Origin: a virus
Lineage: Duplodnaviria; Caudoviricetes
Reading direction: 5' to 3' (one strand)
IMG/VR virus record: IMGVR_UViG_3300037424_000434
Coordinates: 171,766 to 235,765 of that record
Length of the DNA: 64,000 nucleotides
The notes under the pieces were generated by a model. That model was not told where the DNA came from. It did no database searches and worked only from the letters and a program-made list of their open reading frames with translations. This document shows, in pieces, positions 1 through 64,000 of this stretch. The translations under genes were made by a program, and so were the position numbers. Positions within the stretch are counted from its first letter, which is position 1; every line of letters begins with the position of its first letter.

Positions 1-165
1 ATTGCCTGTAACCGTTGATTTACTGTCAGGTAAGAAGTATAGACTAATTATCACAATGTATGATGATGGTTCTTATCCATCATATTGGGTTAAATCTGCG
101 GAGATAGGGGTTTGATGTATTACTGTGATAATTGATAAATAATATAGAAGGACAATGGAGTAATT

Positions 166-1689
166 ATGGCTAGAAGACATTATTGGCAGTTTCTTGTTAC
201 AGATGAAGGTAATCCTATAGAGAATGCCGATATTACTATAACCAGTGCAGGCACAGACACCCCGGTTTTCGTGTATACCTCGGAATCCGGTGGTGCTGGT
301 ACTGCCACAGCCCCCCAAGTAACGACCAGTAGAAAGGGATATTTTGAGTTTTGGGTGGGAGATACTACCGAAGGCATTGGGTATCCGTATACCACAAAAT
401 TCAAAATAGCGTGGTATTCTGCCGGTGTTAGTGCTGGATATATAGATTATGTTGATGTGTTTTCCACTTCTGTAGCAGAAGTTGATTTGGCCAGTGTAGA
501 TACTGGTAGAAATAAAGCGGTCTCGAATTTCTTGGCTAAGGGCTGGGAAGATCATTCGAATTCGGTGCTTTATACAAACGGGGTTACTACAATTCATGGC
601 ATGTTGGCGATGAATTTAAGTGATAACACTAACATCGATTACAACAGACTTATAAGCAATGAGTATGCATATAAATGGGATACTCACGCCGATGCTGTTA
701 TGGCGGATTCCCCTCATGGGATAAGTGGTGTTGATGAAACCATTACGGAGGCAACAAAAAACAAAACAGTAAGCAATACCCTCGCATATGGGTGGGAACA
801 ACACCGAACAAACACGGCCCTTGACGAACATGCCCAATATTCTCTTGTTGACGGGACACGAAAATATACTGCTGGGGTTGGATACGCCAATGGGTCGATA
901 GTTTCAGGTGTTGGTGTTGATGATTTCGTTACCAAAGCGTATGTAACAGCCATATCCAACCCGTTTGACCAAGATTTGAATACAACGGATTTTGTGACAT
1001 TTGCTGGAGTTACTGTTGCAGGAACTATTCTGGGTAACGGTAGTCTACTGACAAATATAACATTTGACCAATTATTTGATGCCAATATAGTCACACCCTC
1101 AGACGGAGATATCTTAGAATATCAATCCGGGTATTGGGTGAACACACAACCAACACTAAGTTCACTGACAGATACAACAATATCAGCTCCCGCTGACTAT
1201 CAAGTTCTTAGTTATTCAAGTGGCTCATGGGTGAATGGATCAAAGATTAATCAAAATCTAATGACAACCAACTCCCCCGTATTTGCGAACTTGACTATTA
1301 CTAATACACTTACAGCATCAGTATTTAGTGCTTCGACCAGTATAGGCACCGTGAATTTGGTGGTATCCGGTGATATTACCGCACCAACATTGCCGTTGAA
1401 ATATAAAACACTGGAAATCGGGGATTGGAATATGGATGTAACAGCTAATGTGTCGGTTTTACATGGATTAACTCTTGCTAACATTAGAACTGTGGAGGGT
1501 GTTATAAGGAATGATACCGCTGTCGGAACATATGTCATTGGAGGGAGCGATACAACAAACCACTCTTGGGTTGCTGTGATGGATGGGACTAGTGTGTACT
1601 TGACGAGACTGGCCGGTGGTGGTTTCGATAATGGTGACTTTGATTCTGTTGGATACAATCGTGGTTGGATTACTATTGGATACGTATAA
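166..1689 (+). CDS. Virion structural / tail-fibre-like protein
   Basis: 507 aa, rich in T/S/G/V, with DEHAQYSLVDGTRKYT and short wrap-like repeats typical of phage tail proteins. Confidence 0.6.
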   Translation: MARRHYWQFLVTDEGNPIENADITITSAGTDTPVFVYTSESGGAGTATAPQVTTSRKGYFEFWVGDTTEGIGYPYTTKFKIAWYSAGVSAGYIDYVDVFSTSVAEVDLASVDTGRNKAVSNFLAKGWEDHSNSVLYTNGVTTIHGMLAMNLSDNTNIDYNRLISNEYAYKWDTHADAVMADSPHGISGVDETITEATKNKTVSNTLAYGWEQHRTNTALDEHAQYSLVDGTRKYTAGVGYANGSIVSGVGVDDFVTKAYVTAISNPFDQDLNTTDFVTFAGVTVAGTILGNGSLLTNITFDQLFDANIVTPSDGDILEYQSGYWVNTQPTLSSLTDTTISAPADYQVLSYSSGSWVNGSKINQNLMTTNSPVFANLTITNTLTASVFSASTSIGTVNLVVSGDITAPTLPLKYKTLEIGDWNMDVTANVSVLHGLTLANIRTVEGVIRNDTAVGTYVIGGSDTTNHSWVAVMDGTSVYLTRLAGGGFDNGDFDSVGYNRGWITIGYV

Positions 1690-1710
1690 TAATTATATTG
1701 GAGTTCGTAA

Positions 1711-2082
1711 ATGAGACTGTATAGGTATTTGGCATTATCAAGCACGGATGAAGGGGTAAGCACCTTTCGTGCCTTGAAATTGGATTTGGTTGAGGAAGAA
1801 ACTGGCAACACTGCTTTGGTCAAAAGAATGAGCGAAGACTTTGCATTAGATGACACCGCTATACAGTTATTAGAGAGAGCCAATGCAGAGCTAAAAAAGA
1901 TGTATAGAGGTAAGTTGAAGTTTGATTTCTGCACAGAAAACCAAGGGTTTACTCCCGATGAAGTTAGGATTGAAATAAAAAAAGTTCGTCAGTTGAAAGA
2001 AAAGTGGTTCAAATTTAATGATGAGCTTTCGAGTATTCAAATAGATTTTGAGGACAAGCTCAAACAAGGTTTACAAAAGTAA
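1711..2082 (+). CDS. Hypothetical protein
   Basis: 123 aa ORF with GGAG RBS, in operon. Confidence 0.6.
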   Translation: MRLYRYLALSSTDEGVSTFRALKLDLVEEETGNTALVKRMSEDFALDDTAIQLLERANAELKKMYRGKLKFDFCTENQGFTPDEVRIEIKKVRQLKEKWFKFNDELSSIQIDFEDKLKQGLQK

Positions 2083-2136
2083 GTTTTAATGATACTATAT
2101 ATCTCAGATAATACTATATTTGTACGGAGAAGGTAT

Positions 2137-2721
2137 ATGGGGTCAACAGAAAACAATGAATTGGATATAGAAGAGATTGATATAGAAGAGATTGATATAG
2201 AAGAGATTGATATAGAAGAGATTGATATAGAAGAGATTGATATAGAAGAGATTGATATAGAAGACGAAGTGGTTATGGACGAGAAGGCGCTGTATTACGT
2301 GAGGAACAAAGATCTCATCCCCGAAATGGAAAAGCTGGCCGCTAAAGGTGTTATGTCTGAAGAACTTGGAAGAATGCTATTATTAATAGCAAAAAATCTT
2401 TCCAATAAAGGGAATTTTATAAATTATACATGGAAAGAAGACATGGTACAAGAAGCCGCGTTGACTTGTTGTAAATATTTAAAAAACTTTGATCTTAAAA
2501 AATCAAATAACCCCTTTTCATACATAACAACAATATGTACTCATGCTTTTGTTAATTATATCAATAAACAGAGAAAGCACTCAGATATCAAAGATACATG
2601 TTTCAATGGAAAAGACCACATGTCAGACAGCGAATTTGGATTTACAGTAAAAGCTATAGATTACACTTCAATGGCACCTGTCACTGAAAAGAAAAAGAAA
2701 AAGAAGAAAACTGATAGTTAA
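2137..2721 (+). CDS. gp55: T4 gp55-like late-transcription sigma factor
   Basis: YYVRNKDL...IAKNLSNKGNFINYTWKEDMVQEA..TCCKYLKNFD..KSNNPFSYITTICTHAF matches the gp55 family. RBS GGAG favours ATG 2137 over 2089. Confidence 0.85.
   Translation: MGSTENNELDIEEIDIEEIDIEEIDIEEIDIEEIDIEEIDIEDEVVMDEKALYYVRNKDLIPEMEKLAAKGVMSEELGRMLLLIAKNLSNKGNFINYTWKEDMVQEAALTCCKYLKNFDLKKSNNPFSYITTICTHAFVNYINKQRKHSDIKDTCFNGKDHMSDSEFGFTVKAIDYTSMAPVTEKKKKKKKTDS
2164..2265 (+). repeat. Perfect 15-bp tandem repeat (GATATAGAAGAGATT x6 plus partial) encoding DIEEI
   Basis: Read directly in sequence. Confidence 0.98.
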
Positions 2722-2736
2722 ATTGGAGGACGATTA

Positions 2737-5133
2737 ATGGCTGTAAATAGAATATTTGGTGCAATAGCACAATCAGGTGGTACTGTCGGTGCCCTTGATA
2801 GTATTAATAGTTCATCAATATCAACTAATGATATGGCAATAGTAAAGGATAACACCTTAAATGCCATTCATTACTATGTCTACAGTGGTTCATCCACAAC
2901 AACAGCATCACTGCCAAAGGTGATAGCACCCGTTGACGTGGGTGTTGGGTCCGGTAGATGGTTGTTGGTGTCGGAAAGTTATTTCACTGAAAATCTGACG
3001 GTTGATACGGGTAAATATATACTGTCTAATGATCTATATGGATTTGATGCTGCTTTGAAACTGGGATATACTCCCGGTAACGTGGCGTTGACTATATCAG
3101 ATACTACAATAGCGGCAAGTCTTCCAATAACAACCACTAGTTCTATAACATCAACGTTGCCCACAGGAACAGCTCCGATCACAACGTCAAGTACAACTCT
3201 GTGTACTGGGTTAAATGCAGAATTTTTTAATGGTATAACATCAACAAATGTGAGTTTGTTGAATGATAACACCAACAAGTACAGCGTTATTCCACGGGTG
3301 ACAGATAGTGTGTTAATAGTTCCTATTGCGGATGCAGACTTTACGACAAAAGTATATGTCGATGATCTGGTTTCGGGTGCATTTGATGGAACAATTTATA
3401 GTTTATTGGATGGTACCAGACCCTACACAGGGGTACCGATCCTCGATGTTGCGCTGGACGCTGTAGCATCTATAACAGATTCTCGTCATTTGTCTACAAA
3501 GGGTTATGTTGACTCTGTTGTCATAACTAGCCATAGTGGATTGACTAATTTATCAGCGGATGATCATGCTCATTATATTTTGGTTGATGGTACCAGACCC
3601 TACACAGGGGTACCGATCCTCGATGTAGCATTAAACGAAATAACCTCTATTACCGATGTTAGACATCTCGCCTCAAAGGGATATGTCGATGATCTAGTGT
3701 CAGGTGTTTCTACTGTTGCTCACTCTTCATTGACAGGATTGTCTAGTGATGATCACACTCAATATTCCCTTGTCAACGGGACAAGACCCTATCTGGGAGT
3801 CGTTGGTGGGGTAGATCCAATATTTGACAGTAACTTCGTCACCAAATCATATTCCGATTTCTACACAAATAGAGTATTATTATCATCCACAGATGCATTT
3901 TATGACTTTCTTCAGGATAAGATAGAAACAAATCCCGCTGTAGGGGTAACCACTATCTATGATGGCACCAACACTGGCGTTATTGTAGAGAAAACAAGCG
4001 AATTAGCTGGTACGGTGGCAGATGTTACTGTAGCCAATGGCGGAACCACAGCATTGTTTTTTGTGCGAGATAGCAAAGACGTTGGGTATCCAAACACCTT
4101 TCTTGATGTGACCAATGGTGGTATATTTGATAATCTTGGGGTGTCAGGAACAGATCTAACAGAAACTCAATTATACCCTGTTTCTGATACCAACCCCGGC
4201 GCTGGGGATGCGGAGGTGCGTATCAGAAATGTCATCGGTGATGTCGAGTATATGGAAATTGTTGATGGCGGTGCCGGTCTTATTGCCGCAGATGATTGGT
4301 ATTCGTTCACTCTGGTGGGGGATTATACAACAATTTCAACATGGGAAGCGCAGGTGGTGTCTGGTACAATTGTTGCGGTCAGAAGAAATACCACAGGATT
4401 CAATGCCGGTGTTGGTGTTGGATACACATATGCCCTAGATGTTACGTATATAGAGGGTATATCAGGGATATTTGTGTTGAGACCTTATATCGTGGGGACT
4501 ATTGCTGGGTTTACTGTGCCAACATATGGAGATGGATACACTTCTGCTTCCTATAATCTGACAGAGGCGACAAAAGCATCTTATACCATAACAGGGTATG
4601 GAACAGCGGGATCTTTGGGTGATTTAGACGTAACGTTTATCAATCCCGTATCAGAGAAATTAAAATATTCACATTTTAAGTCAACAACAACTCCTGTTGA
4701 TTTGTATATAAGCGGATACACTGTCACGGCTGGGGCCAATATTTCGGGTATCTCATTTGATAGTTGGGGTCATATTGTTGAGATAACAGAGGCATCAGCA
4801 CAACCGGCGTGGGAACTCAAAACAGGAACGGATTTTGAGATAGAATACAGCAAGAGCTATTTTGTTGACCCAAGTGCTGCGGCAAGGATTATCACCCTTC
4901 CCTATACCGTAGTTAGAGCACCTGTGATAGGTGATTTCTTTATTATAGACAATCATACCAAAGATGCATCGTTGTATAATTTAACGATACAAGCACATGC
5001 CGGTGATGGTGGTTCACTTAATTTGTTGGTGGAGGGTGTTGCGTCACAGGATGTTGTGATTGACGTTGATGGGGCCAGAGTTATTATGACATACGTGGAT
5101 GGTACATATGGTTGGAGATATAAAGTAATATAA
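2737..5133 (+). CDS. Tail fibre / baseplate-associated structural protein
   Basis: 798 aa with repeated HxxLxxLxxDDHxxYxLxDGTRPYTG and TKxYVD motifs. Confidence 0.65.
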   Translation: MAVNRIFGAIAQSGGTVGALDSINSSSISTNDMAIVKDNTLNAIHYYVYSGSSTTTASLPKVIAPVDVGVGSGRWLLVSESYFTENLTVDTGKYILSNDLYGFDAALKLGYTPGNVALTISDTTIAASLPITTTSSITSTLPTGTAPITTSSTTLCTGLNAEFFNGITSTNVSLLNDNTNKYSVIPRVTDSVLIVPIADADFTTKVYVDDLVSGAFDGTIYSLLDGTRPYTGVPILDVALDAVASITDSRHLSTKGYVDSVVITSHSGLTNLSADDHAHYILVDGTRPYTGVPILDVALNEITSITDVRHLASKGYVDDLVSGVSTVAHSSLTGLSSDDHTQYSLVNGTRPYLGVVGGVDPIFDSNFVTKSYSDFYTNRVLLSSTDAFYDFLQDKIETNPAVGVTTIYDGTNTGVIVEKTSELAGTVADVTVANGGTTALFFVRDSKDVGYPNTFLDVTNGGIFDNLGVSGTDLTETQLYPVSDTNPGAGDAEVRIRNVIGDVEYMEIVDGGAGLIAADDWYSFTLVGDYTTISTWEAQVVSGTIVAVRRNTTGFNAGVGVGYTYALDVTYIEGISGIFVLRPYIVGTIAGFTVPTYGDGYTSASYNLTEATKASYTITGYGTAGSLGDLDVTFINPVSEKLKYSHFKSTTTPVDLYISGYTVTAGANISGISFDSWGHIVEITEASAQPAWELKTGTDFEIEYSKSYFVDPSAAARIITLPYTVVRAPVIGDFFIIDNHTKDASLYNLTIQAHAGDGGSLNLLVEGVASQDVVIDVDGARVIMTYVDGTYGWRYKVI
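3409..3626 (+). repeat. Exact 41-bp direct repeat (3409-3449 and 3586-3626) inside the tail gene
   Basis: GATGGTACCAGACCCTACACAGGGGTACCGATCCTCGATGT occurs twice. Confidence 0.95.
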
Positions 5134-5145
5134 GGGAGAACAATA

Positions 5146-6639
5146 ATGGCTAATATTTCGGACAACGGTGATCTAACACTAAATTCAAGAGATTTATCAG
5201 CAGGTATTATAGGTGCCCATCCAACATTCATTGATAATTTGGATGGTACCTTTGATATTGGTGCATGTGAGGTTTTGTTGTATGATAACAGCACTCATAA
5301 TGGATATTTGAGGAAATACAGTATTAGTGCTGTTGCTGGGGCGGGCACAACTATCGATGCCACCAACTATTTAGTGGTTGATTATAACGCAGGGTCTCCT
5401 CAGTACCAGATCACAACTAATGTGAGTTTGATAAACGAATCCGATGTCATTCCAGTGGTGACACTGTATAATGATACTAATCTTGATTTGCATCCAATAG
5501 AATGGGACGCTCTTGGTCAAGGGCTTAGTAACAAATTACACACTCGCATTGTCAAGACAGCTCGTTTTGGATGGGAATCTGGACTAGCTTTGGGGGAGTC
5601 TGCCACGAGGATTGTTACAATATCTACCGGGGTTATGTGGGTGGGTGCAGTAAAAAGCACAGTATCAGCGTTTGATTCATCTACCGGGATTTGGATATTC
5701 TGGTATAAACTTGCGGGGGTTTGGACAAAAAACGAAACAACAACCCAGTACAATAACACTCAATATCAGGGTGCAACGGATTTGGTTGCTTTAACAACTA
5801 ATAACTATGGGGTCAATTGGGTATTCGTTGATGTTGATGGGGACGCGGGGTATGTATTGGGAGACGACTCGTATGCAACGTTAAGTGAGGCTAATGCGGC
5901 ACAACCACCGGGAGATCTGCCTCCTGAGTTTTTGCCTAACGGGTTCTTGGTGGGGAAGATAGTAGTATTGAAGAATGCTACCGTTGCGACCCAGATAGAT
6001 AGTGCATTTACACATACATTTGTGGGCACCAGATCGACAAGCCACAATAACATGAGTGGGCTTCAGGGTGGTATAGTGGATGAATATTATCACATGACCA
6101 ACACTAACCACACCAACTTGGTGGGTGATTTGTGGACTGATATTCCTTTTTCGCTGACCTCAGCCAACACACCCGGAGCAGACGCTACATATACAGCGAT
6201 TGGTGGGGGGAATTATGGATATTGTTGGCGTCTCCCCGCTTCGGGTGATCCAACATTAACATTTGAAGTACAGTTGCCACACACATATAAGGCGGGTTCT
6301 GATTTAAAGCCACATTTCCATTGGTTCGTCGATGCCGTAGCGACGGATCAATTTGTCATGATATTGAGATATACCATATGGAATGTTGGTGTTGCGCCTG
6401 TGTCAGGAACTTTGACAGCAACCGTGCCTTTTACATCAGTGGCTTATCAAGAAGTCATTACAGGGTTCGGGACGATATCCGGTACAGGGATAGTCGAAAG
6501 TACCATAATCTCATGTGAGGTTGCACGGCTGGCCACGTCAGACGCAAATGACACATACGCGGATATCATATACTTGTTAAGCTCTGATTTCCACATTCAA
6601 CTGGATAAGAGAGGTAGTACCACGGAAATTCCGGTATAA
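5146..6639 (+). CDS. Virion structural protein
   Basis: 497 aa, beta-rich composition, HNNMSGLQGG motif, last gene of the structural block. Confidence 0.55.
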   Translation: MANISDNGDLTLNSRDLSAGIIGAHPTFIDNLDGTFDIGACEVLLYDNSTHNGYLRKYSISAVAGAGTTIDATNYLVVDYNAGSPQYQITTNVSLINESDVIPVVTLYNDTNLDLHPIEWDALGQGLSNKLHTRIVKTARFGWESGLALGESATRIVTISTGVMWVGAVKSTVSAFDSSTGIWIFWYKLAGVWTKNETTTQYNNTQYQGATDLVALTTNNYGVNWVFVDVDGDAGYVLGDDSYATLSEANAAQPPGDLPPEFLPNGFLVGKIVVLKNATVATQIDSAFTHTFVGTRSTSHNNMSGLQGGIVDEYYHMTNTNHTNLVGDLWTDIPFSLTSANTPGADATYTAIGGGNYGYCWRLPASGDPTLTFEVQLPHTYKAGSDLKPHFHWFVDAVATDQFVMILRYTIWNVGVAPVSGTLTATVPFTSVAYQEVITGFGTISGTGIVESTIISCEVARLATSDANDTYADIIYLLSSDFHIQLDKRGSTTEIPV

Positions 6640-6641
6640 CG

Positions 6642-6670
6642 TTTACATATCACTTGGTATGGTGTATACT
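6642..6670 (+). promoter_or_regulatory. sigma70-type promoter upstream of gp47
   Basis: TTTACA-N17-TATACT. Confidence 0.8.
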
Positions 6671-6702
6671 CCCTTGTATTAACGTATATAGGGAGTATTT
6701 TC

Positions 6703-7731
6703 TTGAAAAGAATATTAGTAACAGACACCCATTTGGGGTGTAAAAAAGCAAGTGACTTTTATCTAGAATTGGTCTTTGGTTTATTCGAGGATATAGGAGT
6801 TTATGCTCAGGACAAGGGGATAAAAGAACTTGTCCATCTTGGTGATTTCTTCGACAACCGCAAAAGCATGTCTCTCAAAACACTATTTTATGCCAATCAA
6901 ATTGGACTGAACCTAAAGCGATTCGATAAATCCTATTTTATTCTAGGTAACCATGATCTTTTTTACAAAGATCGATATCTGCCAAACTCTTCCCAGTTAT
7001 TCGAGCATATGAATCATATTGATGTCATATATGAGCCAACAAAAATTGGTAATTGTGTGCTTGTTCCATGGGTTGTTGAGGGGGAAGAGGGTGGGAGTTT
7101 TGGGGACTTCCTACAGGCAACAGATGCTAGGTTTTGTCTTGGTCATTGGGAAATCAATGGAGCCAAAATGAATGTCGCCGGAACGGTAGCAGAGAACAGT
7201 CAATGGAACTTCGGTGATTTTCGGAAGTTTGAAAAAACTATTTCTGGGCACTTCCACACAAAAGGGGTATATAATCACAATGTTGAGTATATAGGATCTC
7301 CTTTTCACATGGATTTCAATGACAGTGGTCCTAGGGGCTGGTATGTATTTGATGATGAAACAGGGGATCTTGAGTTTGTAGAATGGAGAAAATCCCCCAA
7401 GTATATTAAATGGACCGCTTTGCCTGACAATATTGTAAGTGGTGAATTTACGGGACATGTGGTGAAGGTTATCTTTGCAGAGGATTTTGGCACAACAGCC
7501 AACAATCAGATTATCGCGGATGTACAAAGCACTAATCCCCATCAAATATTTGTCGAATATGCGTTTAGTCAGGGAATGACAACGGGCACCCGAGAAGAGG
7601 AGACTGTTGTGTTGATGGACGCCAAGGATGTACATCAACATTTTATCGATAAAAGTGATGTTCCAACTCATTTAAACAAAAAGGTAATGGCGAAAATAGT
7701 CGAACAAATGTACGGAGAGCTAGGCGGTTGA
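6703..7731 (+). CDS. gp47: gp47-like recombination nuclease (Mre11/SbcD family)
   Basis: DTHLG, HLGDFFD, GNHD, GHWE and SGHFH metallophosphoesterase motifs. Precedes gp46. Confidence 0.9.
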   Translation: MKRILVTDTHLGCKKASDFYLELVFGLFEDIGVYAQDKGIKELVHLGDFFDNRKSMSLKTLFYANQIGLNLKRFDKSYFILGNHDLFYKDRYLPNSSQLFEHMNHIDVIYEPTKIGNCVLVPWVVEGEEGGSFGDFLQATDARFCLGHWEINGAKMNVAGTVAENSQWNFGDFRKFEKTISGHFHTKGVYNHNVEYIGSPFHMDFNDSGPRGWYVFDDETGDLEFVEWRKSPKYIKWTALPDNIVSGEFTGHVVKVIFAEDFGTTANNQIIADVQSTNPHQIFVEYAFSQGMTTGTREEETVVLMDAKDVHQHFIDKSDVPTHLNKKVMAKIVEQMYGELGG

Positions 7732-7734
7732 CAT

Positions 7735-8322
7735 ATGATAGACTATATATGTTCTATAAATTCTTACGATAATGGCTTGCTCCGAGAGGAGATAGCCCCT
7801 CCAGTAACCCAAACCCTAGGGGTGAAACCAGAAGGTGACCGCGTAAGGGTTGCCATACATCGGAGGACCGAACCATCATACTATAATAATATGGAGGTTC
7901 AGGGCGCACCATTTGTCGAACAAGTGGTTTTTGAGTTGGTGAGGTTTTGTACTCAGAGCTGGATAGAAGATTATGTCGAAAATGGGGTATCTAAGGGGAG
8001 ATATCACATAATATACACCTATTCCCTTGTGCCCGAGGGCACAAGGATCGAAGATAGTGCAATGCCTAACCATAGATATGATAGGTATGGATATTCAAAT
8101 ACCAATCCTTTCGGGAAAATAGACGAGGGGGAGTTGAGATATCGACTTGGTGTTATTGAGAGCACCCTCCAAGAGATGAACAAAAAACCTATACTTGATC
8201 GACAAGAATTTGAGCAGATAAAGACCCGATTTAGAGGTTTGGAACAAACAGAAATAGATATACCAAAAAGATTGAGGGAATTTGATTTTTTTGAAAATGA
8301 TATTAACTTTAACGTGGAGTAG
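7735..8322 (+). CDS. Hypothetical protein
   Basis: 195 aa ORF in operon. Confidence 0.6.
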   Translation: MIDYICSINSYDNGLLREEIAPPVTQTLGVKPEGDRVRVAIHRRTEPSYYNNMEVQGAPFVEQVVFELVRFCTQSWIEDYVENGVSKGRYHIIYTYSLVPEGTRIEDSAMPNHRYDRYGYSNTNPFGKIDEGELRYRLGVIESTLQEMNKKPILDRQEFEQIKTRFRGLEQTEIDIPKRLREFDFFENDINFNVE

Positions 8323-8324
8323 AT

Positions 8325-8678
8325 ATGATACAAGCAGATATGATAATAGAATGTGATGTGTGTGGAAGCACAGAAGGTGTTCAGTGTGAGATTATGATGA
8401 AAGGGTCCAGAGTTGATCGAGTATATCATCTTTGCCCCGAACACTGGGTTGAGGTGTATAGAGAATGTATTGAAAGTTTTCTGGACCACAACCCATATAA
8501 AGTGAACTCTTTTATAAAAAATGCCGCCGACAGCTTAATTATCAAACAAAGACATTTGGATAAATTGGGAGACATTACAACGGATGACGGTGTTGTTGAT
8601 CTGAATATATTTGCTCCACGTACAGTTAGAATTTTGCGTACATTTGACGTAGATGCGGGGGATGAAACGAATGAGTAA
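8325..8678 (+). CDS. Hypothetical protein (CxxC/CxxH)
   Basis: 117 aa ORF in operon. Confidence 0.6.
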   Translation: MIQADMIIECDVCGSTEGVQCEIMMKGSRVDRVYHLCPEHWVEVYRECIESFLDHNPYKVNSFIKNAADSLIIKQRHLDKLGDITTDDGVVDLNIFAPRTVRILRTFDVDAGDETNE

Positions 8679-8895
8679 AATACAGGTTGATAAAATTGAA
8701 CTGAAAAACTTTTTTTCCTATGGAAATGCGTGGCAGACCATTGATCTACATGAAGGGGTAAACATTGTTTTGGGGCATGATGTTGACAAGGAACGGTCCA
8801 ACGGCGCGGGGAAGTGTGTTAGGGGTAACACCGAAGTCTGTATTGAATTCGATGACCCTGAAACCGAAAGATTGTTCTTAGAGTCTATTGAATAA
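8671..8895 (+). CDS. gp46: gp46 (Rad50/SbcC ATPase) N-fragment fused to split-intein N part (Cys at 8815)
   Basis: IELKNFFSYGN...GHDVDKERSNGAGK is Walker A up to Lys, then CVRGNTEV (intein block A-like) and a stop after 26 aa. Confidence 0.9.
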   Translation: MSKIQVDKIELKNFFSYGNAWQTIDLHEGVNIVLGHDVDKERSNGAGKCVRGNTEVCIEFDDPETERLFLESIE

Positions 8896-8932
8896 TTATA
8901 ATTATTTTGTTTACCTGAACCATTGTAGTCTG

Positions 8933-8940
8933 TATAAATA
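8933..8940 (+). promoter_or_regulatory. T4-type late promoter in front of the endonuclease gene
   Basis: TATAAATA inside a CCATTGTA/TACAATGG hairpin. Confidence 0.75.
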
Positions 8941-8951
8941 CTTGTAATACA

Positions 8952-10028
8952 ATGGAAGAGGTAAGTATTATGACAAAACGATTAAGTCCGTTTTCACAGG
9001 AATTTTGGATTCAGAAGGGTATGTCACCGGAGGAAGCCGACTATAAGAGAAACAGTTTCAGACCAATACGAAAAGAGTATTGGTTGGAAAAGGGTTATTC
9101 TTACGAAGATGCTGAGAAAAAGGCTATTCAAACGAAAATTGATAATAACAAAAAAGGGGCACTATCTTCTTCACAAAGAGATTCGGTGGAATTGAGAAAA
9201 TCCAGTCCAAGGTGTGTTGAGTATTGGATGGAAAGGGGCTACTCTCACGAAGATGCTAAGACCGAGGTTTCTAATCAACAGTCAACCTTCTCATTAGACA
9301 AATGTGTAGAGAAGCATGGCGAAGAAGACGGTAAAATTATATGGCAAAAAAGACAGGATAAATGGCAAGATACTCTCAATACAAAGTCGGATAAAGAACT
9401 TGAAAGTATAAACGAAAGAAAGGGTAATTGCGTAAACTTTGCATATCTAATGAATAAGTTTGATGGCGATAAAGATAAGGTCAGATTATTTGTGGAAAGT
9501 AGAGGAATAAAATTATTTAATACAGTAGATGAACTAAAAGATTATGTGAAAGAATGTATTAATGACAATCCTGAGAGAAGATATCTATCACGGGATAGGT
9601 TCTGTATAAAACATAATATATCAAGACTTCAATGTGATTATTTGGGCATAAAACCCAAAGATGTGTTGAAAGGTGTGTTGAAGAAAGGGTCATATAAAGT
9701 TAGAGGGAAATATAACCAGACACATATGAGAACAGAAGACGGTTTGTTGAGAAGTTTACAGGAGATGTATTTCTATGATATACTGAAAGAAAATGATATA
9801 AAGTTTGAGATGGATGAGAACTACCCCAATTCATCTTTTAGATATGACTTTTATCTGATAGACTTTGATGTATATATTGAGATATGCCCGTTATATGGAC
9901 AGGTCGGACAGGAATTATACACAGAAAGGATGGATAAAAAGCAAGAACTGTTCAGTTTCGTGAAATTATCCAAATCCAAGGAATTTGAGGTTTATATAAG
10001 GAGGTTATTAGATGAAAACAACTGTTAA
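8952..10028 (+). mobile_element. Free-standing putative homing endonuclease between split-intein halves
   Basis: N-terminal EFW/EYW..KG(M/Y)S.E.A repeats and C-terminal RSLQE...FRYDFYL..FDVYIEI (PD-(D/E)XK or Vsr-like). Probable start ATG 8970. Confidence 0.7.
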
Positions 10029-12459
10029 ACAAATATATGATTTTTATAAAAAACACCCAAAACATATAGGGAAAGTAAAAACACTGACACCCTTCGGGAT
10101 GAAGACCATTCAGGGCGCCGACATAACCGCATACAATAGTGAGATTATTTCAATATCAACAGACAGTAAATTATTGGAATGTTCGCCTAATCATAGAGTG
10201 AGATTCAACAACAAATGGGTACATGTCGTTGATTTGAGGTTGGGTGACTTGATTGATACCGTTGATGGTTCTGAAAGTGTTAATGGTATATCAAAGTTGG
10301 ACTTAAGAGAAGACTTATATGACTTTCAGGTAGAAGAAGTTCATCAATATTACACCAACGGTATACTGTCACACAACTCATCATTTCTAGAGGCGATTCC
10401 CTTTGCTATATTCGGCCAAACAGGGAAGGGGGTTCCTTTAAATAAGATCATTAACTGGAAAAACGGAAAAGCGGCAGAGACACGTCTTCATTTCCGAAAA
10501 GATGGGATCAAATACGAACTTCAAAGGGGAATAAAACCCGGAATATTAGAACTTATTAAAGATGGATCAAATGTACCCAAGTTGTCTGATAAGAGGATAT
10601 TTCAACAAGAGATAGAAACTGATCTTATTGGGATGGACTTTAGAGCAGCGCAGGCTATCCATTTCCAGAACGCAAACAATATGATTTCTATGTTCAATAC
10701 CCCAAAAGCCGATAAACGAAAATTTATCGAGAAATTCTTTAATCTAGAGGTGTATTCTCAATTAAATGAACTGGCTAACTCGAAGCTGCGTGGGATAGAG
10801 CTAAAACGCTCCGAATTGGATTCAGAGCGTTCTTTTAAACAAAAGAGGGCGGTAGAACTTGAAGATGAAATAAGACGTTGTATTGCACCAAACATTGAGG
10901 ACTATGAGCTATCTGTTGTTGCAGCAGAAGCCGCATTGAATGATTTTCGTTCATCAAACAAAGAAGCTTTGTTGTATAATGAAACCACTCTCAGCGAACA
11001 GTTCGAAAGTGTTCGCGCCACTGTTGAGGTGAAGCGAAAAGAACTTGACGTGTTAAGAGGTAAAATAAAGGCCATTGAGTTGGAATTAAGGGGTTTAGAG
11101 GTACAAAAAGCATCTTTAACCAAGCGTGTTATTGATATCGGGGATTTGAGTGCCCAGAGAGACAAGTTAAACCGATTAAGAGACGGGCTTGTTCTCATAG
11201 GGAACCTTGATATTCAAGCAGATGAGCACCGAAAAGCATTGGCCGCTCACTCACTTGACAAGGATATTATTGAAAAGAAAAAAACCGAACTACAGACTGA
11301 GATGAGGTTGGTGGAGAAAGAGATTCGTAAATGGCAGAGCACTAATATATTAGAGGATTCTGACTGCCCGACCTGTTTTCAGAAATCAAATCCCGAGCAC
11401 ATTAAAGTACATGTTGATACACAGGTACAATTCTATACCACCAAGTTCAACGAATTACAGGTTGAGCTTGAAACCCAGCTCGTTACACTCAGGGATGTTG
11501 TCGAAAAACTCACAAAAGCTCGTGAGGCTTTGACGCTGGTCGAAGATAAAAATTCCAAGAAAGTCGTTATTGAAAAGAGGATAGCAGAGTTATCAAATGT
11601 TTCGGAAAAAGAGGCAGAGTTAGTATCTATTAATATTCAATTAACGGAATGTGATAGTAAATTGACTGTTCTGTCGGCCAGCCATGCAACAGAAAATGGG
11701 TCAATACCCTTATTAGAAGCATCAGTTCTGAGGGCAAATTCTTTGGTTGAAGAGACTCAAAAGATGTTGGATACATATCGACGAGTTAGTGCTGAATATG
11801 TTAGAATGGTTGAGAAGGTCGAGTCGGAGAAAAAAATTCTAGCATCACAGAAAGAAATCGCCGAGAGAATCAAACTGGACCAAGAAGTTCGCATAGCCAG
11901 CAAAGCACAACTTGAGCTAGAACTTGCTGGATGGGATGCTCAGTACAAAAAACTTGATACAATGAAGGATTATTTGTCCTACATCAAAGAAACCTTGAAG
12001 GATGAGAATGTTAAACAGTATGCTATCAGTAACATTGTCCCGTTTGTGCAGAAACAGACCAATCATTACCTCGCAGAGACAGGCCATAATTATTATATTG
12101 AGCTAGACAATTGGCTGGAGGGAACAATTAAGGGATTCGGTGTTGGGGAGAGCGATTTTGGTAATATGTCTGGTGGGGAAGGTAAGAGCATAGATCTGGC
12201 GTTGAAATTCGCTATGATGGATGTAGCCAGAAGCCAAGCAGGATCTTATCTGGATATTTTGGTTCTGGATGAGTTATTGGACAGTTCCATTGATAGTTTT
12301 GGTCTGGAAAGAACCATTGACATAGTTCGGCTAAAACAAAGAGAGGATTTATTAAAAGTTTTTGTTGTTTCTCATAGGGACGAGATTGGCGCGTTTGATT
12401 TTGACCATACATATAACGTGGTCAAAGAGAATGGGTTTTCTGCTATATCGGTGGTCTGA
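10012..12459 (+). CDS. gp46: Split-intein C part (122 aa, ends HN at 10377) fused to gp46 C-fragment
   Basis: ECSPNHRV (block B), YDFQVEEVHQYYTNGILSHN|S (blocks F/G), then coiled coil, CPTC zinc hook, MSGGE signature and LVLDE Walker B. Confidence 0.93.
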   Translation: MKTTVKQIYDFYKKHPKHIGKVKTLTPFGMKTIQGADITAYNSEIISISTDSKLLECSPNHRVRFNNKWVHVVDLRLGDLIDTVDGSESVNGISKLDLREDLYDFQVEEVHQYYTNGILSHNSSFLEAIPFAIFGQTGKGVPLNKIINWKNGKAAETRLHFRKDGIKYELQRGIKPGILELIKDGSNVPKLSDKRIFQQEIETDLIGMDFRAAQAIHFQNANNMISMFNTPKADKRKFIEKFFNLEVYSQLNELANSKLRGIELKRSELDSERSFKQKRAVELEDEIRRCIAPNIEDYELSVVAAEAALNDFRSSNKEALLYNETTLSEQFESVRATVEVKRKELDVLRGKIKAIELELRGLEVQKASLTKRVIDIGDLSAQRDKLNRLRDGLVLIGNLDIQADEHRKALAAHSLDKDIIEKKKTELQTEMRLVEKEIRKWQSTNILEDSDCPTCFQKSNPEHIKVHVDTQVQFYTTKFNELQVELETQLVTLRDVVEKLTKAREALTLVEDKNSKKVVIEKRIAELSNVSEKEAELVSINIQLTECDSKLTVLSASHATENGSIPLLEASVLRANSLVEETQKMLDTYRRVSAEYVRMVEKVESEKKILASQKEIAERIKLDQEVRIASKAQLELELAGWDAQYKKLDTMKDYLSYIKETLKDENVKQYAISNIVPFVQKQTNHYLAETGHNYYIELDNWLEGTIKGFGVGESDFGNMSGGEGKSIDLALKFAMMDVARSQAGSYLDILVLDELLDSSIDSFGLERTIDIVRLKQREDLLKVFVVSHRDEIGAFDFDHTYNVVKENGFSAISVV

Positions 12460-12842
12460 TGGATCATTGTCACTATTGGAACAATAAACGAGTATGTATA
12501 GGGTTTGATTGTGACATATGTGATTATGCCAAAGAGTATCACAGGAAGAATTCTACATGTTTTTCTGCCCGTAAAATAGGATATGGTGGGGGGAAAAATT
12601 GCGGTGTATGCACCATCTGCTCTCATAGAGTATGTGTATACACACAAAAGCCATGTGTTCAATGTGAAGAATGTTTTGAGCCGTTCGGCATGGAGCAATG
12701 TGAATCATGCACAAACTTTGACCAAGAAGATGTTTTGTGGGTTAAACACAAAGATTGTAGATATGAAAGAAGGGCCGATTATGTCAGGGTACAGCGATAT
12801 TGGGACGAAAATGAGTTAGACGAGGATCTGTTTAGTGTATGA
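12459..12842 (+). CDS. Cys-rich hypothetical protein
   Basis: 127 aa with multiple CxxC. Confidence 0.6.
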   Translation: MDHCHYWNNKRVCIGFDCDICDYAKEYHRKNSTCFSARKIGYGGGKNCGVCTICSHRVCVYTQKPCVQCEECFEPFGMEQCESCTNFDQEDVLWVKHKDCRYERRADYVRVQRYWDENELDEDLFSV

Positions 12843-13247
12843 AATGTGTGGTAGCTGGTAGCAGAAAGATAGATGATTATCGGATACTGGATTGTTTGTT
12901 TACAACACACTTCTGGCGTGATAAGATAGTGGAAATAGTATCAGGGGGGGGCTAAAGGGGTTGATCGATTGGGAGAAATTTTAGCGGAATCAAGAGGATT
13001 GAAGTGCTCATTGTTCCCCGCAGATTGGGAAAAGTATGGGAGAAAAGCGGGATATTTGCGCAACGATCAAATGGCAAGATATACCGATGTTGCGATAATT
13101 TTGTGGGATGGCCAGAGTCGTGGTACAAAGCATATGATTGATTTGATGATGAAATACGACAAGCCATGTGACATACATATCATCAAAAATGGAATATTAG
13201 ATAAACCCAACCATTTTGAAGAGAGCTTGTTTTGGGTGTGGGAGTAA
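12839..13247 (+). pseudogene. SLOG / DUF2493-like protein with a frameshift in a G8 tract (12944-12951)
   Basis: MKCVVAGSR...EIVSGG from ATG 12839 hits TAA at 12953. AKGVDRLGE...PADWEKYGRKAGYLRNDQMA...WDGQSRGTKHM continues in the next frame. Confidence 0.8.
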
Positions 13248-13358
13248 ATAGCATCAAAAGTGTGGGGATATTGATTACCATAAAAGAAGGAATCCGATGT
13301 TAATAGTGATATCGGTATATATTTACATTAATCAACAATAAAAGAGAGGAATTAAAGC

Positions 13359-13832
13359 ATGGCGAGTCGATTTGAAGAAGCAACAAGTGATGTGGTAGCG
13401 CAAGTAAACGAGGTTGTTAGGACCAAGTTTCCCAGCCTCAGTGGATGTCTTATTGAGGTTGTGATGGACACAAAAAAGCGCAAATCGGGGGGTAAATATA
13501 GTCTAGTCAAGCTGGACAAGGCATCCCCTATCATCAAGCATATTTCGGCGGATAATACCAATGAGTTTGGTTTGGATTATATTTTATACATCGACCAGAA
13601 GGTATATAACGAGTTGAGCGAATCTGACCGTATCCGTCTCATTTCTCATGGTCTTTATCATTCTGACGTGGATTTTGAAAAAGAAAATCCATATGCTTGT
13701 CGTAAACCAACGGTACAGACGTTCTGCGAAGAAATTCACGACAATGAGGACGACCCTCGTTGGGCGGAACGTCTTGATCTGATCGCGGAGGGTGTGTATG
13801 AGCGCGAGGCCGAAGCCAATGGGGAAGCATAA
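13359..13832 (+). CDS. Putative phage metallopeptidase-like protein
   Basis: KKRKSGGK...DYILYID..VY...RLISHGLYH resembles the phage metallopeptidase family, but HExxH reads HGLYH. Confidence 0.5.
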   Translation: MASRFEEATSDVVAQVNEVVRTKFPSLSGCLIEVVMDTKKRKSGGKYSLVKLDKASPIIKHISADNTNEFGLDYILYIDQKVYNELSESDRIRLISHGLYHSDVDFEKENPYACRKPTVQTFCEEIHDNEDDPRWAERLDLIAEGVYEREAEANGEA

Positions 13833-14280
13833 AGACGACGAGGATGTTGAACGAGCAAAATACATGCTCACACCAGAAGACTTTGATGGGGGGTTCCATA
13901 ACGTGGAACCTCCCGCAGAGTTCTATGCAGAAGAAGAGAAGAAAGCATCTGAAGCAGAAACCTTTATTGGTATGGATGACAGTTTCAACGGTATCCCACA
14001 CAAAACTGACAGGGTACAAGTAGTATTTTCTCCCGAGGAGTTGGTGATTTTGACCCAAGTTTTGGAGAATTATTCCACCCATATAATAGGGGTGGAATAT
14101 GTGTACGAAGAACTTGGATACGACGAAATATATCAACACCAAACACTTGTACGCGGACTAAGAGATGTTGTCAATGACACATTAGAGCATTACATAAAAG
14201 TTAGACCCTATAGCCCTTTTATTGTTCCATGGGTTAATCGAATAGGTAAAGGAAAAATCCGCAACAAAGGGCAGAAATGA
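13792..14280 (+). CDS. Hypothetical protein
   Basis: ORF in operon. Confidence 0.55.
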   Translation: MCMSARPKPMGKHKDDEDVERAKYMLTPEDFDGGFHNVEPPAEFYAEEEKKASEAETFIGMDDSFNGIPHKTDRVQVVFSPEELVILTQVLENYSTHIIGVEYVYEELGYDEIYQHQTLVRGLRDVVNDTLEHYIKVRPYSPFIVPWVNRIGKGKIRNKGQK

Positions 14281-14489
14281 TGTTTGGTTGTAGATTTGGG
14301 TTTCATAAATTTGTGCCATATAGATACAACTGGGTAGAATATATGCCTACCCAGCAAAACCCTAGGTTCAGTAAAGAAGGGGCAGAGATTTTGTCGCATG
14401 TATATTGTACTGTGTGTGGTGAGATTCGGGAGGTGATGAATGTTGAGGGAAAAATGGTTAAATACGTCAGACCTGCGAAGAGCGTTTGA
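14277..14489 (+). CDS. Hypothetical protein
   Basis: 70 aa, ATGA coupling. Confidence 0.55.
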   Translation: MMFGCRFGFHKFVPYRYNWVEYMPTQQNPRFSKEGAEILSHVYCTVCGEIREVMNVEGKMVKYVRPAKSV

Positions 14490-15012
14490 GTATGCAAACG
14501 CAACAGGGAAGGGGTTTTCGCGAATATTGTTTTTGTGTCCTAAAGGCTCAGGAAAGACTACCGCTTTGTTTGAAATTTTTTTACAAACCCCTGACTCGGT
14601 GTTTCTTACACCCTATGGAAGTCATTTAAATCATTTACGTCAGCGGGCTGATAGAATAGAATATGGCCGAGGATCTAACCTGAAACCAATGTATGATATA
14701 TTACCGTTCACCAATACAAGTCCTTTGGGTAGGGGACATAGACCGATTTCCTGTGTGTTTATAGATGATTTGGATCGATGTATACATTCTTTTATAGCGT
14801 CGTATCAACACCTAGTATCCAATATAACATCAACCAACAGTTCCAGACGGGGTATAATGGCAACCATGACTCCCAGAGAAGACAGGAACATAAACTATCA
14901 GGGGTTTTTTGACTATATCAAGCGCCCCTTTTCCCCTGATCAAGATTCGTCCATTGACAAAAAGGATTTTTACAGAACAGACCATTTTGAGGGAGACTTG
15001 TTTAAAGTATGA
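14440..15012 (+). CDS. P-loop NTPase-like protein
   Basis: CPKGSGKTT Walker A and VFIDD Walker B-like. Confidence 0.55.
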   Translation: MLREKWLNTSDLRRAFEYANATGKGFSRILFLCPKGSGKTTALFEIFLQTPDSVFLTPYGSHLNHLRQRADRIEYGRGSNLKPMYDILPFTNTSPLGRGHRPISCVFIDDLDRCIHSFIASYQHLVSNITSTNSSRRGIMATMTPREDRNINYQGFFDYIKRPFSPDQDSSIDKKDFYRTDHFEGDLFKV

Positions 15013-15395
15013 ACGATAAAAGAACAGATGGGGTGGATTATGAATATAATGTTCCACCCAACAAGTCCGAGGATACACTAACAGCGTCTTGTATTAGCTA
15101 CTTACGGGACAAAGGATTGACCGTATACAAAGCAACCAATCCTTTAGTTATATACGAAGACAGAATTATCAACATGCAGACCTTTTTGATGTTGCGTGGT
15201 GATATAAACGAGGCTATGGATGAGGTGTATGAGAAAATTGTAATCAAAAATCCAAAAATAGTGTTGGTCCATTCAGTCAAACAAACATATAATTTTATAT
15301 CAAAAGATGTTGCTGTGAAATCAAATCTGTCTTTTGATGATTCCTGTGTGGATGAATATAGATATATTAGATATGGAGTAATTGAAAATGAGTAA
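15009..15395 (+). CDS. Hypothetical protein
   Basis: 128 aa, ATGA coupling. Confidence 0.55.
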   Translation: MNDKRTDGVDYEYNVPPNKSEDTLTASCISYLRDKGLTVYKATNPLVIYEDRIINMQTFLMLRGDINEAMDEVYEKIVIKNPKIVLVHSVKQTYNFISKDVAVKSNLSFDDSCVDEYRYIRYGVIENE

Positions 15396-15897
15396 ACCAT
15401 TAACAGAAGGATCAACTATGGGTGGAATGTCACCAAAGAAACAAGATAGTGCATTTTCAATGCGACCACCTATGCCACGACTAATGACCCCAAAAACGAA
15501 AATGTCATTGCGCGAACAAGATTGGTTGGAATTCTCTGATCGTGTAGCCAAACATTTGAGAGAATACACCGTTCCTCAATATGGAGATAAGCCCGATGAC
15601 GAAATATCAAGATATTCGGTGGAGGTTTGTGTTGAAGCTGTTGCGAAATATGCAAAACGTTACGACAAGCAAAGCAGACAGGGACAACAGGAGCTGGATT
15701 TTGTGAAAATGGCACATTATGCTCAATGTGCATGGGAGAAGTACAACAAAATCCCGGTAATACACGCTGCATATAAACTAATCCCGTATGACACAAAATG
15801 GACAGAAGAGGATGTAGCAAAGAATAGTGGTATGGAATATATCGGAAAGTTCACCTTCAACGGTGCGGTAAAATATGTATACAAGGAGTTAGTATGA
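15382..15897 (+). CDS. Hypothetical protein
   Basis: 171 aa ORF. Confidence 0.55.
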   Translation: MKMSKPLTEGSTMGGMSPKKQDSAFSMRPPMPRLMTPKTKMSLREQDWLEFSDRVAKHLREYTVPQYGDKPDDEISRYSVEVCVEAVAKYAKRYDKQSRQGQQELDFVKMAHYAQCAWEKYNKIPVIHAAYKLIPYDTKWTEEDVAKNSGMEYIGKFTFNGAVKYVYKELV

Positions 15898-16250
15898 GCG
15901 AAAGCGAGAGTCAATTTCAAAAATTTTTAGAAGAAGACCTAATTGAAGAAGTTGTATTTGAAATGGTCAATGAAAATCCCAGTAATCATGGGAAGGGATT
16001 TCGAACATATAAAATCACCCCATACTGGAAACCAGACATGGCCCCAGAAGGGTTTTCGGATTTTTATTTTGAGACAGATATATACTGGTCGCCCTTTGAA
16101 ACCGAATATTTTGATCAACTGGATCATTATACTCATGGCGCGGCCTATGCTTTTATTGGATATGATCACGACGAGGAGGTCAAAAAGTTCGAAATCGATT
16201 GTAAAAAAGTATATGATGAGGAAATTTCGCCCATATCCGGCGACGAATAG
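15894..16250 (+). CDS. Hypothetical acidic protein
   Basis: 118 aa, coupled. Confidence 0.55.
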   Translation: MSESESQFQKFLEEDLIEEVVFEMVNENPSNHGKGFRTYKITPYWKPDMAPEGFSDFYFETDIYWSPFETEYFDQLDHYTHGAAYAFIGYDHDEEVKKFEIDCKKVYDEEISPISGDE

Positions 16251-16269
16251 AGGATTGTAAAATATATAA

Positions 16270-16277
16270 TATAAATA
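16270..16277 (+). promoter_or_regulatory. T4-type late promoter upstream of uvsX
   Basis: TATAAATA(CTTG) in the intergenic gap. Confidence 0.6.
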
Positions 16278-16345
16278 CTTGGGAATAGTTGGTTTACAAA
16301 TGTGTTAATATTTATTATAATAAGTAAAAAAATGTGAGGTAGAAT

Positions 16346-17455
16346 ATGTCCAATACGTTTGATTTAATTAAAGAAAAACTGGAAAAGGCGGCAAAAGGCG
16401 ATAGGATGATGATTCTAAGTGAATCAGAAAATGCCGCGCCGATAGTGTATATACCAACAGAAGCATACGACCTGAACAGAATCCTGTCAGGCTCATTGTA
16501 CCACGGGGTTGCAAGTCGAACCCATACCCTATTAGTGGGACCAGAAGCATCTGGTAAATCTTCCTTTATGTGTCTTAATCTCGCAGCCGCCCAAAAAATG
16601 GGTTATACCCCCGTTGTTATTGATGCCGAGGGAGCATGGACAAAAAAGTTCTGTGAACGATGGGGTATTGATACCACAAGAGCGTTTATAATTTCTACTC
16701 CATGGGTAGAAGAAATTATGATAGAGCTTGCTAAGATCATTGATGAGGGTTGGACTAGATTGGCTATTGCGTTTGATTCCATTGGTGCGGTTGAGTCACT
16801 TAAGATGATCGACGATGTTACCGGCAAGGGGAAGCGGGGAGAAGTTGTTGCCGATCAGGGAGGGTTGCAGAAGAAAATCAAACGTCTTATGAAAATGTTG
16901 GTTGATATCACCAAGCGCCAAGACTCTGTTTCTTATTCTGCTGGACATTACTATGGTAACCCAACAGGATATGGAGAACCAGAAAAGATCGGTGGGGGAT
17001 TTTACCCGAGACTCGCCGCAGATTACATCATAACTCTGAAAAAAGCTCTTATCCACGAAAACCCCACAGCAAAAACTGCGGCAGAAAAAGGGGATGTCGT
17101 TGGTACCAGAATATATGCTGCAACGATAAAAAATAGATACGCACCACCCTTTCAGGAGGCAGTGTTTGAAATCTCATATCATAATGGTGTACAACGATTG
17201 GCTGGTATCATTGATGTAGCCAAAGAAATGGGTATTATTGATCAATCAGGCGCATGGTATACAGTTCCATGTCTGGGGATAAAATCCCAAGGCCAAGGTA
17301 ACCTAGAAAAAGACCTCGAAAATGTTGATATCCAACCCCTGTTTGATGAGATTGAAAAAATTCTGGAAGGTAGAGGATACAGCAGTGCTAAAGATGAATT
17401 GAAGGTTTTGGCTGATGTTGTTGATGGGGTGACACCCACAGAAGTGCTATCATGA
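16346..17455 (+). CDS. uvsX: UvsX/RecA-like recombinase
   Basis: LNRILSGSL..G, GPEASGKS, IDAEGA, FDSIGA, GGFYP, KNRYAPPFQEA. Confidence 0.92.
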   Translation: MSNTFDLIKEKLEKAAKGDRMMILSESENAAPIVYIPTEAYDLNRILSGSLYHGVASRTHTLLVGPEASGKSSFMCLNLAAAQKMGYTPVVIDAEGAWTKKFCERWGIDTTRAFIISTPWVEEIMIELAKIIDEGWTRLAIAFDSIGAVESLKMIDDVTGKGKRGEVVADQGGLQKKIKRLMKMLVDITKRQDSVSYSAGHYYGNPTGYGEPEKIGGGFYPRLAADYIITLKKALIHENPTAKTAAEKGDVVGTRIYAATIKNRYAPPFQEAVFEISYHNGVQRLAGIIDVAKEMGIIDQSGAWYTVPCLGIKSQGQGNLEKDLENVDIQPLFDEIEKILEGRGYSSAKDELKVLADVVDGVTPTEVLS

Positions 17456-17637
17456 CCTCAGAAGAAAGAAGTGATGCACTTGAGTTGATAGCTCGGCGGT
17501 TAGAATCAAAAAATAGATCAAAGAAATCTGAAGAGGTTCTTCGTGAATTGTATGAACTTGTCGATGATTATAATGCTTTTATACGAGATATGGACGTGAG
17601 ATTCGACAAGATATTGATACGGGTGGAGAATCTATGA
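17452..17637 (+). CDS. Hypothetical protein
   Basis: 61 aa, coupled. Confidence 0.5.
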   Translation: MTSEERSDALELIARRLESKNRSKKSEEVLRELYELVDDYNAFIRDMDVRFDKILIRVENL

Positions 17638-17861
17638 ACATACAAGAATTTCGATTACTACCACAATATAAGGATATGTCGCGAACCAATGGTTTAAAAG
17701 TAGGTGATAAATTCCTGACTGGCGCAAGAGTATTAAACCAAGTTGACAGCAAACACGTCAATGACATGATTACATACTATGTTGTGATACAAGTTCAAAC
17801 AAATGGTAATATTAGTTATAAACAAGAGATGGAGAGATTAACCGGACAAGAGGAGGAGTAA
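17634..17861 (+). CDS. Hypothetical protein
   Basis: 75 aa, coupled. Confidence 0.5.
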   Translation: MNIQEFRLLPQYKDMSRTNGLKVGDKFLTGARVLNQVDSKHVNDMITYYVVIQVQTNGNISYKQEMERLTGQEEE

Positions 17862-17865
17862 CTAG

Positions 17866-18195
17866 ATGGTGGCAATACAGGTGTTTGTAATAAGTTATGA
17901 AACAAAGGTTTCGACGTTCAAGGCGTATTTGTTGGCAGAGTCAAAAGCGGATGCAATGTCTTATCTTAAAGCAGAGATGGGAGACCAAGAGGGATTTAGA
18001 ATCAACAATTTTGAGTCCCGAGAAGAAATACACGCAATCACTACTCAAGTATTAGACAAGATTCGTGGACCAAAACAGGAAGCAAAAGTTGTGGAGAATG
18101 TTAAGTTGCTTTGCCCGTGGTGTGAGTCAACCGATTATTTGTCGAATCATGCATTAAAGATGCATATAGTTAAAGCACACAAAAAGGAGAAGTAA
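17866..18195 (+). CDS. Hypothetical protein with C2H2 zinc finger
   Basis: CPWC...LKMHIVKAH. Confidence 0.6.
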   Translation: MVAIQVFVISYETKVSTFKAYLLAESKADAMSYLKAEMGDQEGFRINNFESREEIHAITTQVLDKIRGPKQEAKVVENVKLLCPWCESTDYLSNHALKMHIVKAHKKEK

Positions 18196-18272
18196 TGGAA
18201 CCGGGACGGGTTGATATTGGGAACTTGCCGAAAAACAAAGCAGAAGAATATATCAAAAAAGGATTATATTGA
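18195..18272 (+). CDS. 25-aa mini-ORF MEPGRVDIGNLPKNKAEEYIKKGLY
   Basis: TAATG coupling upstream, TGATG coupling downstream, AGGAG RBS. Too short for the ORF track. Confidence 0.55.
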   Translation: MEPGRVDIGNLPKNKAEEYIKKGLY

Positions 18273-19123
18273 TGAAGATATCCGTTAATAACATTGATTC
18301 CTTGTTGAGAGTTGAACTTAGCAAAATTGCTAGTATTGTCGATATTGATGATGCTAGCAATGGTCTTTTTCTTATATGGACCAATGCAGACGAAAAGGAG
18401 ATGTTTGACAGGCAGACCCACCTGATCACAACTGCTATCAACAAAAAGATGCCTATCATTATTTTTGACAAATATCAAACCATGGACCCGGATGAAATAT
18501 CGTTTATGATGAAGTCAGGGGTTTTTCTGTGGGAACCTGCTGTGGCTGATAGGATGTTCTTTTCATTTCAGCCTGTTTGGGGTAGGTTGCGGTTAACACC
18601 CCAAGACATTCCATGGGACTTTGATTCGGAAAAAAGACCCATAGATCTCGCGTATATGTCATCGATGATACAAAAAATGCCCACGTTCAAAAAATACTTC
18701 GCTCCCATCGCAGAGATTGGCGAATTTAGAGTTTACTATTTCGACAAGATTGGGAGCGAGAACATTAACAGAAAGATAGAAGAAATCGGTGTTACAGTGG
18801 GGCCTCAGACCAATATCAACAAAACAAAAATGACGCTTTTACTGGGAACCGATCAAGATTATAGAGTTGGCAGACTTGACCCCAAATTATTTGAGTATCT
18901 TGAGGCTGGTATAGTTCCAATGTTACCCGTGGAGCATAGATGGTATCATAGTGTTTTTAGAGATTTGACCGTTGATGGCGAAGATCAAATCGAATATTTT
19001 CTCCGAACAGTTGACAGGATAGGCTTTGGGTCAGTCTATGAGATATACCAGAACATCAACGACAACTTACCCGAAGCGGATGTGATTAATGTGGCAAAGA
19101 GAATAAAGACCTTTTTTGAATAA
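18269..19123 (+). CDS. Putative GT-B glycosyltransferase-like protein
   Basis: C-terminal GRLDPKLFEYLEAGIVPML resembles the nucleotide-sugar binding motif of GT-B enzymes. Confidence 0.4.
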   Translation: MMKISVNNIDSLLRVELSKIASIVDIDDASNGLFLIWTNADEKEMFDRQTHLITTAINKKMPIIIFDKYQTMDPDEISFMMKSGVFLWEPAVADRMFFSFQPVWGRLRLTPQDIPWDFDSEKRPIDLAYMSSMIQKMPTFKKYFAPIAEIGEFRVYYFDKIGSENINRKIEEIGVTVGPQTNINKTKMTLLLGTDQDYRVGRLDPKLFEYLEAGIVPMLPVEHRWYHSVFRDLTVDGEDQIEYFLRTVDRIGFGSVYEIYQNINDNLPEADVINVAKRIKTFFE

Positions 19124-19126
19124 AAC

Positions 19127-19154
19127 AAAAGCCCCTAGAAGATTAGGGGCTTTT
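19127..19154 (+). terminator. Intrinsic terminator
   Basis: AAAAGCCCCTAG-AAGA-TTAGGGGCTTTT. Confidence 0.85.
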
Positions 19155-19221
19155 AATTTGATAACCTAAATACCTAAAATCAAAAGATTTTTCGCTTTTT
19201 TGTTTACATCAAAGACAAAGT

Positions 19222-19581
19222 ATGTCATGCTTGTATATGTTACAATTGCGAATAAAAGGAAAAGGTGATTTTATGGAATTTAAGTACACGGACAAAGGCA
19301 CGTGTTTGATTGAGATAAACACGAGTGTGTATATGTCGTTCGGTGATGCAGAAGAAATTCGATTTGTCCATGTTAAGTATTCAACTCCCCACACTTCGAT
19401 ATCACGGATGTTTCCTATACCGCTATCAAAACTACCAAAGGACTGTACCACATCTTTTGGCAAAAAGAACATCAAACAGATTAGAGAGCTATTGCAAAAA
19501 TTTTCTGTTGGCGGTACTCTGGACAGAAAACATCTAAAGAAAATCGGAGACGCTATAAATCGTGCAGAAAAAAGTAAATGA
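19222..19581 (+). CDS. Hypothetical protein
   Basis: 119 aa. The true start is probably the ATG after AAGGTG. Confidence 0.5.
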   Translation: MSCLYMLQLRIKGKGDFMEFKYTDKGTCLIEINTSVYMSFGDAEEIRFVHVKYSTPHTSISRMFPIPLSKLPKDCTTSFGKKNIKQIRELLQKFSVGGTLDRKHLKKIGDAINRAEKSK

Positions 19582-19795
19582 TTGTTTGTATATCAGACCC
19601 TCCATTGAAAGCATTGACCTTGCAAAAGAAATATGCGACACTCACCTATTTCTCACAACACATATCACAATGTTGAGTGTGAGAAATTTCCTAGTAATCA
19701 TGCATGACCCAAACCATAGATGTTTTGTTTGTAAACAGATCCATACCGCAAACAAAACAGAAAAAATTCTTTTTTAAAGTAACCTGTATTTTTTG

Positions 19796-19824
19796 TTGAC
19801 AGGGCAGGATTTTGGTGTTATGGT
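19796..19824 (+). promoter_or_regulatory. sigma70-type promoter for the clpB block
   Basis: TTGACA-N17-TATGGT. Confidence 0.8.
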
Positions 19825-19864
19825 GTAGTTGTGGTTAACGAAATCCCAAACAAAAGGACAAAAA

Positions 19865-19996
19865 ATGAAAGCATTTTCTGGTGAACTTGGCCAAGGTCGC
19901 AAGGTCTCTTCTGAGTATGAAAAAGAATTAGCTCTTATCAAAGAGATGAAAGCTAAAGGGGAAACCCCCTACAGAAACCTTGTTCACGTGGTCTAA
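19865..19996 (+). CDS. 43-aa small protein
   Basis: [21 protein letters not shown]...VHVV. Confidence 0.5.
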
Positions 19997-20011
19997 GAAA
20001 GGACTAATGTA

Positions 20012-22222
20012 ATGAATCGTTGGAACACAAATAACATGCAGGTGTCGCGTCCAGAACCTTTTCGGGTTGAAGTTCTCGATGAAGAAATGGATACCAAGGT
20101 CATTAATGATTTTCTCTTAAAGTTTGGTCGTGATCTGGTAGCAGAAGCCCGACAAGGAAACCAAGATCCGGTTATCGGGCGTGATGATGAGATTCGCCGG
20201 GTAGTTCGTATTCTGTCACGAAAAACAAAAAACAATCCTATTCTGATTGGAGAACCCGGTGTTGGCAAAACCGCCATTGTCGAAGGTTTGGCTCAACGGA
20301 TTGTTAGGGGCGATGTACCGAACTCAATGAAAGATAAGTATATTTATGCACTCGATCTTGGGTCACTGATGGCCGGTGCCAGTATGCAAGGAGAACTCGA
20401 AAAACGAGTCAAGGATATCTTGGACTACATCAAAGGCCAAGACGGACAAATCATGTTATTCATCGATGAAATCCATAGCATGGTGGGTATGGGAGCGGGC
20501 AACGGTGTAGATATGGGCAACATGCTCAAGCCAATGTTGGCTCGTGGGGAACTTCGTTGTATCGGTGCTACCACCTTGGATGAGTACCGAGAAAATGTGG
20601 AAAAAGATGCCGCATTGGAAAGACGATTTCAAACCATTATCGTGGATCAACCGAGTGTTGAAGATACGATTTCAATGCTTCGTGGGCTGAAGTCTAGATA
20701 CGAAGTTTATCATGGAGTTACTATTCGTGATACGGCTTTGGTTGTTGCGGCTGAGCTATCCCATAGGTATATCTCGGACCGGTTTCTACCAGACAAAGCA
20801 ATTGATCTTGTTGACGAGGCATGTGCTATGGTTCGGACTGAGCTTGACTCGAATCCGGCAGAACTTGACGGAATGCTCCGTAAAATCCAACAACTTAAAA
20901 TCGAGGAAAGCGCGTTAACAGGCGAACCTGACCAAAGTTCGGCGGATCGATTGATTGCTATCCAAGCGGAAATTTCCGGACTAACCCCGATTGCAGATGA
21001 TATGACCACTCGCTGGACGAATGAGAAGGCGCTAATCTTGAGTGTTACCACTCTTCGAAAAAACCTGTCCACTGCCAGAAAAGAGCTTGAAACCTGTCAG
21101 CGACAAGAAGAATTGGAACGTGCGGGGGAACTTCAGTACGGCCTGATTCCCCAAATGGAATCCGAAGTTCATAATGCCGAAGAAGCATTGTCGGCTCTTA
21201 ATGGTTCCGCTCTGTGCCATGACGCGATCAATGAAGATGAGATTGCGCAAGTGGTTTCTCGTTGGACGGGAATTCCCGTCTCCCGCCTGACCGAGGGAGA
21301 GATCGAAAAGATTCTTGGTCTCCGAGCAAAAATGGGTGGTCAGGTGATTGGCCAAGAGGAAGCAATAGAATCAGTGTCTGATGCTATCATTCGTTCTCGC
21401 TCTGGCATTAAAGACCCCGCCCGCCCTATTGGATCGTTCATCTTTCTTGGACCCACTGGGGTGGGAAAAACTGAGTTGGCAAAATGTTTGACTCGCGAAA
21501 TGTTTGACACTGAACAAAATATGATTCGGGTTGATATGTCTGAATATATGGAAAAACATAGTGTGGCACGGTTAATTGGTGCTCCTCCCGGTTATATCGG
21601 ATACAATGAGGGTGGCCAGCTTACCGAAGCGGTACGCCGCAAACCATTTTCAGTGATCCTGTTTGATGAAATTGAAAAGGCGCACCCAGATGTCTTTAAT
21701 ACCCTCCTTCAGATCCTTGATGATGGACGTTGCACTGATGGCCATGGCAGAACAGTTAGTTTCAAAAATACCATTATCATCATGACCAGCAATATCGGTT
21801 CACAGCCTCTTATTACAGGGATTGACGGTTCTGGTCACATTAAAGAGGCGGCACGTGACAAGGTTATGGACGAACTTAAGAGGGGGTTCCGACCCGAGTT
21901 CCTTAATCGGATTGATGATATCATCCTCTTTAAGCCATTGGGTATGGCTGAAATCAAGGTTATTATTGAATTGATGCTCCAAGATATCCGTGATCGGTTA
22001 TCTGGTCGCAGGATTGACATACAGTTGACAGATGTGGCCAAAGAGTTTGTTGCTGAAGTAGCATATGATCCAATCTATGGCGCTCGTCCCCTGAAAAGAT
22101 TTTTGATCCACAACCTCGAAACCGAAATCGGGAAAGCCCTTCTCCGGGGAATTGTAAAAGACGGTGATATCATTCAAGTTGATGCTAATAGAGAAGATGG
22201 TTTGGTTATTAGCGTAGTTTAA
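20012..22222 (+). CDS. clpB: ClpB-like AAA+ disaggregase lacking the N-terminal Clp-repeat domain
   Basis: [26 protein letters not shown], coiled-coil M domain, [29 protein letters not shown]. Confidence 0.93.
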
Positions 22223-22232
22223 TAAAACCAAA

Positions 22233-22275
22233 GAATGTTTGCGTTCACGAACAATGTCATTAAACGCAAACATTC
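22233..22275. terminator. 13-bp inverted repeat after clpB (terminator-like)
   Basis: GAATGTTTGCGTT...AACGCAAACATTC. Confidence 0.65.
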
Positions 22276-22364
22276 CACCTTTTACCAAAATTAACCTTGA
22301 CATATATAAGTAATCTATGGTACTGTTGGACTATAAAGATAACCCATACAAAGGAGAAACAACA

Positions 22365-23234
22365 ATGACAATTTCTACCCCTAACGTTAATCCATTTTTT
22401 CCGGTCGAGCGTCAAAAACTTTTTGCCTCATTCGAGGACGAGCAAGTATATGTTGACCGGGATGGTTTGCTGAATGCCGAAACCGGTGGTGTCTTGGGCA
22501 CGGTTGGTGTCAAGTATAAACTGGTGCCGAATGCCGAAGTTAATTCTATCTTCGAGGAGGCTTTTCAAAATCTTCCCGTTGAATTCACTAAAGACCATTT
22601 GAACTCAAACGAGTCACGCTGGCAACGTGATATCATTCTTGATGGTGATCAGTTTACCCGCACCATTGGATTGAATGATGTGGTTAAGACTAAAATCTCG
22701 GTTTGGAATGGTTATGATGGTCGTACCGGGGTTGGGTTTGCCCTTTCAGCATACCGCCAAATCTGCGAAAACGGCATGATGGGATGGAGAAAAATGTTCG
22801 GTTCAAATCTGCCGCATCTTGGACCCCACGTTATCACCAAGATCCAACGGGATTTTGATAAATCATTCCAAGGATTTCAACAGAATTTTGATGTCTGGGA
22901 GTCAATGGCCAATCAACGATTCACCCATATCGATTTCAAGAACTTTATCGAGTCTCGGGTCAAACGTACCAACGATGCAGGTAAGGTTATTGGGTACTTG
23001 AGTGATCGTCAAGCTGACGCAATCACCGATCAATACGCTCCGATTCTGAACAAATACCGTGACGACGAGACTCGCTGGGCGAGTCTGAATGTCATCACAG
23101 CGATTGCAACCCATCACACGGAGGCGCGCGAAGGTGGTTCGAGTATCTTCTCAGCGGGATATTCAAGGCTTGAGAAATTGGCTCAAGACTTCATGACATT
23201 CGATGCAAACTCTGATCTTTTTGTGGTGAGTTAA
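22365..23234 (+). CDS. DUF932/DUF945-like phage protein
   Basis: VLGTVGVKYKLVPN, ISVWNGYDG, AYRQICENGM, WASLNVIT. RBS AAGGAG. Confidence 0.7.
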   Translation: MTISTPNVNPFFPVERQKLFASFEDEQVYVDRDGLLNAETGGVLGTVGVKYKLVPNAEVNSIFEEAFQNLPVEFTKDHLNSNESRWQRDIILDGDQFTRTIGLNDVVKTKISVWNGYDGRTGVGFALSAYRQICENGMMGWRKMFGSNLPHLGPHVITKIQRDFDKSFQGFQQNFDVWESMANQRFTHIDFKNFIESRVKRTNDAGKVIGYLSDRQADAITDQYAPILNKYRDDETRWASLNVITAIATHHTEAREGGSSIFSAGYSRLEKLAQDFMTFDANSDLFVVS

Positions 23235-23285
23235 TGATGGAGAGAGTGGACACTAAATAAACCACTAATCATCGCTTGATTTGAA

Positions 23286-23322
23286 TATAAATACTCCTAG
23301 TGAAAGCTGGGGGTATTTTTTT
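23286..23322 (+). promoter_or_regulatory. Late promoter embedded in a terminator / RBS-occluding hairpin
   Basis: TATAAATA overlaps AAATACTCCTAG-TGAAAG-CTGGGGGTATTT followed by a T-run. Confidence 0.75.
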
Positions 23323-23580
23323 ATGACAAAATGTGACATTTGTTCTACATTAGCGTATACAGAGAAACACCACATAGTATCAAAATCATGTGGAGGTTCT
23401 AACGCAAAACATAACATAACCCATATATGTTCAATCTGCCATGGATTGGTTCATCGTGGTGTCCGGGTCATAGAGGGCAAATTCATGACATCTGATGGTA
23501 TAAAAGTTATCTGGCATGACATAGACGAGGACACAATAACAGGTAGAGAACCAGAGGTTTATGTGATGGGCAAGAAATAA
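23323..23580 (+). CDS. Small HNH endonuclease
   Basis: CDIC...EKHHIVSKSCGGSNAKHNITHICSICHGLVH. Confidence 0.8.
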   Translation: MTKCDICSTLAYTEKHHIVSKSCGGSNAKHNITHICSICHGLVHRGVRVIEGKFMTSDGIKVIWHDIDEDTITGREPEVYVMGKK

Positions 23581-23800
23581 TTAAAATTTTTTTCAGAAAA
23601 ATAGAAAATTTTTATAAATAGAAGTAAGAAAGAAAAAAAACAGGAGATCAAACTTACATGTTTAGTATACATTTACAACCATTGTCAACCACATGTAATT
23701 CGGGCAAACCCGAGGCGGCACTCGTACGCTTTCAGGATAGTTGGAATTATATTACGGGGCAAATGTAAATGGTCTAAAGTTGAAGCATATATTCTTTAAT

Positions 23801-23835
23801 GAGCCATTTACATGAGAACTGTAGATGGCTTTTGT
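23801..23835 (+). terminator. Intrinsic terminator
   Basis: AGCCATTTACA...TGTAGATGGCT followed by TTTGTTTTT. Confidence 0.75.
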
Positions 23836-23861
23836 TTTTGTAGGTCTTTGATAATTGAATA

Positions 23862-23890
23862 TTGACATGTAGTAAAAAGCATGATACTCT
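23862..23890 (+). promoter_or_regulatory. sigma70-type promoter for the RNA ligase operon
   Basis: TTGACA-N17-TACTCT. Confidence 0.65.
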
Positions 23891-23897
23891 ATAAACC

Positions 23898-24212
23898 ATG
23901 ATAAATGTATGTTTTTGGTGTAATAGAGCTAAAGCTGAAGAGCAGGCAGGACAACCCGTTTATACTGACTATGAATTTTGTCCCTTATGTAAGAAGATAT
24001 GTGAACAAGGAATAACCATAATTCAAGTCACAACCGAGTCTAATGGCAATCCGCCCGTCAGGGATGGTCTTTGTCCTACAGGTAAATGGGTTGTGGTATC
24101 AGAAAAAGAATTGGTGAGAGTATTGACAGACTCACCAATTCTTGATACCATCCTGCTTGCTCGACAGTTATATGTAAACAAAAATGATTGGGGGAGCCTA
24201 AAACTCCCTTAA
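23898..24212 (+). CDS. Hypothetical Zn-binding protein
   Basis: CFWC...CPLC. Confidence 0.55.
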   Translation: MINVCFWCNRAKAEEQAGQPVYTDYEFCPLCKKICEQGITIIQVTTESNGNPPVRDGLCPTGKWVVVSEKELVRVLTDSPILDTILLARQLYVNKNDWGSLKLP

Positions 24213-25171
24213 AGGAGACCAACGTGTTTAAAAAATATTGTTCGATCACACATCATTACAACTCAAAGTATATTTCCAAGTGGATAACATATCATCCAGA
24301 ACTGAAAGATGCTATGTACGTCGTTCACGAAAAAGTGGATGGATCTAATCTTCAGTTGATTTTTCGGCCAGAAGATAGTTTGGTTTATGCTAGCCGTAAG
24401 ATGATCCTTGAACCCGAAGACGGGTTCAATGGGGTTAGACAAGTAATTGAGGGTATTTGGGATAATGGTCTTTGGCATATTCAGGAATATTCTCGTATAG
24501 AGAATGTAGTCGTGCGGTTGTATGGTGAATTCTTTGGACCCAAAATTCAAGGTAGAGTAGATTATGGACCAAACAAAGGGTTCCTGATCTTTGACATAGA
24601 AGTTGATGGATTCTGGCTGAGCCCAAGGGAAGTGGAAGACTTTCTATATGATTTGAAGTGCGATCATTTGATGGTTCCGGTCATAGCCTATGCCCATTCC
24701 CTTGAAGAGGCCTTGGAGTGTAACGTAAATTTAAATTCTATGTTGACAAAGGCCGAGGGTGGTACTAATATAATGGAAGGTGGGGTAATCAAACCATATG
24801 AATTAGTTATTAGAACATCGGAAGGTTCAACATTCTATTTAAAAAAGACGAATAACGAATTCTCCGAGAAGTCTACAACCAAACCATGGAGGCAACTAGA
24901 TGGGAGTAATACTCCAGAAGTTGTATCATGGCGCGACACCTTCTGTCAGTATTTGAATGACAACCGGGTACTTTCGGTTTTTAGTAAATACGGTGAGATC
25001 GAAAAATCTGGCCAGATGGGGGATTATATTAGATATATTCTCCAAGACGCCAAAGAATCCTTTTTAGAGGAAGAGACCGATTTTGATATCAATGAATATA
25101 CGAAAGATGAATATAAGTTCATAACAAACGGTGGTAACGCCGTGGCGATGTTGCTTAAAAAATATCTATAG
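24188..25171 (+). CDS. rnl2: RNA ligase 2 (Rnl2 family)
   Basis: Nucleotidyltransferase motifs HEKVDGSN, LYGEFFG, FLIFDI, MEGGVIKP, YLKKTNNEF, plus C-terminal YLNDNRVLSVFSKYG. Probable GTG start 24224. Confidence 0.88.
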   Translation: MGEPKTPLKETNVFKKYCSITHHYNSKYISKWITYHPELKDAMYVVHEKVDGSNLQLIFRPEDSLVYASRKMILEPEDGFNGVRQVIEGIWDNGLWHIQEYSRIENVVVRLYGEFFGPKIQGRVDYGPNKGFLIFDIEVDGFWLSPREVEDFLYDLKCDHLMVPVIAYAHSLEEALECNVNLNSMLTKAEGGTNIMEGGVIKPYELVIRTSEGSTFYLKKTNNEFSEKSTTKPWRQLDGSNTPEVVSWRDTFCQYLNDNRVLSVFSKYGEIEKSGQMGDYIRYILQDAKESFLEEETDFDINEYTKDEYKFITNGGNAVAMLLKKYL

Positions 25172-25208
25172 ACCAGTGAATAGTCTTGTGGGGATTCACA
25201 AAAAGCAT

Positions 25209-25280
25209 AGGGGCTTGGTGTAGTGGAAACATAACCGACTTTGAATCAGTTGCCGAGAGTTCGATTCTCTCAGCCCCCGG
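25209..25280 (+). tRNA. tRNA-Gln(TTG), CCA not encoded
   Basis: Cloverleaf, loop CT-TTG-AA, T arm GAGAG-TTCGATT-CTCTC. Confidence 0.85.
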
Positions 25281-25300
25281 TAATTTGTGAAAGGATTGTC

Positions 25301-25846
25301 ATGACCAAACAGTATGAAGTATCTATAACCGTGAGATCTGGGGAAGGAGTGATGGATAAAATCAGAGCACTGAGAGGGGTGTTTTCTTTTATACATCCAT
25401 CGACAGGCGAAACCCAGTTTATGTTGAGTTTGAAGGAATCTTTCTGGTTAATTAATGAAGCACGTGATGGGGGTGTAATTTTATATTTATCCCCAAAAAC
25501 GGCATTGGAACTCTCAGAAAAGGGATTTATAGTTAAACAACCAAATAACATATCCAAAGGTATTGTCGATGATGGCAGTGAGGAAATAATCACAGTTAGA
25601 ATATATAAAGAAAATGATGGACTTAAGATCCAAGCAGTCAGAACCATACGTGCCGCACTTGGATATGGACTGATAGAATCAAAAGATTTGATTGAGGAAA
25701 TTTGGCAAGACCGCGAACCGGTGGTTGTGGTTATGACAAAAAGAGAGGCAACGATATTAATTGATGGTGGATTCGTGGTGGAGATTTTTCCCCCAGACAC
25801 TGGACCTAACCATTTTGAACCAGATTTATTTGAAATGTTCCCTTAG
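25301..25846 (+). CDS. Protein with two ribosomal bL12 C-terminal-domain-like repeats
   Basis: KIQAVRTIRAALGYGLIESKDLIE and MDKIRALR...SLKES resemble the L7/L12 CTD motif. Confidence 0.6.
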   Translation: MTKQYEVSITVRSGEGVMDKIRALRGVFSFIHPSTGETQFMLSLKESFWLINEARDGGVILYLSPKTALELSEKGFIVKQPNNISKGIVDDGSEEIITVRIYKENDGLKIQAVRTIRAALGYGLIESKDLIEEIWQDREPVVVVMTKREATILIDGGFVVEIFPPDTGPNHFEPDLFEMFP

Positions 25847-25910
25847 TCTAATGGTAGGGCGGTGAGTTGCAACCTCACAAGCAACGGTTCGATTCCGTTA
25901 GGGAATTCCA
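25837..25910 (+). tRNA. tRNA-Cys(GCA), overlaps the stop codon of the upstream ORF
   Basis: GTGAG-TTGCAAC-CTCAC, CCA end. Confidence 0.85.
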
Positions 25911-26092
25911 ATAGCAAGGTAAAGGAGGGTTTGATTCCCTCCATGTCCCCACTAAGGAGAATTATATGGATGATTCACAGTTTTATAGAAAAATTAATGA
26001 TCGTTCATGTAACAGTTCTACGTATCATAAGAAGGATGGAACATCCGTTAGATCAAAATTGAAAGAGGAATTGAAAAAAATAAAAAAAGAGC

Positions 26093-26121
26093 TTGACAAA
26101 GAGGAATTGGTTTGATAGTAT
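26093..26121 (+). promoter_or_regulatory. sigma70-type promoter (tRNA array)
   Basis: TTGACA-N17-TAGTAT. Confidence 0.75.
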
Positions 26122-26179
26122 CCGTCTTAAGTTAAGCAACACGAAACAAAAATTTACGTTTTTTGATAACAGAATAAAT

Positions 26180-26258
26180 GGGTAGTGAGATTAAAATATG
26201 CTGGGCATATGTCAGCCTCCAAAACTGATTTTAATGGGTTCGATTCCTACGCTACCCG
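26180..26258 (+). tRNA. tRNA-Trp(CCA), atypical D arm
   Basis: GGGTAGT/GCTACCC acceptor, CT-CCA-AA loop, weak D and T stems. Confidence 0.65.
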
Positions 26259-26285
26259 CAAAAAACAAAAACGAAAAAATAAAGA

Positions 26286-26314
26286 TTGACATTTGGTGTG
26301 AGATGTGTTTTAAT
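26286..26314 (+). promoter_or_regulatory. sigma70-type promoter (tRNA array)
   Basis: TTGACA-N17-TTTAAT. Confidence 0.65.
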
Positions 26315-26340
26315 CCACCTCAGTTCAATAGAAAAGTTGT

Positions 26341-26419
26341 CGCGGTATAGGGAAGTTTGGTTGTTCCCGTTGGGTTCATATCCCAAAGATCATCGGTTCG
26401 AATCCGATTACCGCTCCCA
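26341..26419 (+). tRNA. Initiator-type tRNA-fMet(CAT)
   Basis: Mismatched 1:72 pair, three G-C pairs in the anticodon stem (TTGGG/CCCAA), CCA. Confidence 0.85.
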
Positions 26420-26427
26420 GTTGTTAT

Positions 26428-26505
26428 GCTCCTGTAGTCCAAATTGGAGAAGGACATTGCTCTTTCAAGGCAAGTACGAGGGTTCGATTCCCTTCAGGAG
26501 TACCA
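26428..26505 (+). tRNA. tRNA-Glu(TTC)
   Basis: Cloverleaf, CT-TTC-AA, CCA. Confidence 0.92.
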
Positions 26506-26510
26506 GTCGT

Positions 26511-26637
26511 TTTGGATAGTAGTTTAAATGACGAAGAACGTGCCCTTTAATATGGGCAAAGTGAGGAAAGTACCTCGTAAATCGCAGTACAGAAATGTAC
26601 GCCGTGTTTAGGGAAACCGCCCTCCTATCCAAAACCA
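26511..26637 (+). ncRNA. 127-nt tRNA-like RNA with 9-bp acceptor, 8-nt anticodon loop and extra arms
   Basis: TTTGGATAG/CTATCCAAA-A-CCA, D stem GTTT/GAAC, TGCCC/GGGCA, two further hairpins, no TTC T-loop. Confidence 0.75.
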
Positions 26638-26642
26638 GTTTT

Positions 26643-26717
26643 GTCTCATTCGACTAGGGGTTAGGTCATTAGCCTCTCAAGCTAAAAACATGGGTTCGAT
26701 TCCCATATGAGACACCA
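26643..26717 (+). tRNA. tRNA-Glu(CTC)
   Basis: Cloverleaf, CT-CTC-AA, CCA. Confidence 0.92.
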
Positions 26718-26804
26718 ATTGGAACAATGGCACGGTGATGGATGGTCTGTCTTGGTTGGATAAACATGAGTTCAGAGAAGAAAGAAAAAATAAGGAAATA
26801 GTTG

Positions 26805-26833
26805 TTGACAATGAGTGTGAGTTCTGATATACT
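26805..26833 (+). promoter_or_regulatory. sigma70-type promoter
   Basis: TTGACA-N17-TATACT. Confidence 0.85.
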
Positions 26834-27034
26834 CTACTCAAGTCAAAACCTCTCCAACGCAGAGAACGAATCGTAAACGTTGGAAACCAAAGTCTATGAC
26901 AGTTAGAGGTCTGTTATCTAGTCAAGTTAAAATGAAAGTTGTGTTCATGGGTGCAGCACATTAAATCGCTTGGGGCCAACGTGGCGAATTCGAATAGTCA
27001 TATAAAAACGAGAGCTTTCATTTTAAACATTTTG

Positions 27035-27111
27035 GGGGTAGGGCACAGGTTGGCATCTGGTCTTGTCTGTAAAACAACGCAAATACGGTTCGATTCCGTG
27101 CTACCCCACCA
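27035..27111 (+). tRNA. tRNA-Tyr(GTA) with short variable arm
   Basis: GGGGTAG/CTACCCC, CT-GTA-AA, CCA. Confidence 0.8.
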
Positions 27112-27369
27112 ATTTAAATGGTAAAAACAGGTAACATTCTGGTTTAGCTAACCAAAATAAATCCTGTCTATAATTTGATGACCGGTTAAATCAGATTATT
27201 AAGCGTTTGCCCCTAGAGTCGATAAAGGGGTAACAATTTAAATGGTAAAAACAGGTAACATTCCGGTTTAGCTGGCCAAAAATAAATCCTGTCTATAATT
27301 TGATGACCGGTTAAATCAGATTATTAAGCGTTTGCCCCTAGAGTCGATAAAGGGGTAGCAATTTAAATG
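27111..27369 (+). repeat. Tandem direct repeat, unit 124-125 bp, two copies plus the start of a third
   Basis: Units begin AATTTAAATG at 27111, 27235 and 27360. Confidence 0.97.
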
Positions 27370-27374
27370 TATAT

Positions 27375-27549
27375 GCTCCCGTGTAGAAATATGGCCAACA
27401 CGAGAAAAAATATCCCATTCATGAGGGGATTACAGTAACGTGAAGGACTCTAGCCCGGACTCGAAAGGCGCATCAAGCGAAGGTGAACGGTTATCTGGGA
27501 TAGTTGATAGCAACTATAATTGCTGGTTCGAAGCCAGCCGGGGGCTCCA
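27375..27549 (+). ncRNA. 175-nt tRNA-like RNA with a large insert replacing the anticodon loop
   Basis: GCTCCCG/CGGGGGC-T-CCA, T arm GCTGG-TTCGAAG-CCAGC, TATCCCA/TGGGATA helix enclosing 78 nt. Confidence 0.8.
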
Positions 27550-27689
27550 ATTTGTGGGTACCAAATAAAGAGTGCTTTGTCAACCACGGAGAAAGACATG
27601 AAACAAGAAATTAATCAAGAAGAACTGGAAAAAATGGAGACGTGAAAAATGGATTGAATACGCATCGGTTCGCGTAACTTTGGAGCGCC

Positions 27690-27944
27690 TTGTTATGGCG
27701 CGGAGGTAGGGAAGTGTTAAGTAAAAATCAAATGAAGGCATTAAAGGAATTAACCGCAGCCTTCAAAAAGTGTAAAGCGGTAAATATTTCTTTCTGCGGG
27801 ATGGACTGCGATCTTCTTGCGTATGATCGAGAAGAATTAAGCTCTCAAGAAAAAGAGTTGGGTGGTCTTCACGAAGCGCAAGGAAAATGTGACCATGAAA
27901 TAGTTAATACGCATGGGACATATTTAGACAGCGGAGGCTGGTGA
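27690..27944 (+). CDS. Hypothetical protein
   Basis: ORF with GGAGG RBS (probable GTG start near 27714). Confidence 0.5.
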   Translation: MLWRGGREVLSKNQMKALKELTAAFKKCKAVNISFCGMDCDLLAYDREELSSQEKELGGLHEAQGKCDHEIVNTHGTYLDSGGW

Positions 27945-28112
27945 ACGTAAGGGGGGCGATTAGTACCCTATAGCGTTTTCGTTTAAGAGTGGAACAAACG
28001 AAACAAATTCCATTCAAACATTAATATCGCGGTTTTGTTGAAAAGAAAAGAACGGTTGACCATGCGTTAAAGGTTGTGGGATTTAGTAATTCTTTTTGGC
28101 AAACATTTTTGT

Positions 28113-28186
28113 ACCCGATTAGTACAATGGGAGTGCAACTGGCCTACACCCAGTAGACACGGGTTCGATTCCTGTATCGGGTACCA
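28113..28186 (+). tRNA. tRNA-Val(TAC) with C33
   Basis: ACTGG-CCTACAC-CCAGT, CCA. Confidence 0.85.
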
Positions 28187-28243
28187 TTAAAACATGTTAG
28201 GGTTGAACCATGGGTTCGTAAAAACTTTCCCCCTAAACTTTAT

Positions 28244-28318
28244 CCCTGTGTAGCTGAGATGGATTAGCGATTGCCTGAAGAGCAGTATAGAAGGGTTCGA
28301 TACCTTTCACAGGGACCA
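28244..28318 (+). tRNA. tRNA-Phe(GAA)
   Basis: Cloverleaf, CT-GAA-GA, CCA. Confidence 0.88.
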
Positions 28319-28405
28319 TTTATTCATGGGTCGCGCCCATGGCGCATCTATCCTATGCGAAAATCATGGTTACGATCATGGTGTGGATACGAGTGTAGAA
28401 TATAA

Positions 28406-28478
28406 ACCCTCACCGGTGGACTCTGGCATGGTGGCTACGAACTACTATTGGAATGTTCAATTCATTCTGGGGGTGCCA
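28406..28478 (+). tRNA. tRNA-Arg(ACG), divergent
   Basis: ACCCTCA/TGGGGGT-G-CCA, CT-ACG-AA, T loop TTCAATT. Confidence 0.65.
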
Positions 28479-28605
28479 ATTAGAATTGATTGTTGCGGTA
28501 TAATATGGGCGAGTTAGGGCACGTCCACAGAATCCACCTTTAGTGGGGTGGCACAAAGCACTTTAGATGGAGTTGTCAACCATCCAACAATCAACACAAG
28601 TTTAT

Positions 28606-28682
28606 GGGAGCGTGATGGAATTGGCATACGTGTTGGTCTTAGAAACCAAATTTTAGGGGTTCGAATCCCCTCGCTCCTACCA
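28606..28682 (+). tRNA. tRNA-Leu(TAG) with short variable arm
   Basis: Cloverleaf, CT-TAG-AA, 5-nt variable region, CCA. Confidence 0.9.
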
Positions 28683-28938
28683 AAATGCAACAGGTAAACG
28701 CTCTAAAGAACATGAGAATGGGTTGGGAGTAATATTCCGTAACGGATTACCTGACCACTAGGCTACCCATCTAGACCCTTTATTGGGATAAATCATGTCA
28801 CCTGTTTACACTACAGTTATAGATACTGTATTATAAGATTCGTGGGGGATTAGCCCACGAATGCATAGGCATAAGGTTTAAGCCCTTGCAATGACGGGCT
28901 CAAATCAACTAGCTTAGACCGATTTTTTAAGAATTTAC

Positions 28939-29009
28939 CGGTGTGTGAGAGAATGGTACTCATCCATCCTTGGACGATGGAAACGCAGGTTCGATTCCTG
29001 CCATGCCGA
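28939..29009 (+). tRNA. tRNA-Pro(TGG), CCA not encoded
   Basis: CCATC-CTTGGAC-GATGG, C1-G72, A73. Confidence 0.85.
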
Positions 29010-29010
29010 C

Positions 29011-29073
29011 TTGACATGTAATAAATATCTCCCTATCTCTATTTATAATAGTTCGATATTTATTACATGTCAA
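29011..29073. repeat. Perfect 19-bp inverted repeat with 25-nt spacer
   Basis: TTGACATGTAATAAATATC / GATATTTATTACATGTCAA. Confidence 0.97.
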
Positions 29074-29176
29074 TATATTATACTACATGTTTGAAAGGTA
29101 CGCACTTTGGGTTGCACCCTATAGCGTTTTAACTACTTGCCGAGCAGGGCTTTTCAACTTTCAAACAATTTTTTAT

Positions 29177-29252
29177 GCGGGTAGAACTCAGTCTCATGGT
29201 GAGGCAGTAGCCTTCCAAGCTATCGTTAGGTGTTCGATTCACCCTACCCGCT
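29177..29252 (+). tRNA. tRNA-Gly(TCC), CCA not encoded
   Basis: GCGGGTA/TACCCGC-T, CT-TCC-AA. Confidence 0.8.
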
Positions 29253-29345
29253 TTTTACGAATATCGAACATATATCCGAAATCCTCGGGGTGAATGGATA
29301 CCGATGAACCCCTTGAGGTGAGTAGGTAACGTAACAAAAGCATTT

Positions 29346-29420
29346 GATGCTATCGTATAAGGGTTATTACCTCTGGTTGTCAGCCAGATAATGCGGGTTC
29401 GAGTCCCGCTAGCATCGCCA
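29346..29420 (+). tRNA. tRNA-Asp(GTC)
   Basis: Cloverleaf, TT-GTC-AG, G73, CCA. Confidence 0.92.
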
Positions 29421-29447
29421 TTTTTTGTTATATAGATAGACAGTTAT

Positions 29448-29521
29448 GCTCCTCTAGTTCAATGGCAGAGCAATCGCCCGATTAGCGATGAATCAGGGTT
29501 CAAATCCTTGGGGGAGTACCA
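29448..29521 (+). tRNA. tRNA-Ile(GAT)-like with non-canonical loop (C33, U37)
   Basis: ATCGC-CCGATTA-GCGAT, otherwise a good cloverleaf with CCA. Confidence 0.7.
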
Positions 29522-29530
29522 GAATTTTGT

Positions 29531-29605
29531 TCCTTCTTAGTTCAGTGGCAGAACGCTTGGCTGTTAACCAAGATGTCGCAAGTTCGAATCTTGCAGAAGG
29601 AGCCA
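29531..29605 (+). tRNA. tRNA-Asn(GTT)
   Basis: Canonical cloverleaf, CCA. Confidence 0.95.
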
Positions 29606-29610
29606 TTTCA

Positions 29611-29680
29611 GCGGGGTTAGTTTAAGGGAGAACAGAGAGGGCTTGCCTCTCAGACATGGGTTTGGATCCTATGCCCTGTA
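29611..29680 (+). pseudogene. Degenerate tRNA (loop GGCTTGC, nominal CTT)
   Basis: D arm and GAGAG/CTCTC stem retained, T loop TTTGGAT, no CCA. Confidence 0.6.
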
Positions 29681-29709
29681 ATATTTTGTGTTAACACGAG
29701 ATCAAGGAG

Positions 29710-29964
29710 ATGATTATGGTTAACACGTTCGAAGATGACAATTATTTAAAGAGGTTTAATGAGTCACGATCCTTTCTTTGTTCGGGTGGTTATTTAACAG
29801 ATGGGGAGAATCGAAAAATCAAAGATCGGTTCAGGAAAGCCGCAGCAAAAAGTGGAACAAAGCTGGAAACGCTTCCCTTTTTTATCAAGCAAAGGGTGAA
29901 CGTGAACGATTTTGGTATATCAAGGATCATGAATGAGACAAACAAAGAGAGAATCTTTTGTTGA
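29710..29964 (+). CDS. Hypothetical protein
   Basis: 84 aa, AAGGAG RBS. Confidence 0.55.
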   Translation: MIMVNTFEDDNYLKRFNESRSFLCSGGYLTDGENRKIKDRFRKAAAKSGTKLETLPFFIKQRVNVNDFGISRIMNETNKERIFC

Positions 29965-30160
29965 AGCAATAACAAACATGTTAATCGGATATTCATGTGG
30001 CGTATTATCTCAACTATTAGTGTTTCCTTTGGTGGGAATTTATGTATCATGGAGTGATAATTTATTGCTTGCTCTGTATTTTACTTTAGTAAGCTTGTTG
30101 CGAAATTATGTTGTTAGAAGAGTTTTTGATGCAAAGAAGCATAAAAAGGTTTATGTATAG
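29933..30160 (+). CDS. Small two-TM membrane protein common in phages
   Basis: QTKRESFVEAITNMLIGY...LVSLLRNYVVRRVF. Confidence 0.65.
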   Translation: MRQTKRESFVEAITNMLIGYSCGVLSQLLVFPLVGIYVSWSDNLLLALYFTLVSLLRNYVVRRVFDAKKHKKVYV

Positions 30161-30174
30161 GTCGTAAGTATTAC

Positions 30175-30244
30175 GGGGCTGGCGCTGGGACCGCATAGGA
30201 GTTTTGCAAATTTCTTGAGGTGGGTTCGATTCCCACTAGCTCCA
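30175..30244 (+). tRNA. tRNA-Ala(TGC), CCA not encoded
   Basis: GGGGCTG/TAGCTCC-A with G3:U70, TT-TGC-AA loop. Confidence 0.75.
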
Positions 30245-30466
30245 TAATCAGTTAAGATTGGAGAGAGAACGGTACTATTTTTAACTTGGAGGTAATTAGC
30301 TGACGCTTGACGAATATATTGAAATGGCTAAACAAGAATTGGATCTCATGAGAGAAGATTATGAAAGAAATAACAGAATTGATCCAGATTCATGGCCATT
30401 AGAACTTGACTCCGGTGCATGGGGCGAGGAAGAAATGTGCAGGAGATTTTCTTAATAAGAGTTTAC

Positions 30467-30545
30467 GGGGGATTGGGCAATTTGGCAAAGCCGCTTGATT
30501 CAAAACCAAGAGATTTTACGGGTTCGATCCCCGTATCCCCTACCA
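30467..30545 (+). tRNA. tRNA-Leu(CAA) with short variable arm
   Basis: TT-CAA-AA, CCA. Confidence 0.85.
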
Positions 30546-30556
30546 AAAGAGTTTAT

Positions 30557-30632
30557 GGTGTAGTGCCCAAGAGGTGTTTGGCATTCGGCTGTGACCCGGA
30601 TTGATTGAGTTCGATTCTCACATTACACCCCA
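30557..30632 (+). tRNA. tRNA-His(GTG)
   Basis: G-1:C73, CT-GTG-AC, CCA. Confidence 0.85.
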
Positions 30633-30640
30633 AATTAAAG

Positions 30641-30715
30641 GCACTCATGGTGAAAAGGAAATCACAGGAAACTTCTAATTTCTCGTTCTAGGTTCGAGTC
30701 CTAGTGGGTGCGCCA
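30641..30715 (+). tRNA. tRNA-Arg(TCT)
   Basis: Canonical cloverleaf, CCA. Confidence 0.92.
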
Positions 30716-30796
30716 TTTGATAACATTTTTTGTACACTAACAATTGAAATGTTATCACACAAAAATTATAATTGAAAGTGTTTAAAGACAAATTTC

Positions 30797-30922
30797 GGTG
30801 TCGTAAATTAGAGTTACTTCGTCTTCTAAACGAGTGGTCGCTGGTTCGAATCCAGCCAAGATCCCCAAAAAGGTCTTGTAGCTCAGCGGTAGAGCACTAA
30901 ATCTCTCTGATTGATTGTTACC
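30797..30922 (+). tRNA. Circularly permuted tRNA (anticodon TCT): 3' half 30818/9-30867 precedes 5' half 30872-30897
   Basis: Order is anticodon arm, TGGTC, GCTGG-TTCGAAT-CCAGC, CAAGATC-C-CCA, AAAA, GGTCTTG, TA-GCTC-AGCGGTA-GAGC-A. The flanks pair (AATTAGAG/CTCTGATT). Confidence 0.85.
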
Positions 30923-30938
30923 CGAAATTTTGAGTTAT

Positions 30939-31013
30939 GCTCCAATAGTTAAACGGTATAACGGGCAACTTATAATTGTTTGTTGGAGGGTTCGACTCCC
31001 CCTTGGAGTACCA
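30939..31013 (+). tRNA. tRNA-Ile(TAT)
   Basis: GGCAA-CTTATAA-TTGTT, CCA. Confidence 0.85.
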
Positions 31014-31270
31014 CTTTTTTAATAACGACAATGATAAGCGGCAACGGGCACCCAATACTGCCATAAGTGCGGGTGGTTTCAACCGCAAACGATAAAACCG
31101 AGTTGGGATTGCTGCCCTGATTGCGGAAACGAGAAAATCCCTTTCGTGGTTGGGCGGTACATCGTTGAAACAAAGAAGTGTGGCCGATGGCTCTGGGTAT
31201 ATTTTGAAACAAAAAATGTCGGGTTTATACCGGCAACCTAACAACCCACTCTGGGACTTCGTGATGATGA

Positions 31271-31345
31271 ACGGGTGTAGTCCAATTGGCAGGAGACGCG
31301 GGGCTTAAAACCCTGACAGTGTGAGTTCGAATCTCATCACCCGTA
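31271..31345 (+). tRNA. tRNA-Leu(TAA), short variable arm, weak anticodon stem
   Basis: ACGGGTG/CACCCGT-A, CT-TAA-AA. Confidence 0.75.
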
Positions 31346-31365
31346 CTAATAGAAAGGAAAAGATT

Positions 31366-31599
31366 ATGAAAGTAAACATTGACGCAAAAGAATCATTACA
31401 ACGTGACCCCGCGCATGATATTCAATCTGTCTTAAACATTGGGTTCAAATGTCCGGACACGCGAACTGCGATAAACAAGGTAGTGGCAAGACTTGAGGGC
31501 CGTATCTGGGCACACGAAAACGATGAACAACAGATGTGCGAGGATGAATACGAGGACTGCAAGAACGATTTAGCGTTGCTGAAGTTACTGATCGGCTAA
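31366..31599 (+). CDS. Hypothetical protein
   Basis: AAGGA RBS, ATG 31366 within track ORF 31321..31599. Confidence 0.55.
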   Translation: MKVNIDAKESLQRDPAHDIQSVLNIGFKCPDTRTAINKVVARLEGRIWAHENDEQQMCEDEYEDCKNDLALLKLLIG

Positions 31600-31602
31600 C
31601 CA

Positions 31603-31908
31603 GTGAAATTCTTAATAAAAGAGATTTCTAATGAAACTTTTATTCACATTAGAAAGTGGATAGTGGATGTTGATGGAAATGAAAGCTGTAACTATAGAAG
31701 TCGTACCAGTATTAATTGTTTCTTTTATGGCAAACACCATAGAAACAAAACAAAAGACTTCCTGTATCATGGGGAGTCTTTGAGGGAAGCAATTGACGTT
31801 AGAGGATTTGATCCAGAAGGAGTTGCTGAGGTTGATTCTATCTGGGAGTTTTATAAGATCATTGGTTATGATTATAAAAAGAAAAAATATGTTGACAAAA
31901 CACTATAG
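31603..31908 (+). CDS. Hypothetical protein
   Basis: 101 aa ORF. Confidence 0.5.
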   Translation: MKFLIKEISNETFIHIRKWIVDVDGNESCNYRSRTSINCFFYGKHHRNKTKDFLYHGESLREAIDVRGFDPEGVAEVDSIWEFYKIIGYDYKKKKYVDKTL

Positions 31909-31920
31909 AAAGGATACTAT
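31892..31920 (+). promoter_or_regulatory. sigma70-type promoter
   Basis: TTGACA-N17-TACTAT. Confidence 0.8.
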
Positions 31921-31925
31921 TAATC

Positions 31926-32063
31926 ATGGCAGCAAAAAATGGTTCAACCAAAAGCTCAAAACGTAAAATGAAAACTTCTATTGGTAAGAGCAAGAACACT
32001 GTATACAACAAAGCTCACCAAAAGAAACATGGCAAAAAAGTATACCGTGGTCAGGGGCGATAA
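31926..32063 (+). CDS. 45-aa very basic peptide ending KKVYRGQGR
   Basis: MAAKNGSTKSSKRKMKTSIGKSKNTVYNKAHQKKHGKKVYRGQGR. Not in the ORF track. Confidence 0.65.
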   Translation: MAAKNGSTKSSKRKMKTSIGKSKNTVYNKAHQKKHGKKVYRGQGR

Positions 32064-32453
32064 ATGATTATTGCACCAAATGGCATGAGAACGAAGAAAT
32101 CAGGTATTTCTTATTAAGTGACAGGAATAATCATGCATTGGTTAAAGAAATTATTGGGTCTATGTGATCATAAGTGGGAGATCATCAAAGAAATTGAATG
32201 CTTTGAATATAGTTTTTCAAAACATCCATATAAAACGAAATATATCTTACAATGTAAACATTGTGGGAACATTAAAAGAGTAAAGTGAAGTAAAAGGCAA
32301 TGGCAGTTAAAGATGACAAAAAAGATGTTGTTAAAAAGCCGTACAACATATTTTGAGGAGAATGACGATGAAACGAAAACAAAGAGATAAACTCATCGTG
32401 TTCTTGGGATAGATTAACACTCGCCCATGAGCACGTAAAACAACAGTGTTTAT

Positions 32454-32531
32454 GGGCGCGTAACTCAATTGGATTAGAGTATCCGGCTTTTACCCGGTAA
32501 GTTGTGGGTTCGAGTCCCACCGCGCCCACCA
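32454..32531 (+). tRNA. tRNA-Lys(TTT)
   Basis: Cloverleaf, CT-TTT-AC, CCA. Confidence 0.92.
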
Positions 32532-32545
32532 AAATTTTGATTTGC

Positions 32546-32619
32546 GCGGGTGTAGTTCAATGGAAGAACAGTATACTTTTAATATACCTATCGGGGTTCG
32601 ATTCCCTGTACCCGTACCA
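32546..32619 (+). tRNA. tRNA-Lys(TTT), second divergent copy
   Basis: GTATA-CTTTTAA-TATAC, CCA. Confidence 0.88.
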
Positions 32620-32628
32620 TTTTTTGGG

Positions 32629-32703
32629 GGGGGTATAACTCAGTTGGCAGAGTACCTGACTCTTAATCAGGAGGTCACTGGTTCGATCCCAGTTGCCCCA
32701 CCA
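32629..32703 (+). tRNA. tRNA-Lys(CTT)
   Basis: CCTGA-CTCTTAA-TCAGG. The 3' acceptor strand is one C short (possible homopolymer error). Confidence 0.85.
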
Positions 32704-32720
32704 AGATAAAAATAGAACAT

Positions 32721-32809
32721 GGAAGGTAGCGTCATGGCGACAAACTAGTCTTGAAAATTAGGCCGGGTGTGAAAGCCCGAGGGTTCGATTCCTTTACCTT
32801 CTTCCACCA
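32721..32809 (+). tRNA. tRNA-Ser(TGA)
   Basis: Long variable arm, CT-TGA-AA, apparent TTC duplication in the 3' acceptor strand. Confidence 0.8.
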
Positions 32810-32836
32810 ATGGACAAAGCATAAGTCCTTTATTTC

Positions 32837-32910
32837 GCCGCTATAGTTAAAAGGTATAACGCCTGTTTTGTAATCAGGATTTCGGGGTTCGAGTCCTCGT
32901 AGCGGCCCCA
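32837..32910 (+). tRNA. tRNA-Thr(TGT)
   Basis: Cloverleaf, TT-TGT-AA, CCA. Confidence 0.92.
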
Positions 32911-33098
32911 TTTTAAACAACAAAAGGCTCAAGAAGATGTTGACATTATCGAAGCTTAGAAAAGCTTGGCTGAAAAACGTAGGTTACGTTCGCATTGCTA
33001 ATGAGTTGTGCCTTGATCCCGATATGGTCCAAACTGTTTATGCACGATGGACAGAAGAGCACCTTAGAAAAAGATCTGGATGGATGTATCCATATTAA

Positions 33099-33191
33099 GG
33101 AAAGTTAATCAATCAGGGCATTGACACCGACTGCTAATCGGTTGGTTCAGTAGTGATACTGAATAGGTTTCGAGTACCTAGCTTTCCTCCA
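33099..33191 (+). tRNA. tRNA-Ser(GCT)
   Basis: Long variable arm, CT-GCT-AA, CCA. Confidence 0.9.
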
Positions 33192-33209
33192 TTAATGAAA
33201 GGATGACTT

Positions 33210-33950
33210 ATGTTTAAGATAAATCTTCATGCCCATACTCAATATTCCGATGGTCAGGCCACTATTGCGCAAATGGCAGAAGCCTGCAAAGATTTGGAAT
33301 TCACTGCATGTGTTATTACTGACCACGTTTATATGGATGATCGTCGGCCAAGTGTTTCACAGAGTCAATATTTACATAAAATCCTACCAGAAGCCCGTGA
33401 GGTCCAAGAGAAAGTAGGTATTCCTGTTATTGTCGGTGCGGAATTTAGCATTGGACGAATGGAAGAATGCTTAGTGTTTGGAACACAGGCAATCACAGAG
33501 CTATATTCTATGAGACAAGAATATATGAACATTAAAGACGCATATCTTGACATAGCAGATCTTGCATATATTCGAGATAATCGGGATTGTGCTGTTATTT
33601 TATGCCACCCTAGCATTCCCGTATACGGCGATAATTTTTCCACATTTGACCCCGAAAATCCCCAAAAAACCAAACCCATGAAAAATTGGATAACCCAAGG
33701 CGGGGTTAATGTTATTGATGGATATGAAGGGATTAATTCCGGCCAACCCCAGTTTGGTAAATTTAGAAATGTGCCCAAAGAGTTTGATGGTTTGATTTCC
33801 TTTTGCAACTCGGATGCCCATAGTGTGATATCATTGTCATTGGGGTATAATGAGACAGCATCCCCTATATACACAGAAGACGATCTTATAAGGTATATCA
33901 AGGGTGGGGGTGTTTGGAAGCACCATACTGTGCCTTGGAGATACGAATAA
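33210..33950 (+). CDS. PHP-family metal-dependent phosphoesterase
   Basis: NLHAHTQYSDG, ITDH, GAEF, LCHP, NSDAH. Confidence 0.85.
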   Translation: MFKINLHAHTQYSDGQATIAQMAEACKDLEFTACVITDHVYMDDRRPSVSQSQYLHKILPEAREVQEKVGIPVIVGAEFSIGRMEECLVFGTQAITELYSMRQEYMNIKDAYLDIADLAYIRDNRDCAVILCHPSIPVYGDNFSTFDPENPQKTKPMKNWITQGGVNVIDGYEGINSGQPQFGKFRNVPKEFDGLISFCNSDAHSVISLSLGYNETASPIYTEDDLIRYIKGGGVWKHHTVPWRYE

Positions 33951-34201
33951 TGGACAATAACAAACTTGACAAATTAAGAGATATACGGTATACTGTTCGT
34001 AAGTGTTGTGGTACATGTAACAATGCCTGTTTTGAATTCAGGGCTGAATGGGGGACATGCAAAATACATGAATATATACACAAAAAACATACAGGTAAAC
34101 CTAGACATCTGAGTATTCATATGTATGGTTCGTGTGGCAGTTATGATATGAATAATGTTTTTGAAGCTGTCACTGAACACTATAAGGAGTTTTATGAGTA
34201 A
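33914..34201 (+). CDS. Hypothetical Cys-rich protein
   Basis: Probable ATG 33950, CCGTC. Confidence 0.5.
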   Translation: MEAPYCALEIRIMDNNKLDKLRDIRYTVRKCCGTCNNACFEFRAEWGTCKIHEYIHKKHTGKPRHLSIHMYGSCGSYDMNNVFEAVTEHYKEFYE

Positions 34202-34859
34202 TGTAAAGCTGATTGCTGTGACAAAACCTGTTCTGGATGGGTGTGAGACAGCAGAAGAATTGATTTCGTATTGTGCTAGGGTATCAAACCCAGACAATCA
34301 AAGAAAGTATGATACAGCCGGTAAGTTGCTTCGATACATGTTAAAACATAAACATTTCAGTCCATTTGAAATGGCCCATATGGTTATGGAGATCAAAACA
34401 ACCCGCGACATTGCTCGGCAGATTTTGCGTCACAGATCGTTTTCTTTTCAAGAGTATAGTCAGAGATATGCAGCGGTAACCCCTGATTCGTTTGTGCTAT
34501 CAGAGGCTCGTTTGCAGGACAAGTTCAATCGACAAAATTCAATTGAGGTTAGTGATAAAGCATTGCTTGATTGGTGGACTTTGAATCAAGGGAGGCTTTT
34601 GGACATGACGATTGCTCTGTATAATACCGCTCTCGAAAAGGGTATTGCAAAGGAAGTGGCCCGAAAGGTTTTGCCTGAAGGTATTACCGGGAGTGTGATG
34701 TACATGTCAGGCACAGTTCGCAGTTTCATTCATTATTGTGATGTTAGACGGAAAAGCGATACTCAGCTTGAGCACCGATTGATTGCAAATGAAGTGTGGG
34801 ATATATTATGCCAGCAGTTCCCCACTATACCCGAAGCACTGGAGATGTCAGATGAGTAA
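34194..34859 (+). CDS. thyX: Flavin-dependent thymidylate synthase
   Basis: HFSPFEM, RDIARQILRHRSFSFQEYSQRY. Confidence 0.95.
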   Translation: MSNVKLIAVTKPVLDGCETAEELISYCARVSNPDNQRKYDTAGKLLRYMLKHKHFSPFEMAHMVMEIKTTRDIARQILRHRSFSFQEYSQRYAAVTPDSFVLSEARLQDKFNRQNSIEVSDKALLDWWTLNQGRLLDMTIALYNTALEKGIAKEVARKVLPEGITGSVMYMSGTVRSFIHYCDVRRKSDTQLEHRLIANEVWDILCQQFPTIPEALEMSDE

Positions 34860-35052
34860 AGAAATCGTGATATGTGAGGAGTGCTGTGGTAGGGGGTTTT
34901 TGATTAAATCAGTGTTAGAAGACTACCATAGGGGCATATATACCGAAAAGAACGTTCCGTGTAACACGTGCAAGGAGTCCGGCAGACTTATCAAGATCAC
35001 AACCATTGTAATTAGACCATACGAAAGTGACGTAGACTGATTTTTTTTTTTG

Positions 35053-35081
35053 TTGACACAAAGAATGTGGGGTGGTATAGT
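35053..35081 (+). promoter_or_regulatory. sigma70-type promoter
   Basis: TTGACA-N17-TATAGT. Confidence 0.85.
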
Positions 35082-35122
35082 GTTCCTGTAGCGACAAACA
35101 ACCCTGTCGAACGGAGCTAACT

Positions 35123-35497
35123 ATGTGTCAAATGAGTGATATTCATGATGAAGCGGTTAATGCGGGTTTGGAAGCAGGTAGCCGACACAAACCTGTTCCG
35201 ATGATTGTGGGCGAGGAAAAAACCCTCTTCTCAAATGAGATTGATTATGACAAAAAGGTGTACTATGTTGAATCAGGGGTTTGTGGGTTTGCGTGGGTTG
35301 AGATTTTTCCCGCTCGTGGCAAGTTCGTTTCGTATTTAAAGAAAAACGATATTGGCCGGGTTGGGGATCGCGGTTATAGGATTCCTGTTTTTGTGTTCGG
35401 ACAGTCACTTGAACGGAAAGAGAAATACGCCGAGGCTTTTGCATCTGTTCTAAAAAAACATGGCATTAAAGCGTATGCGAACTCCCGAGTGGATTGA
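35123..35497 (+). CDS. Conserved-looking phage hypothetical protein
   Basis: 124 aa, GGAG RBS, GVCGFAWV motif. Confidence 0.6.
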   Translation: MCQMSDIHDEAVNAGLEAGSRHKPVPMIVGEEKTLFSNEIDYDKKVYYVESGVCGFAWVEIFPARGKFVSYLKKNDIGRVGDRGYRIPVFVFGQSLERKEKYAEAFASVLKKHGIKAYANSRVD

Positions 35498-35503
35498 TTT
35501 TTG

Positions 35504-35511
35504 TATAAATA
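35504..35511 (+). promoter_or_regulatory. T4-type late promoter directly before a tRNA
   Basis: TATAAATA 8 nt upstream of tRNA position 1. Confidence 0.7.
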
Positions 35512-35518
35512 GAAGTAT

Positions 35519-35590
35519 GGCGGTATGTATGATTATGACTGGTTGGCTCATATCCGACCGGGGAAAGTTTGATTCTTTCTACCGCTACCA
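35519..35590 (+). tRNA. tRNA(CAT) with reduced D arm
   Basis: GGCGGTA/TACCGCT-A-CCA, GTTGG-CTCATAT-CCGAC, T loop TTTGATT. Confidence 0.65.
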
Positions 35591-35642
35591 TATAGTCAAA
35601 AAGAGAATGAGTCTCTTGGCGATTTTTTGTTAACACAAAGAG

Positions 35643-37939
35643 GTGAATTATATGTCAAAGCATCACGACGAGGTTATTTCGGCGTATGGGTTGAGCACTG
35701 TAACATTTGACCATCTTGCCTTATACACTGTTGGTGTATTTTATTGGGGTGGTAATGGTTCTCCTGTTAGTACATATAAAATATTGGCTGATAAGAAAGA
35801 AGACGCTATTAAATATGTTAATAATAATTTGAAAGTATCTTATCTTCACCGAGTATCAATAATTTCAACAGAACCAAATCCAAACAGGCCAAAACATGCG
35901 TAAGTATGAAATTAAAACAGTGGAAACAAGGTTGCTTATCAGCCTGAAATGTGATATCTGTGGTATGGATATCATAAACTCACCACTTGAAGAACAAGAA
36001 GCAATCTTAATCGCAGATATTGGTGGATATAGTTCCGTGTTTGGTGACGGATGCGAATATCAACTTGATATGTGCCAGCACTGTTTCAAAGAAAAGCTTG
36101 GCCAATATGTGAGAATTTTATGACATGTCCAGAATGTGGTGATATTGTTGTGATAGAGGGATTGTGCAAAGATTGTAGAAATACGATGTTATCTAAACAC
36201 AATTGTACTGATTGTGCGTGTGAATCATATATACAGCCATGTGAAGCATGTGATAATGGATCTTGTAGGGATTCATATTAGCATGATGACAAAAGGAGTT
36301 TAACACTTGGCTAACGGGCTTGTGGCCCAAGGAGGTAGACAGATGAAACCACGGCAAAAAGATCCTTTATGCGTAGAAAAACCGCAACCCGCCGTTGAGT
36401 GCCTTGTTGTGCCCGGTCCAACAACGGCAGAAACAAGCAAATACAAATTCGGCAACATCTCGTGGATTAAGGGTGATCTACAGCAATGTGTTCTTCGGGC
36501 CGCTGTTGATTGGAAAAATTTTCAGTCGGCTGAAAATGCACAGGCTCTCTATATGTCTGTGCTTGCGATGCTTGGGGAAGAACCGGAAAACATACATTTA
36601 CTGGATGGTGAGTCGTAATCAAGGGGAAATCTACAGTGATGTGAGTTTCCAAAGCATACGTGGGTAAAGCATGGGGTATGTTCTTATAGAAACAAGAACC
36701 CAGCAATGGAGCAAAATCAAGGAGTTACAAATGACAGATGATGGATTTTTTGACAGCACGCCACCGGACCCCAAAAGAAAGTTGCGCTTTACCTATACGC
36801 TGTGGTCTTCGACCGGCGCGGGATTTGGTCTAGGTGTCTGGCGCGTCGTTTACTTACCGACAAACGTAATATGGACGATAGCTATTGGCCCGCTGTCGAT
36901 TTATTTACGGTACGTATAGCGATTGTGTTGCTGTAGCATATAACATATTCTAATATATTGAACTAACAAGAAAGGTTGTTATTGATTGAGAACGTTTCTA
37001 CTGCCAAAGGCTAAAGCAATGGCATTGCATTTATCCTCGGAATATCAAGAAGGATATGATTCGCTGGTAACAGAAAATCCTTATGATTTTTTTGATGACG
37101 CGATGAAGCATACTGCATGGTGTTATGGTAAACAAAAGAGAACATTGGAACAAGAAGGGAAGTAATTCTTTCCTGAATTCGTATAATGGTGGTGTATGAT
37201 GGCAGATGATAGTTTAGCCCCTATCCAATTCAAGCATATGACCGTGATAGCAAAACATGATCCCGGTGTTACTGGGAAGTACGAAGAAGGTGAAGTTTTG
37301 TGTGGTTGTGGCCGAGAATTCATGTACTCGATTCAGTATGAAGAAAATTTAAGACAAATTAATGATAGTTTGGTGTTTAGATGTCCTCGATGCTATGCAA
37401 TGAGTCTAGAACAAACCGTTGGACTATTGAGTAAAGAGTGTAGTGAATTGGTGTAAACGAGTAAGATAGGCGGCGATGGTGTAACAGACAGATAATCGTA
37501 CGAGGAGACTCTTATATTATGACTAAATCATTTTGCGGCAAATGTAAATATAGGCAAGGTAGATTCAAGAGTGAATCAAACTGCTCTCATCCCGCAAACA
37601 TCAGAGAGGATGATGATTGGTATGGCGGAGTGAAAATTTATGGAAAATGTCAAATCATAAACAAGGATAATAAATGCCCCAATTTTATGTGGATACCTTC
37701 TATGGACCCGAGGACAAAATATGACTTGGATTAATATTGAAGACCAAGAACCAGAAGAAGATAGAGAGCTGTTCTATTTTTTTGAGCATACTGGTGTATC
37801 CAAAGGCAAGTATCGCCGGACATATTACGACCCCGAAATCTGGGGGGATGGGTTGGGAGATTGTTATATGGATACTTTCTATGGGAGGGGGGGCTTTCTG
37901 TCCGACGATGTGACACACTGGATGTATGTCGATGGACAC
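35643..37939 (+). other. Run of short hypothetical ORFs (35643..35903, 35896..36123, 36307..36618, 37196..37456, 37519..37734), many with CxxC
   Basis: Coupled plus-strand ORFs with RBS-like motifs and no recognisable family. Confidence 0.5.
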
Positions 37940-38023
37940 GATTGGTATCCAGCTCCCCCAAAAGAATTTATTCAGGGAGTAGCAGTAAACGGCCTACCAA
38001 TAAAAGCAGATATGGAAGATTAA
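37721..38023 (+). CDS. Hypothetical protein (DUF551-like W..IEDQEP...DVTHWM)
   Basis: MTWINIEDQEP and DDVTHWMY motifs. Confidence 0.5.
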   Translation: MTWINIEDQEPEEDRELFYFFEHTGVSKGKYRRTYYDPEIWGDGLGDCYMDTFYGRGGFLSDDVTHWMYVDGHDWYPAPPKEFIQGVAVNGLPIKADMED

Positions 38024-38106
38024 GCAATCAGGGTATTGCACCTTCTTGGAAAGGAGTGGGTTCGGCAGAAACGCCGGATAGGATTCGAGTTCCTAGTCTT
38101 CCTCCA
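38014..38106 (+). tRNA. tRNA-Ser(GGA)
   Basis: GGAAGAT/GTCTTCC-T-CCA, TT-GGA-AA, long variable arm. Confidence 0.85.
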
Positions 38107-38150
38107 TATTATATAAAATCAGGCTAAGAGCCTGTAAGGAACAAAATTGC

Positions 38151-38360
38151 ATGTCTAAATTTAAACATTACATAACAGCCCCAACAGATCAAATAGATGA
38201 GGCTACATATGAAGGTAATATAGGATTCGAGGAAATGGTGGATTTTTATAAGAAATCCACTGAATCCGAATACAACAGTATGGAAGATGCTATTTCTAGA
38301 AATGATTGGGTTGCATTTAAAAAACTAATAAAAAGGGTAGTGGGGGTTAATCTAAAATAA
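38151..38360 (+). CDS. Hypothetical protein
   Basis: 69 aa ORF. Confidence 0.5.
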   Translation: MSKFKHYITAPTDQIDEATYEGNIGFEEMVDFYKKSTESEYNSMEDAISRNDWVAFKKLIKRVVGVNLK

Positions 38361-38505
38361 GAATGTCTGAATATATAAGAGTATGTTGTCCCCAATGCGA
38401 CAGCGAAGAAATTGTACCGAAGTATGGAAACATTTTTGAGTGTCGGGATTGCGGGTATGTTGACGAAGAATACATTTTTGAAGATGTTGTTGTAGACGAA
38501 TAAAA

Positions 38506-38581
38506 GGACTTGTAGAACAATTGGCAGTTCGGGGTGCTCATAACACCAAGGTTTCAGGTTCGAGTCCTGACAGGTCCACCA
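38506..38581 (+). tRNA. tRNA(CAT), elongator Met or Ile2
   Basis: Canonical cloverleaf, CT-CAT-AA, CCA. Confidence 0.9.
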
Positions 38582-38589
38582 AATTTTAA

Positions 38590-38944
38590 GGGGTTGTAAA
38601 GGTTTCGACAGTCGTTGGGATGGAGATAACACGTGCAGTAGATGATTGTTGGCTACTTAAAAAATCAATCAAACAGATAAACGCTGAAGATAACTTCGCA
38701 CTAGCGGCATAAGCCGCTTGTCGCTGTGACAACTCCTGATAGTCACTATAGCGGCATCATTAGTCAGGAAAAGCTGACCATGCTTAATGGTATGAAATAC
38801 GGTTTTTTTTGGTTCATATCGCGTCACCGGGGAAGTTATGCTTGGCCGTATTTTCGAGAAAAAAGAGCGCCAAAGGCGAAACGCACGTAATGAATGTTAC
38901 TTTTGAACAATGGTTGGACGTGGGTTCGACTCCCACCAACTCCA
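38590..38944 (+). ncRNA. ssrA: tmRNA, tag (A)AEDNFALAA at 38683-38712
   Basis: 5' GGGGTTGTAAAGGTTTCGAC, 3' GTGGGTTCGACTCCCACCAACTCCA with G3:U70 and A73, tag ending ALAA-stop. Confidence 0.95.
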
Positions 38945-39038
38945 TAATTAATGTGAGCCAAACCATGCGAAGGTGAATAGATACCACTGGATGGGAGCTT
39001 AGGCCGCGCTAAGAAGCCGCGCTAATAAGGATATTATA

Positions 39039-39341
39039 ATGAAATGGCTTCAGTTTGTGATAGATGTTTATTGGCTCGTTATTGCTCTTATGTTTGTATC
39101 ATGCACAGCGAACGCACTTGACGCAACTTTCACCAAAACCTATCAAACATCAAAAGGTACCATAACTTTCAATCACCAATCTCATTCAACATTGGCCGAC
39201 TGTGTTGGGTGTCATGAGGGAGGTAAGTTGTTGGGGGGAGTGGTCAACAAGAACGTGGGGCATAATTATTGCAGGAGTTGTCACCAAAAAATGAACAGCG
39301 ATTTTGCGCCGGTTATTTGTACTGGTTGCCATGTGAGGTAA
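39039..39341 (+). CDS. Periplasmic triheme cytochrome c7 (PpcA-like)
   Basis: Signal peptide ending ANA, G.ITFNHQSH, CVGCH, GHNYCRSCH, CTGCH. Confidence 0.9.
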   Translation: MKWLQFVIDVYWLVIALMFVSCTANALDATFTKTYQTSKGTITFNHQSHSTLADCVGCHEGGKLLGGVVNKNVGHNYCRSCHQKMNSDFAPVICTGCHVR

Positions 39342-39342
39342 G

Positions 39343-39918
39343 ATGAGTTATTTTTTAGATGCTTATTCCATAACCCTCCAACATGAGGGTGGATACGTAA
39401 ATGATCCAGATGATGTTGGGGGTGAGACGTATAAGGGTATTGCACGAGCATACAATCCATCATGGGGTGGTTGGTTCGTTGTGGACGCATTGAGAGGATC
39501 TACTGACTTTCCAGAGTGTTTAACCGATAACAAAACATTACAACTTGATGTAAGGAAATTATACAAATCCAAATATTTTGATCCATACCAAGGTGATGCT
39601 ATGCCCAAAGATTTGGCATTAGAGATGTTCGATACTGCCGTGAACATGGGTGTTGGTCGAGCGGTTACATTCCTCCAAAAAGCACTAAACGTGTTAAACC
39701 GAAATCAATTATTATATCCCGATATGGTGGAAGATGGGGATTATGGACCAACAACCCACAAAGCACTTCAGGTACTATTAAACGAAAATGGCACTGAGGT
39801 ATTGGTAAAAATGCTTAATGTGCTTCAGGGGATGCATTATATTGAGTATATGAACAAATCACCCAAACAGGAAAAATATGCCCGTGGTTGGTTCTCGCGG
39901 GTTCAGATAGGAAAATAA
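39343..39918 (+). CDS. GH108 peptidoglycan hydrolase (endolysin) with PG-binding domain
   Basis: HEGGYVNDPDDVGGETYKGI, FDTAVNMGVGRA, GWFSRV. Confidence 0.92.
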   Translation: MSYFLDAYSITLQHEGGYVNDPDDVGGETYKGIARAYNPSWGGWFVVDALRGSTDFPECLTDNKTLQLDVRKLYKSKYFDPYQGDAMPKDLALEMFDTAVNMGVGRAVTFLQKALNVLNRNQLLYPDMVEDGDYGPTTHKALQVLLNENGTEVLVKMLNVLQGMHYIEYMNKSPKQEKYARGWFSRVQIGK

Positions 39919-40252
39919 TATGAATAAAACTGGTGACAAAAGAATCAATATGGAAACGTATGTACCTGAAGTATATATTTTTGACCGTTGGATTAGTATG
40001 GAATGGGTTAGAGATGTGAAATCTGTGTATATTCTTGATATATATCAAATTCTTGCCAAAGAATTTGGTGAAAAATGGGTAGAAAAGGCAAAAGAATGTA
40101 TCCAAAAATTGGACTGTTGACATAAATAGAAATGACCCGTGAGGTCAAATAAAAAACAGACTTCAGTAACAGTGGATCGCAAAATTAAATGCGCCATATG
40201 CGGGACAGTTTGTAAAACAAGCGCAAAATTCTGCGGAAATTGCGGAACGAAC

Positions 40253-40281
40253 TTGACATATCAATATTAAGAGCGTAAGAT
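40253..40281 (+). promoter_or_regulatory. sigma70-type promoter
   Basis: TTGACA-N17-TAAGAT. Confidence 0.7.
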
Positions 40282-40391
40282 GTAATACATACAATGACGG
40301 TGGCGTAGAACAGGGATACTTCACATGACGAAAAGACACCTTGCTCGTTTGATCCCCTGATTTGTAATTAACATTTTTATAGGAAAAAGGC

Positions 40392-40852
40392 ATGAATGTG
40401 AAACAATTTTTCAGTGTACACGCAGAGTTACAAGCAGTGTTCTTTCGGGATGTTTGTGAGGGATATCTAGCCTCGTTTGTTGTTGTCGTGGGTGTATGTG
40501 GTGTTGTTTTGGAACTATTCAAACAAGCATTTATGTCCTTTACGACAAAATCAATCGAATTTGAGGTTCTACAGGATAAAAAGTATCAAGAAGAAACAGA
40601 CTTTTTGTGTCAAAAACAAAAAGAGATGGATGAACAACAATAAATATATGAGGTAGGTACTACATGATTAAAGCATTTGGTGTTCCACGGTTCAATGGAG
40701 CAGGAAAAACGTATACAGCACCGGCAATGGTCGAGGCTGTTAATGTCCAGCTTGAACGATTGGGTTTAACAGGAAAAGACATAGTTTCGATTCAGATTGA
40801 TGAAGAGTTTTACCATGTGTTTTATGCTGTTCCGGTAAAACCAACAGAATAA
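40392..40852 (+). other. Two small hypothetical ORFs (40392..40643, 40664..40852)
   Basis: RBS-preceded ORFs. Confidence 0.5.
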
Positions 40853-40872
40853 ACCCGACAAGGTGATGAAAC

Positions 40873-40905
40873 AAAGGTAACCTCTAACACGGGGTTACCT
40901 TTTTT
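40873..40905 (+). terminator. Intrinsic terminator
   Basis: AAAGGTAACC...GGTTACCTTT-TTT. Confidence 0.85.
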
Positions 40906-40948
40906 GTTTGGGGATAACTATATGATAGCAGTACAGGGAGGTTATTTT

Positions 40949-41407
40949 ATGATGAAAATAGCATTTTATAGGGCCAGCGCCGGTAACATGTTTGATAAAG
41001 CCATAAACCTGTGGACAGGCATGTATGGATATTCTCATGTGGAGTTGGTATTTTCTGATGGAGTAAGCTTTTCCGCTTCATCCAGAGATAATCTAGTGAG
41101 ATTTGCGCGTATTAATTTTGTTCCAGACAGGTGGGAGTTTGTTGAACTACCGCTATTTAACAAAATAGACGAGGCAAAAATAAGAGCGCAAGCCGAAAAC
41201 TTAGCGGGAAGGAAATATGATTGGAAAGGCATTTTTCTTTGGATGTTTTTGCCTCTCAAAAAACAAGACAATGATAGATGGTGGTGTTCTGAGATTGTTT
41301 CTTTTTTATTAAAAGAGTCTAATTATAGAGTACATCCAAATAAAATGGCAAAACAGTGGAAGGTTGCTAGACAACCATGGCACATTAGTATATCATTTAT
41401 GAAATAA
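40949..41407 (+). CDS. Permuted papain-like NlpC/P60 enzyme (YaeF/YiiX-like)
   Basis: YSHVELV (His) before GRKYD and WWCSEIV (Cys). Confidence 0.75.
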   Translation: MMKIAFYRASAGNMFDKAINLWTGMYGYSHVELVFSDGVSFSASSRDNLVRFARINFVPDRWEFVELPLFNKIDEAKIRAQAENLAGRKYDWKGIFLWMFLPLKKQDNDRWWCSEIVSFLLKESNYRVHPNKMAKQWKVARQPWHISISFMK

Positions 41408-41416
41408 TAATGTGAT

Positions 41417-41890
41417 ATGTGGGAGGGCTGTATGGATATTAGGTCTGACGGGAAATACCCAGCAAATAAATTATCCAATTTTGCTGGACATGGGTTTAAC
41501 CTTGATGGTGTGGAAATTTCGTCTCTTGAGGGATTTCTTCAAAGTTTAAAATTTTCTAATCCAGATATGCAAGAAGAGGTGTGTGGGTTGGTTGGGTATG
41601 CCGCTAAAATAAAAGGCAAAGACAAGAACTGGCGTAGACGACAAATATTGTATTGGAGAGGATGTGAAATTAAAAGGAATAGTCAAGTATACCAAGATTT
41701 ATTGGATCGAGCCTACATGGCATGTGCTACCCAGAGTGAGGGATTTAGGCGCGCATTGATTGCTTCTGGTACGGGATTGCTGACTCCTTCTATTGGAAGA
41801 AGAAAATCCAATGAGACTATCTTGACAACATCAGAGTTTTGTTCTAGACTCATGAGATTACGTGAGCAAATAAGAAACGGGGAAATATAA
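41417..41890 (+). CDS. T4 gp30.3-like NADAR-family protein
   Basis: LSNFAGHGFNLDG...SLEGFLQSLKF, ILYWRG, FRRALIAS, TILTTSEF. Confidence 0.75.
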   Translation: MWEGCMDIRSDGKYPANKLSNFAGHGFNLDGVEISSLEGFLQSLKFSNPDMQEEVCGLVGYAAKIKGKDKNWRRRQILYWRGCEIKRNSQVYQDLLDRAYMACATQSEGFRRALIASGTGLLTPSIGRRKSNETILTTSEFCSRLMRLREQIRNGEI

Positions 41891-42630
41891 TGATTGGAAT
41901 AGAAACTAGACCGGATGATCTGAAAAAGTATTTGGATTCTGATTATCCGTTGTTGGACCGATTTAAAGCACTGGCACCGGGAACGTTTAGACATTCCCAA
42001 AATGTTGCAGCATTAACAGAAGCGATTGCCTCGGACTTGGGGCTGGATGTTACCTTGATGAGAGTGGCAGCCACTTATCATGATATAGGTAAAACCGTTA
42101 ATCCCATGTATTTTACGGAGAACCAGAACGGGGAAGCAAACCCCCATGATTTACTTGAACCCTTTGTTTCATATCAATTCATTACCCGCCATGTGGCCGA
42201 TGGAGTGTTTATCCTGACTAACGAGACCGATATGCCACGACAGGTTTTGCAGATCATTTCTGAGCACCACGGCGATACTGTGTTGAAAGCTATTTTCAAC
42301 AAAGCCGTCACCCAGAATATTGATAACTTTCGATACAAAGCACCAAAACCATCCAATGAATATTCGAGTATTTTGATGATTGCTGATACAGTAGAAGCAA
42401 CAGCACGAAGCATTTCGGACAAACTAACAACACCAGAAGAGAAGATAAGAGTGGTAAAAGACACTATTGAGAGGTTGAGGGATGACAAGCAACTTGATGA
42501 AATGAAGGTTGGAACCCTCAGACAGGTGCAAAACAGGCTCATACGGGAGCTTGATGGAATTTATCATACTCGTATTGATTATGATGGAGAAGTACAAAAA
42601 AACCAACTAAAAAGTGAGGTAACAAAGTGA
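41890..42630 (+). CDS. Stand-alone HD(IG) phosphohydrolase resembling the HD domain of 7TM-HD/PgpH
   Basis: APGTFRHS..VA, YHDIGK..NPMYFTENQ, NPHD, HVADG, EHHGD, FRY..PKP, MIADTVEA. Confidence 0.85.
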   Translation: MIGIETRPDDLKKYLDSDYPLLDRFKALAPGTFRHSQNVAALTEAIASDLGLDVTLMRVAATYHDIGKTVNPMYFTENQNGEANPHDLLEPFVSYQFITRHVADGVFILTNETDMPRQVLQIISEHHGDTVLKAIFNKAVTQNIDNFRYKAPKPSNEYSSILMIADTVEATARSISDKLTTPEEKIRVVKDTIERLRDDKQLDEMKVGTLRQVQNRLIRELDGIYHTRIDYDGEVQKNQLKSEVTK

Positions 42631-42854
42631 TGGAATTAGAATATGTGGCTTGTTCAAAATGTGGGCATGATCAGTTTTTGCAACTGACAATGTTTGCCAA
42701 AGTACCCGCAGTTCTCAGTCAAACAGGGAAAGCAGGTATTTCACCCCAACCGGGAAAGATTATCTGTGCAGAGTGTGGCACTGATATTATCGCCCAATTT
42801 ACAAAGGAAGCAGAGGAAGAATCCACCAAATCAAAGATTATCTTGACATCCTGA
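42627..42854 (+). CDS. Zn-ribbon hypothetical protein
   Basis: CSKC...CAEC. Confidence 0.55.
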   Translation: MMELEYVACSKCGHDQFLQLTMFAKVPAVLSQTGKAGISPQPGKIICAECGTDIIAQFTKEAEEESTKSKIILTS

Positions 42855-42871
42855 CGATTTGGGTGTATGAT
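42843..42871 (+). promoter_or_regulatory. sigma70-type promoter for ligase
   Basis: TTGACA-N17-TATGAT. Confidence 0.85.
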
Positions 42872-42893
42872 ACACTAAAAAAAGGATTATATA

Positions 42894-44705
42894 ATGACAC
42901 TTATCGAACAATTACAGTGCTATGATGATAGCTATGCTCTTGGTGTATCCGAAGTTTCGGATATCGAATATGACAGACTGAAGGCGGTAGCCCGGAAATC
43001 TTTCCCCAATGACCCCTATTTCCAGCACGTAGGTGCAATGGTTCGTGGAGATAAGATCAAACTGCCTTATGTATTGGGTTCGCTGAATAAAACCAAGGCG
43101 ACCGATGGGTCTTACGATGACTGGATTCGTCAATATCAGGATCGCAACGAACTTATGGTGTATTGGGCGAAGCTGGACGGCGTGTCTCTATATGTGGAAT
43201 ATGTTGAAGGAGCGTTTGCCCGAGCAACAACCCGTGGGGATGGTGAGTACGGGCAGGATGTTACCGAGAAGGCTAGGTTGTTTGTTGCTCCCACAATCCA
43301 GCGACGATCAACAGTGTGTCTCAGAGCCGAAGCATTATTAACAGGTAATAATCACATATTGATGGGGTATAAAACCCGCAGAAACGGGGTTGCTGGTATG
43401 CTCAACTCGGACTCCACGACTAATTGTGAACTAATCGAGGTTGTGTATTATGAGCTTATTAGTGATACCACTGGGGTGCCAGAAACCGAATCTGCTAGGA
43501 TTTCCCGATTGGAAGAGCTTGGTTTGAATGTAGCCCCTCATTGTGTGATTAGTGCTCAGCCCGTAACATCCGTGGTGGAAATGTTGAGGGAGTGGAAATC
43601 AACATCCACCTTCGATATTGACGGGGTTGTTGTTACACCAGATCAGAGTGAGCGCGAAGACACTTATTACCCTGATAACAAAATTGCTTTCAAAGTAAAT
43701 GAGGAAGCAACTATCTGCACGGTTCGTGGTGTTGAATGGTCTGTTGGTCGTACAGGTCGAGTTACACCGGTAGTTGTCATTGATCCCATGATTATTGGGG
43801 GAGTAACAGTCGAACGCGCAACAGGGTTTAATGCTGACTTCATTTTTGGTTCGCGAATCGGGGTAGGTGCAAAAATTGGAATATTTAGGAGCGGGGATGT
43901 TATTCCTTACATCGATTTTGTTGTAGATCCTGTTCCGGTTGAATACTTGGATACCTGCCCTTCCTGTGGATCAACACTCCAATATTTGGGTGTTGATGTG
44001 GTTTGTGTGTCCGATAATTGTCCCGATAAAAACCTTGCGGTGATCGAATATTTTCTCCGCACACTCGGATGCGAAAACGTCACAAAGGTGACCTTGAAAA
44101 AGCTTGGTGTTGTTTCAATCCGGGCGGCATATGAGCTGGATGAATGGGATATCGCCGAGTTGCCCGGTTTCGGTATCAAACGAGCGGAACAAATTGTCTC
44201 TGAAATACGAAAGACCCTGAAAACCACCCCAGATCGGTTGCTTGGAAGTTTTGGCATCAGCGGGGTTGGTGTTAACGGTGCTAGAGAGATTCTTAAAAAA
44301 TATAATTTTGATGATCTTTTTGCGCTTGGTTATGACGATTTTGTGTCTATTAATGGGATTGGTGATACTTTGGCAACCAACTTGGTTGAAAGTCTTCCGA
44401 GTCGCAGGGGTATATATGAGTATCTTAAAGAAGAAGGTCTTCAGTGGGCATCTTCCACCAACACCCTGCGAGGCAAGACATTTTGTTTAACGGGGAATGG
44501 TACCGTTAAACGTGATGTGTTAATCAAATTAATCGAACAGAACGGTGGGTATGTGAAAGGCATGAGCAAAAATGTTGATGTTCTGGTTACAGCAGATCCT
44601 GCCAGTAATAGCGGAAAGTCAAAAAAAGCCCGTGAATACATCGCCCAAGGTGCTACCATTGATATTATTGGATACGATGAGCTTATGTCCATGTTGGAGT
44701 ATTAA
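42894..44705 (+). CDS. ligA: NAD-dependent DNA ligase
   Basis: SDIEYDRL, KLDGVS, TTRGDGEYGQDVT, DIDGVVV, IAFK, VGRTGRVTP, Zn finger, HhH, BRCT. Confidence 0.95.
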   Translation: MTLIEQLQCYDDSYALGVSEVSDIEYDRLKAVARKSFPNDPYFQHVGAMVRGDKIKLPYVLGSLNKTKATDGSYDDWIRQYQDRNELMVYWAKLDGVSLYVEYVEGAFARATTRGDGEYGQDVTEKARLFVAPTIQRRSTVCLRAEALLTGNNHILMGYKTRRNGVAGMLNSDSTTNCELIEVVYYELISDTTGVPETESARISRLEELGLNVAPHCVISAQPVTSVVEMLREWKSTSTFDIDGVVVTPDQSEREDTYYPDNKIAFKVNEEATICTVRGVEWSVGRTGRVTPVVVIDPMIIGGVTVERATGFNADFIFGSRIGVGAKIGIFRSGDVIPYIDFVVDPVPVEYLDTCPSCGSTLQYLGVDVVCVSDNCPDKNLAVIEYFLRTLGCENVTKVTLKKLGVVSIRAAYELDEWDIAELPGFGIKRAEQIVSEIRKTLKTTPDRLLGSFGISGVGVNGAREILKKYNFDDLFALGYDDFVSINGIGDTLATNLVESLPSRRGIYEYLKEEGLQWASSTNTLRGKTFCLTGNGTVKRDVLIKLIEQNGGYVKGMSKNVDVLVTADPASNSGKSKKAREYIAQGATIDIIGYDELMSMLEY

Positions 44706-44735
44706 GACGAAAGAGTATTAGTCGAGGAATAAGAT

Positions 44736-45101
<366 letters not shown>

Positions 45102-45104
45102 GTT

Positions 45105-45500
45105 GTGGCATCAACCAAATTTTATCATTGTTCACCGAAACGATTCAAGAAAGGTGATATATTAGTTTCTCCTTCAGCAGAAGAAGACCACAACTATCCC
45201 GGTATGGGATATGCGGGGGTTTTTGTTACCATCTCACCCATACCTCACATGACCATTTGGGGTGATATCACCCGTAAATGGCAGGTTTATGAGGTTTCTC
45301 CTATTGGTCGCTTGTCCTATGGTATGTGGGGTGATATCATTTGCAAAAGAGCTATAGTATTGTCTCGTGTTGGAAACGCAATGGGAATTATGTCTAATTA
45401 CAAAAAGACAAAAAAAATCAATGCTCGTGGGGGATATTCGTCGAACAAAGAAGTATATGTCACCCGAAAAGAGTGGGAGAAGATAAAGAAAGAATGGTAA
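45105..45500 (+). CDS. Hypothetical protein
   Basis: 131 aa, FYHCSPKRF...G start. Confidence 0.55.
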   Translation: MASTKFYHCSPKRFKKGDILVSPSAEEDHNYPGMGYAGVFVTISPIPHMTIWGDITRKWQVYEVSPIGRLSYGMWGDIICKRAIVLSRVGNAMGIMSNYKKTKKINARGGYSSNKEVYVTRKEWEKIKKEW

Positions 45501-46012
45501 GAGCACATTTTATAAGTGACCATCATTTATATCACGGGAATATATTAAAATACTGTAATAGACCATTTGCCACAATCGAAGAAATGCATGAACATACCAT
45601 TCAACAGTGGAATGAAGAAGTACCGCCTGATGGAATTGTGGTTCATTTGGGTGATTATATTTGTGGCGGTACGTTTGAGCAGGTACAAACGATAACCAAG
45701 CAATTGAATGGATTTAAGATACTTGTTACAGGTAACCATGATCGGAAAGGCAAGCAGTGGTTTCTTAAAGCAGGATTTGACCGGGTATTTAAATATAAGT
45801 GGACCATTGGCATGTATTGTTTCAGTCATAGACGAATGAGTGTTGATTGGCTCATAGACAATGACGTGCAATATAACTTGCACGGTCATTGCCATAAGTT
45901 CCAGTATGGTGATCCCTATTGGAACTTTGGGGTAGATATTATAGGATATAAACCAAAAGAAGTTGAACTAAATTTGTCGAAAGAGGATTTGTTTTATGGC
46001 GAAAGTAGATAA
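45494..46012 (+). CDS. Calcineurin-like metallophosphoesterase
   Basis: SDHHLYH, HLGD, GNHD, FSH, HGHCH. Confidence 0.9.
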   Translation: MVRAHFISDHHLYHGNILKYCNRPFATIEEMHEHTIQQWNEEVPPDGIVVHLGDYICGGTFEQVQTITKQLNGFKILVTGNHDRKGKQWFLKAGFDRVFKYKWTIGMYCFSHRRMSVDWLIDNDVQYNLHGHCHKFQYGDPYWNFGVDIIGYKPKEVELNLSKEDLFYGESR

Positions 46013-46070
46013 ACTATCCTGTTAACTAACAATAGATAAGAAATTGTGGATATAGAAAGGGAGAAATAAT

Positions 46071-46698
46071 ATGGCTAAGATGGATATCAGCGTCACCCGT
46101 ACCCTAACACTAGGGTTGGGTAATTATGAATCAGCAAAACCCTCGATTACGTTAACAGTCAAAGATGTAGAAGCGGCGGATGTGGCAGATGCATATTTGG
46201 CACTGGATAATGTTATCACGGGATTATTTAAACTTGAAGTGTTAGCAGTGGTAGAGGAACACTCCAAAATAAAGACTTCAGGGTTGAATGCATATTGTTC
46301 AACGGGGGAACAAAACCGAGCTGATATTGGGGCAAAAATAGAAAATTCGTTGGTTGATTTGGGGAAATTTTAATGCTATCATATAAATATTAACATACTA
46401 TGTTGTTAAGGAGATTGTAATGTCAAAATGTGTGAAATGTAATAAGTTTCTTCACCCAGATTTGTGTGTGGTGATTGATGAAGATTCTGGTGCATGTAAG
46501 TGTGTGTTCTGTTATACTGATAAGAAGACCATCACAGTAGAAGACGAAGAGACGGGAAAGATGGAATATCAGTTATCCAAAGAGGATGCGGTAGAGAATT
46601 ACCGTATATATACATTGGATCTCATGAACAGCGAAAAGGTGGCAAAAGTGTTGGCGGGTACAAGTAAACTCCCCCCAAAACAAAAAACACAAAAATAG
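46071..46698 (+). other. Two hypothetical ORFs (46071..46373, 46420..46698), the second after late promoter TATAAATA at 46382
   Basis: RBS GGAG before both. Confidence 0.55.
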
Positions 46699-46719
46699 AA
46701 AGATGAAAGGAGAAATGTT

Positions 46720-47259
46720 ATGTCTGAAGTAGTGGTTGTTTTAAATGCTGACTACTCATTCCTGTCCGTAACCTCATGGAAGAACGCGGTGTGTCTTTTG
46801 ATTGAGGGAAAAGCGGAGGCCTTAAGAGAGACAAAACAAATCGTCCGAAACGCTACCCGAAGTGTTGTAGTCACAGTTCCAACAGTTATAAGGCTAGTAA
46901 AGTTTATTCGTTCGATTTTTAAGTCAAAGGTTCCTTACTCAAAGCGGAATGTGTTTGCGCGTGATAACCAAACATGTGGGTATTGTGGGCGAAAGATCGA
47001 AAATCTAGAGGAATGTACGGTGGATCACGTTATACCGAGAGCACAGGGCGGGAAATCTTCATGGGGAAATTGCGTGACTTCGTGCAAGACATGTAACCAT
47101 GCTAAAGCAGACCGTACACCAACTCAGGCCCATATGAGTTTGAGATTTAAGCCATATCAACCAACTATCAACGAGCATATACAGTATTATACTGAGCGAT
47201 ACGGGATAGATAAGCTTATCCAGCAAATATTCAAGGAGCAATATAATTGTTCTGATTGA
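46720..47259 (+). CDS. HNH endonuclease (McrA-like, host type)
   Basis: VLNADY, RNVFARDNQTCGYCG, TVDHVIPRAQGG..SWGNCVTSCKTCNHAK. Confidence 0.92.
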   Translation: MSEVVVVLNADYSFLSVTSWKNAVCLLIEGKAEALRETKQIVRNATRSVVVTVPTVIRLVKFIRSIFKSKVPYSKRNVFARDNQTCGYCGRKIENLEECTVDHVIPRAQGGKSSWGNCVTSCKTCNHAKADRTPTQAHMSLRFKPYQPTINEHIQYYTERYGIDKLIQQIFKEQYNCSD

Positions 47260-47285
47260 CAAAAGGGGAAAAACCCCCCTTTTGG

Positions 47286-47314
47286 TTTACATTCCATCAG
47301 AAGCGGGATATAAT
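47286..47314 (+). promoter_or_regulatory. sigma70-type promoter
   Basis: TTTACA-N17-TATAAT. Confidence 0.85.
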
Positions 47315-47573
47315 CATATATGGCATGTTTTGTGGAAAGGAATCCTCTAGATGGTGCTAAGTAAATTTGAGACGTTATTGTTGACCAATGTTGGGACAAT
47401 AACAAAAAAGTGGTTATGCTGGTTGTTTGGGCGATTTTTTATACCAACAGAAAAACTACCGAGAAAAATAACACAAGACATACGCATTCTGTTCTTTGAT
47501 AGCGACGAAGAATGTGGGTATTTTGATGATAATCAACTATTAATGCTTGGACTTGATATAGGAGCAATCAACG

Positions 47574-47909
47574 ATGACAGCCGATACTGGAACTATTCTC
47601 CCGGAAATAGACTCTCTCCTCGAAGTGCCGGACGACCAAGAACCGCAAATGATCCCTCCATTTGATGATTGTGTCGATGGGTTATCTACAGAACAGCTAC
47701 AGATGCTCGGAGTTGAGGAATATAGTGAGGAATATAGTGGGGAAACAGTAAACCCCCCCAACGCGTGGATAACCTTGATGAGACGTGGGTTGGTGGACAC
47801 AACGAGTGGATATCTGGTGGATTCTGATATCCTAGACGAGTGGGTGAATATGAATAGACTGATATCTGGCACCGAACATGAGACACAGGAGATACCAGAT
47901 GATAACTGA
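47574..47909 (+). CDS. Acidic hypothetical protein
   Basis: 111 aa ORF. Confidence 0.5.
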   Translation: MTADTGTILPEIDSLLEVPDDQEPQMIPPFDDCVDGLSTEQLQMLGVEEYSEEYSGETVNPPNAWITLMRRGLVDTTSGYLVDSDILDEWVNMNRLISGTEHETQEIPDDN

Positions 47910-48537
47910 TTTGGATGTATATGTAGCCTATAAAACAGCGGAAGCCGCCGCGAAAGGTCGAACCGGTTTTAGGTTACCCAAAGATTGGGATGTATATAAG
48001 ACCGAAAAAATGAACAAGTTTGCATATGATCAGTTATACAAATTAATGGTTCATTTCAATACATCCATGCGCAACGTTGATATGGCAAAATTTATGTCAT
48101 GTGGGTTTGAGATATGGAAAAGTTTCTCTTATCAACACTTTTTTGAGAAACCTGTGTTGAATTTGTATATGCAATACGATAAACAAAAGAAACGTCGAAT
48201 CATGTCCGATACGGCAGAAGTAGATAAAAGCTTCGCCTACATTGCTGACTTTTTGAAAACCAAACCCATTCGAGAAGGATATAATCAGTTACAGAATTTT
48301 TGTAAATTCAGGGACGGTGAGATTAGAACCATCATAAACCTGTATGTACAAGACAAAATTGACACCATTACATTGGTGTATTGTCTGAAGAAAAGATATA
48401 TTGTTCTGTCTGATGATGAGAGAGCGATAACCCCTTATATTTCTCAGAGATATAGGGATTTGTGTGACAACCTTGTGGAGATGCAAGATTACATGGATCA
48501 AAAGGAGAGAGAATTAGATGAGTACAAAGATCAGTGA
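47899..48537 (+). CDS. Possible gp59-like helicase loader
   Basis: Size and position just before gp32 as in T4. Sequence support is weak. Confidence 0.35.
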   Translation: MITDLDVYVAYKTAEAAAKGRTGFRLPKDWDVYKTEKMNKFAYDQLYKLMVHFNTSMRNVDMAKFMSCGFEIWKSFSYQHFFEKPVLNLYMQYDKQKKRRIMSDTAEVDKSFAYIADFLKTKPIREGYNQLQNFCKFRDGEIRTIINLYVQDKIDTITLVYCLKKRYIVLSDDERAITPYISQRYRDLCDNLVEMQDYMDQKERELDEYKDQ

Positions 48538-48805
48538 TACCCCATATCTAGAAACCCCCGTACCTCAGAAGACAACCAAAGAGCAAATGATTTATGGTGC
48601 AGGGGAAACGTTACAAGAAAAAGAACAAGAATCAAGGGAAAAGAAGAAAAGAATGCTCAATGAGTGAAGAAAAACCATAAATAGTAGTACACCGTTGGTT
48701 TACAAAAGAGTTTGATTACAGTATACTTCAGTACATACAATTCAGGGTTGACCTGAAAATAAAACAAACAGTAACTTCAGTAAAGACAGTTACGCAGGAG
48801 ACAGA

Positions 48806-49774
48806 ATGAGTAAGTGGTTAAGAAAAGACGATTATGACATGTTCGCTGGCAATAAAGCAAAAGAAAAAGAAAAAGCTTCAAGTGATACGGTAGGCGGTTT
48901 TTACAAGAAATGGAAAAACCCCCAGATGGGAACTCAAGAAAAGGCTAAAGAGTATAAAATTCGCCTCCTTCCCGATCCCCAAAAAGGCTACTACAAAAGT
49001 TACCTTTACCACGGGTTTATGAGCGGAGAATCTTTCCACTATTTTTTGTGCGAAAAAACATTTGATATGGATTCGTATTGTCCCTTTTGTGATGCGACAA
49101 AAATTTTATATCAAGGAAGTGATTCCGATAAGCGCAAAGCAGGAGAGTACAAGCGCAAAGAGCGTTTCGTCACAAATGCATACATTGTGGACGATCCACG
49201 TGACGTGGAAACCAAAGACGAGCAATACAAGGTGAGCGGTACTGTTCGCTTGTATGAGTTCCCCGGCACGGTTGAGTCAAAAATTTCCAACGAAATTACT
49301 GACAAAGAGCAAGGTTATGGTATTGGTATTTTCGATCCAGAAAAAGGATACGACTTTATCCTAAAAATTAAAGCAAAGCCAAAGGACAAAAATGGAAAAG
49401 AGTGGCCGGATTATGGCGATTCCATGTTTGCCCGCCAACCGAGTCCAATCAATTCAGACGATGCGGTGGTTGATAAAGTGATGAACGAAAGGGTTGATCT
49501 CGAAGAGTACATCAAGTCTTTGCGTAAAAACCCGGAAGAGATGGAAAAACTTCTGAAAGCAGAAATGCTTTGGGATGATGTTGGTCACACTTTCGAGAAA
49601 CGGGTTAAGGGTGCCATGTCAACACAAGCGCCGGTTGTAGAAACAACGGCAGCTACTCAATCACGGGAGACACGGGAAGCGGCCCCATCGGCCCCTGCCC
49701 CACAGGCACCTGTTATTGCGGTTGAAACCGATGATGACACTGATGCACTGTTAGCAGAATTAAGCGACATGTGA
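48806..49774 (+). CDS. gp32: gp32-like single-stranded DNA-binding protein
   Basis: IRLLP, CPFC, YKRKERFVTNAYIVDDP, FDPEKGYDFILKIK, WPDYGDSMF, acidic DDDTDALLAEL tail. Confidence 0.9.
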   Translation: MSKWLRKDDYDMFAGNKAKEKEKASSDTVGGFYKKWKNPQMGTQEKAKEYKIRLLPDPQKGYYKSYLYHGFMSGESFHYFLCEKTFDMDSYCPFCDATKILYQGSDSDKRKAGEYKRKERFVTNAYIVDDPRDVETKDEQYKVSGTVRLYEFPGTVESKISNEITDKEQGYGIGIFDPEKGYDFILKIKAKPKDKNGKEWPDYGDSMFARQPSPINSDDAVVDKVMNERVDLEEYIKSLRKNPEEMEKLLKAEMLWDDVGHTFEKRVKGAMSTQAPVVETTAATQSRETREAAPSAPAPQAPVIAVETDDDTDALLAELSDM

Positions 49775-49795
49775 AAATATTCAGCATTAAGTAAT

Positions 49796-49836
49796 GAAAA
49801 GGGTTCTTTGGTATAAATACTGAAGAACCCTTTTTT
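49796..49836 (+). terminator. gp32 terminator hairpin with late promoter TATAAATA (49812-49819) in its loop
   Basis: AAAAGGGTTCTT...AAGAACCCTTTT. Confidence 0.85.
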
Positions 49837-49850
49837 CCCTTGGAGCTATC

Positions 49851-50378
49851 ATGAAATATCATACATATTTAAACGAAATATCTAATACGGTGGCATATTG
49901 GATATCACCAACAGGCAAAGCAATCAACGTTGGCACCAATCATGTTACCGCTATTATAAAAAACCCCAAAACTTTTGGGATGACATCTGACCATGTTAAA
50001 GCAATATTTGACAAATTTAACGAACCAATTGGGCAAGAAGGGAAAGCCCGAGAAGAACTAATATTGGAATTGGTTAATAAGGGATGGATAAGAATACGGA
50101 GATATAGAAACGAGGGGTATTCTGTAACGATTGGCTCGATGACAAAAAAAGTCAAAGATATTCTTTTTTCGTGGGCTGATACAATGCTAAATACAGGTGT
50201 GAATGGTAACAAAGAAACCGACAAATATATACCTGTTAAGATAATTGGATTTAAAGATCATTATACACGTAACCTAACAATATTTGATTTGGCCAATGAT
50301 GCCTTATATGAGGGAAAGGAGTTTTTTGACATAAAAAACAAAATAGTGGAGAATTGTGATGAAGATTTTGAGATGTAA
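49851..50378 (+). CDS. Hypothetical protein
   Basis: 175 aa, YWISPTG..H motif. Confidence 0.6.
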   Translation: MKYHTYLNEISNTVAYWISPTGKAINVGTNHVTAIIKNPKTFGMTSDHVKAIFDKFNEPIGQEGKAREELILELVNKGWIRIRRYRNEGYSVTIGSMTKKVKDILFSWADTMLNTGVNGNKETDKYIPVKIIGFKDHYTRNLTIFDLANDALYEGKEFFDIKNKIVENCDEDFEM

Positions 50379-50380
50379 TA

Positions 50381-50908
50381 ATGGGTAAGGGTGGAGATTG
50401 GGAAAGAGAGATTTCTAAAACTCTTACCACGTGGCTAACAGGAGCACCCAAACCATATGTGTGGTGGAGGATGCCGAGCAGTGGTGCTATGGCAACCATA
50501 TCCGAAGAAAATAAAGAATTGTCAGGTGATATAATGCCACTTCGACCAGAAGGAGCCTTTTTGACGGATAAGTATAGTATAGAAGCCAAGGTTGGGTATC
50601 CTAATTCATCCTTTCACAAACATTTAAAAGGGGTCAAAAATGACGAAATCAAAGATTTTTGGGAACAATGTTGTCGGGACGCTATCAAAGCATCAAAAAA
50701 ACCCCTGCTGATATACAAAAAACTGAGGTGTAATGCTTTGATAGGGATTGAGATGGGGGACTTCAGGGATCAACTTTTGGGGTTACCTCGGGTATGTATG
50801 CGGTTCTCGGAGGAACAGACCAATGAAGTTGATCTACCAGAGGTCGCGTTTTATGATATGACAGCTTTCTTGGAAGCGATTAAACCGGACGACATAAGGA
50901 ATATTTAA
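50381..50908 (+). CDS. Holliday-junction-resolvase-like PD-(D/E)XK nuclease
   Basis: KGGDWEREISKTL, GDIM, SIEAKVGY. Confidence 0.75.
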   Translation: MGKGGDWEREISKTLTTWLTGAPKPYVWWRMPSSGAMATISEENKELSGDIMPLRPEGAFLTDKYSIEAKVGYPNSSFHKHLKGVKNDEIKDFWEQCCRDAIKASKKPLLIYKKLRCNALIGIEMGDFRDQLLGLPRVCMRFSEEQTNEVDLPEVAFYDMTAFLEAIKPDDIRNI

Positions 50909-51611
50909 TGAACTTGAGCCTCACCAAAGATCAATTTCTTGAGTTGATCGCGGTCTATATAATAGAGGAAGCCAAAAATAGAGGAAAAGAACTCTTATTA
51001 ACCGACACACAGGATTTAGATGAATACGAACGGTTGTTGGTGCATATTTCAAAATTTCCGATGGAAAGTTCATTAAAAATGGCTAAACATAATATTGAAC
51101 CTAAAATCAAAGTGCAGGGGAAAAGACTGATGGGTAGCCTAAATAAGGCAGATGATGTGAGGATAATAATAGGATGAGTCAAATAACTCTTACACCAGAC
51201 GAAATGCCCGATTTTGTTGTTGCATTTTTGATGGATAATTTCAAAAACGAGGAACTTAGAGAATTAAACCCTCTATGGAAAAAATTTATTGAAACCCTTG
51301 AAGCAAAGGGTGTTGAATCACAAACAATGATCTACTATTTACATATGGACGCGGAAACCCGCCTGAAGTATAAGATGATTGCTGATGTATTTAGTGGCAA
51401 ATCTAGTAGTGCAAAAATCAATATTACAAAAAATATAGCAAAAACAACTGAACGCAAAATTAAATATGGAAATATAAAAAACATCATAAAAAAGGTGTTT
51501 AAGATTGTCAAAGAAGAAAGATACAGAACATCTATGCCCATAACAGAGATGAAAATGGATAAAATCATTAAATATGTTATGGATCAAGAAAAAACGGAGG
51601 AAGACGAATAA
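50908..51611 (+). other. Two hypothetical ORFs (50908..51177, 51174..51611)
   Basis: Translationally coupled. Confidence 0.55.
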
Positions 51612-52120
51612 TGGGTGAATTTAATGGCACACCAGAAATAAACAGAAGAATGAATTTTTCTAGTGATTCTGGACCAAAAAATGTGGCAGCAGATACGACA
51701 GCAACAGATACGACAGCAACAGATACGACAGCAACAGATACGACAGCAACGGTAACCCCCGGTGCAGAAGCAGCAGCAGCACAAGGAACACAGACTAGCC
51801 AAGAAACATCGGCAGCAGCAGAAACAGGAGCATCCACAGAAACCCCTACTGAGACCACCGAAGAGCCAAAAAAACAGTATTCAACTGATGTCGAGGGTGT
51901 ATCATGTGATGATGAAGTAAAGGTTGGTACTGATAAATTCCCTTGTTTTGATGTCTCTCATTCAGAGTTTTATCAAAACATGCAAGATGGTAGACGTAGG
52001 TTACGTTTCAATCAAGGCAGTAATTGTCAGAAGTATATGGCCGGAACTAGATACAATCGAGCGTTTTATATTAGACACACGGATGCGCAAGGAAAAACCT
52101 TTGTGCGCCGAGTAAAGTAG
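51611..52120 (+). CDS. Hypothetical protein with DTTAT repeats
   Basis: 169 aa, low-complexity N half. Confidence 0.6.
   Translation: MGEFNGTPEINRRMNFSSDSGPKNVAADTTATDTTATDTTATDTTATVTPGAEAAAAQGTQTSQETSAAAETGASTETPTETTEEPKKQYSTDVEGVSCDDEVKVGTDKFPCFDVSHSEFYQNMQDGRRRLRFNQGSNCQKYMAGTRYNRAFYIRHTDAQGKTFVRRVK
51692..51751 (+). repeat. 15-bp tandem repeat GATACGACAGCAACA x4
   Basis: Read directly. Confidence 0.97.
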
Positions 52121-52179
52121 GTTTACAGATCAACACAAATATGCCATAATACCTTTACTAACCTAAAGGAGAAAGGACA

Positions 52180-53067
52180 TTGGTAACTATTTGTTTCGAT
52201 ATGAATAATCTGGTGATGCGTAATCTGTTTGGACAGGACGTGATTACATATGACCCCCAAGACAAATCTCAGATCTTGGATATTAACTATGAGCTGGTGA
52301 AGTTTCGTGTGTTCGACTCCATTTATCGTTCACTGTTCAAGGTAAATGGAGTTCGCGAAGTTGTATTAGCCGTGGATGACAAAAATTCATGGCGTAAGCT
52401 TTATTGGTCAAGATATAAATCCCATCGCAAAGACAATCGTGAGAAGATTATGTTGGATTGGAACGAGTTCTATCGGGTTTTCGAGGAAATCATGACAGAA
52501 CTCAAAGAGAATTTCCCATTCAAAGTAATCAAAATTGCTAATTGTGAAGCAGATGATATTATTGGAGTTTTGGTGCTGGAAAAACCACAAGACTTTTATC
52601 TCATCTCAACAGACAAAGACTTTTTGCAGTTATCGTCACCTAGATGTAAGATCTACAACCCCCTAAAAAAGGTTCTGGTTGATCATCCAAATCCAGAGTT
52701 GTTTTTGGTTGAACAAAGTTTATGTGGACAAGCCAAGGATAACATCTATAATATCAAAACACCAACAGATTGGCCAGAAGACAAACGTAAGCCGGGGTTT
52801 GGTGAAAAAGCTTGGGAAAAGGTATTGGCGTATGGTGTTGATAAATGGTTAGAAGAAAATAATTTACGTCAACGATATGAAGAGAATCGTAATCTCATGG
52901 ATTTTGCTAGAATACCGGCAGAGATAAAGCGCCGAGTATTGCGGGATTATGATGGTTATGTTAAACCAAACCCGGAAAAAATATATGATTTTTTTAAAAC
53001 AAACCCGTGGCCGGAATATGTGGAAAATTTTACCAACGTGGAAAACACAATAATGCAGCTTTATTGA
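52180..53067 (+). CDS. rnh: T4 RNase H / 5'-3' exonuclease (FEN family)
   Basis: WRKLYWSRYKSHR, EADDIIG, STDKDFLQL, GQAKDNIYNI. Confidence 0.9.
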   Translation: MVTICFDMNNLVMRNLFGQDVITYDPQDKSQILDINYELVKFRVFDSIYRSLFKVNGVREVVLAVDDKNSWRKLYWSRYKSHRKDNREKIMLDWNEFYRVFEEIMTELKENFPFKVIKIANCEADDIIGVLVLEKPQDFYLISTDKDFLQLSSPRCKIYNPLKKVLVDHPNPELFLVEQSLCGQAKDNIYNIKTPTDWPEDKRKPGFGEKAWEKVLAYGVDKWLEENNLRQRYEENRNLMDFARIPAEIKRRVLRDYDGYVKPNPEKIYDFFKTNPWPEYVENFTNVENTIMQLY

Positions 53068-53096
53068 TTTACATTGGTGTTTAGGTGAGGTATGAT
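53068..53096 (+). promoter_or_regulatory. sigma70-type promoter
   Basis: TTTACA-N17-TATGAT. Confidence 0.75.
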
Positions 53097-53140
53097 GAAA
53101 CCCTAAGCAAAAAAAGAAAACCCCCCTTTTAACCCTAGCA

Positions 53141-53359
53141 ATGGAGTACGACATGACAAAGTATGAAGGTGTGTATAAAGTAACAAACCCAGATTGGAAC
53201 CAATCCCTACCCGAGCTCTTTGATACGTTCGAAAAGGCACTGAGAGCTCAACAGGGCTGGGATGTGAAAGCATCAATCGAACAATTAAATGGTGTAGTCG
53301 CAGAAGTAGTCTGGACGCCGGATTATGAGGATTATGTGAGCGAAGGATTATTCTTCTAA
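53141..53359 (+). CDS. Hypothetical protein
   Basis: 72 aa ORF. Confidence 0.5.
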   Translation: MEYDMTKYEGVYKVTNPDWNQSLPELFDTFEKALRAQQGWDVKASIEQLNGVVAEVVWTPDYEDYVSEGLFF

Positions 53360-53454
53360 ATACCTCTACCCATAATTAATTTACTGTGGGGGTTAGAAAT
53401 AGCCCCCACGTTTGTATCACAGCAAGACTAAATATGTTAGTATAGGAGATATAT

Positions 53455-54952
53455 GTGAAAGACAAAATTATGACAATAATAACCGAGTATGCAGAAAGAA
53501 CAGCGTTTGCGGATGATCAAGCAAAAGACGATTACATTAACATGGTAGAAAAATGGTGTAACATCATTTCAGACGCTGCTGGTAAAGTATCAGTGGGGGT
53601 GGTGTATACCGATAAATACAATGGCGGTGCCGACAACGAACCACTGAGATACGCTTATAATGGTGACTCGGGTTTCGATCTTAGGGCAGAAACAAATGAT
53701 GCCGGGGGATATGAGATTGCTCCAAAAGGGACAGTTGTTATCCCGGTTGGCATCAAAGTGGCGGTCCCGAAAGGCACCGAGCTTCAGGTTAGAACACGCT
53801 CAGGATCTCCCGTCAAAAAGGGATTTTTTGTAGCAAACTCTCCGGGAACGGTAAACTAAAATCCCAAAAAATCAATCGTTCCTATTTATTTTTATAAATA
53901 CTTGTAGAATGAATGGGGGGATTGATATGATAGCAAAATGTTTAATATGTAATAAAGAATTGGATGTATGGCCTAGTAGGGCAAAGAAATTCAAAACCTG
54001 TAGCATGAAATGTCTTGCCGAGTATTTTAAAGACGATAATAATACTATATGTAAGACTTGTGGTAAAGAATTTCATTTAAAACCTTATAGGAAAAAAAGA
54101 TCACAGGATAATTTTTGTTCTGTGGGGTGTTTTGCCAGTTGGAAAAGTGAAAGCCAACGAGGATGCAATAACCCCAATTTTAGAAACAGACTATATGGTG
54201 GAGATGGTATGAAGATTTTACATATACCGTCAATAGGTAGTGTTAAAGAACACCGATTTGTTGCTGAATCAATATTAGGTGAGATACCAAAAGGACTTAA
54301 TGTTCATCATAGAGACTGCAATCCTATAAACAATGTTCCCGAAAATCTAGTAGTGCTGTGTCCTAAAGACCATAGGTGGATACATAAACAATTCGGAAAT
54401 GCTACATTATACGCATATTATTACAACAAGATAGATAAAGAATCATTGATATCTTGGTCTAACGATAAAGATAGAGCAGAAAGATTGTTAGACTTGAACA
54501 TTTTGAATCAAAAACTGCCGTTATAAAATTGGGTGAATTCAGGGGAAGTCCAGAAGTGGATAATCCTGAGCCAAGCCCCACGAATTAACAGATTAGTAGT
54601 GGGGAAGGTGCAACGCATAGAAGGTGAGGATGTTATACCAATAACCCTTCCACGAGCGCCCGACAATAGAAATATTGAAGATGTATGCTGGACATGCACA
54701 TATAACTTGACAATGAAAGTGCAGAACTATGGGATAAAAAGCCCGTAGGATAACAAACGAGATAGTGGGTATAGGGGAGTTGTTGGTGTTATTTGTCATA
54801 ATCTATCAGACGAACTTGTCACCATAGAGTGTGGCGAAAGAATTGCCCAAGGTGTTATTTGTCCGGTGTATCAAGCTGTTTTTACACAGGTAGAAGATCT
54901 TGGTGTTACAGAAAGGGGCGATGGTGCCTATAATTCCACGGGAGTACAATGA
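53455..54952 (+). CDS. dut: dUTPase interrupted by a group I intron (exon 1 53455-53852, exon 2 54760-54952)
   Basis: DSGFDL, RTRSG, NSPGT(V) joined to DSGYRG...GERIAQGVI...RGDGAYNSTG. The join GT|A restores motif III. Confidence 0.92.
53853..54759 (+). mobile_element. Group I intron
   Basis: Exon ends in U and intron ends in G. P1 AACGGU/GCCGUU (54517-54522) has U.G at the junction. P3 TTGGGTG/CGCCCGA, P/Q GAATTCAGGGGAA and AATCCTGAGCCAAGC, P7 GCATA/TATGC. Confidence 0.9.
53927..54526 (+). CDS. Intron-encoded HNH homing endonuclease
   Basis: CxxC repeats, EHRFVAE, VHHRDCNPINNVPENL; late promoter TATAAATA at 53893. Confidence 0.88.
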   Translation: MIAKCLICNKELDVWPSRAKKFKTCSMKCLAEYFKDDNNTICKTCGKEFHLKPYRKKRSQDNFCSVGCFASWKSESQRGCNNPNFRNRLYGGDGMKILHIPSIGSVKEHRFVAESILGEIPKGLNVHHRDCNPINNVPENLVVLCPKDHRWIHKQFGNATLYAYYYNKIDKESLISWSNDKDRAERLLDLNILNQKLPL

Positions 54953-55317
54953 TGATTAGACCAGACGGTAAAAAAATTCAGGAAGTCAAAGACCATTTCA
55001 ATCTTCTTTGTGAACAAGAAATCATCCACATGACGGCCAAAGTCAGAGAAGTGGAAGAAGATCCAGAAAGAGAGCTGAAGGAAGACGAGATTAATAGTGT
55101 TCGACATAAACACCAATCTCTAGAAAAAAGACATCTAGACACTATTCTAGCTCTTGGGCCAGAGAAACTTTACAAATCCGGCTTTGGGTTCAACACTGTT
55201 GGGGGTGAAGGTTGGAGAGCGGGGTACACTAAACCACTACTAAGTAAAAGGACGGCAAAACGCCGTACACTCAAAAAACTCGCAAAAAAAGTTCGTCAGC
55301 AGCAGAGAAAAAAATAA
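54949..55317 (+). CDS. Hypothetical protein
   Basis: 122 aa, basic C-terminus. Confidence 0.55.
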   Translation: MMIRPDGKKIQEVKDHFNLLCEQEIIHMTAKVREVEEDPERELKEDEINSVRHKHQSLEKRHLDTILALGPEKLYKSGFGFNTVGGEGWRAGYTKPLLSKRTAKRRTLKKLAKKVRQQQRKK

Positions 55318-55348
55318 AATAAAATTAAATACAATTAAATAAAATGAA

Positions 55349-55380
55349 GTGCCACCCTCTCTGGGGGGGTGGTATTTTTA
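55349..55380 (+). terminator. Terminator-like hairpin before RNR
   Basis: GCCACCC...GGGTGGT-ATTTTT. Confidence 0.6.
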
Positions 55381-55391
55381 TCGGAGAAAGT

Positions 55392-58300
55392 ATGATAAAG
55401 AATAAGGGCAAAAAGTTGCTATCTGATCTAAAATTCTATAATGATTATTCAAAATGGAACTATGAGTTGGGGAGATATGAAACATGGGAAGAAGCATGTG
55501 AATCAGTATTTGATACACATTTGATTAAATATAAAGAGTTTCTGTTAGAGTTGCGGCCTTATTTGGATAAAGCTCTTGTGTTATATAAGAACAAATCAAT
55601 CCTTGCCTCGCAGAGGAATTTGCAATATCGAGGGCAGCAAGTATTATCCAAGAACGAACGAATTTACAATTGCGCCACAACGTATATGGACAGTGTAGAT
55701 AAGATTCATAAAGCATTTTTTCTGTCTCTCTGTGGGTGTGGTGTTGGTGTATCACTGCTTAAACGTTGGGTGAGAAAACTCCCCAATATCATCAAGCGTG
55801 ATGACAACAAGGTAAAGCATGTGGTGGTGGAAGATAGTATTGAGGGATGGGCTGATGCTGCTGGGGTTTTGATCAGTTCTTTTTGTGACGGAGAAGTTCC
55901 TTTTCCTGAATATAGAGGGTGTATTATCCATTTTGATTATTCTGCTATCCGGCCCAAAGGTGCAATGATTTCAGGTGGATATAAAGCACCCGGACCAGAT
56001 GGTCTGAAGCAGTCCCTCGAAAGAATCGAATCGTTATTGAGCGACGAATCCTTGATCGGTAAACAAATGAAGTCTATCACAGCATATGATGCGATGATGC
56101 ACTTGGCTGATGCTACACTGTCCGGTGGGGTTAGACGTGCAGCTTTTTCGGTGATAATCGATCCAACCGACGAAGATATGATCGCCGCAAGGACGGGCAA
56201 CTGGAGAGAAACTAATAAACAACGTGAGCGGTCAAACAATTCCATTGGGTTAAAGCGGAATGATTTTTCATATGATACCCTTGAATCATTAGTCAAACTT
56301 AATAATGGGATGTCTGATCTTGGTTTCTGTTTTTTGACATCGGATTATGAAGTATTAAACCCCTGTTTTGAGATTGATATGGCACCTATCTGGGATATTG
56401 AACAGGAAATTACTGGAATAGAGTTTTGCGTGGCTGGGGACACAAAACTTATAACAAAACATGGTATAGTAGAAATCGCAAAAGCAGTTGGTGTCGAACT
56501 TGAAATTTGGAATGGGAAAGAATGGTCTAAAGTTAAACCCTTTAAAACAGGAGATGCCAATAGACTTCATCGTGTTCAGTTGAGCGATGGTTCATATCTT
56601 GACGCAACTGATAACCACAAGTTTTTGGTAAAAGATAGGTTCAACAAGGATTTTTTTGAAGTAGAGACGTTGGAATTAAAGGAGCTACTTAATAATTCAA
56701 AATATGCAATTCAAGTTCCAAGATCAAATATGGTGTATAAGGGGTTTGGTAAAAAAGAAGTTCAAGCATATAATTATGGGTTCATTTTGGGTGATGGTAA
56801 TATACCCAAAAATTCAAAAAAAGTTTATGCTGGGTTATTTTCTGAAGACAAAAAGATTGAATTTAAATCCCATACTGTGATAGGGGAATATTTTAACTAT
56901 AATGGGACTCCGTATACAAAAATTTCATTTGATGATGTGGATTTTGATTTTTGTAAAAGATTGAAATATGAAGATGGTTTGCCCGAAGAGATTTTTGGTT
57001 GGGATGAAAATAGTATATTAGATTTTGTATCTGGATGGGCTGATGCAGATGGAAGCCAAGCATCAAAAGGTATTAGAATTTATGGGAATGAGAGTAAGTT
57101 GAGGGATTGTCAACTGCTTTTAACAAAAGTAGGTATTAATTGTTCTCTTAATCTAATGAGCAAAAAGGGTGTTGTGACTAATTTGGGAGAAAGAAAAAAT
57201 GATGTTTGGTATGTACAGATAACAAATACTTGTAAACTAAAAACACAGAGACTGGCTACAGAAAACTGTGATGATTCCAAATATAAAGGAAAATATCAGA
57301 TTGTCAAATCAGTAACAGAACTTGGTGGTTTATATGAAAGTTTTTGTTTAACCGAAGATAGGTTACATCAATGTGTGTTTAACAATGTTCTAACAAAACA
57401 ATGCAATCTCACTGAAATTAATGCCAAATCATGTATTACTAGAAACAGGCTTGATAAACAAAAATTTTATGATTGTTGTGAAGCCGCCGCAATTATTGGG
57501 ACAATTCAAGCTGGTTATACGAGTTTCCCTTATCTGGGCGAGATTACAGAAAAAATCGTTGAACGTGAATCATTGATTGGTGTGTCAATCACCGCATGGA
57601 TGGACAACCCAGAGTTGTTTGATGCTGACGTATTGGCAGAAGGCGCGAGAATCGTTAAAGAAACCAATAGGAAGATAGCAGCAATTATTGGGATCAATCC
57701 CGCAGCAAGATGTACGACAACAAAACCAAGCGGAAATGCCTCTGTGCTCCTTGGGTGTGCTTCTGGTATCCATGCAGAACATTCCAAGAGATATTTTAGA
57801 ATAATGCAGGTGAATAAGGAAAGTGAGATTGGCAAGTGGATGGCGAAGAGTGTATTGTCTGATATGTATGAGGATTCTGTTTGGAGTTCAATGGACACTG
57901 ATTATGTGATTTATGTTCCAATCGAAAACGATGACATTAGTGTGTTCAAAGACGATATTAAGGGGATTGACCATCTTGAGAAAATCAAGTTTGCACAAGA
58001 GCATTGGATTAACAATGGAAAAAATGTTGAACTATGCACGGTGCCAGAGCTATCCAATAACATCTCATGCACTGTAATTGTGGATGATTACGATAAAGTT
58101 AGTAGATATTTATATGACAATCAAAATGAGTTCACCGCAGTTAGCTTTTTGAGCGATACTGGGGATAAAGATTATCCACAATCTCCCTTTACGTCGGTGT
58201 TGGATTCACAAGAATTGTTGGACAAATATGGTAGTGGTGTAATTTTTGCTTCCGGGCTGATCGTTGATGGTTTGCAATATTTCGGGGATGATTTGTGGGA

Positions 58301-58604
58301 AGCATGTGAGTGTATTTCCGACAAGACCAGAAAATTGTCAGGCACAAGAAAAGATATCTTGTTACAGTCTGATTGGTTGAGAAGGGCCAAACAGTTTGCA
58401 AAAAACAATTTTAAAGGGGACACTCAAACCCTGATATATTGCCTAAAAGATGTTCATTTGTGGCACAAGTGGTGCAAGATAGTTAGGGGATTACGAGACA
58501 TTAATTTTGAAGAGATTTTGATTGAACCTAAGTTTAATGATGTATCTAATTATACAGCACAGGCTTGTTCTGGTAATTCATGTGAGATAAAAACTATTGG
58601 ATAA
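55392..58604 (+). CDS. nrdJ: Class II (B12-dependent, RTPR-like) ribonucleotide reductase containing an intein
   Basis: YNC, IRPKGA, SGGVRR, SNNS, NPCFEI, CNLTEIN, TTKPSGNAS, C-terminal CSGNSC. No NrdB-like gene is visible nearby. Confidence 0.8.
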   Translation: MIKNKGKKLLSDLKFYNDYSKWNYELGRYETWEEACESVFDTHLIKYKEFLLELRPYLDKALVLYKNKSILASQRNLQYRGQQVLSKNERIYNCATTYMDSVDKIHKAFFLSLCGCGVGVSLLKRWVRKLPNIIKRDDNKVKHVVVEDSIEGWADAAGVLISSFCDGEVPFPEYRGCIIHFDYSAIRPKGAMISGGYKAPGPDGLKQSLERIESLLSDESLIGKQMKSITAYDAMMHLADATLSGGVRRAAFSVIIDPTDEDMIAARTGNWRETNKQRERSNNSIGLKRNDFSYDTLESLVKLNNGMSDLGFCFLTSDYEVLNPCFEIDMAPIWDIEQEITGIEFCVAGDTKLITKHGIVEIAKAVGVELEIWNGKEWSKVKPFKTGDANRLHRVQLSDGSYLDATDNHKFLVKDRFNKDFFEVETLELKELLNNSKYAIQVPRSNMVYKGFGKKEVQAYNYGFILGDGNIPKNSKKVYAGLFSEDKKIEFKSHTVIGEYFNYNGTPYTKISFDDVDFDFCKRLKYEDGLPEEIFGWDENSILDFVSGWADADGSQASKGIRIYGNESKLRDCQLLLTKVGINCSLNLMSKKGVVTNLGERKNDVWYVQITNTCKLKTQRLATENCDDSKYKGKYQIVKSVTELGGLYESFCLTEDRLHQCVFNNVLTKQCNLTEINAKSCITRNRLDKQKFYDCCEAAAIIGTIQAGYTSFPYLGEITEKIVERESLIGVSITAWMDNPELFDADVLAEGARIVKETNRKIAAIIGINPAARCTTTKPSGNASVLLGCASGIHAEHSKRYFRIMQVNKESEIGKWMAKSVLSDMYEDSVWSSMDTDYVIYVPIENDDISVFKDDIKGIDHLEKIKFAQEHWINNGKNVELCTVPELSNNISCTVIVDDYDKVSRYLYDNQNEFTAVSFLSDTGDKDYPQSPFTSVLDSQELLDKYGSGVIFASGLIVDGLQYFGDDLWEACECISDKTRKLSGTRKDILLQSDWLRRAKQFAKNNFKGDTQTLIYCLKDVHLWHKWCKIVRGLRDINFEEILIEPKFNDVSNYTAQACSGNSCEIKTIG
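56427..57401 (+). mobile_element. 325-aa intein with LAGLIDADG endonuclease, ending KQ
   Basis: GIEF|CVAGDT...ATDNHKF...YGFILGDG...SGWADADG...FNNVLTKQ|CNL. Confidence 0.92.
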
Positions 58605-58659
58605 ATAGCTTGACTTTCAGTGTGGGATAGGGTACCTTGCTATAAAAGGAGGTACACCT

Positions 58660-58872
58660 ATGGACCCACGTGAAGAGATCGATTATGATTATGCTTGGGA
58701 GTGTTTACTGCAAACAGCAGAATATGAAAATACCGCGCTTGTGGAAGAATACGGTCACCGGTCAATGCAGATCGTGTCTGAGGGGGTAGACAAGAAAGGT
58801 CGAGTGTTCTACTTAGCCCTCAAAACAGAAATATTGCTGCGAATGGAATCGCGGGAAGATAATGGAGTATAA
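58660..58872 (+). CDS. Hypothetical protein
   Basis: 70 aa, AGGAGG RBS, promoter TTGACT-N17-TACCTT at 58610-58638. Confidence 0.6.
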   Translation: MDPREEIDYDYAWECLLQTAEYENTALVEEYGHRSMQIVSEGVDKKGRVFYLALKTEILLRMESREDNGV

Positions 58873-58874
58873 AT

Positions 58875-59159
58875 ATGCTAGAAAGCGTGAAATACGAAAG
58901 AGCTATGTCTGGGTCTGAAATTTCCCGAACACTGGGGATTACCCGGCAAGCCGTGTCACAAGCATTACGGCGCGGAATGGAAAAAGTGTATTACAATCTC
59001 CTTGAATCGGGATTGACAGAAACTCCGACAGAAACAGTGATGTTTATGAGAGAATGGTTTGGTGTTATGGATGACGAGGATATCAACCAATTTTTCGATC
59101 TGCTTTCGAAAGAGATACAGGATGAGATACGAAACGATGAAAGATACGAAATTGAGTGA
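58875..59159 (+). CDS. HTH DNA-binding protein (sigma region 4-like)
   Basis: MSGSEISRTLGITRQAVSQAL. Confidence 0.7.
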   Translation: MLESVKYERAMSGSEISRTLGITRQAVSQALRRGMEKVYYNLLESGLTETPTETVMFMREWFGVMDDEDINQFFDLLSKEIQDEIRNDERYEIE

Positions 59160-59434
59160 TTCCGCTAATCACGAAGTCACTAACTTGTTAGGCATGACTG
59201 ATAATTATGGCACAACGTTCTGCAAGAATTGTTCATATTGTATTGTGTTGAAAACTATAAGAGAGTGTGAATGGGATATTTTTCCCCCAATAAGGGTGGA
59301 CAAATCCACACTATACACCCCCATTGAATTTGATTGCATACACTACGACGCAAGATGATTTACCAAAAAGCCATGAGATGCTTCATGGCTTTTAGTTTGT
59401 TAACATTCCACAAAAAATGTGATATACTCCCTAA

Positions 59435-59749
59435 ATGATAGAAGTTATAAACATAAAATATGCGCCTGTTGGCTGGAAGAACGACCCAAGATATGTCTAT
59501 ATTGGCAGAGCTGGTCATGGGCTTGGCGGTGAGTTTGGAAACCCCATTGCACTCTCGAAAGGGAACAAAAGGGGATCTACTCTCGATTTGTATAGAGCTT
59601 ACTTGGAAGACAGGCTTAAAGAGGATGAGACTTTTGCTAACAAAGTTAAATCTCTTGATGGCAAAGTATTGGTATGTTTCTGTAAGCCAGAAAGGTGCCA
59701 TGGGGATATATTGGCAGAGTATTCTCGAAGGCTAAATAATGTCTGTTGA
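59435..59749 (+). CDS. DUF4326-family protein
   Basis: VYIGR, FGNP, LDGKVLVCFCKPERCHGDILA. Confidence 0.85.
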   Translation: MIEVINIKYAPVGWKNDPRYVYIGRAGHGLGGEFGNPIALSKGNKRGSTLDLYRAYLEDRLKEDETFANKVKSLDGKVLVCFCKPERCHGDILAEYSRRLNNVC

Positions 59750-60785
59750 ACGATTTAAGGTTGAAGAGTTCCTTTTTACTCGCCTAAACAAAGTAAAGCG
59801 CAAAGGTTCCAGTGGATATCGAGCGCGTTGTCCGTTCTGCGGCGATTCCAAACGAAACCCTAATATTAGACGATTTCATATTGACTATTTTGGAAAATAT
59901 GATGAATGGATCTATAAGTGTTATAATGGGGGATGTGGGGAGTCCGGAAACATTCAATCACTTGTTGCTTACATGAAAGGCATTGATTGGAAAGAAGCAA
60001 ACGACGACCTCAAAGATAGGTCATATGACCCCCAAAAATGGAAGGCAAGACTTGATCCAAAGAAAAATTGGATGGAAGAAGAAGATCCTTTGCGCACTAG
60101 TTTGGATATAGATCTAAATCATGAGGCATATTTCCTCAAAGACAAGCCGGAAACCTCTGAGGGGAAAAGATATGTTGATATGTTAAAGAAATTTCATGTT
60201 GATAGAAAAATACCTTTGAGATATAATATAGCAATTGCCTATGCGGGCAAGTATTCCAATCGATATATAATCCCGGTATTTGAGAACAAAGAGATGATAT
60301 ATTTTCAGGGCAGGGATATCTCCGGGGCATCAGGAAACAAGTACCTAAACCCAGATATAGTAAAAGAGAGGGTAATACTCAATCTCAATGAAATGGACGC
60401 TCAGAAGCCCATTGTGGTAGCCGAGGGATTGTTGTGTGGCATGTCCATTGAGGGAAATAACGGCACCTCTTGTCTGGGATCGTGTCCTAGTGATACATTT
60501 CTTGACAAGATTTTTCATACACACCGAAAAGCCGATATCATTATTGCATTAGATAACCCTCTAATAGATGACTCAGGTTTTGAATGTTATGCCAAGTTTA
60601 TGAGAGAATCCATACATGCACCAAGGGTTAGATATTTCTTTATGCCAAATGAAACGCATAAAGACTTGAATGATGTGAGGATTGCTGAGGGTTGGGGTTT
60701 CAACTTATTAGATTTTATTGATAAAAATAGCCATTCTCATTTTATATCCTCCATAAAAATCAATCAGAAGCATAAATATATATGA
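59739..60785 (+). CDS. gp61: gp61-like DNA primase
   Basis: RCPFCGDS...YKCYNGGC Zn ribbon, YFQGR, KYLN, VAEG TOPRIM, DN, KDLND. Confidence 0.88.
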   Translation: MSVERFKVEEFLFTRLNKVKRKGSSGYRARCPFCGDSKRNPNIRRFHIDYFGKYDEWIYKCYNGGCGESGNIQSLVAYMKGIDWKEANDDLKDRSYDPQKWKARLDPKKNWMEEEDPLRTSLDIDLNHEAYFLKDKPETSEGKRYVDMLKKFHVDRKIPLRYNIAIAYAGKYSNRYIIPVFENKEMIYFQGRDISGASGNKYLNPDIVKERVILNLNEMDAQKPIVVAEGLLCGMSIEGNNGTSCLGSCPSDTFLDKIFHTHRKADIIIALDNPLIDDSGFECYAKFMRESIHAPRVRYFFMPNETHKDLNDVRIAEGWGFNLLDFIDKNSHSHFISSIKINQKHKYI

Positions 60786-60824
60786 AATTGTCATATTGTA
60801 TATTTATGTTATGGAGGATTTTTA

Positions 60825-61280
60825 ATGAAGTTAACCCAACCGGGGAGCGATTATGTTCGCATAACCGAAACAAACATGGCCAGTGACGCAATGTTGGCTA
60901 TACCAAGGATACATATCATAAAATTAGATTTTTTAGATCCAACAGAAGAAAAAGTAAACTATGTATTAAAAACATTTAAGTTAACAAACAGGTTTGTGGT
61001 GGATAACAACATCAAATTCTATAATGCGATGTTAAAGAACACCAACAAAAAGTATTATATTGCTAATATTGAGGGCGACAGCCTGATTACCTTTTTCAAA
61101 CGTAATAACAAGGTTCTGTTGGACACAACCAAACTGAATTTGCTGGAAAAAGCGTTTGTATTCTCTATTGCCCTAACGGATGTGCTCAATAATACTGAGG
61201 TTATTATAGCAGAGCGTAAGTTTTATAGAGAGCACCCTGAACCATTTAATAAATGGTCAGGAAATTTGATAATTGTCTGA
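60825..61280 (+). CDS. Hypothetical protein
   Basis: 151 aa, GGAGG RBS. Confidence 0.55.
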   Translation: MKLTQPGSDYVRITETNMASDAMLAIPRIHIIKLDFLDPTEEKVNYVLKTFKLTNRFVVDNNIKFYNAMLKNTNKKYYIANIEGDSLITFFKRNNKVLLDTTKLNLLEKAFVFSIALTDVLNNTEVIIAERKFYREHPEPFNKWSGNLIIV

Positions 61281-62115
61281 GGGTGATGTGAGTAAAAAAG
61301 TTTTGGCATTAGGTCCGTTTATTGGCTCGTTTGAACAAGAAATGTTGACCTTTAGACCACATATGAGATGGATAGAACTTAATTATGGTATAAAATCGGT
61401 GTTCTATTCGTCCCATTTTAATCGAAAGTTTCTTTATCCCCATATAAGCAACAAACGGTATCTGCCGGTGTACAAACAGATTACCAGACAAGAGATCCAT
61501 CAAGATGGATATTCCCACAAAGACGTTGATCAACGGGATTACATTATGATGGTGCGGCAGTTTAAGGACATGATAGTTGAGTCAGTTGGGTGCGCAAAAA
61601 AAGACATCGAACAACAATCACTGCCGTATGTTAAATATATATCTCCAGTGAGTATATACCAAAAGGTCTTTGAACCTGTAAAAGTTCCTATATCAAAAAG
61701 AAAAGGCAATATAATATTCATCCCAGATTTATCTATGAACGAAGAACACGCGGTCGAGATATATGAATATTTAAAAAATACTGTGAGATTTTCTGTAATA
61801 GGTGACATGAAGTGTCATTTGCTTGAAGAAAACGAAGTATTACAAGACATTGATTATATACAGATTGGGTACAAAAAGATAATCACCGCTATAACTAACG
61901 CCAAAGCGGTCATAACACCGTGTTCTCACTGGACAGCAATAGCGAATTTGCAGGGAGTTCCTGTAATATCATGGGGCGAAAACGTTGGACAATATAAACC
62001 AGATGGAATATATCATTTCAACAACAATCAATCCAGAACAGTTTATCATAGTTTTGAGTCTGATATAAAGAAAATGATTAGCCAGATTGATAGTTTTTTG
62101 AAGGAGATACTTTAG
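61273..62115 (+). CDS. Putative glycosyltransferase-like protein (GT9-like C-terminus)
   Basis: ITNAKAVITPCSHWTAIANLQGVPVISW resembles the GT9/heptosyltransferase motif. Confidence 0.45.
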   Translation: MSEGDVSKKVLALGPFIGSFEQEMLTFRPHMRWIELNYGIKSVFYSSHFNRKFLYPHISNKRYLPVYKQITRQEIHQDGYSHKDVDQRDYIMMVRQFKDMIVESVGCAKKDIEQQSLPYVKYISPVSIYQKVFEPVKVPISKRKGNIIFIPDLSMNEEHAVEIYEYLKNTVRFSVIGDMKCHLLEENEVLQDIDYIQIGYKKIITAITNAKAVITPCSHWTAIANLQGVPVISWGENVGQYKPDGIYHFNNNQSRTVYHSFESDIKKMISQIDSFLKEIL

Positions 62116-62315
62116 TGCCAATTTATGAATTTGTGTGTACGGTGTGCGAAGACAAGACCCCGATGGCCTATAAAATGAAAATAAGCGAATGGGATGTACA
62201 AGAAGTAATATGTCGGATTTGTGGCGCTAAAGCCACAAAAACCCCCAGTGTAACAACATTTGAATTGAAGGGATCTGGGTGGTTTAGTTCGGGTTATACA
62301 AAATCTGGATCATGA
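62115..62315 (+). CDS. FmdB-family zinc-ribbon protein
   Basis: MPIYEFVCTVC...CRICG...FELKGSGWF. Confidence 0.85.
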   Translation: MPIYEFVCTVCEDKTPMAYKMKISEWDVQEVICRICGAKATKTPSVTTFELKGSGWFSSGYTKSGS

Positions 62316-63172
62316 GACACGAAATAGATATAAATCTCATAAAAAATGAATTCAAAAAAGAAGGTTATATATTAATATCAACAGAATATATAAATTCACG
62401 TACCAAACTGGAATTCATGTGTCCAAACGGCCACAAACACAGTATAAAATGGAATCACTGGAAAAGTGGACATAGATGTGGTAGATGTTGTGGTAATATT
62501 GATGTTTGTTATGATGACATAAAACAGTCATTTAATGGTGAGGGTTATGTATTGCTCTCAGATAGATATATAAATTCTCAAACTAAATTGAATGTTGTGT
62601 GTCCAGAAGGACACGAGCATAGCATTGACTGGGATCATTGGAAATGTGGCAAAAGGTGCGCTGAGTGTTATGGTAATGCTAAAATAACAATAGACATGGT
62701 GAGACAGTCATTTGAAGATGAGGGGTACGTATTGCTCTCAGATGAATGTGCTAACAATAACACAAAAATGGATTTTAGGTGTCCAGCAGGACATAGACAT
62801 GATATTTCATGGGGTAATTGGCAGAGTGGGCGAAGGTGTGGTAAATGTAGCCACCTAATATCAAAACCCGAAAAAGAATTAAAAGAACATATTATAACAT
62901 TGGATGTTCCTTTTATAGAAAATGATAGGACAATAATTTTTAACCAAGAGACAGGTAAGTATTTAGAGCTTGACTTGTGGTTTCCTGAGAAACAGAAAGC
63001 AATAGAGTTTAATGGAAACTATTGGCATGGGTTGGAAAAAACAATGGAGCGTGATCAATATAAGAAAAAGTATTGCGAGTGGAAGGGAATAGAGTTGTTG
63101 GTGATAAAAGAAAGTGATTGGTGTGAACACAAAAAACATGTACAAGAAAGTGTTAGAAAATTTCTATACTGA
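62312..63172 (+). CDS. Putative homing endonuclease with treble-clef Zn repeats
   Basis: Three C.xGH.H...W..GxRC..C repeats, then ELDLWFPEKQKAIEFNGNYWH. Confidence 0.75.
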   Translation: MRHEIDINLIKNEFKKEGYILISTEYINSRTKLEFMCPNGHKHSIKWNHWKSGHRCGRCCGNIDVCYDDIKQSFNGEGYVLLSDRYINSQTKLNVVCPEGHEHSIDWDHWKCGKRCAECYGNAKITIDMVRQSFEDEGYVLLSDECANNNTKMDFRCPAGHRHDISWGNWQSGRRCGKCSHLISKPEKELKEHIITLDVPFIENDRTIIFNQETGKYLELDLWFPEKQKAIEFNGNYWHGLEKTMERDQYKKKYCEWKGIELLVIKESDWCEHKKHVQESVRKFLY

Positions 63173-63175
63173 AAG

Positions 63176-63418
63176 GTGGTGGTTGGTTTGGTTCAGGATA
63201 TACAAAGAGTCAGTGACCCCGATGAGGCATACATATATCGTATTGTGAAATGCCAAGAGTGCGGGGCAAGTTCGGAACAATTTTTAAGTAAAAGCTATTT
63301 AGGGGCTGAGGAACACATTGATTATATCATAGAAGCGACAGGCTTTGTGATCAACAAATCTAAAGGTGGTCTGAATTGCAAAAAATGCGACAGACGCACC
63401 AGAATTAAAGGAGTTTAA
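63176..63418 (+). CDS. Hypothetical Zn-binding protein
   Basis: CQEC...CKKC. Confidence 0.5.
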   Translation: MVVGLVQDIQRVSDPDEAYIYRIVKCQECGASSEQFLSKSYLGAEEHIDYIIEATGFVINKSKGGLNCKKCDRRTRIKGV

Positions 63419-63421
63419 TTA

Positions 63422-63685
63422 ATGAAGGTATTATGTGATGTGGTCTGTTTTGATTGTAAAGTGATTAAGGAGGATGTTAGGCTTGAATATCAAGAAGAGC
63501 CAACCGATATTTGTCCTCGGTGCAGCAAACCAATGACACGCAAACCGGCCTTTGGCTCGTTTGAGCTGAAGTATAATAACAAGACGGATATGTGCGATTG
63601 GACAGGAGAAACTTCCCAGTATTGGAGAAGCTTCAATGAAGCTAGAAGCCGGGGAGAAAACGTCAAACCAGCAGACGAAACGTAG
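63422..63685 (+). CDS. Second FmdB-like zinc-ribbon protein
   Basis: CFDC...CPRC..PMTRKP..GSFELK. Confidence 0.6.
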   Translation: MKVLCDVVCFDCKVIKEDVRLEYQEEPTDICPRCSKPMTRKPAFGSFELKYNNKTDMCDWTGETSQYWRSFNEARSRGENVKPADET

Positions 63686-63739
63686 ATCGGTTTACATATC
63701 AGCTCTCTTGTGATAGTGTGATACGAAAAGGAGATTGAT

Positions 63740-63973
63740 ATGCAACAAGTTGCTATTAAGGTTTGCCGAAAGCCATATGCTCATGACGTGATTGATGAAA
63801 TAGTTCGTAAGCCGAAATATAATCCAAAAACACATAAACACACGGTTACATATAAAACTCATTCCTATATTTTAATGAACACGAGTGTGGGTTATATTAT
63901 CTGGGTGGAGGATTTTTTTTTGTGGGACATAAATAATAGCTTGACATTGGGAAAAGAGTATGCTAAGTTGTAG
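63740..63973 (+). CDS. Hypothetical protein
   Basis: 77 aa, AGGAG RBS, promoter TTTACA-N17-TAGTGT at 63691-63719. Confidence 0.55.
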   Translation: MQQVAIKVCRKPYAHDVIDEIVRKPKYNPKTHKHTVTYKTHSYILMNTSVGYIIWVEDFFLWDINNSLTLGKEYAKL

Positions 63974-64000
63974 TTATACAGAAACAAAGGGTGAGAGATT

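Follow-up and report, generated by a model that had tools for sequence, protein, structure and literature searches.

A 175-nucleotide tRNA-shaped element in the tRNA array of a sediment phage, a candidate non-decoding RNA

Genomic context

We describe an element of 175 nt (27375-27549, plus strand) in which the upper half of a tRNA is retained and approximately 100 extra bases are present. It lies within the tRNA array of a 235,765-bp (236-kb) IMG/VR virus from a sediment metagenome, the record of which is estimated to be 98% complete. The stretch analysed here, referred to as the window, is the final 64 kb of that record. Cultured relatives of the phage are distant: its Rnl2 ligase gene, located just upstream of the array, is at most 32% identical to that of any of 50,697 phage records. 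The array (25208-38944) holds 27 tRNAs called by ARAGORN and a tmRNA, every one on the plus strand, the strand that also carries the element. Coordinates of the main features are collected in Table 1, and e numbers used below count from 27375.

Following tRNA-Tyr, the window contains, from 5' to 3', a tandem duplication, the element, and orphan small open reading frames (ORFs). The promoter-like site upstream of tRNA-Tyr is also located 5' of the element. This stretch of 1 kb is lineage-specific and recently rearranged. A single 125-nt unit of the tandem duplication has a folding z of -2.6. A tRNA-like nature of the units was considered and found unconvincing, as the threshold must be lowered to 70% for ARAGORN to call them and the arms are poor. 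The repeat also breaks the Logan assembly of the source run. The 76-aa ORF downstream of the element has no homologue among 5.8 billion proteins. The element is present in a single copy, and its interior has no copy elsewhere in the genome. Positions 27328-28700 are identical in a second assembly of the probable source run. Among the sequencing runs listed, none of which is an RNA run, only this sediment run covers the element; two other sediment runs contain only pieces of the neighbouring tRNAs and so yield no variants.

Several other tRNA-like sequences of the array are missed by ARAGORN at default settings (28406-28474, 29177-29252, 30175-30243, 32721-32802, and 35519-35586). The one at 29177-29252 scores 31.8 bits in Rfam and has a GCGGGUA acceptor, and the one at 30175-30243 has a G3:U70 acceptor of the Ala type; neither encodes CCA.

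Table 1. Features of the element, its surroundings, and RNA-related genes of the phage. Positions are those of the window unless a contig is named.
Feature	Position	Strand	Details
Rnl2 ligase gene	24188-25171		just upstream of the tRNA array
Promoter-like site	26805-33		upstream of tRNA-Tyr
Tandem repeat	27110-27369		125-nt unit, 2.1 copies, 96% identity; directly after tRNA-Tyr
Acceptor stem, 5' strand GCUCCCG	27375-27381	+	7/7 pairs with 27539-45, including U3:G70
U8, G9, candidate D-stem 5' strand, D-loop-like segment	27382-27397	+	UAGA (27384-87); AAUAUGGCCA (27388-97)
Non-tRNA interior, ~96 nt	27398-27493	+	GC 0.50; predicted local helices CACG/CGUG, AUCCC/GGGAU, CGC/GCG
TATCCCA, 5' strand of the helix in the initial annotation	27411-27417	+	sequence present; probability of pairing with 27496-502 ~0
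UCUGGGAUA	27494-27502	+	three competing partners: UAGA (D stem), CCCGGA (arm C), UAUCCCA (helix of the initial annotation)
Hairpin	27500-27517	+	7 bp, AUAGUUG-AUAG-CAACUAU, or 5 bp with 8-nt loop UGAUAGCA; pair probabilities 0.92-1.0
Variable loop AAUU, 4 nt	27518-27521	+	last U able to form A15:U48
T arm GCUGG-UUCGAAG-CCAGC	27522-27538	+	perfect; G53:C61, T54, A58
Acceptor stem, 3' strand, discriminator, CCA	27539-27549	+	CGGGGGC (27539-45); U73 (27546); encoded CCA (27547-49)
YrlA-type Y RNA	30797-30925		T arm, closed acceptor hairpin CAAGAUC/GGUCUUG, D arm
tmRNA, full	38590-38944	+	tag AEDNFALAA
RtcB	C1:40558-41793 (L013)		456 aa
CCA-adding-type nucleotidyltransferase	C1:88121-88483 (L026)		466 aa
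Ro60/TROVE protein	G000:C1, about 91-92.8 kb (L011/L012)		559-aa frame; TROVE domain 72.8 bits

Acceptor stem, T arm, and core bases

The acceptor stem, discriminator, and CCA of the element are those of a tRNA, and its T arm has both the G53:C61 pair and the T54-Psi55-C56-R57-A58 loop. All 12 base pairs of the acceptor/T-arm minihelix are intact. An initial annotation of this DNA had recognized the 7-bp acceptor (with U3:G70 and U73), the encoded CCA, the T arm, and a GG in a D-loop-like segment, and all of these are borne out. The bases that build the elbow and core of a tRNA are all there as well (U8, A14, A15:U48, GG, G53:C61, and T54/A58). As read from the sequence, the segment AAUAUGGCCA supplies the equivalents of A14, A15, GG, and A21.

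The shell was scanned for with a descriptor that combines a T stem of 5 bp and the T-loop consensus with an acceptor of 7 bp and NCCA. It matches 22 sites in the 64-kb window, all in the tRNA array, compared to 0.01 per 64 kb in shuffled windows. The element is the sole oversized site, measuring 171 nt to the acceptor end, while the other 21 measure 68-89 nt. A TAT (UAU) leader stands right before G1, and the same leader is found in 7 of these 21 other sites. The tRNA-like shell is real, far beyond chance. We also considered that the 5' strand might be complementary to an orphan tRNA 3' half by coincidence alone; by our own estimate this would occur in ~7% of cases, and both the U8/D-loop spacing and the UAU leader argue against it.

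The element is not called by ARAGORN at default settings and has no Rfam match at E ≤ 10, the tRNA model included. No parent emerged when the two shell ends were compared by alignment with all tRNAs of the window and with those of the relatives.

Structure of the interior and location of the insert

The GC content of the interior equals the tRNA mean of 0.50, while that of spacers is 0.21-0.47 and mostly 0.34-0.45. The interior folds no better than shuffled sequences (z of -0.6 for e8-147 and -1.55 for the whole RNA). In the free fold predicted by the energy model, an arm A (e19-75) that includes the AUCCC/GGGAU hairpin is followed by an arm C (e80-125) closed by CCCGGA/UCUGGG, by the hairpin at e126-143, and by the T arm. 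The initial annotation instead had an insert of 78 nt closed by a TATCCCA/TGGGATA helix (e37-43/e122-128). Both segments are present (27411-17 and 27496-502); however, the ensemble probability of their pairing is 0.0, and each strand has a better local partner (AUCCC/GGGAU and CCCGGA/UCUGGG, respectively). Forcing the helix gives -40.5 kcal/mol versus -49.7 kcal/mol with the interior left free, a cost of 9 kcal/mol, and a perfect 7-bp complement is expected in 25% of shuffled interiors.

The location of the insert was approached with a deletion scan, in which every segment of 70-111 nt was removed in turn and a full-length tRNA was demanded of ARAGORN at its default threshold. This yielded 121 passing variants. 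Of 40 controls with shuffled interiors, 37 had no passes and the other three had 1, 1, and 37. The passing variants are driven by the hairpin at 27500-27517. The commonest solution, found in 46 variants, loops out approximately e14-113 and pairs UAGA (e10-13) with UCUG (e120-123; 27494-97) to form a 4-bp D stem. The e126-143 hairpin is then placed as an anticodon arm would be, and the 4 nt between it and the T stem, AAUU, form the variable loop.

This D-stem model has a predicted energy of -44.4 kcal/mol, which is 5 kcal/mol worse than the free fold. In a canonical D arm, a stem of 3-4 bp closes a loop of 8-11 nt with GG. The loop consensus is present here (A-A-U-A-U-G-G-C-C-A), and the UAGA/UCUG stem forms only across ~100-106 nt of looped-out sequence. 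Because nearest-neighbour energies ignore tertiary contacts, and because only the D-stem model frees the D-loop GG for the T loop, we tentatively place the insert (~96-106 nt) in the D loop and regard the hairpin as the probable homologue of the anticodon arm. The insert had originally been put where the anticodon loop should be; with the UAGA/UCUG stem bracketing the extra sequence, the D loop is the more probable site. Similarly, the GTTG/CAAC hairpin that had been described as variable-arm-like does exist, but its position is that of the anticodon arm.

A decoding anticodon arm has a 5-bp stem and a 7-nt loop with U33 and a purine at position 37. The hairpin of the element has a loop of either 4 nt (AUAG) or 8 nt (UGAUAGCA), and the 7-nt register UUGAUAG, with anticodon GAU, leaves two mismatches among the five stem pairs. 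Since the loop has four or eight nucleotides in every model, the RNA should not decode. The tRNA-Ile(GAU) of this clade (L003:2582-2655, window 29448-29521) has the anticodon loop CUGAUUA or CCGAUUA, where position 37 is a U rather than the usual A.

Positions 32-47 of the element are perfectly complementary to window positions 59268-59283 (16 nt, blast E 0.008). The latter site is located between longer plus-strand frames and, judging from its sequence, looks able to form a local hairpin of its own.

Relatives and distribution

Four syntenic contigs, L002 to L005, were reached through homologues of Rnl2 with 57-60% identity. These contigs share the order ClpB-like, DUF932, HNH, Rnl2, and tRNA array, and their tRNA-Tyr genes are 85-87% identical to that of the window. 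The slot after tRNA-Tyr is variable, consisting of 214 nt in L003 and containing a 150-aa ORF in L004 and a 144-aa ORF in L005, with tRNA-Ile(GAU) next in each. Using blastn, we found the element in none of the four syntenic contigs. When L002-L008 were searched with a covariance model built on the element, with filters off, ordinary tRNAs alone were recovered, with scores of at most 13.6 bits. The Rfam and Infernal comparison suggested at the outset as a check has therefore produced no homologue.

Wider searches gave the same picture. There is no blastn match to 27100-27700 among the 50,697 phage records, and a search for related loci seeded with Rnl2 also found none. The 3' 25-mer pattern has no match in viral contigs, and the interior loop pattern has none in metagenome contigs. 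The hairpin-plus-T-loop pattern is absent from genome and viral contigs, as is the D-loop pattern from genome contigs. The T arm with U73-CCA matches once in viral contigs, in an ordinary 75-nt tRNA-Gln. A pattern for the tRNA-Tyr of the clade likewise has no match in viral and metagenome contigs, which indicates that these collections do not contain this clade. By sequence comparison, the element is an orphan that its syntenic relatives lack. A lack of homologues, which the initial annotation had listed as counting against its proposal, is what blastn, the covariance model, and the pattern scans all return.

Other unusual CCA-ended RNAs were encountered in this phage group. Between two tRNA-Glu genes of the window (26511-26637) lies a second oversized RNA of 127 nt, with a 9-bp end helix followed by ACCA, and several arms. 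In a more distant relative, whose Rnl2 is 46% identical, L007:7263-7408 encodes a tRNA-like RNA of 146 nt that ends in CCA and consists of a D hairpin, a very long arm at the anticodon position, and a long variable arm; it has no sequence similarity to the element. At L003:3171-3198, a 5'-truncated tRNA-Val comprising only the T arm, acceptor 3' strand, and CCA is fused behind tRNA-Glu, which shows that tRNA remnants persist in these arrays.

Comparison with tRNA and T4 RNA C

The element shares with canonical tRNAs (RF00005) the acceptor stem, T arm, CCA, elbow and core bases, leader, and location in an array. In contrast to them, it is 175 nt long, has no 7-nt loop in a clean 5-bp anticodon stem, and has a D stem that spans ~100 inserted bases.

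The closest parallel in layout is T4 RNA C (species 1 RNA, rnaC, 139 nt), which occurs with RNA D. RNA C is expressed and stable, and its role is still unexplained (PMC3014915, PMC9697503). Like the element, rnaC belongs to the tRNA cluster of a phage and is encoded on the same strand as the tRNAs, has ends that pair with each other, and has a long arm followed by a hairpin and then by the T arm; its T loop is UUCGAAU. The comparison to the stable RNAs of T4 made in the initial annotation is therefore apt. However, rnaC does not encode CCA, its end helix is imperfect, and its arm is strongly folded (z of -4.6), whereas the element has a perfect 7-bp acceptor and CCA with an interior that has no folding signal. 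The other two oversized RNAs also fold better than the interior of the element, with z of -3.85 (26511-26637) and -6.5 (L007). The two RNAs show no homology at the sequence level, and a covariance model of rnaC built on five homologues (R2, filters off) has no match on 27375-27549 at E ≤ 10. The element is rnaC-like in layout and, as judged from these comparisons, is not a member of the rnaC family.

Ro60, Y RNAs, and RNA repair genes

The phage encodes Ro60, RtcB, a CCA-adding-type nucleotidyltransferase, and Rnl2, which together form a dispersed RNA repair and quality-control kit. The Ro60 gene is located ~107 kb from the element, not within 4 kb, and Rfam finds no Y RNA next to it. The YrlA-like RNA of the window, located 3.3 kb downstream of the element, matches RF02553 with a score of 38 bits, below the gathering score, and an E-value of 7.5e-8; the best matches are at 30833-98 and elsewhere. 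L003 contains two copies (about 5821-5960 and 5978-6122) that can be aligned with this RNA and have compensatory changes. Its T arm, at 30840-57, is identical to that of the element at 17 of 18 positions. ARAGORN miscalls the 5' half of the YrlA-like RNA as tRNA-Arg(tct).

The Ro-strand motif of the clade, GUGNCGUARA, occurs at window positions 30798, 35027, and 40300; beyond the window there is one further site, on the minus strand. The site at 40300 lies in a small Y-like RNA (40290-40375) behind a TTGACA promoter-like site.

Interpretation of the element and alternative explanations

We propose that the element may well be a gene derived from a tRNA, with a stable product of ~175 nt that has the shape of a tRNA, does not decode, and is matured like a tRNA. 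Such an RNA would be co-transcribed with tRNA-Tyr, cut by RNase P at G27375, and trimmed at its 3' end back to the encoded CCA. It would fold into an L shape, with the ~100 extra nucleotides projecting from the D-loop side and the anticodon-arm homologue capped by a tetraloop or an 8-nt loop, and so would read no codon. The tRNA body could serve as a chassis that confers processing, stability, and access to tRNA-binding proteins on a purine-rich, weakly structured payload. Alternatively, the RNA as a whole could act as a tRNA decoy. The other oversized CCA-ended RNAs of this phage group (window 26511-26637; L007:7263-7408) make an RNA of this kind plausible.

In favour of this proposal we count the tRNA shell with its elbow and core bases, the layout shared with T4 rnaC, the recoverable cloverleaf skeleton, the tRNA-level GC content of the interior, the leader, the promoter-like site, the same sequence in the second assembly, and the presence of the Ro60, RtcB, CCA-adding enzyme, and Rnl2 genes. 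Against it are the lack of homologues, the interior without a folding signal, the rearranged neighbourhood, and a D stem that forms only when ~100 nt are looped out. The initial annotation had offered a new tRNA-mimic noncoding RNA. A tRNA mimic remains the best reading; the word new has no backing from conservation, since the element is an orphan. Most likely, the element is an unconserved addition to a kind that is known but unexplained, that of T4 RNA C.

A possible, although more doubtful, explanation is that the element is a decaying tRNA gene, in which a tRNA underwent an insertion or rearrangement of ~100 nt and is now a non-functional relic with an acceptor and T arm that have not eroded. 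The parent was possibly a second copy of an Ile-GAU-type tRNA, such as the relatives carry after tRNA-Tyr. Because nothing related was found anywhere, decay is a live alternative. It would fit an orphan that is absent from the syntenic relatives, that sits in the variable slot after tRNA-Tyr with a recent tandem duplication directly upstream, and that has UUGAUAG in its hairpin loop and an interior lacking a folding signal; remnants such as the truncated tRNA-Val of L003 are moreover known in the clade. However, the 12 minihelix pairs, the CCA, the consensus bases of the T and D loops, and the UAU leader are all intact, and the GC content of the interior is at the level of tRNAs. The spliced form is identical to tRNA-Ile of the relatives or of the phage itself at 41-49 of 76 positions, which is no better than the identity between unrelated tRNAs, so that no recent parent can be named.

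The second alternative in the initial annotation, a tRNA with a protein-spliced intron, we consider very unlikely. Here 75-105 nt would be cut out by some nuclease and the halves joined by RtcB or Rnl2 to give a working tRNA, for example Ile-GAU. Both ligases are encoded, the removal of approximately e14-113 produces a tRNA-Ile(GAU) according to ARAGORN, and ARAGORN at an 80% threshold calls the element as Val(AAC) with a 75-nt intron. However, the phage genome encodes neither a tRNA splicing endonuclease nor an archease (PF01974, PF01951). A clean anticodon arm is not recovered by any of the deletions, as two of the five pairs in the recovered anticodon stem are mismatched and the loop in its natural register has 4 or 8 nt. 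Many different deletions pass equally well, and therefore no single splice site is defined. In addition, A73 is an Ile identity element in E. coli, with which the U73 of the element is at odds. A self-splicing group I intron was rejected: the core (RF00028) requires at least ~200 nt, the insert is too short for one, as had been noted at the outset, and the only match in the window lies elsewhere, at 54449-54691. The end of the ORF at 53909-54526 falls within that intron (58 bits).

We also consider very unlikely a role as the RNA partner of the Ro60 of the phage, in which a tRNA body would bear a Ro60-docking module in the insert and would be the unpermuted counterpart of YrlA. YrlA-type Y RNAs (RF02553) are, like the element, tRNA mimics in a genome that encodes Ro60, and YrlA of M. 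smegmatis is cut by RNase P and gains CCA (Chen et al. 2014, PMC4201824). A genuine YrlA-like RNA with a nearly identical T arm is also present nearby. However, YrlA is permuted, with the order T arm, closed acceptor hairpin, and D arm, and has a Ro-binding strand motif, whereas the element has the unpermuted order and no RF02553 match. It contains neither the GUGNCGUARA motif of the clade nor the published GNCGAAN0-1G motif, even when its fifth position may be either A or U (PMC4201824).

A miniature tmRNA (RF00023), with a tRNA-like domain and a short message for trans-translation, can practically be dismissed: the element does resemble the tRNA-like domain of tmRNA in its acceptor and T arm, D-loop GG, missing canonical-register D stem, and largely replaced lower half, and its interior has an A-rich stretch and short open frames, but it has U3:G70 and U73 in place of G3:U70 and A73, no frame ending in a degradation-type tag, and no match to tmRNA in Rfam or in the tmRNA mode of ARAGORN at an 80% threshold, and the phage already has a full tmRNA. 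This agrees with the initial annotation, which had found neither the Ala identity nor a tag ORF.

Implications

A stronger form of the chassis proposal, which we regard as unlikely on present evidence, is that the element is a functional effector, matured by RNase P and bearing CCA, whose payload or UGAUAG-bearing loop engages a host or phage partner. Candidate partners would include a tRNA-targeting defence nuclease, for which the RNA would be a decoy, the ribosome, and the Ro60/RtcB/Rnl2 repair kit of the phage. As a single orphan copy, the element has limited value as a test case. If the effector reading were true, it would nevertheless open a way to address a question that is 50 years old, namely the role of RNAs of the T4 RNA C type.

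The phage that carries the element has an unusually complete set of RNA repair and quality-control functions, comprising Ro60 with Y RNAs, RtcB, Rnl2, a CCA-adding enzyme, and tmRNA. The tRNA arrays of phages hide non-decoding, tRNA-shaped RNAs that standard tRNA finders overlook, of which T4 RNA C is the classic example. If it is made and stable, the element described here would be a candidate for an RNA decoy or carrier in the conflict between phage and host.

What the first reader, a model, noticed from the sequence alone, without database searches (positions are those of the whole stretch)
30797..30922. Circularly permuted tRNA gene in a phage
Seen: the 3' half of a tRNA comes first. It has anticodon arm TTCGT-CT TCT AA-ACGAG (30818-30834), variable TGGTC, a perfect T arm and CAAGATC-C-CCA. 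A 4-nt AAAA linker follows, then the 5' half GGTCTTG-TA-GCTC-AGCGGTA-GAGC-A-C. The two acceptor strands form a 7-bp hairpin. Joining C30897 to T30819 gives a fully Watson-Crick anticodon stem, i.e. a 27/28 junction. Leader and trailer pair (AATTAGAG 30806-13 with CTCTGATT 30905-12, extendable to GGT/ACC). Known: permuted tRNA genes occur in red algae such as Cyanidioschyzon, some other algae and a crenarchaeon, and mature through a circular intermediate. Bacterial YrlA Y RNAs have the same T-arm, acceptor, D-arm order but no true anticodon arm. I know of no phage example. Inference: this is either a tRNA matured by cleavage and ligation (the phage Rnl2 heads the array), an uncut two-piece or circular tRNA mimic acting as decoy for anticodon nucleases, or a Y-RNA-like RNA. 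I could not draw a canonical bulge-helix-bulge. U20 and C73 are not typical Arg identity elements, and a normal Arg(TCT) gene lies 100 bp upstream.
Basis: partly seen in the sequence, partly recalled or inferred. Interest (0 to 1): 0.95.

Follow-up and report, generated by a model that had tools for sequence, protein, structure and literature searches.

The report
Phage Y RNA that mimics tRNA
The "back-to-front tRNA gene" is real, but it is a YrlA-type Y RNA, a known class of tRNA-mimicking RNA that partners the Ro60 protein this jumbo phage also encodes, so it is a new member of a known family and not a new kind of tRNA gene.

Summary
Observation confirmed. Window 30790-30930 (+) carries, in order: anticodon-like hairpin, variable loop, T arm, a 7-bp closed acceptor hairpin (loop C-CCA-AAAA), D arm, and a pairing leader and trailer. 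Cut and rejoined at nt 28/29, ARAGORN calls it a perfect 75-nt tRNA-Arg(tct).

It is not a one-off. The same architecture occurs in at least 120 IMG/VR viral contigs and at least 120 bacterial species genomes. In 99/120 viral and 104/120 bacterial loci a TROVE/Ro60 gene lies nearby. In all 99 viral loci it is on the same strand, and in 87 of them the RNA lies upstream of it. Covariation supports every variable helix: 94.8% of cells paired against about 41% when partners are slid.

This is the published YrlA Y RNA class (Chen 2014; Wang 2018), which was already compared with permuted tRNAs and already reported in phages. The window's 236-kb phage encodes a Ro60 (TROVE+vWA) about 110 kb away, with a YrlB-like RNA just upstream whose Ro60-binding module resembles this element's leader and trailer.

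Less ordinary points:
- It sits in the tRNA array, far from rsr.
- It has an encoded CCA and a 7-bp acceptor, so RNase P cleavage into two pieces is expected, as in M. smegmatis.
- The so-called V arm is topologically the distal anticodon arm.

This scan has flagged similar Ro60/Y-RNA elements in many other genomes. Interest is modest.

The parts
30744..30772 (+). Sigma-70-like promoter candidate (TTGAAA, 17 nt, TATAAT), about 18 nt before the terminal stem
   Evidence: Consensus scan, 11 of 12 matches. A pattern match only; function not shown.
30790..30799 (+). Outer terminal stem, 5' strand (AAAUUUCGGU); pairs with 30920-30930
   Evidence: MFE fold. Equivalent outer pairing seen by eye in family members.
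30800..30806 (+). Candidate Ro60/Rsr-binding motif GUCGUAA (variant of the published GNCGAAN0-1G) in the internal loop of the terminal stem
   Evidence: Family position matrix GKKGYGNAGR at -15..-6 from GUUAC; the window matches 8 of 10 positions. Motif described in PMC4201824.
30806..30813 (+). Basal stem, 5' strand (AAUUAGAG); pairs with 30905-30912
   Evidence: RNAalifold and pair counts: 8 pairs, 7 of them with changes on both sides, 89% of cells paired.
30814..30819 (+). Linker UUACUU containing the YrlA-conserved YUAY (UUAC)
   Evidence: Invariant in alignment A1 by choice of search pattern. YUAY is described in PMC4201824.
30820..30832 (+). Hairpin equivalent to tRNA nt 29-41: 3-bp stem CGU/ACG with the 7-nt loop CUUCUAA (U33, UCU, A37, A38)
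   Evidence: 81 of 128 viral elements have this exact geometry: U33 in 77/81, R37 in 80/81, A38 in 77/81.
30833..30834 (+). nt 42-43 (AG), pairing in trans with nt 28-27 (30898, 30897) after the D arm
   Evidence: 63/63 and 62/63 paired, types AU 35, GC 19, UA 4, CG 4. 99% paired in A1. Same pairs as in the Rfam YrlA model alignment.
30835..30839 (+). 5-nt variable loop UGGUC (C48 can form the Levitt pair with G15 at 30886)
   Evidence: Sequence; ARAGORN cloverleaf of the permuted sequence.
30840..30856 (+). T arm (GCUGG-UUCGAAU-CCAGC)
   Evidence: Rfam YrlA and tRNA alignments; covariation at 3 of 5 pairs.
30857..30878 (+). Closed acceptor-like hairpin: CAAGAUC / loop C-CCA-AAAA / GGUCUUG (7 bp). 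Predicted RNase P site between 30871 and 30872
   Evidence: 7/7 pairs. In the family 73/128 have 7/7 and 38/128 have 6/7, and 6 of 7 pairs show compensatory change. The RNase P cut is inferred from M. smegmatis YrlA (PMC4201824).
30879..30895 (+). U8-A9 and D arm (GCUC-AGCGGUA-GAGC)
   Evidence: D stem is 4/4 in 127 of 128 elements.
30896..30898 (+). nt 26-28 (A, C, U). C27 and U28 pair with G43 and A42
30899..30904 (+). 3' linker AAAUCU
   Evidence: Sequence; unpaired in the MFE fold.
30905..30912 (+). Basal stem, 3' strand (CUCUGAUU)
30913..30930 (+). 3' internal-loop strand GAUUGUU (family consensus UUGUUCC) and outer stem 3' strand ACCCGAAAUUU
   Evidence: The same UGUUACCC is found in L043, whose Ro60 is the closest match to the own-genome Ro60.
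24188..25171 (+). Context: Rnl2-type RNA ligase gene at the head of the tRNA array
   Evidence: Pfam RNA_ligase 1.4e-18 and T4_Rnl2_C 1.1e-07.
30641..30715 (+). Context: ordinary tRNA-Arg(tct) gene upstream, with the same anticodon loop CUUCUAA
   Evidence: ARAGORN and Rfam tRNA 56.8 bits; sequence.

Best explanation
Window 30790-30930 encodes a YrlA-class Y RNA of about 140 nt.

Shown by sequence, fold and covariation:
- The 5' and 3' ends pair into a long interrupted stem. It carries the Ro60/Rsr-binding motif (5' GUCGUAA, 3' UUGUUACC).
- The interior folds as a complete tRNA cloverleaf whose chain is permuted. The Ro60-binding stem enters and leaves between nt 28 and 29 of the anticodon stem, and the acceptor stem is closed by a loop.

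Inferred from family linkage and the literature:
- The RNA is transcribed with, or just ahead of, the neighbouring tRNAs.
- It is bound through the terminal stem by the phage's own Ro60 (TROVE+vWA, encoded about 110 kb away).
- It presents the tRNA-like domain to host tRNA-recognising factors, or tethers Ro60 to an effector such as PNPase, as shown for Deinococcus and Salmonella Y RNAs and for Thermus phage phiLo Yrl RNAs.

This copy has a 7-bp acceptor stem followed by C-CCA-AAAA. I therefore predict that RNase P cuts before G30872 and that exonucleases trim back to CCA. That would give a two-piece RNA of about 78 + 59 nt held together by base pairing, as observed in vivo for M. smegmatis YrlA. 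No ligation step is needed.
For: 1. Rfam YrlA (RF02553) matches 30833-30898 at 38.1 bits, E = 4e-7, over the T arm, acceptor hairpin and D arm. A tandem tRNA junction in the same genome gives only 24.7 bits.
2. The signature GTTACTTC..GGTTCGA..GTAGCTCA occurs in at least 120 viral contigs and at least 120 bacterial species genomes. 99/120 viral loci have a TROVE gene in the locus, always on the same strand, and in 87 of the 99 the element lies upstream of it. 104/120 bacterial loci have a TROVE hit.
3. In Xanthomonas phage Tabio the homologue (76-78% identical) lies directly upstream of a TROVE+vWA gene.
4. Covariation on 48 diverse members: 94.8% of cells paired against 30-43% with slid partners, covariation score 0.68 against about 0.1, 0 of 500 shuffles as high.
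5. The window's own genome encodes a Ro60 (TROVE 105.7 bits plus vWA_Ro60). Directly upstream of that gene lies a Y RNA without a tRNA domain whose handle (GGUGCCGUAGUAUAGAGAUACUUC ... CUCUGUUCGCUUGUUGUCC) resembles the window's (GGUGUCGUAAAUUAGAGUUACUUC ... CUCUGAUUGAUUGUUACCC).
6. The locus whose Ro60 is closest to the own-genome Ro60 (L043, 1.9e-132) carries the same rare handle variants, GGUGUCGUA and UGUUACCC.
7. [quoted passage not shown]
Against: - The Rfam score is below the gathering threshold (38.1 against 69), and the match is local.
- The element is about 110 kb from rsr, whereas the published criterion was within 4 kb.
- The motif GUCGUAA departs from GNCGAAN0-1G at two positions.
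- There are no RNA data for this uncultured sediment phage, so transcription, Ro60 binding and RNase P cleavage are all unshown.
- My covariance model R1 included the window in its seed, so its 128 bits is not independent evidence.
Confidence: 0.85

Rival explanations
1. A true circularly permuted tRNA gene. The leader/trailer helix is cut, the ends are ligated (for example by the phage Rnl2) into a circle, and RNase P/Z open the acceptor to give a working tRNA-Arg(UCU).
For: The permuted sequence is a perfect cloverleaf by ARAGORN. CCA is encoded after a 7-bp acceptor. An Rnl2 ligase heads the array. [quoted passage not shown]
Against: - No bulge-helix-bulge: the junction has 6-nt linkers on both strands.
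- No splicing endonuclease is known in bacteria or phages.
- Homologues mostly have closed acceptors without CCA (121 of 128).
- Their 'anticodons' vary freely at positions 34-35, while positions 36-38 are held to UAA or GGA.
- Linkage is to Ro60, not to codon usage.
- U20 and C73 are not Arg identity elements (my knowledge).
- A normal tRNA-Arg(tct) lies 100 nt upstream.
Confidence: 0.04
2. Inert debris of a tandem tRNA duplication. The 3' part of one copy is followed by the 5' part of the next, so the two acceptor strands are complementary by descent only.
For: ARAGORN and Rfam still call a weak linear tRNA at 30797-30867 (29.9 bits). A dimeric-tRNA origin has been proposed for YrlA. The element sits in a tRNA array.
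Against: - Compensatory changes maintain all variable helices across more than 100 diverged copies.
- The leader/trailer handle is conserved and matches the RNA next to the genome's own rsr.
- The fold is far better than shuffles.
- Array-embedded copies recur in at least 11 other viral contigs. Three of five tested contigs also carry TROVE elsewhere, and the other two are fragments estimated at 13% and 40% complete.
Confidence: 0.04
3. A Ro60-independent tRNA mimic, for example a decoy or sensor for host anticodon nucleases or tRNA-modifying enzymes, or the partner of another protein, that merely shares ancestry with YrlA.
For: It lies 110 kb from rsr, within the tRNA array and near Rnl2. Its anticodon loop is identical to that of the phage tRNA-Arg(UCU). 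Earlier notes of this scan describe tRNA-mimic RNAs with non-Ro60 partners inside phage tRNA clusters.
Against: The Ro60-binding handle is intact on both strands and is of the clade-specific type that goes with this genome's Ro60. The loop sequence is not conserved in the nearest relatives (CUGUUAA in L064/L067).
Confidence: 0.07

Closest known systems
YrlA Y RNAs of bacteria and mycobacteriophages (Rfam RF02553; Chen et al. 2014, PMC4201824; Wang et al. 2018, 10.1101/312249, PDB 6CU1)
   Same: - Order of parts: 5' handle, YUAY, V stem-loop, T arm, closed acceptor stem, D arm, 3' handle.
- tRNA-invariant D and T loop nucleotides and the Levitt pair.
- Genetic link to Ro60/Rsr.
- Presence in phages.
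   Different: - Below the Rfam gathering score.
- Not adjacent to rsr (110 kb away, inside the tRNA array).
- The handle motif is GUCGUAA, not GNCGAAN0-1G.
- The V stem-loop is a 3-bp hairpin with a 7-nt U33/R37 loop. It continues the 27-28/42-43 helix, so it sits in the position of the distal anticodon arm, whereas Salmonella YrlA 'lacks the anticodon loop'.
Mycobacterium smegmatis YrlA (Chen et al. 2014)
   Same: A 7-bp acceptor stem. It is cleaved by RNase P and ends in CCA in vivo, and exists as two Rsr-bound pieces (82 + 65 nt). The window's element has the same 7-bp stem and would give about 78 + 59 nt.
   Different: In M. smegmatis CA is added after transcription; here C-CCA is fully encoded and followed by AAAA. 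The M. smegmatis V hairpin appears shorter, judging from a primer sequence in the paper. Processing of the window's RNA is untested.
Thermus phage phiLo phiRo60 with Yrl1/Yrl2 (NAR 2025, PMC12135203)
   Same: Phage-encoded Ro60 with Y-like RNAs just upstream of the gene. This resembles the YrlB-like RNA found upstream of rsr in the window's genome.
   Different: A text search of that paper for 'tRNA-like' found nothing, so Yrl1/Yrl2 are not described there as having a tRNA-like domain. The window's element has a full one and is remote from rsr.
Circularly permuted tRNA genes of Cyanidioschyzon merolae, other algae and Thermofilum (Soma 2007; Maruyama 2010; Chan 2011, as cited in 10.1101/312249)
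   Same: The 3' half precedes the 5' half. The acceptor is closed in the precursor. Leader and trailer pair next to the anticodon stem.
   Different: Those have a bulge-helix-bulge cut by the splicing endonuclease and mature into decoding tRNAs. Here there is no BHB and no such enzyme, the handle is a Ro60 site, and most relatives cannot expose a CCA end.

Membership tests
YrlA / bacterial-type Y RNA | tRNA-like domain in the order T arm, closed acceptor-like stem, D arm, with conserved tRNA tertiary-interaction nucleotides | tested here: met
   Rfam YrlA local alignment over model positions 24-84; ARAGORN cloverleaf of the permuted sequence; covariation.
YrlA / bacterial-type Y RNA | 5' and 3' ends pair into a stem carrying the Ro60-binding motif GNCGAAN0-1G on the 5' strand | tested here: met
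   The stem is present and covaries. The motif is the variant GUCGUAA, differing at two positions. The strict motif is found in only 5 of 128 viral relatives, and the window matches 8 of 10 positions of the family matrix.
YrlA / bacterial-type Y RNA | Conserved YUAY before the V region | tested here: met
   UUAC at 30814-30817.
YrlA / bacterial-type Y RNA | Encoded within about 4 kb of, and on the same strand as, a Ro60/TROVE gene | tested here: not met
   The own-genome TROVE gene is at about 91.4-93.0 kb on the minus strand; the element is at about 202.6 kb on the plus strand. The criterion is met by 99/120 viral and 104/120 bacterial relatives for presence in the locus. Ro60 is present in the genome.
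YrlA / bacterial-type Y RNA | Score at or above the Rfam gathering threshold (69 bits) | tested here: not met
   38.1 bits, local match. Tabio homologues next to Ro60 also score only 37-52 bits, so the model under-reaches this subclass.
YrlA / bacterial-type Y RNA | Physical binding by Ro60/Rsr; tRNA-type modifications (psi55, D) | not testable with these tools
   No RNA or protein data exist for this uncultured phage.
Circularly permuted tRNA gene (algal/archaeal type) | The rejoined halves form a canonical cloverleaf | tested here: met
   ARAGORN tRNA-Arg(tct), 75 nt. 79 of 80 relatives with the strict arm geometry are also called tRNAs when permuted.
Circularly permuted tRNA gene (algal/archaeal type) | Bulge-helix-bulge at the leader/trailer junction for the splicing endonuclease | tested here: not met
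   By inspection of the sequence and fold: 6-nt linkers UUACUU and AAAUCU flank the junction, with no 3-nt bulges separated by a 4-bp helix.
Circularly permuted tRNA gene (algal/archaeal type) | Matures to a linear, CCA-ended, aminoacylated decoding tRNA | not testable with these tools
   No RNA data. Indirect evidence against: 121 of 128 relatives lack NCCA after the acceptor.
Ordinary tRNA gene (the ARAGORN call 30797-30867) | Paired acceptor stem and D arm in linear order | tested here: not met
   The Rfam tRNA alignment marks two non-standard acceptor pairs and has a near-absent D arm; 29.9 bits against a threshold of 29. The true partner of the 3' acceptor strand lies downstream at 30872-78 (7/7 pairs).

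The most novel reading that the evidence does not exclude
In this widespread YrlA subclass the so-called variable stem-loop is really the distal anticodon arm, so the RNA is a complete tRNA with a Ro60 handle inserted at nt 28/29. In copies like this one (7-bp acceptor, encoded CCA, inside a phage tRNA array next to Rnl2), RNase P would release a two-piece, CCA-ended, anticodon-bearing tRNA mimic tethered to phage Ro60. That mimic would act as a decoy, sensor or repair guide for tRNA-targeting host nucleases or for position-37 modification enzymes. This would also explain why loop nt 36-38 are held to UAA or GGA.
Probability: 0.12. Interest if true: 0.7.

Novelty: new member of a known kind. 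Interest (0 to 1): 0.33.

Why it matters
- Annotation: ARAGORN and Rfam label the 5' part as a second tRNA-Arg, which is wrong. The Rfam YrlA model misses this subclass, although it is present in hundreds of phage and bacterial genomes.
- This jumbo T4-like sediment phage carries a full Ro60 system: Ro60, a handle-only Y RNA next to the gene, and a tRNA-like Y RNA placed among its tRNAs.
- The family-wide analysis adds a structural point I did not find in the papers I read. The 'V arm' lies 5' of nt 42-43, which pair with nt 27-28, so it cannot be a class II variable arm. It occupies the anticodon-arm position and carries an anticodon-loop signature (U33, R37, A38).
- If that holds in three dimensions, YrlA is a more complete tRNA mimic than described. 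This bears on which tRNA-binding effector it recruits, a question the published work leaves open.

Tried and rejected
- The Rfam gathering-threshold scan did not call YrlA. Only the E-value scan did.
- ARAGORN's linear tRNA-Arg call at 30797-30867 is rejected as a real tRNA: the Rfam alignment shows a mispaired acceptor and almost no D arm.
- Misassembly is rejected: an independent contig in X2 matches with no differences, and there are hundreds of homologues.
- No RNA-seq run holds the stretch, and the runs laid were contigs only, so expression, transcript ends and processing could not be examined.
- The 'joints' (30896 back to 30836, with 16-19 letters between) are ordinary tRNAs of other organisms that share the D and T arms. 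They are not evidence of a joined form.
- My first regular expression for the Ro60 motif under-counted (45 of 128) because the motif occurs in two registers. I replaced it with a position matrix.
- Other hits of my model R1 in the genome, apart from the one beside rsr, lie within the tRNA/tmRNA-rich part of the genome. The strongest (41 bits) is a tandem tRNA-Lys junction. None is a full-length copy.
- I did not run structure prediction or complex prediction, because those tools take proteins only.
- I did not test the idea that loop nt 36-38 pair with the GUUACUUC linker. That linker was fixed by my search pattern, so it cannot show covariation.

Full report
**What is there**

From 5' to 3':
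- outer stem strand, 30790-99
- GUCGUAA, 30800-06
- basal stem strand AAUUAGAG, 30806-13
- UUACUU, 30814-19
- a hairpin CGU / CUUCUAA / ACG, 30820-32
- AG, 30833-34
- variable loop UGGUC, 30835-39
- T arm, 30840-56
- acceptor 3' strand CAAGAUC, 30857-63
- loop C-CCA-AAAA, 30864-71
- acceptor 5' strand GGUCUUG, 30872-78
- UA and the D arm, 30879-95
- A-C-U, 30896-98
- AAAUCU, 30899-904
- basal stem strand CUCUGAUU, 30905-12
- GAUUGUU, then outer stem strand ACCCGAAAUUU, 30913-30

The minimum-free-energy fold of 30788-30932 finds all these helices unaided (-39.6 kcal/mol, z = -3.6, 0 of 200 shuffles as good). When 30872-30898 is joined to 30820-30867 in silico, ARAGORN returns a flawless 75-nt tRNA-Arg(tct).

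ARAGORN and Rfam also make a weak linear call, tRNA-Arg at 30797-30867 (29.9 bits against a cut-off of 29). In the Rfam alignment it has a mispaired acceptor and almost no D arm. That call is a mis-annotation.

**It is not an accident or an assembly error**

A contig from an independent sediment sample and study covers 30812-31058 without a difference.

blastn found a 76-78% identical element in eleven Xanthomonas/Xylella phages. In phage Tabio it lies immediately upstream of a gene with TROVE and Ro60-vWA domains, and three more Y-like modules precede it.

A pattern taken from the shared motifs (GTTACTTC, gap, GGTTCGA, gap, GTAGCTCA) hit at least 120 IMG/VR contigs and at least 120 bacterial species genomes.

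tblastn with two Ro60 proteins found a TROVE gene in 99 of 120 viral loci. In all 99 it is on the same strand as the element, and in 87 the element lies upstream of it, mostly 60-1000 nt from the match. It also found a TROVE gene in 104 of 120 bacterial loci.

**Structure across the family**

Among 128 distinct viral elements:
- The acceptor hairpin has 7/7 pairs in 73 and 6/7 in 38.
- The D stem is 4/4 in 127.

On an alignment of 48 diverse members (A1), RNAalifold independently predicted the basal stem, T arm, acceptor hairpin and D arm. For my full structure:
- 94.8% of cells are paired, against 30-43% when partners are slid.
- The covariation score is 0.68 against about 0.1.
- 0 of 500 shuffles reach the observed value.

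The key detail concerns nt 27 and 28, which lie just after the D arm. They pair with nt 43 and 42, just after the hairpin, in 63/63 and 62/63 elements. All four Watson-Crick pair types occur (AU 35, GC 19, UA 4, CG 4). The invariant UU of the 5' linker cannot pair in 13 of those cases. These are the same pairs that the Rfam YrlA model draws.

The hairpin (nt 29-31 / 39-41) follows on the same strand with no spacer. Its 7-nt loop has U33 in 77/81, a purine at 37 in 80/81 and A38 in 77/81. When permuted, 79 of 80 such elements are called tRNAs by ARAGORN.

**What it is**

Rfam's YrlA model matches 30833-30898 at 38.1 bits (E = 4e-7). This is below the 69-bit threshold but above the 24.7 bits that a tandem tRNA junction in the same genome reaches.

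The literature describes exactly this class.
- Chen et al. 2014 (PMC4201824): YrlA RNAs near Ro60/Rsr in 254 bacteria and 22 phages. They have a GNCGAAN0-1G motif near the 5' end, a conserved YUAY, a 'V' stem-loop, then T arm, closed acceptor stem and D arm.
- Wang et al. 2018 (10.1101/312249): the Salmonella domain structure. They noted that it lacks an anticodon loop and a free CCA, interpreted long V regions as class II variable arms, explicitly compared YrlA with circularly permuted tRNAs, and cited a dimeric-tRNA origin.
- A 2025 paper (PMC12135203): a phage Ro60 binds phage Y-like RNAs and host PNPase.

**The partner in this genome**

The window is the last 64 kb of a 235,765-bp IMG/VR virus record. 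Notes from this scan describe it as T4-like and from sediment.

It encodes a 544-aa protein with TROVE (105.7 bits) and Ro60-vWA domains at about 91.4-93.0 kb.

My covariance model R1 found, directly upstream of that gene, a Y RNA that has the handle but no tRNA domain (25 bits). Its handle reads GGUGCCGUAGUAUAGAGAUACUUC ... CUCUGUUCGCUUGUUGUCC. The window's reads GGUGUCGUAAAUUAGAGUUACUUC ... CUCUGAUUGAUUGUUACCC.

The viral locus whose Ro60 is most like this genome's (L043, 1.9e-132) carries the same uncommon variants, GGUGUCGUA and UGUUACCC.

The window matches 8 of 10 positions of the family's 5' handle matrix.

I take this as good indirect evidence that the element is a ligand of the phage's own Ro60, although it sits about 110 kb away.

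**How this copy differs from most**

1. It is embedded in the tRNA array, not next to rsr. At least 11 other viral contigs show the same placement. Of five such contigs tested, three have TROVE elsewhere on the contig. The other two are fragments estimated at 13% and 40% complete.
2. Its 7-bp acceptor is followed by C-CCA-AAAA. NCCA in that position occurs in only 7 of 128 relatives. By analogy with M. smegmatis YrlA, which is cut by RNase P and ends in CCA in vivo, I predict a two-piece RNA. This is inference.
3. A near-consensus sigma-70 promoter match (11 of 12) ends 18 nt before the terminal stem. This is a pattern match only.

**A point beyond the papers I read**

The hairpin lies 5' of nt 42-43, and those pair with nt 27-28. 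A class II variable arm lies 3' of nt 43. So the hairpin occupies the topological place of the distal anticodon arm, and the true variable loop is the 5-nt UGGUC. The RNA is then a full cloverleaf with the Ro60 handle inserted at 28/29.

Whether the hairpin stacks as an anticodon arm in three dimensions is not shown.

Loop nt 36-38 are UAA in 56 and GGA in 16 of 81 elements. Real tRNAs in the same loci have A or C at position 36 in 45% of cases. I cannot explain this restriction.

**Verdict**

- The headline interpretation (a permuted tRNA gene needing ligation, without precedent in phages) is not supported.

This is a new member of a known kind. Its placement is somewhat unusual, and it yields a testable structural refinement of the family. 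Earlier notes of this scan record many similar Ro60/Y-RNA finds in other genomes.

Noticed in passing
G000:C1 about 92,950-93,290, minus strand (= L132:1501-1834, minus strand); outside the window: Directly upstream of the genome's Ro60 gene there is a Y RNA with the Ro60 handle but no tRNA domain (YrlB-like; R1 25 bits). A weaker second module lies about 125 nt further upstream (9.9 bits).
   Followed up: partly
family-wide (loci L008-L127); window 30827-30829: In YrlA elements with the anticodon-like hairpin, loop nt 36-38 are almost only UAA (56/81) or GGA (16/81), and A36/C36 are nearly absent. Real tRNAs in the same loci show all four bases at position 36. From my own knowledge, UAA and GG are the sequence determinants for t6A37 and m1G37. 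Unexplained.
   Followed up: partly
window 30717-30772: A strong sigma-70-like promoter match (TTGAAA, 17 nt, TATAAT, 11 of 12) ends at 30772. An inverted repeat (GATAACATTT / AAATGTTATC) overlaps its -35 region. A T-run follows tRNA-Ile at 31014-31020. Together these may define a small Y RNA + tRNA-Ile transcription unit.
   Followed up: no
window 54449-54691: Group I intron (Rfam RF00028, 58.2 bits) on the + strand, overlapping ORF 53909-54526 and upstream of ORF 54949-55317.
   Followed up: no
window 38590-38947: Phage-encoded tmRNA (122 bits) with tag peptide AEDNFALAA, directly after a tRNA-Met. In total ARAGORN finds 27 tRNA genes between 25208 and 38581.
   Followed up: no
window 29177-29252: An Rfam tRNA match at 31.8 bits (just above threshold) that ARAGORN does not call. 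It may be a degenerate or unusual tRNA.
   Followed up: no
L001:2510-3105 (Xanthomonas phage Tabio): Four tandem Y-like modules, each starting with GGUG..(G)UUACUUC, precede the Ro60 gene. Two have a tRNA-like domain (YrlA 52 and 37 bits), and none is annotated in the GenBank record.
   Followed up: partly
loci L136-L255 (bacterial genomes): The same RNA signature occurs next to TROVE genes in Streptomyces, Amycolatopsis, Kitasatospora, Acidobacteriaceae, Chryseobacterium, Chitinophaga, Hyphomonadaceae, Clostridia and others. 62 of 127 elements have the full anticodon-like arm.
   Followed up: partly

Follow-up and report, generated by a model that had tools for sequence, protein, structure and literature searches.

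A predicted triheme cytochrome c7 encoded beside the endolysin gene in a T4-like jumbo phage from sediment and its relatives

Cytochromes c7 are small secreted proteins with which bacteria that respire metals and sulfur carry electrons through the periplasm, and both dissimilatory reduction of metals and sulfur and extracellular electron transfer depend centrally on them. Among the proteins with PDB entries, the closest to the one described here are cytochrome c7 (c551.5) of Desulfuromonas acetoxidans (1EHJ, 1HH5, and 1NEW) and, at a greater distance, PpcA to PpcE of Geobacter sulfurreducens (1OS6, 3BXU, 3H33, 3H4N, and 3H34). Cytochromes of the c7 and c3 types, such as D. acetoxidans c7 and Desulfovibrio c3, are known to act promiscuously, reducing Fe(III), Cr(VI), and U(VI) as well as sulfur. 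As for viruses, cyanophages carry plastocyanin and ferredoxin genes as auxiliary electron carriers, and a NapC/NirT multiheme cytochrome c has been listed as an auxiliary gene of the amoC-phages (10.64898/2026.06.18.733297). No description of a phage-encoded cytochrome c7 was found in the literature searched.

We analyzed a putative c7 gene in a 64,000-nucleotide stretch of phage DNA (here called the window), which is the final 64 kb of a 235,765-bp virus record with a CheckV completeness of 98%.

The c7 gene, its product, and its viral setting

The gene sits 25 kb from the end of the virus record, in surroundings that include 27 tRNA genes, a tmRNA, an endolysin gene, a homolog of T4 gp30.3 (E value, 3e-50), an HD protein gene, and a DNA ligase-like gene. 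The features of the locus are as follows.

38590 to 38947, + strand: phage tmRNA upstream of c7 (Rfam, 122 bits; ARAGORN tag AEDNFALAA)
39028 to 39031, + strand: Shine-Dalgarno AGGA, 7 nt 5' of the c7 ATG (read from the sequence)
39039 to 39341, + strand: predicted cytochrome c7 gene, 100 amino acids plus stop (ORF list, Pfam, phmmer against the PDB, c7 fold)
39039 to 39116, + strand: signal peptide of c7, amino acids 1 to 26, with a predicted signal peptidase I cut after A-N-A (before L-D)
39174 to 39185, + strand: distal histidines H46-x-x-H49, aligned with H17 and H20 of the D. acetoxidans protein (1EHJ alignment)
39201 to 39215, + strand: heme motif 1, C55-x-x-C58-H59 (motif scan, 1EHJ alignment, homolog alignment)
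39261 to 39284, + strand: distal H75 plus heme motif 2, C78-x-x-C81-H82 (gap placed by HMMER against PpcC)
39318 to 39332, + strand: heme motif 3, C94-x-x-C97-H98 (motif scan, 1EHJ alignment, homolog alignment)
39343 to 39918, + strand: GH108 plus PG_binding_3 endolysin gene, starting 1 nt after the c7 stop
40873 to 40902, + strand: intrinsic-terminator-like hairpin with a 12-bp stem and a T run, the first strong one downstream (consensus scan only)

The first-pass annotation had placed the gene in a viral context between a tmRNA and an endolysin gene, and this was borne out by the tmRNA and the GH108 endolysin gene that flank it. It had also left room for a chimeric host insert. This was ruled out, since an independently built 17.6-kb contig spans the locus, covering positions 37000 to 42000 with zero differences. 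Identical pieces bridging the end of the tmRNA and c7 were recovered from two other sediment runs. Of the runs listed as containing this DNA, none was an RNA run. The GC content of c7 was 42.6%, versus 39.0% for the whole genome. An overlapping Rfam match to a permuted tmRNA at 38523 to 38712, made up of a tRNA-Met and the 5' part of the tmRNA, is probably an artifact.

The ribosome-binding site of the endolysin gene (GAGG, 39335 to 39338) lies inside the c7 gene, and the hairpin at 40873 to 40902 is the probable end of the transcription unit. Neither a sigma-70-like promoter nor a T4 late promoter (TATAAATA) was found just upstream of c7. Downstream of the endolysin gene, the ORF at 40392 to 40643 encodes 83 amino acids with a charged C-terminal tail and may be considered a holin candidate; it has a weak homolog in the related contig L010 and no PHROG match. 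Two further elements were recorded in the window, namely, a 167-aa ORF (40904 to 41407) matching phrog_1128 with an E value of 1.3e-29 (enoyl-CoA hydratase/carnithine racemase-like; moron/AMG) and no Pfam family, and a group I intron at 54449 to 54691 (RF00028 in Rfam, 58.2 bits over the whole length of the model).

Multiple CxxCH motifs occur in just one six-frame ORF of at least 60 amino acids in the 235,765-bp genome, namely, that of c7, so the heme motif pattern is not attributable to chance. The histidines of c7 are those at positions 46, 49, 59, 75, 82, and 98, with no others. The predicted mature protein has 74 residues, with a mass of 8.0 kDa as the apoprotein and about 9.9 kDa with three hemes, a pI of 8.6, and a net charge of about +3.

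The signal peptide was assigned by inspection, together with the helix of an AF2 model and a conserved AxA/VxA motif. Thus, the N terminus forms a hydrophobic helix at residues 2 to 23 of the model, followed by A-N-A at 24 to 26, and all aligned c7 homologs have cleavable-looking signals with AxA/VxA conserved before the mature domain. In the window protein, the signal peptide departs from the usual type in having a single Lys and, at position 9, an Asp. The precursor is predicted to be exported by Sec to the periplasm with an ordinary cleavable signal. A lipobox-like F-V-S-C22 was also considered, and processing as a lipoprotein was rejected, given that Cys22 is not conserved and the AxA site is. 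The secreted-type triheme ORF of the first-pass annotation, with its signal peptide, three CxxCH motifs, and mature protein of about 74 residues at 39039 to 39341, was thus confirmed, and the two motifs that it quoted (G.ITFNHxxH and xHxxCxxCH) are both present in the protein.

As regards family, the protein scored 24.5 bits with Pfam Cytochrom_CIII (PF02085), above the cutoff of 22.9, and 23.1 bits with Cytochrome_C7 (PF14522), which is 1.7 bits under the cutoff of 24.8. The two families belong to the same clan, and the PF14522 cutoff is passed by the phage relatives L005, L010, and L011. In phmmer searches of the PDB, the best match was D. acetoxidans c7 (1EHJ; E value, 1.8e-10; residues 33 to 100 against 4 to 68), followed by PpcC (1.1e-7), PpcB (7e-7), and PpcA (4e-5), with PpcD and PpcE also matched and the tetraheme c3 proteins giving partial matches only. 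The six cysteines and six histidines align with the heme ligands of D. acetoxidans c7, where H46, H49, H59, H75, H82, and H98 correspond to H17, H20, H30, H45, H53, and H66, respectively, H75 being shifted by one residue.

The AF2 model, built from 24 homologs, reached a pLDDT of 87 and contains strands at 32 to 37 and 40 to 45 followed by helices. Foldseek searches of the PDB with this model gave TM scores (by target) of 0.68 to 0.74 to PpcA to PpcE and D. acetoxidans c7, with a probability of 1.00, and the top 23 matches were nearly all c7 structures. The top two matches among the Swiss-Prot models were the c7 proteins of G. metallireducens and D. acetoxidans, and a protein language-model atlas returned c7/c3 clusters only, most often from Thermodesulfobacteriota. 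On alignment and modeling grounds, the ORF is predicted to encode a cytochrome c7 of canonical type; it has three CxxCH motifs and six histidines as putative axial ligands, and its model adopts the c7 fold. The assignment to the cytochrome c7/PpcA-type family made in the first-pass annotation is therefore supported by sequence and fold, as well as by the synteny described below.

Conservation among related phages and possible origin

A HMMER search of 1.84 billion representative proteins yielded 213 c7 matches, the best two with 56% and 50% identity to the window protein, and the nearest homologs (38 to 56% identity) are encoded on phage contigs. In eight loci, found on independent metagenome contigs, c7 lies directly 5' of an orthologous endolysin gene. 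Thus, the phage-like contigs of P0001 (L002/L003), P0002 (L004), P0007, P0008 (L006/L007), and P0010/P0151 (L008/L009) all show c7 followed by a GH108 plus PG_binding_3 endolysin gene, with neighbors that include ThyX, gp30.3, HD, gp32, HNH, and S-AdoMet lyase genes, and the same c7-endolysin order was observed in the IMG/VR contigs L010 and L011. An orthologous tmRNA also precedes c7 in L002 and L010. In total, c7 was recovered in twelve distinct sequences with a phage context, drawn from roughly a dozen accessions of samples or runs. The cytochrome gene is thus carried not only by the T4-like jumbo phage of the window but by a whole clade of phages related to it.

The endolysins encoded after c7 in L002, L004, L006, L008, L010, and L011 are 63 to 68% identical to that of the window. 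Similar values were obtained for gp30.3 (about 73%), the HD protein (about 70%), and ThyX (63%), whereas c7 shared only 38 to 48% identity with its counterparts in these relatives. In the alignment of 24 homologs, the mean column identity was 36%, but H46, H49, C55, C58, H59, H75, C78, C81, H82, and H98 were invariant, and C94 and C97 were kept in at least 90% of the sequences. Such a pattern would be expected of a functional multiheme cytochrome selected mainly for heme geometry. The net charge of the phage proteins spans from -2 to +9. Near-identical contig pairs had zero substitutions in c7 and were thus uninformative for dN/dS.

Not all phage cytochromes of this kind lie next to an endolysin gene. 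In L005, L012, L097, and L109, all of them phage contexts, a c7 or c3-type cytochrome gene was found without one. The c7 gene of L097 shares its 90-kb contig with NAMPT and PAAR genes, while L012 (3947 to 4288) encodes, in a different neighborhood, a 113-aa secreted tetraheme protein of the c3 type, with four CxxCH motifs and a Cytochrom_CIII score of 44 bits. In L006/L007 and L109, c7 is immediately preceded by a gene for a class I monoheme cytochrome c (9674 to 9991 in L006 and 4376 to 4693 in L109), whose 105-aa product has a signal peptide and one CxxCH motif and scores 31.1 bits with Pfam Cytochrome_CBB3, over the cutoff. This monoheme cytochrome had no PDB match and no PHROG match. Where the GH108 endolysin was more remote (identity of 54% or less; 80 IMG/VR loci), no ORF within 3 kb had multiple CxxCH motifs.

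Two features of the relatives lie outside the c7-endolysin block. L002, the closest c7-bearing relative, contains a full-length GOLLD RNA at 1474 to 1918 (RF02032, 168.8 bits), which is situated upstream of the tmRNA of that contig at a distance of about 6 kb. Upstream of the c7 and endolysin genes, L006 (1 to 9400) and L008 (1 to 9750) carry a cluster of radical SAM, aminotransferase, epimerase, PIG-L, deacetylase, and glycosyltransferase genes, perhaps for sugar or DNA modification; the window has no such cluster at that position.

A profile search of 5.8 billion proteins revealed about 70 further metagenomic c7 clusters that outscore every named bacterial protein, some of them on contigs of 114 to 240 kb. 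The first named matches in this search came from Desulfuromonas, Desulfuromonadaceae, and Trichloromonas. Trees of the c7 domain comprised 72 to 75 columns and are thus weakly resolved. In a 148-row tree, 10 of the 11 phage-context sequences fell in one clade (SH-aLRT, 93), and a 37-row tree gave a similar phage clade (UFBoot/SH-aLRT, 94/88), with the phage-context row P0055 outside it. Within this clade, the window protein pairs with P0001, and the sister of the pair (88/82) is a small group to which PLX81709.1 and PLX98046.1 belong. Both of these proteins are encoded on chromosomes of Desulfuromonas MAGs, by genes with pheT, sigma-70, surE, and IMPDH genes as neighbors and 50 to 54% GC, and the rows that branch next are again MAG proteins of Desulfuromonas or Desulfuromonadaceae. 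One Desulfuromonas MAG encodes at least three c7 paralogs, with 36 to 43% identity to the phage protein.

These relationships point to Desulfuromonadales as donor, recipient, or host of the phage c7; the link is a moderate one, since few of the metagenomic proteins are named and the identities are low. As the host, a sediment bacterium with c-type cytochromes of its own seems probable, and it may belong to Desulfuromonadales. When the tmRNA was compared by blastn with 401 genomes of the phylum of a Desulfuromonas MAG, essentially only the universal 3' end (positions 327 to 355) was matched. Similarly, a search with 20 kb of the 236-kb genome against 233 genomes of the MAG's order gave no spacer-like match, and returned weak gene homologies and a low-complexity (CCAGAA)n Pro-Glu repeat only. 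The repeat (44858 to 44978), which forms part of a 121-aa low-complexity ORF (44736 to 45101) of Pro-Glu and Pro-Asp-Gln-Lys units, gave spurious DNA matches of 88 to 100% in more than 30 Desulfuromonadales genomes and was rejected as a host signal. The c7 gene had been put forward in the first-pass annotation as the best host clue in the window. This holds insofar as the nearest named cellular relatives are c7 proteins of Desulfuromonas MAGs, at the identities given above and with moderate branch support, but the clue is not decisive, and the tmRNA and DNA/spacer searches produced no independent link to a host.

Possible roles of the phage cytochrome

The reading that we prefer, at somewhat better than even confidence, is that c7 would be an auxiliary respiratory gene whose product joins the periplasmic carrier pool of the host. 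The gene would be transcribed together with that of the endolysin, as suggested by the 1-nt gap between them, the endolysin GAGG inside c7, and the position of the first strong terminator-like hairpin at 40873 to 40902. The precursor would be exported by Sec and cleaved after Ala26, and its three hemes would be attached by the host's own cytochrome c maturation system (Ccm or Ccs), given that no cytochrome maturation gene (Cytochrom_C_asm) was found in the phage genome by a profile search that is insensitive. Indeed, the corresponding search with Pfam PF14522 missed c7 itself, so that the negative results for both Cytochrom_C_asm and Phage_holin_T are weak. The soluble protein of about 10 kDa would then enter the pool of small periplasmic multiheme carriers, which relay electrons received from quinol oxidases of the inner membrane to acceptors in the periplasm or outer membrane. 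In this way, anaerobic respiration, membrane potential, and ATP could be kept up after the phage shuts down host gene expression.

This auxiliary-gene reading is a plausible one that fits all the observations, and the conservation of c7 across the phage clade strengthens it. The monoheme-c7 tandems, the tetraheme gene of L012, and the NapC/NirT cytochrome known as phage cargo also speak for a respiratory role. The work of Choi et al. (2022), as cited in 10.1101/2025.11.06.686851, suggests that a c7 of foreign origin might be accommodated. Counting against a respiratory role, the position of c7 beside a lysis gene may mean late expression, at a stage when boosting respiration would be of less use, and the atypical signal peptide and the subthreshold Cytochrome_C7 score count against this reading as well.

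That same position underlies the main, though unlikely, alternative, in which a secreted cytochrome of the lysis cassette would report or control how reduced and how energized the envelope is; respiration would thereby be tied to the triggering of the holin or the action of the endolysin, or the membrane potential would simply be held until programmed lysis. The location of c7 immediately upstream of an orthologous GH108 endolysin gene in eight loci speaks for it, as do, in the window, the single nucleotide between the two genes and the endolysin ribosome-binding site within c7. An 83-aa ORF with a single hydrophobic segment (40392 to 40643) precedes the first terminator-like hairpin, and no T4-type holin was detected elsewhere by the insensitive Phage_holin_T search. 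However, c7 has no similarity to holins, antiholins, or spanins, giving no match in PHROGs and matching only cytochrome families in Pfam, and no retained membrane anchor was seen, its N-terminal segment being followed by the conserved AxA motif. The four phage contexts that carry a cytochrome gene without an adjacent endolysin gene also argue against a lysis function, and the shared block of a 69-aa ORF, c7, and endolysin could be explained by common descent. In T4, the lysozyme gene e borders the tRNA region, which is a hot spot of accessory genes. Taken together, the monoheme-c7 tandems and the c7 genes away from endolysin genes favor a carrier over a lysis protein.

Both ideas could be joined if, as a matter of speculation, late upkeep of the membrane potential by c7 prevented premature holin triggering. 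In a broader and rather improbable version, a phage lineage with its own set of periplasmic carriers (c7, sometimes together with a monoheme cytochrome c), cotranscribed with lysis genes, would power an anaerobic respirer and couple lysis to its respiratory state, with c7 being exchanged with Desulfuromonas chromosomes. If this were true, such exchange would make phages a vehicle that diversifies the cytochromes of extracellular electron transfer.

We also regard as rather doubtful a periplasmic redox job other than respiration, be it the reduction or detoxification of metals, sulfur, or oxidants or an electron sink serving takeover or exclusion. The charge range of the phage proteins argues against one fixed partner, and the promiscuous reductase activity of c7 and c3 cytochromes would suit such a job; however, no data point specifically to it, and the tandem of monoheme cytochrome c and c7 in the relatives resembles a carrier chain. 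Finally, a misassembled host fragment or a decaying, nonfunctional acquisition is hardly credible. It is hinted at only by the atypical signal peptide and by c7 having diverged faster than the neighboring genes, against which stand the independent contig and the bridging pieces from two runs, a gene order shared by eight or more independent metagenome contigs, the intact frame, the conserved heme-binding residues, and a GC content matching that of the phage.

Relation to known electron carriers

The protein is a new member of a known family, in a setting, a virus, that appears to be undescribed in print. Searches of 50,697 GenBank phage records gave no c7 homolog by tblastn with the protein and no match by megablast with 8 kb of the locus. 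PHROGs v4 contained no c7, and BFVD no c7-like fold; a word-indexed protein search and a pattern search of IMG/VR, both with the single c7 sequence, gave no candidates. A conserved phage c7 would extend the range of auxiliary metabolic genes to anaerobic periplasmic electron transfer and suggests a viral influence on the cycling of iron, sulfur, and metals in sediments beyond the killing of cells. In addition, the phage set provides naturally diverged, very small variants (38 to 56% identity; charge, -2 to +9) with which the sequence tolerance of the family could be probed.

When compared with D. acetoxidans c7, the window protein is alike in length, in its three CxxCH motifs, and in the positions of the six axial histidines, and has the same fold (TM score, 0.68 to 0.76) at about 30 to 34% identity, but it is encoded by a phage. 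The two also differ in the distal histidine of the last heme, which stands as H-x-x-C before motif 2 in the window protein and as H-x-x-x-C in D. acetoxidans c7 and PpcA. The shorter spacing is common to the whole subfamily of the window protein, including the Desulfuromonas MAG proteins. PpcA to PpcE share its family and fold (E values, 1e-7 to 4e-5; TM score, 0.68 to 0.74) and are likewise secreted small soluble carriers, although they are more distant than D. acetoxidans c7. The window protein is less basic than they are, and a part for it in extracellular electron transfer would be conjecture. The nearest named cellular relatives, the Desulfuromonas paralogs PLX81709.1 and PLX98046.1 (MAG GCA_002869615.1), lie among housekeeping genes and not in phage DNA.

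Among viral systems, cyanophage plastocyanin and ferredoxin are likewise host-type electron transfer proteins carried by phages and are presumed to sustain host energy metabolism, but the phage c7 differs from them in belonging to another protein family and to an anaerobic, periplasmic, multiheme physiology. The NapC/NirT cytochrome of the amoC-phages, also of a different family, is its nearest precedent.

What the first reader, a model, noticed from the sequence alone, without database searches (positions are those of the whole stretch)
53853..54759. Group I intron in dUTPase with a covariant P7 and the HNH gene in the P1 loop
Seen: splicing U53852 to A54760 rebuilds the catalytic motif NSPGTVDSGYRG. 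P7 is GCAUA/UAUGC instead of the near-universal GACUA/UAGUC, and the G-C guanosine-binding pair is kept. The internal guide GCCGUU lies in the last codons of the HNH ORF about 660 nt from the splice site. A competing complement (ATCGTTCC, 53875-82) lies close to the exon. Known: phage group I introns mostly target td, nrd, pol and terminase genes. I do not recall dUTPase as a common host. Inference: splicing may be coupled to translation of the HNH ORF.
Basis: partly seen in the sequence, partly recalled or inferred. Interest (0 to 1): 0.7.

Follow-up and report, generated by a model that had tools for sequence, protein, structure and literature searches.

The report
Mobile intron splitting phage dUTPase gene
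The only dUTPase gene of this uncultured 236-kb T4-like phage is cut inside its active-site motif by a genuine self-splicing-type (group I) intron that carries its own HNH homing-endonuclease gene; the layout is unusual but already described elsewhere, so it is a new member of a known kind.

Summary
Rfam calls a group I intron at 54449-54691 (58.2 bits, cut-off 50). Joining U53852 to A54760 gives NSPGTVD|SGYRG, identical without gaps to ten uninterrupted homologues. The guide GCCGUU (54517-54522) lies in the last codons of the HNH gene, 665 nt from the splice site and six nt before P3. That is where related introns carry their guide, and there it covaries with the exon. P7 is GCAUA/UAUGC with the G-C pair kept.

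The interpretation needs one correction. The "competing complement" (53875-82) is the 5' arm of a conserved hairpin (53871-53926) that buries the ribosome-binding site of the HNH gene. A T4-type late promoter box, TATAAATA, sits at its tip. This is the known I-TevI/mobE type of control, which keeps ribosomes off the intron core while the pre-mRNA splices.

None of the headline features is new:
- A dUTPase split by an HNH-encoding intron is annotated in crAssphage. This scan found one before on other DNA (e1-3720939).
- Endonuclease genes in the P1 loop were described for recA introns.
- P7 varies within this intron family.

The modest novelty is an insertion site 7 nt upstream of the crAss-type site. 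No RNA data exist, so splicing is inferred.

The parts
53455..53852 (+). dUTPase exon 1. Start is GTG 53455 with AGGAG 6 nt upstream, or ATG 53470 as called in the database. The exon ends in U53852, inside the Val codon of motif III (NSPGTV).
   Evidence: Pfam PF00692 positions 7-61; alignment to uninterrupted homologues.
53853..54759 (+). Group I intron, 907 nt, first base A53853, terminal G54759. The exon-1 reading frame stops at UAA 53857-53859.
   Evidence: Rfam RF00028 58.2 bits; junction; same intron in L003-L006.
53871..53926 (+). Conserved hairpin. The 3' arm 53906-53926 includes the Shine-Dalgarno run GGGGGG (53915-20) and ends one base before ATG 53927.
   Evidence: MFE -21.1 kcal/mol. 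RNAalifold consensus over 4 sequences: 24 pairs, 2 with changes on both sides and about 10 with compatible one-sided changes.
53893..53900 (+). TATAAATA, a T4-type late-promoter box at the tip of the hairpin. The predicted late start near 53906 would leave out the 5' arm.
   Evidence: Invariant in all 5 intron copies. 31 copies on the + strand of the genome, 18 with an ORF start within 80 nt. The same TATAAATACTT precedes the endonuclease gene in L001.
53927..54526 (+). HNH homing-endonuclease gene (199 aa): two Cys-rich repeats followed by an HNH_3 domain. Its last codons contain the internal guide.
   Evidence: Pfam PF13392 E 2.8e-10. Orthologues of 199 aa in L003-L005. dN/dS 0.15-0.20.
54517..54522 (+). 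Internal guide sequence GCCGUU (3' strand of P1), pairing with AACGGU 53847-53852. It is followed by the joiner AUAAAA (54523-28).
   Evidence: Same position relative to P3 as the guides of L001, PPWS1, VL73, L066, cr1_1, L018 and L050, each complementary to its own exon.
54529..54748 (+). Ribozyme core. P3 54529-35/54657-63. P4 54539-44/54564-69. P5 54549-52/54557-60. P6 54570-71/54608-09. P6a 54576-81/54599-604. P7 54615-19/54684-88. P7.1 54620-24/54646-50, with an inner stem 54632-36/54641-45. P8 54665-68/54673-76. P9 54695-99/54719-23. P9.1 54727-33/54742-48.
   Evidence: 19 pairs of the 11-helix table, in which the inner P7.1 stem was mis-registered, carry compensatory changes, mostly against L066. 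Family-wide P7 covariation.
54760..54952 (+). dUTPase exon 2: completes the Val codon, then DSGYRG ... RGDGAYNSTGVQ, stop TGA 54950-52.
   Evidence: Pfam PF00692 positions 69-129, E 4e-9; alignment.

Best explanation
This is a mobile group I intron of the phage IA-like type. It has an extra hairpin between P7 and P3' and no P2. It is inserted in motif III of the phage's only dUTPase gene.

On the early or middle pre-mRNA the 5' exon end AACGGU pairs with the guide GCCGUU 665 nt downstream to form P1. The intervening P1 loop holds the HNH gene. The core P3-P9.1 folds, guanosine attacks after U53852, and the exons are joined at U53852/A54760 to give an intact 196-aa dUTPase.

The HNH gene is kept silent on that RNA because its Shine-Dalgarno sequence is buried in the hairpin 53871-53926. 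This matters because the gene's last codons are the guide and its stop lies 2 nt before P3, so a translating ribosome would prevent P1 and P3 from forming.

Late in infection, transcription from the TATAAATA box at the hairpin tip would start inside the hairpin. That RNA lacks the 5' arm and the 5' exon, so it can be translated but not spliced. It yields the endonuclease, which cuts intron-less dUTPase alleles in co-infecting phages and drives homing.

Shown here: the intron family match, the junction, the position and covariation of the guide, the core pairings, the hairpin and its conservation, and purifying selection on the HNH gene. Inferred: self-splicing activity, the promoter's use and timing, translational repression, and endonuclease activity and target.
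For: - Rfam RF00028 at 58.2 bits against a cut-off of 50.
- The spliced product matches ten uninterrupted homologues exactly across the junction.
- The two exon pieces are the only dUTPase matches in the 236-kb genome.
- The same intron at the same site occurs in L003, L004, L005 and L006.
- The guide hexamer sits 6 nt before P3, as in the diverged dUTPase intron L066 (GGAGUC, exon GACUCU, plus a 6-bp P10) and in crAss-like phage cr1_1 (GGAGUC). The guide sits just upstream of P3 in L018/L031 (GUCACG, exon CGUGAU), in L050 (GCGCACC, exon GGUGCGU), and in the short-P1 relatives L001, PPWS1 and VL73.
- 19 pairs of the 11-helix table carry compensatory changes. Each of the four P7 variants in the family is found with its exact complement downstream.
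- The hairpin is -21.1 kcal/mol. The hairpin is kept in 4 sequences despite different arm sequences in L005.
- TATAAATA behaves as a gene-proximal box across the genome.
- HNH dN/dS is 0.15-0.20. Synonymous difference falls from about 0.6 to 0.27-0.40 in the last 33 codons, which fits an overlapping RNA constraint.
- Precedent: I-TevI, I-TevII, I-TevIII and mobE have hairpin-sequestered ribosome-binding sites with late promoters placed so that late RNAs lack the inhibitory arm. Loss of the I-TevI hairpin impairs td splicing (PMC2988022).
Against: - There is no RNA evidence. No RNA run holds this DNA.
- P1 is short: 6 pairs, 7 with A53853-U54516. P10 is only 2 pairs (AG/CU).
- The 665-nt P1 loop must be closed without any obvious helper helix.
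- The Rfam score is only 8 bits above the cut-off. L003, L066, L045 and cr1_1 fall below it.
- Hairpin covariation rests on four sequences, effectively three lineages.
- The late promoter is inferred from a consensus box only.
Confidence: 0.85

Rival explanations
1. The nearby complement AUCGUUCC (53875-82) is a working alternative P1. It traps the 5' splice site and forms a three-way switch with the Shine-Dalgarno sequence. When the hairpin is opened and the HNH gene is translated, the freed arm pairs with the exon and blocks splicing.
For: There are 8 contiguous pairs with the exon, and the duplex is more stable than P1 (-12.9 against -9.3 kcal/mol). The 11-nt block TCAATCGTTCC is invariant in 5 copies although its flanks vary and synonymous sites in the ORF are near saturation. 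It is transcribed before the 3' arm of the hairpin, so it could form transiently.
Against: Its conservation is already explained by the hairpin, which uses the same bases. It is absent from the MFE fold. Four of the eight bases (UUCC) are simply anti-Shine-Dalgarno and match the GGAA of the Gly-Thr codons. Relatives with the same P1-loop layout (L031, L050, L066) have no such complement, and L018 has only 5 pairs. Late transcripts lack both partners.
Confidence: 0.12
2. The nearby complement is the true guide (P1 is the local hairpin 53845-53882). The ORF would then lie in a P2-like insertion, and GCCGUU would be fortuitous.
For: This is normal P1 geometry, a hairpin with a 22-nt loop, with 8 pairs and full conservation. 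L069 appears to have U-A at its splice site within an 11-bp P1, so U-A may be tolerated in this family.
Against: It gives U-A instead of the U.G wobble at the cleavage site. GCCGUU lies at the exact position of the guide in relatives, and that position covaries with the exon in L066 and cr1_1; guides immediately upstream of P3 in L018 and L050 likewise match their own exons. The strand is sequestered in the hairpin.
Confidence: 0.05
3. The block upstream of the late promoter is a DNA operator that mimics the homing site. The HNH protein would bind it and repress its own promoter, as shown for I-TevI.
For: In reverse orientation GGAACGATTGAT matches the intron-less junction GGAACGGTAGAT at 10 of 12 positions, reaching into exon 2. 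In L066, 16 of 20 bases just upstream of the ORF match the end of exon 1 in forward orientation (18 of 2000 shuffles do as well). Precedent in PMC2988022.
Against: The window's match is not significant (205 of 2000 shuffles do as well). Orientation differs between the window and L066. Several tests were run without correction. The idea does not exclude the hairpin explanation.
Confidence: 0.1
4. The intron is a decayed, non-splicing remnant and the dUTPase is a pseudogene.
For: There is no RNA evidence, the Rfam score is modest, and P10 is weak.
Against: All core helices are intact and compensated. The exons are uninterrupted and 50-68% identical to active-type dUTPases with all motifs. The intron-bearing gene is kept in at least four diverged phages. 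It is the only dUTPase in the genome. The HNH gene is under purifying selection.
Confidence: 0.04

Closest known systems
crAssphage / crAss-like phage dUTPase intron with intron-encoded HNH endonuclease (NC_024711 annotation; cr1_1 NC_055873, genes gp027-gp025; PMC7551546)
   Same: The host gene and the motif are the same. The order is the same: exon 1, HNH gene, ribozyme core, exon 2. The HNH protein has the same build (two Cys-rich repeats plus HNH). [quoted passage not shown]
   Different: The insertion site is 7 nt further downstream (VDS|GY against TV|DSGY here), so the guide differs. P7 is the usual GACUA/UAGUC. The ORF runs deep into the core. The host is a crAss-like podophage of gut Bacteroidota, not a T4-like sediment phage, and no TATAAATA hairpin was seen.
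L066 (IMGVR_UViG_3300009480_000001), an uncultured AT-rich phage dUTPase intron
   Same: It shares the rare P7 GCAUA/UAUGC and the P7.1 hairpin sequence GAGGAU..UACCAAUAA. The HNH gene is in the P1 loop. All helices are superimposable, with compensatory changes.
   Different: The site is that of crAssphage (GTIDS|NYQG). It has a 6-bp P10. The HNH gene is in two frames, so it is probably decaying or holds a sequencing error, and it reads into the core.
T4 td, nrdD and nrdB introns (I-TevI, I-TevII, I-TevIII) and Aeh1 mobE
   Same: These are group I introns of T4-type phages in nucleotide-metabolism genes. The endonuclease gene has a late promoter and a hairpin that sequesters its ribosome-binding site on longer transcripts. 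The ORF 3' end contributes to the ribozyme structure (PMC2988022).
   Different: From my own knowledge, the T4 intron ORFs sit in downstream loops (P6 or P9 region), not in the P1 loop, and those introns have P2. I-TevI and I-TevII are GIY-YIG enzymes.
recA group I introns of Bacillus cereus and phage 0305phi8-36 with Vsr-like ORFs in the P1 loop (Dassa et al. 2009, PMC2677866)
   Same: The endonuclease gene is inserted in the loop of P1 of a bacterial or phage group I intron. TATAAATA-bearing hairpins upstream of endonuclease genes are described in the same paper.
   Different: The host gene (recA), the endonuclease family (Vsr-like) and the intron lineage all differ.
T7-like phage introns (Pectobacterium phage PPWS1 DNA polymerase, Erwinia phage VL73 primase/helicase)
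   Same: The P3-P6 core is 86% identical over about 55 nt. There is no P2, and the guide-UAAAA-P3-AAYU-CAGGGG arrangement is the same.
   Different: P1 is a short local hairpin, and the HNH gene sits in the P6 loop.

Membership tests
Group I intron (Rfam RF00028) | Covariance-model score at or above the curated cut-off | tested here: met
   58.2 bits against 50, E 3.5e-12. The orthologue in L005 scores 59.1. L003 falls just below.
Group I intron (Rfam RF00028) | The 5' exon ends in U, paired as U.G with an internal guide (P1). The intron ends in G. | tested here: met
   U53852.G54517 within AACGGU/GCCGUU. G54759 is the last intron base. The guide position covaries with the exon in relatives.
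Group I intron (Rfam RF00028) | Conserved core P3-P8 with the P3/P7 pseudoknot and a G-C guanosine-binding pair in P7 | tested here: met
   All helices were placed. 19 pairs of the 11-helix table are compensated. Each of the four P7 variants in the family is found with its exact complement, and the first pair is G-C in every variant.
Group I intron (Rfam RF00028) | Guanosine-dependent self-splicing that gives ligated exons | not testable with these tools
   No RNA run holds the sequence. The DNA contigs show only the intron-bearing form.
Subgroup IA (phage-type) | Extra pairing(s) P7.1/P7.2 between P7 and the 3' strand of P3 | tested here: inconclusive
   One extended hairpin (54620-54650) lies there and covaries with L066. 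Rfam has no subgroup models, so no formal assignment was possible. P2 is absent.
HNH homing endonuclease (Pfam HNH_3) | HNH_3 domain above the cut-off with the His/Asn motif intact | tested here: met
   40.1 bits against 24.8. The motif VHHRD..N..NL..LC..DH..IH is intact. dN/dS 0.15-0.20.
HNH homing endonuclease (Pfam HNH_3) | Cleaves the intron-less allele and promotes homing | not testable with these tools
   Indirect only. The same intron sits at the same site in phages whose dUTPases are only about 60% identical.
T4-type hairpin/late-promoter control of homing-endonuclease genes | A stable hairpin includes the Shine-Dalgarno sequence, and a late promoter lies inside it so that late RNA lacks the 5' arm | tested here: met
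   The structure and box positions are met. The promoter's use and the repression itself were not testable.
Trimeric dUTPase (Pfam PF00692) | Motifs I-V contiguous in the mature protein | tested here: met
   Met only after the predicted splice. The alignment to homologues is gap-free across motif III, and motifs IV (RIAQ) and V (RGDGAYNSTG) are present.

The most novel reading that the evidence does not exclude
The anti-Shine-Dalgarno arm has two jobs. It pairs either with the ribosome-binding site (HNH gene off, splice site free) or with the 5' splice site (8 pairs, stronger than P1). Each pre-mRNA would then be committed either to splicing or to endonuclease translation. Together with the 7-nt displacement of the insertion site relative to its closest relatives (L066 and crAss-type), this would make the element a re-targeted intron that has recruited its regulatory hairpin as a splice-site switch.
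Probability: 0.1. Interest if true: 0.6.

Novelty: new member of a known kind. Interest (0 to 1): 0.3.

Why it matters
For annotation, the phage's single dUTPase is intact only after RNA splicing, so gene callers report a 129-aa stub with no domain. The protein database holds several such stubs ending in ...NSPGTVN.

For intron biology, it adds a clean, comparatively well-supported example of a phage group I intron with a 665-nt P1 loop that holds a regulated endonuclease gene. It also shows that one catalytic motif of dUTPase is hit by related introns at two sites 7 nt apart, and by inteins a few bases further on.

It raises no new principle. Each component has a published precedent.

Tried and rejected
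- RNA evidence: no RNA holder is listed for the stretch. Laying the contigs of three sediment DNA runs gave only the intron-bearing form and no joint, so there is no intron-less allele and no independent junction.
- blastn against GenBank phages found only short core matches, to PPWS1 and VL73.
- Literature searches for a dUTPase intron in cultured phages gave nothing until the crAssphage lead from an earlier scan note.
- tblastn of a full-length homologue found 1908 phage records, with only 14 extra places. The 60 best are uninterrupted. Split dUTPases among the rest were not listed.
- A candidate stem GGUCUAAC/GUUAGACU inside the ORF 3' end was rejected, because L003 breaks it without compensation.
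- Operator-like similarity to the homing site is not significant in the window.
- My base-pair-probability read-out was mis-indexed for the hairpin, so I rely on the MFE and centroid structures instead. My first helix table mis-placed the inner P7.1 stem, because GUUAU also occurs at 54520-24. I corrected it by hand to 54632-36/54641-45.

Full report
**What is there**

The window is the last 64 kb of a 235,765-bp IMG/VR virus record rated 98% complete. Earlier notes of this scan call it a T4-like sediment phage. Rfam's group I intron model matches 54449-54691 on the + strand at 58.2 bits, against a cut-off of 50.

Upstream, an ORF with the first half of the dUTPase domain ends ...NSPGTVN-stop. 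Downstream, an open frame carries the second half. Between them lies an HNH_3 ORF. Joining U53852 to A54760 gives a 196-aa protein. Its ...ANSPGTVD|SGYRGVVGVICHN... aligns without a gap to ten uninterrupted homologues of 50-68% identity. The exon ends in U and the intron in G, as group I chemistry requires. The two pieces are the only dUTPase matches in the genome.

**Independent copies**

Three database proteins that stop at ...NSPGTVN led to four more contigs: L003 and L004 from Logan, L005 from JGI, and the partial L006 from ENA. They carry the same 903-914-nt intron at the same site, in phages whose dUTPases are only about 60% identical.

Among them the ribozyme core is nearly invariant. 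The HNH gene has diverged to about 76% protein identity, with synonymous sites close to saturation and dN/dS of 0.15-0.20. So both the ribozyme and the endonuclease are under selection.

**Where is P1?**

Comparison supports this.

Related introns lacking P2 have guide, then a 5-6 nt A-rich joiner, then a 7-bp P3, then AAUU, then P4 CAGGGG. This holds for:
- the second intron of this genome, L001 (AUGGGU|U... with GCUCAU UUAAA);
- the PPWS1 polymerase intron;
- the VL73 primase/helicase intron.

The window reads GCCGUU AUAAAA UUGGGUG AAUU CAGGGG.

A pattern scan of IMG/VR found 62 loci of this intron family. One of them, L066, is a diverged dUTPase intron with the HNH gene again upstream of the core. 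The hexamer at the aligned position is GGAGUC, a perfect match with U.G to its own exon end GACUCU. The six bases before it (AUAGUU) pair with the first six bases of exon 2 as P10.

The crAss-like phage cr1_1 has GGAGUC UUAAAA P3 and the same exon. In L018/L031 (helicase, LAGLIDADG ORF; CGUGAU/GUCACG) and L050 (HNH ORF; GGUGCGU/GCGCACC) the ORF-distal guide again lies just upstream of P3 and matches its own exon. The guide thus changes with the exon while its place next to P3 is kept.

The HNH gene therefore lies in the P1 loop.

**The core**

I placed P3, P4, P5, P6/6a, P7, P7.1, P8, P9 and P9.1 (coordinates are under parts). In the four-sequence alignment, 19 pairs of the 11-helix table show changes on both sides that keep the pair, mostly window against L066. 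One of those helices, the inner P7.1 stem, was mis-registered in the script and was corrected by hand; none of the 19 lies in it.

P7 is GCAUA/UAUGC. Across the family P7 is GACUA (51 loci), GAUCA (4), GACCA (4) or GCAUA (5, all dUTPase introns: the window, its duplicate locus L002, L005 and its duplicate L022, and L066). For all but eight GACUA loci the exact reverse complement lies about 58-125 nt downstream, and the first G-C pair is the same in every variant.

**The 'competing complement'**

ATCGTTCC (53875-82) is indeed complementary to the exon end (8 pairs). It lies in an 11-nt block, TCAATCGTTCC, that is invariant in all five copies although its flanks differ. But folding 53830-53960 does not give that helix.

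Instead, 53871-53892 pairs with 53906-53926. This forms a hairpin of -21 kcal/mol that buries GGGGGG (53915-20) and ends one base before the conserved start ATG 53927. RNAalifold recovers the same hairpin from four sequences. L005 has quite different arm sequences that still pair, with two pairs changed on both sides and about ten compatible one-sided changes.

At the tip sits TATAAATA (53893-900), the T4 late-promoter box. The genome has 31 copies on its main coding strand, and 18 have an ORF start within 80 nt. The identical TATAAATACTT precedes the endonuclease gene of the split helicase locus L001. A late start about 6 nt after the box (near 53906) would produce RNA lacking the 5' arm. That RNA folds at only -1.3 kcal/mol around the start codon.

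This is the arrangement described for I-TevI, I-TevII, I-TevIII, segB and mobE. For I-TevI, loss of the hairpin lets ribosomes into the intron and reduces td splicing (PMC2988022).

Here the case for such protection is strong. The guide is inside the ORF and the stop codon is 2 nt from P3. Synonymous difference falls from about 0.6 to 0.27-0.40 in the last 33 codons, which fits an overlapping RNA constraint.

The exon complementarity of the arm may be partly accidental, since UUCC is anti-Shine-Dalgarno and the exon has GGAA. It may also have a minor kinetic role. Relatives with the same layout lack it, so I give a functional alternative P1 about 0.12.

**Comparison with what is known**

I checked that lead in two ways:
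- The RefSeq record of crAss-like phage cr1_1 annotates dUTPase / 'putative intron-encoded HNH endonuclease [crAssphage_NC_024711]' / dUTPase.
- PMC7551546 describes the crAssphage dUTPase as split by an intron-encoded HNH endonuclease.

So dUTPase is a known host gene for this kind of intron. Endonuclease ORFs in the P1 loop of bacterial and phage group I introns were reported for recA introns, and TATAAATA hairpins upstream of endonuclease genes appear in the same paper (PMC2677866).

What differs here is the insertion site. It lies after the second base of the Val codon (TV|DSGY), 7 nt upstream of the site used in crAss-like phages and L066 (DS|GY or DS|NY). Yet L066 is the closest relative by core features: it shares GCAUA P7 and the P7.1 sequence. 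This suggests re-targeting of one intron lineage within the motif, but I did not build a tree.

Three homologues (P0035, P0050, P0056) carry an intein after TVD, so the motif is a hot spot for three kinds of insertion.

**Limits**

No RNA data exist for this phage. The DNA contigs show no intron-less allele. Self-splicing, promoter use, translational repression and endonuclease activity are inferences from structure, conservation and precedent.

**Verdict**

The element is a new member of a known kind, with modest interest.

Noticed in passing
proteins P0035, P0050, P0056 (homologues found): These dUTPase homologues carry an intein directly after ...NSPGTVD (the next residue is Cys: CITK...). 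That is 4 nt downstream of this intron's site and 3 nt upstream of the crAss-type intron site. One catalytic motif is therefore hit by two intron sites and one intein site.
   Followed up: partly
L066:8582-9501 and L071 (NC_055873) locus 1950-2866: Related dUTPase introns sit 7 nt downstream of the window's site (DS|NY and DS|GY), with guide GGAGUC. L066 shares the rare GCAUA P7 with the window. Its HNH gene is in two frames (8653-8913 and about 8892-9356) around an A-run and reads into the ribozyme core.
   Followed up: partly
L069 (minus strand; oriented 1040-1790): A family member with an HNH ORF in the P1 loop, apparently in the 5' end of a capsid-like gene. P1 is an 11-bp continuous helix (UUGCGU|AGUUU / AAACUACGCAA), with U-A rather than U.G at the inferred splice site. 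Rfam scores it 66.9 bits.
   Followed up: partly
L018, L031, L045, L050: Further IMG/VR phage introns of the same core family have the endonuclease gene (LAGLIDADG, GIY-YIG or HNH) between the 5' splice site and the guide. The P1-loop layout recurs with three endonuclease families. In this family the commoner place for the ORF is the P6 loop.
   Followed up: partly
L001 = G000:C1:21148-24411 (outside the window): A helicase gene is fractured by a split intein, with a 371-aa endonuclease gene between the halves. That gene is preceded by the same TATAAATACTT. An ORF-less group I intron (Rfam 93 bits) starts three codons after the intein C-half. Earlier notes of this scan already treat this locus.
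   Followed up: no
window 55344-58604: The ribonucleotide reductase ORF of 1086 aa contains an intein-like insert (CVAGDTKLIT...).
   Followed up: no
L005:1115-1153: The L005 copy has a 10-nt longer loop after the 5' splice site. The segment CGTGTGAAGTC matches exon 2 (CGTGGTGAAGTC) at 11 of 12 positions; 36 of 2000 shuffles do as well, uncorrected. This may be a trace of recombination or an operator-like copy.
   Followed up: no
window 54949-54952: The dUTPase stop TGA overlaps the start of the next ORF (ATGATGA; 122-aa ORF 54949-55317 with no Pfam match). The arrangement suggests translational coupling that would depend on splicing.
   Followed up: no
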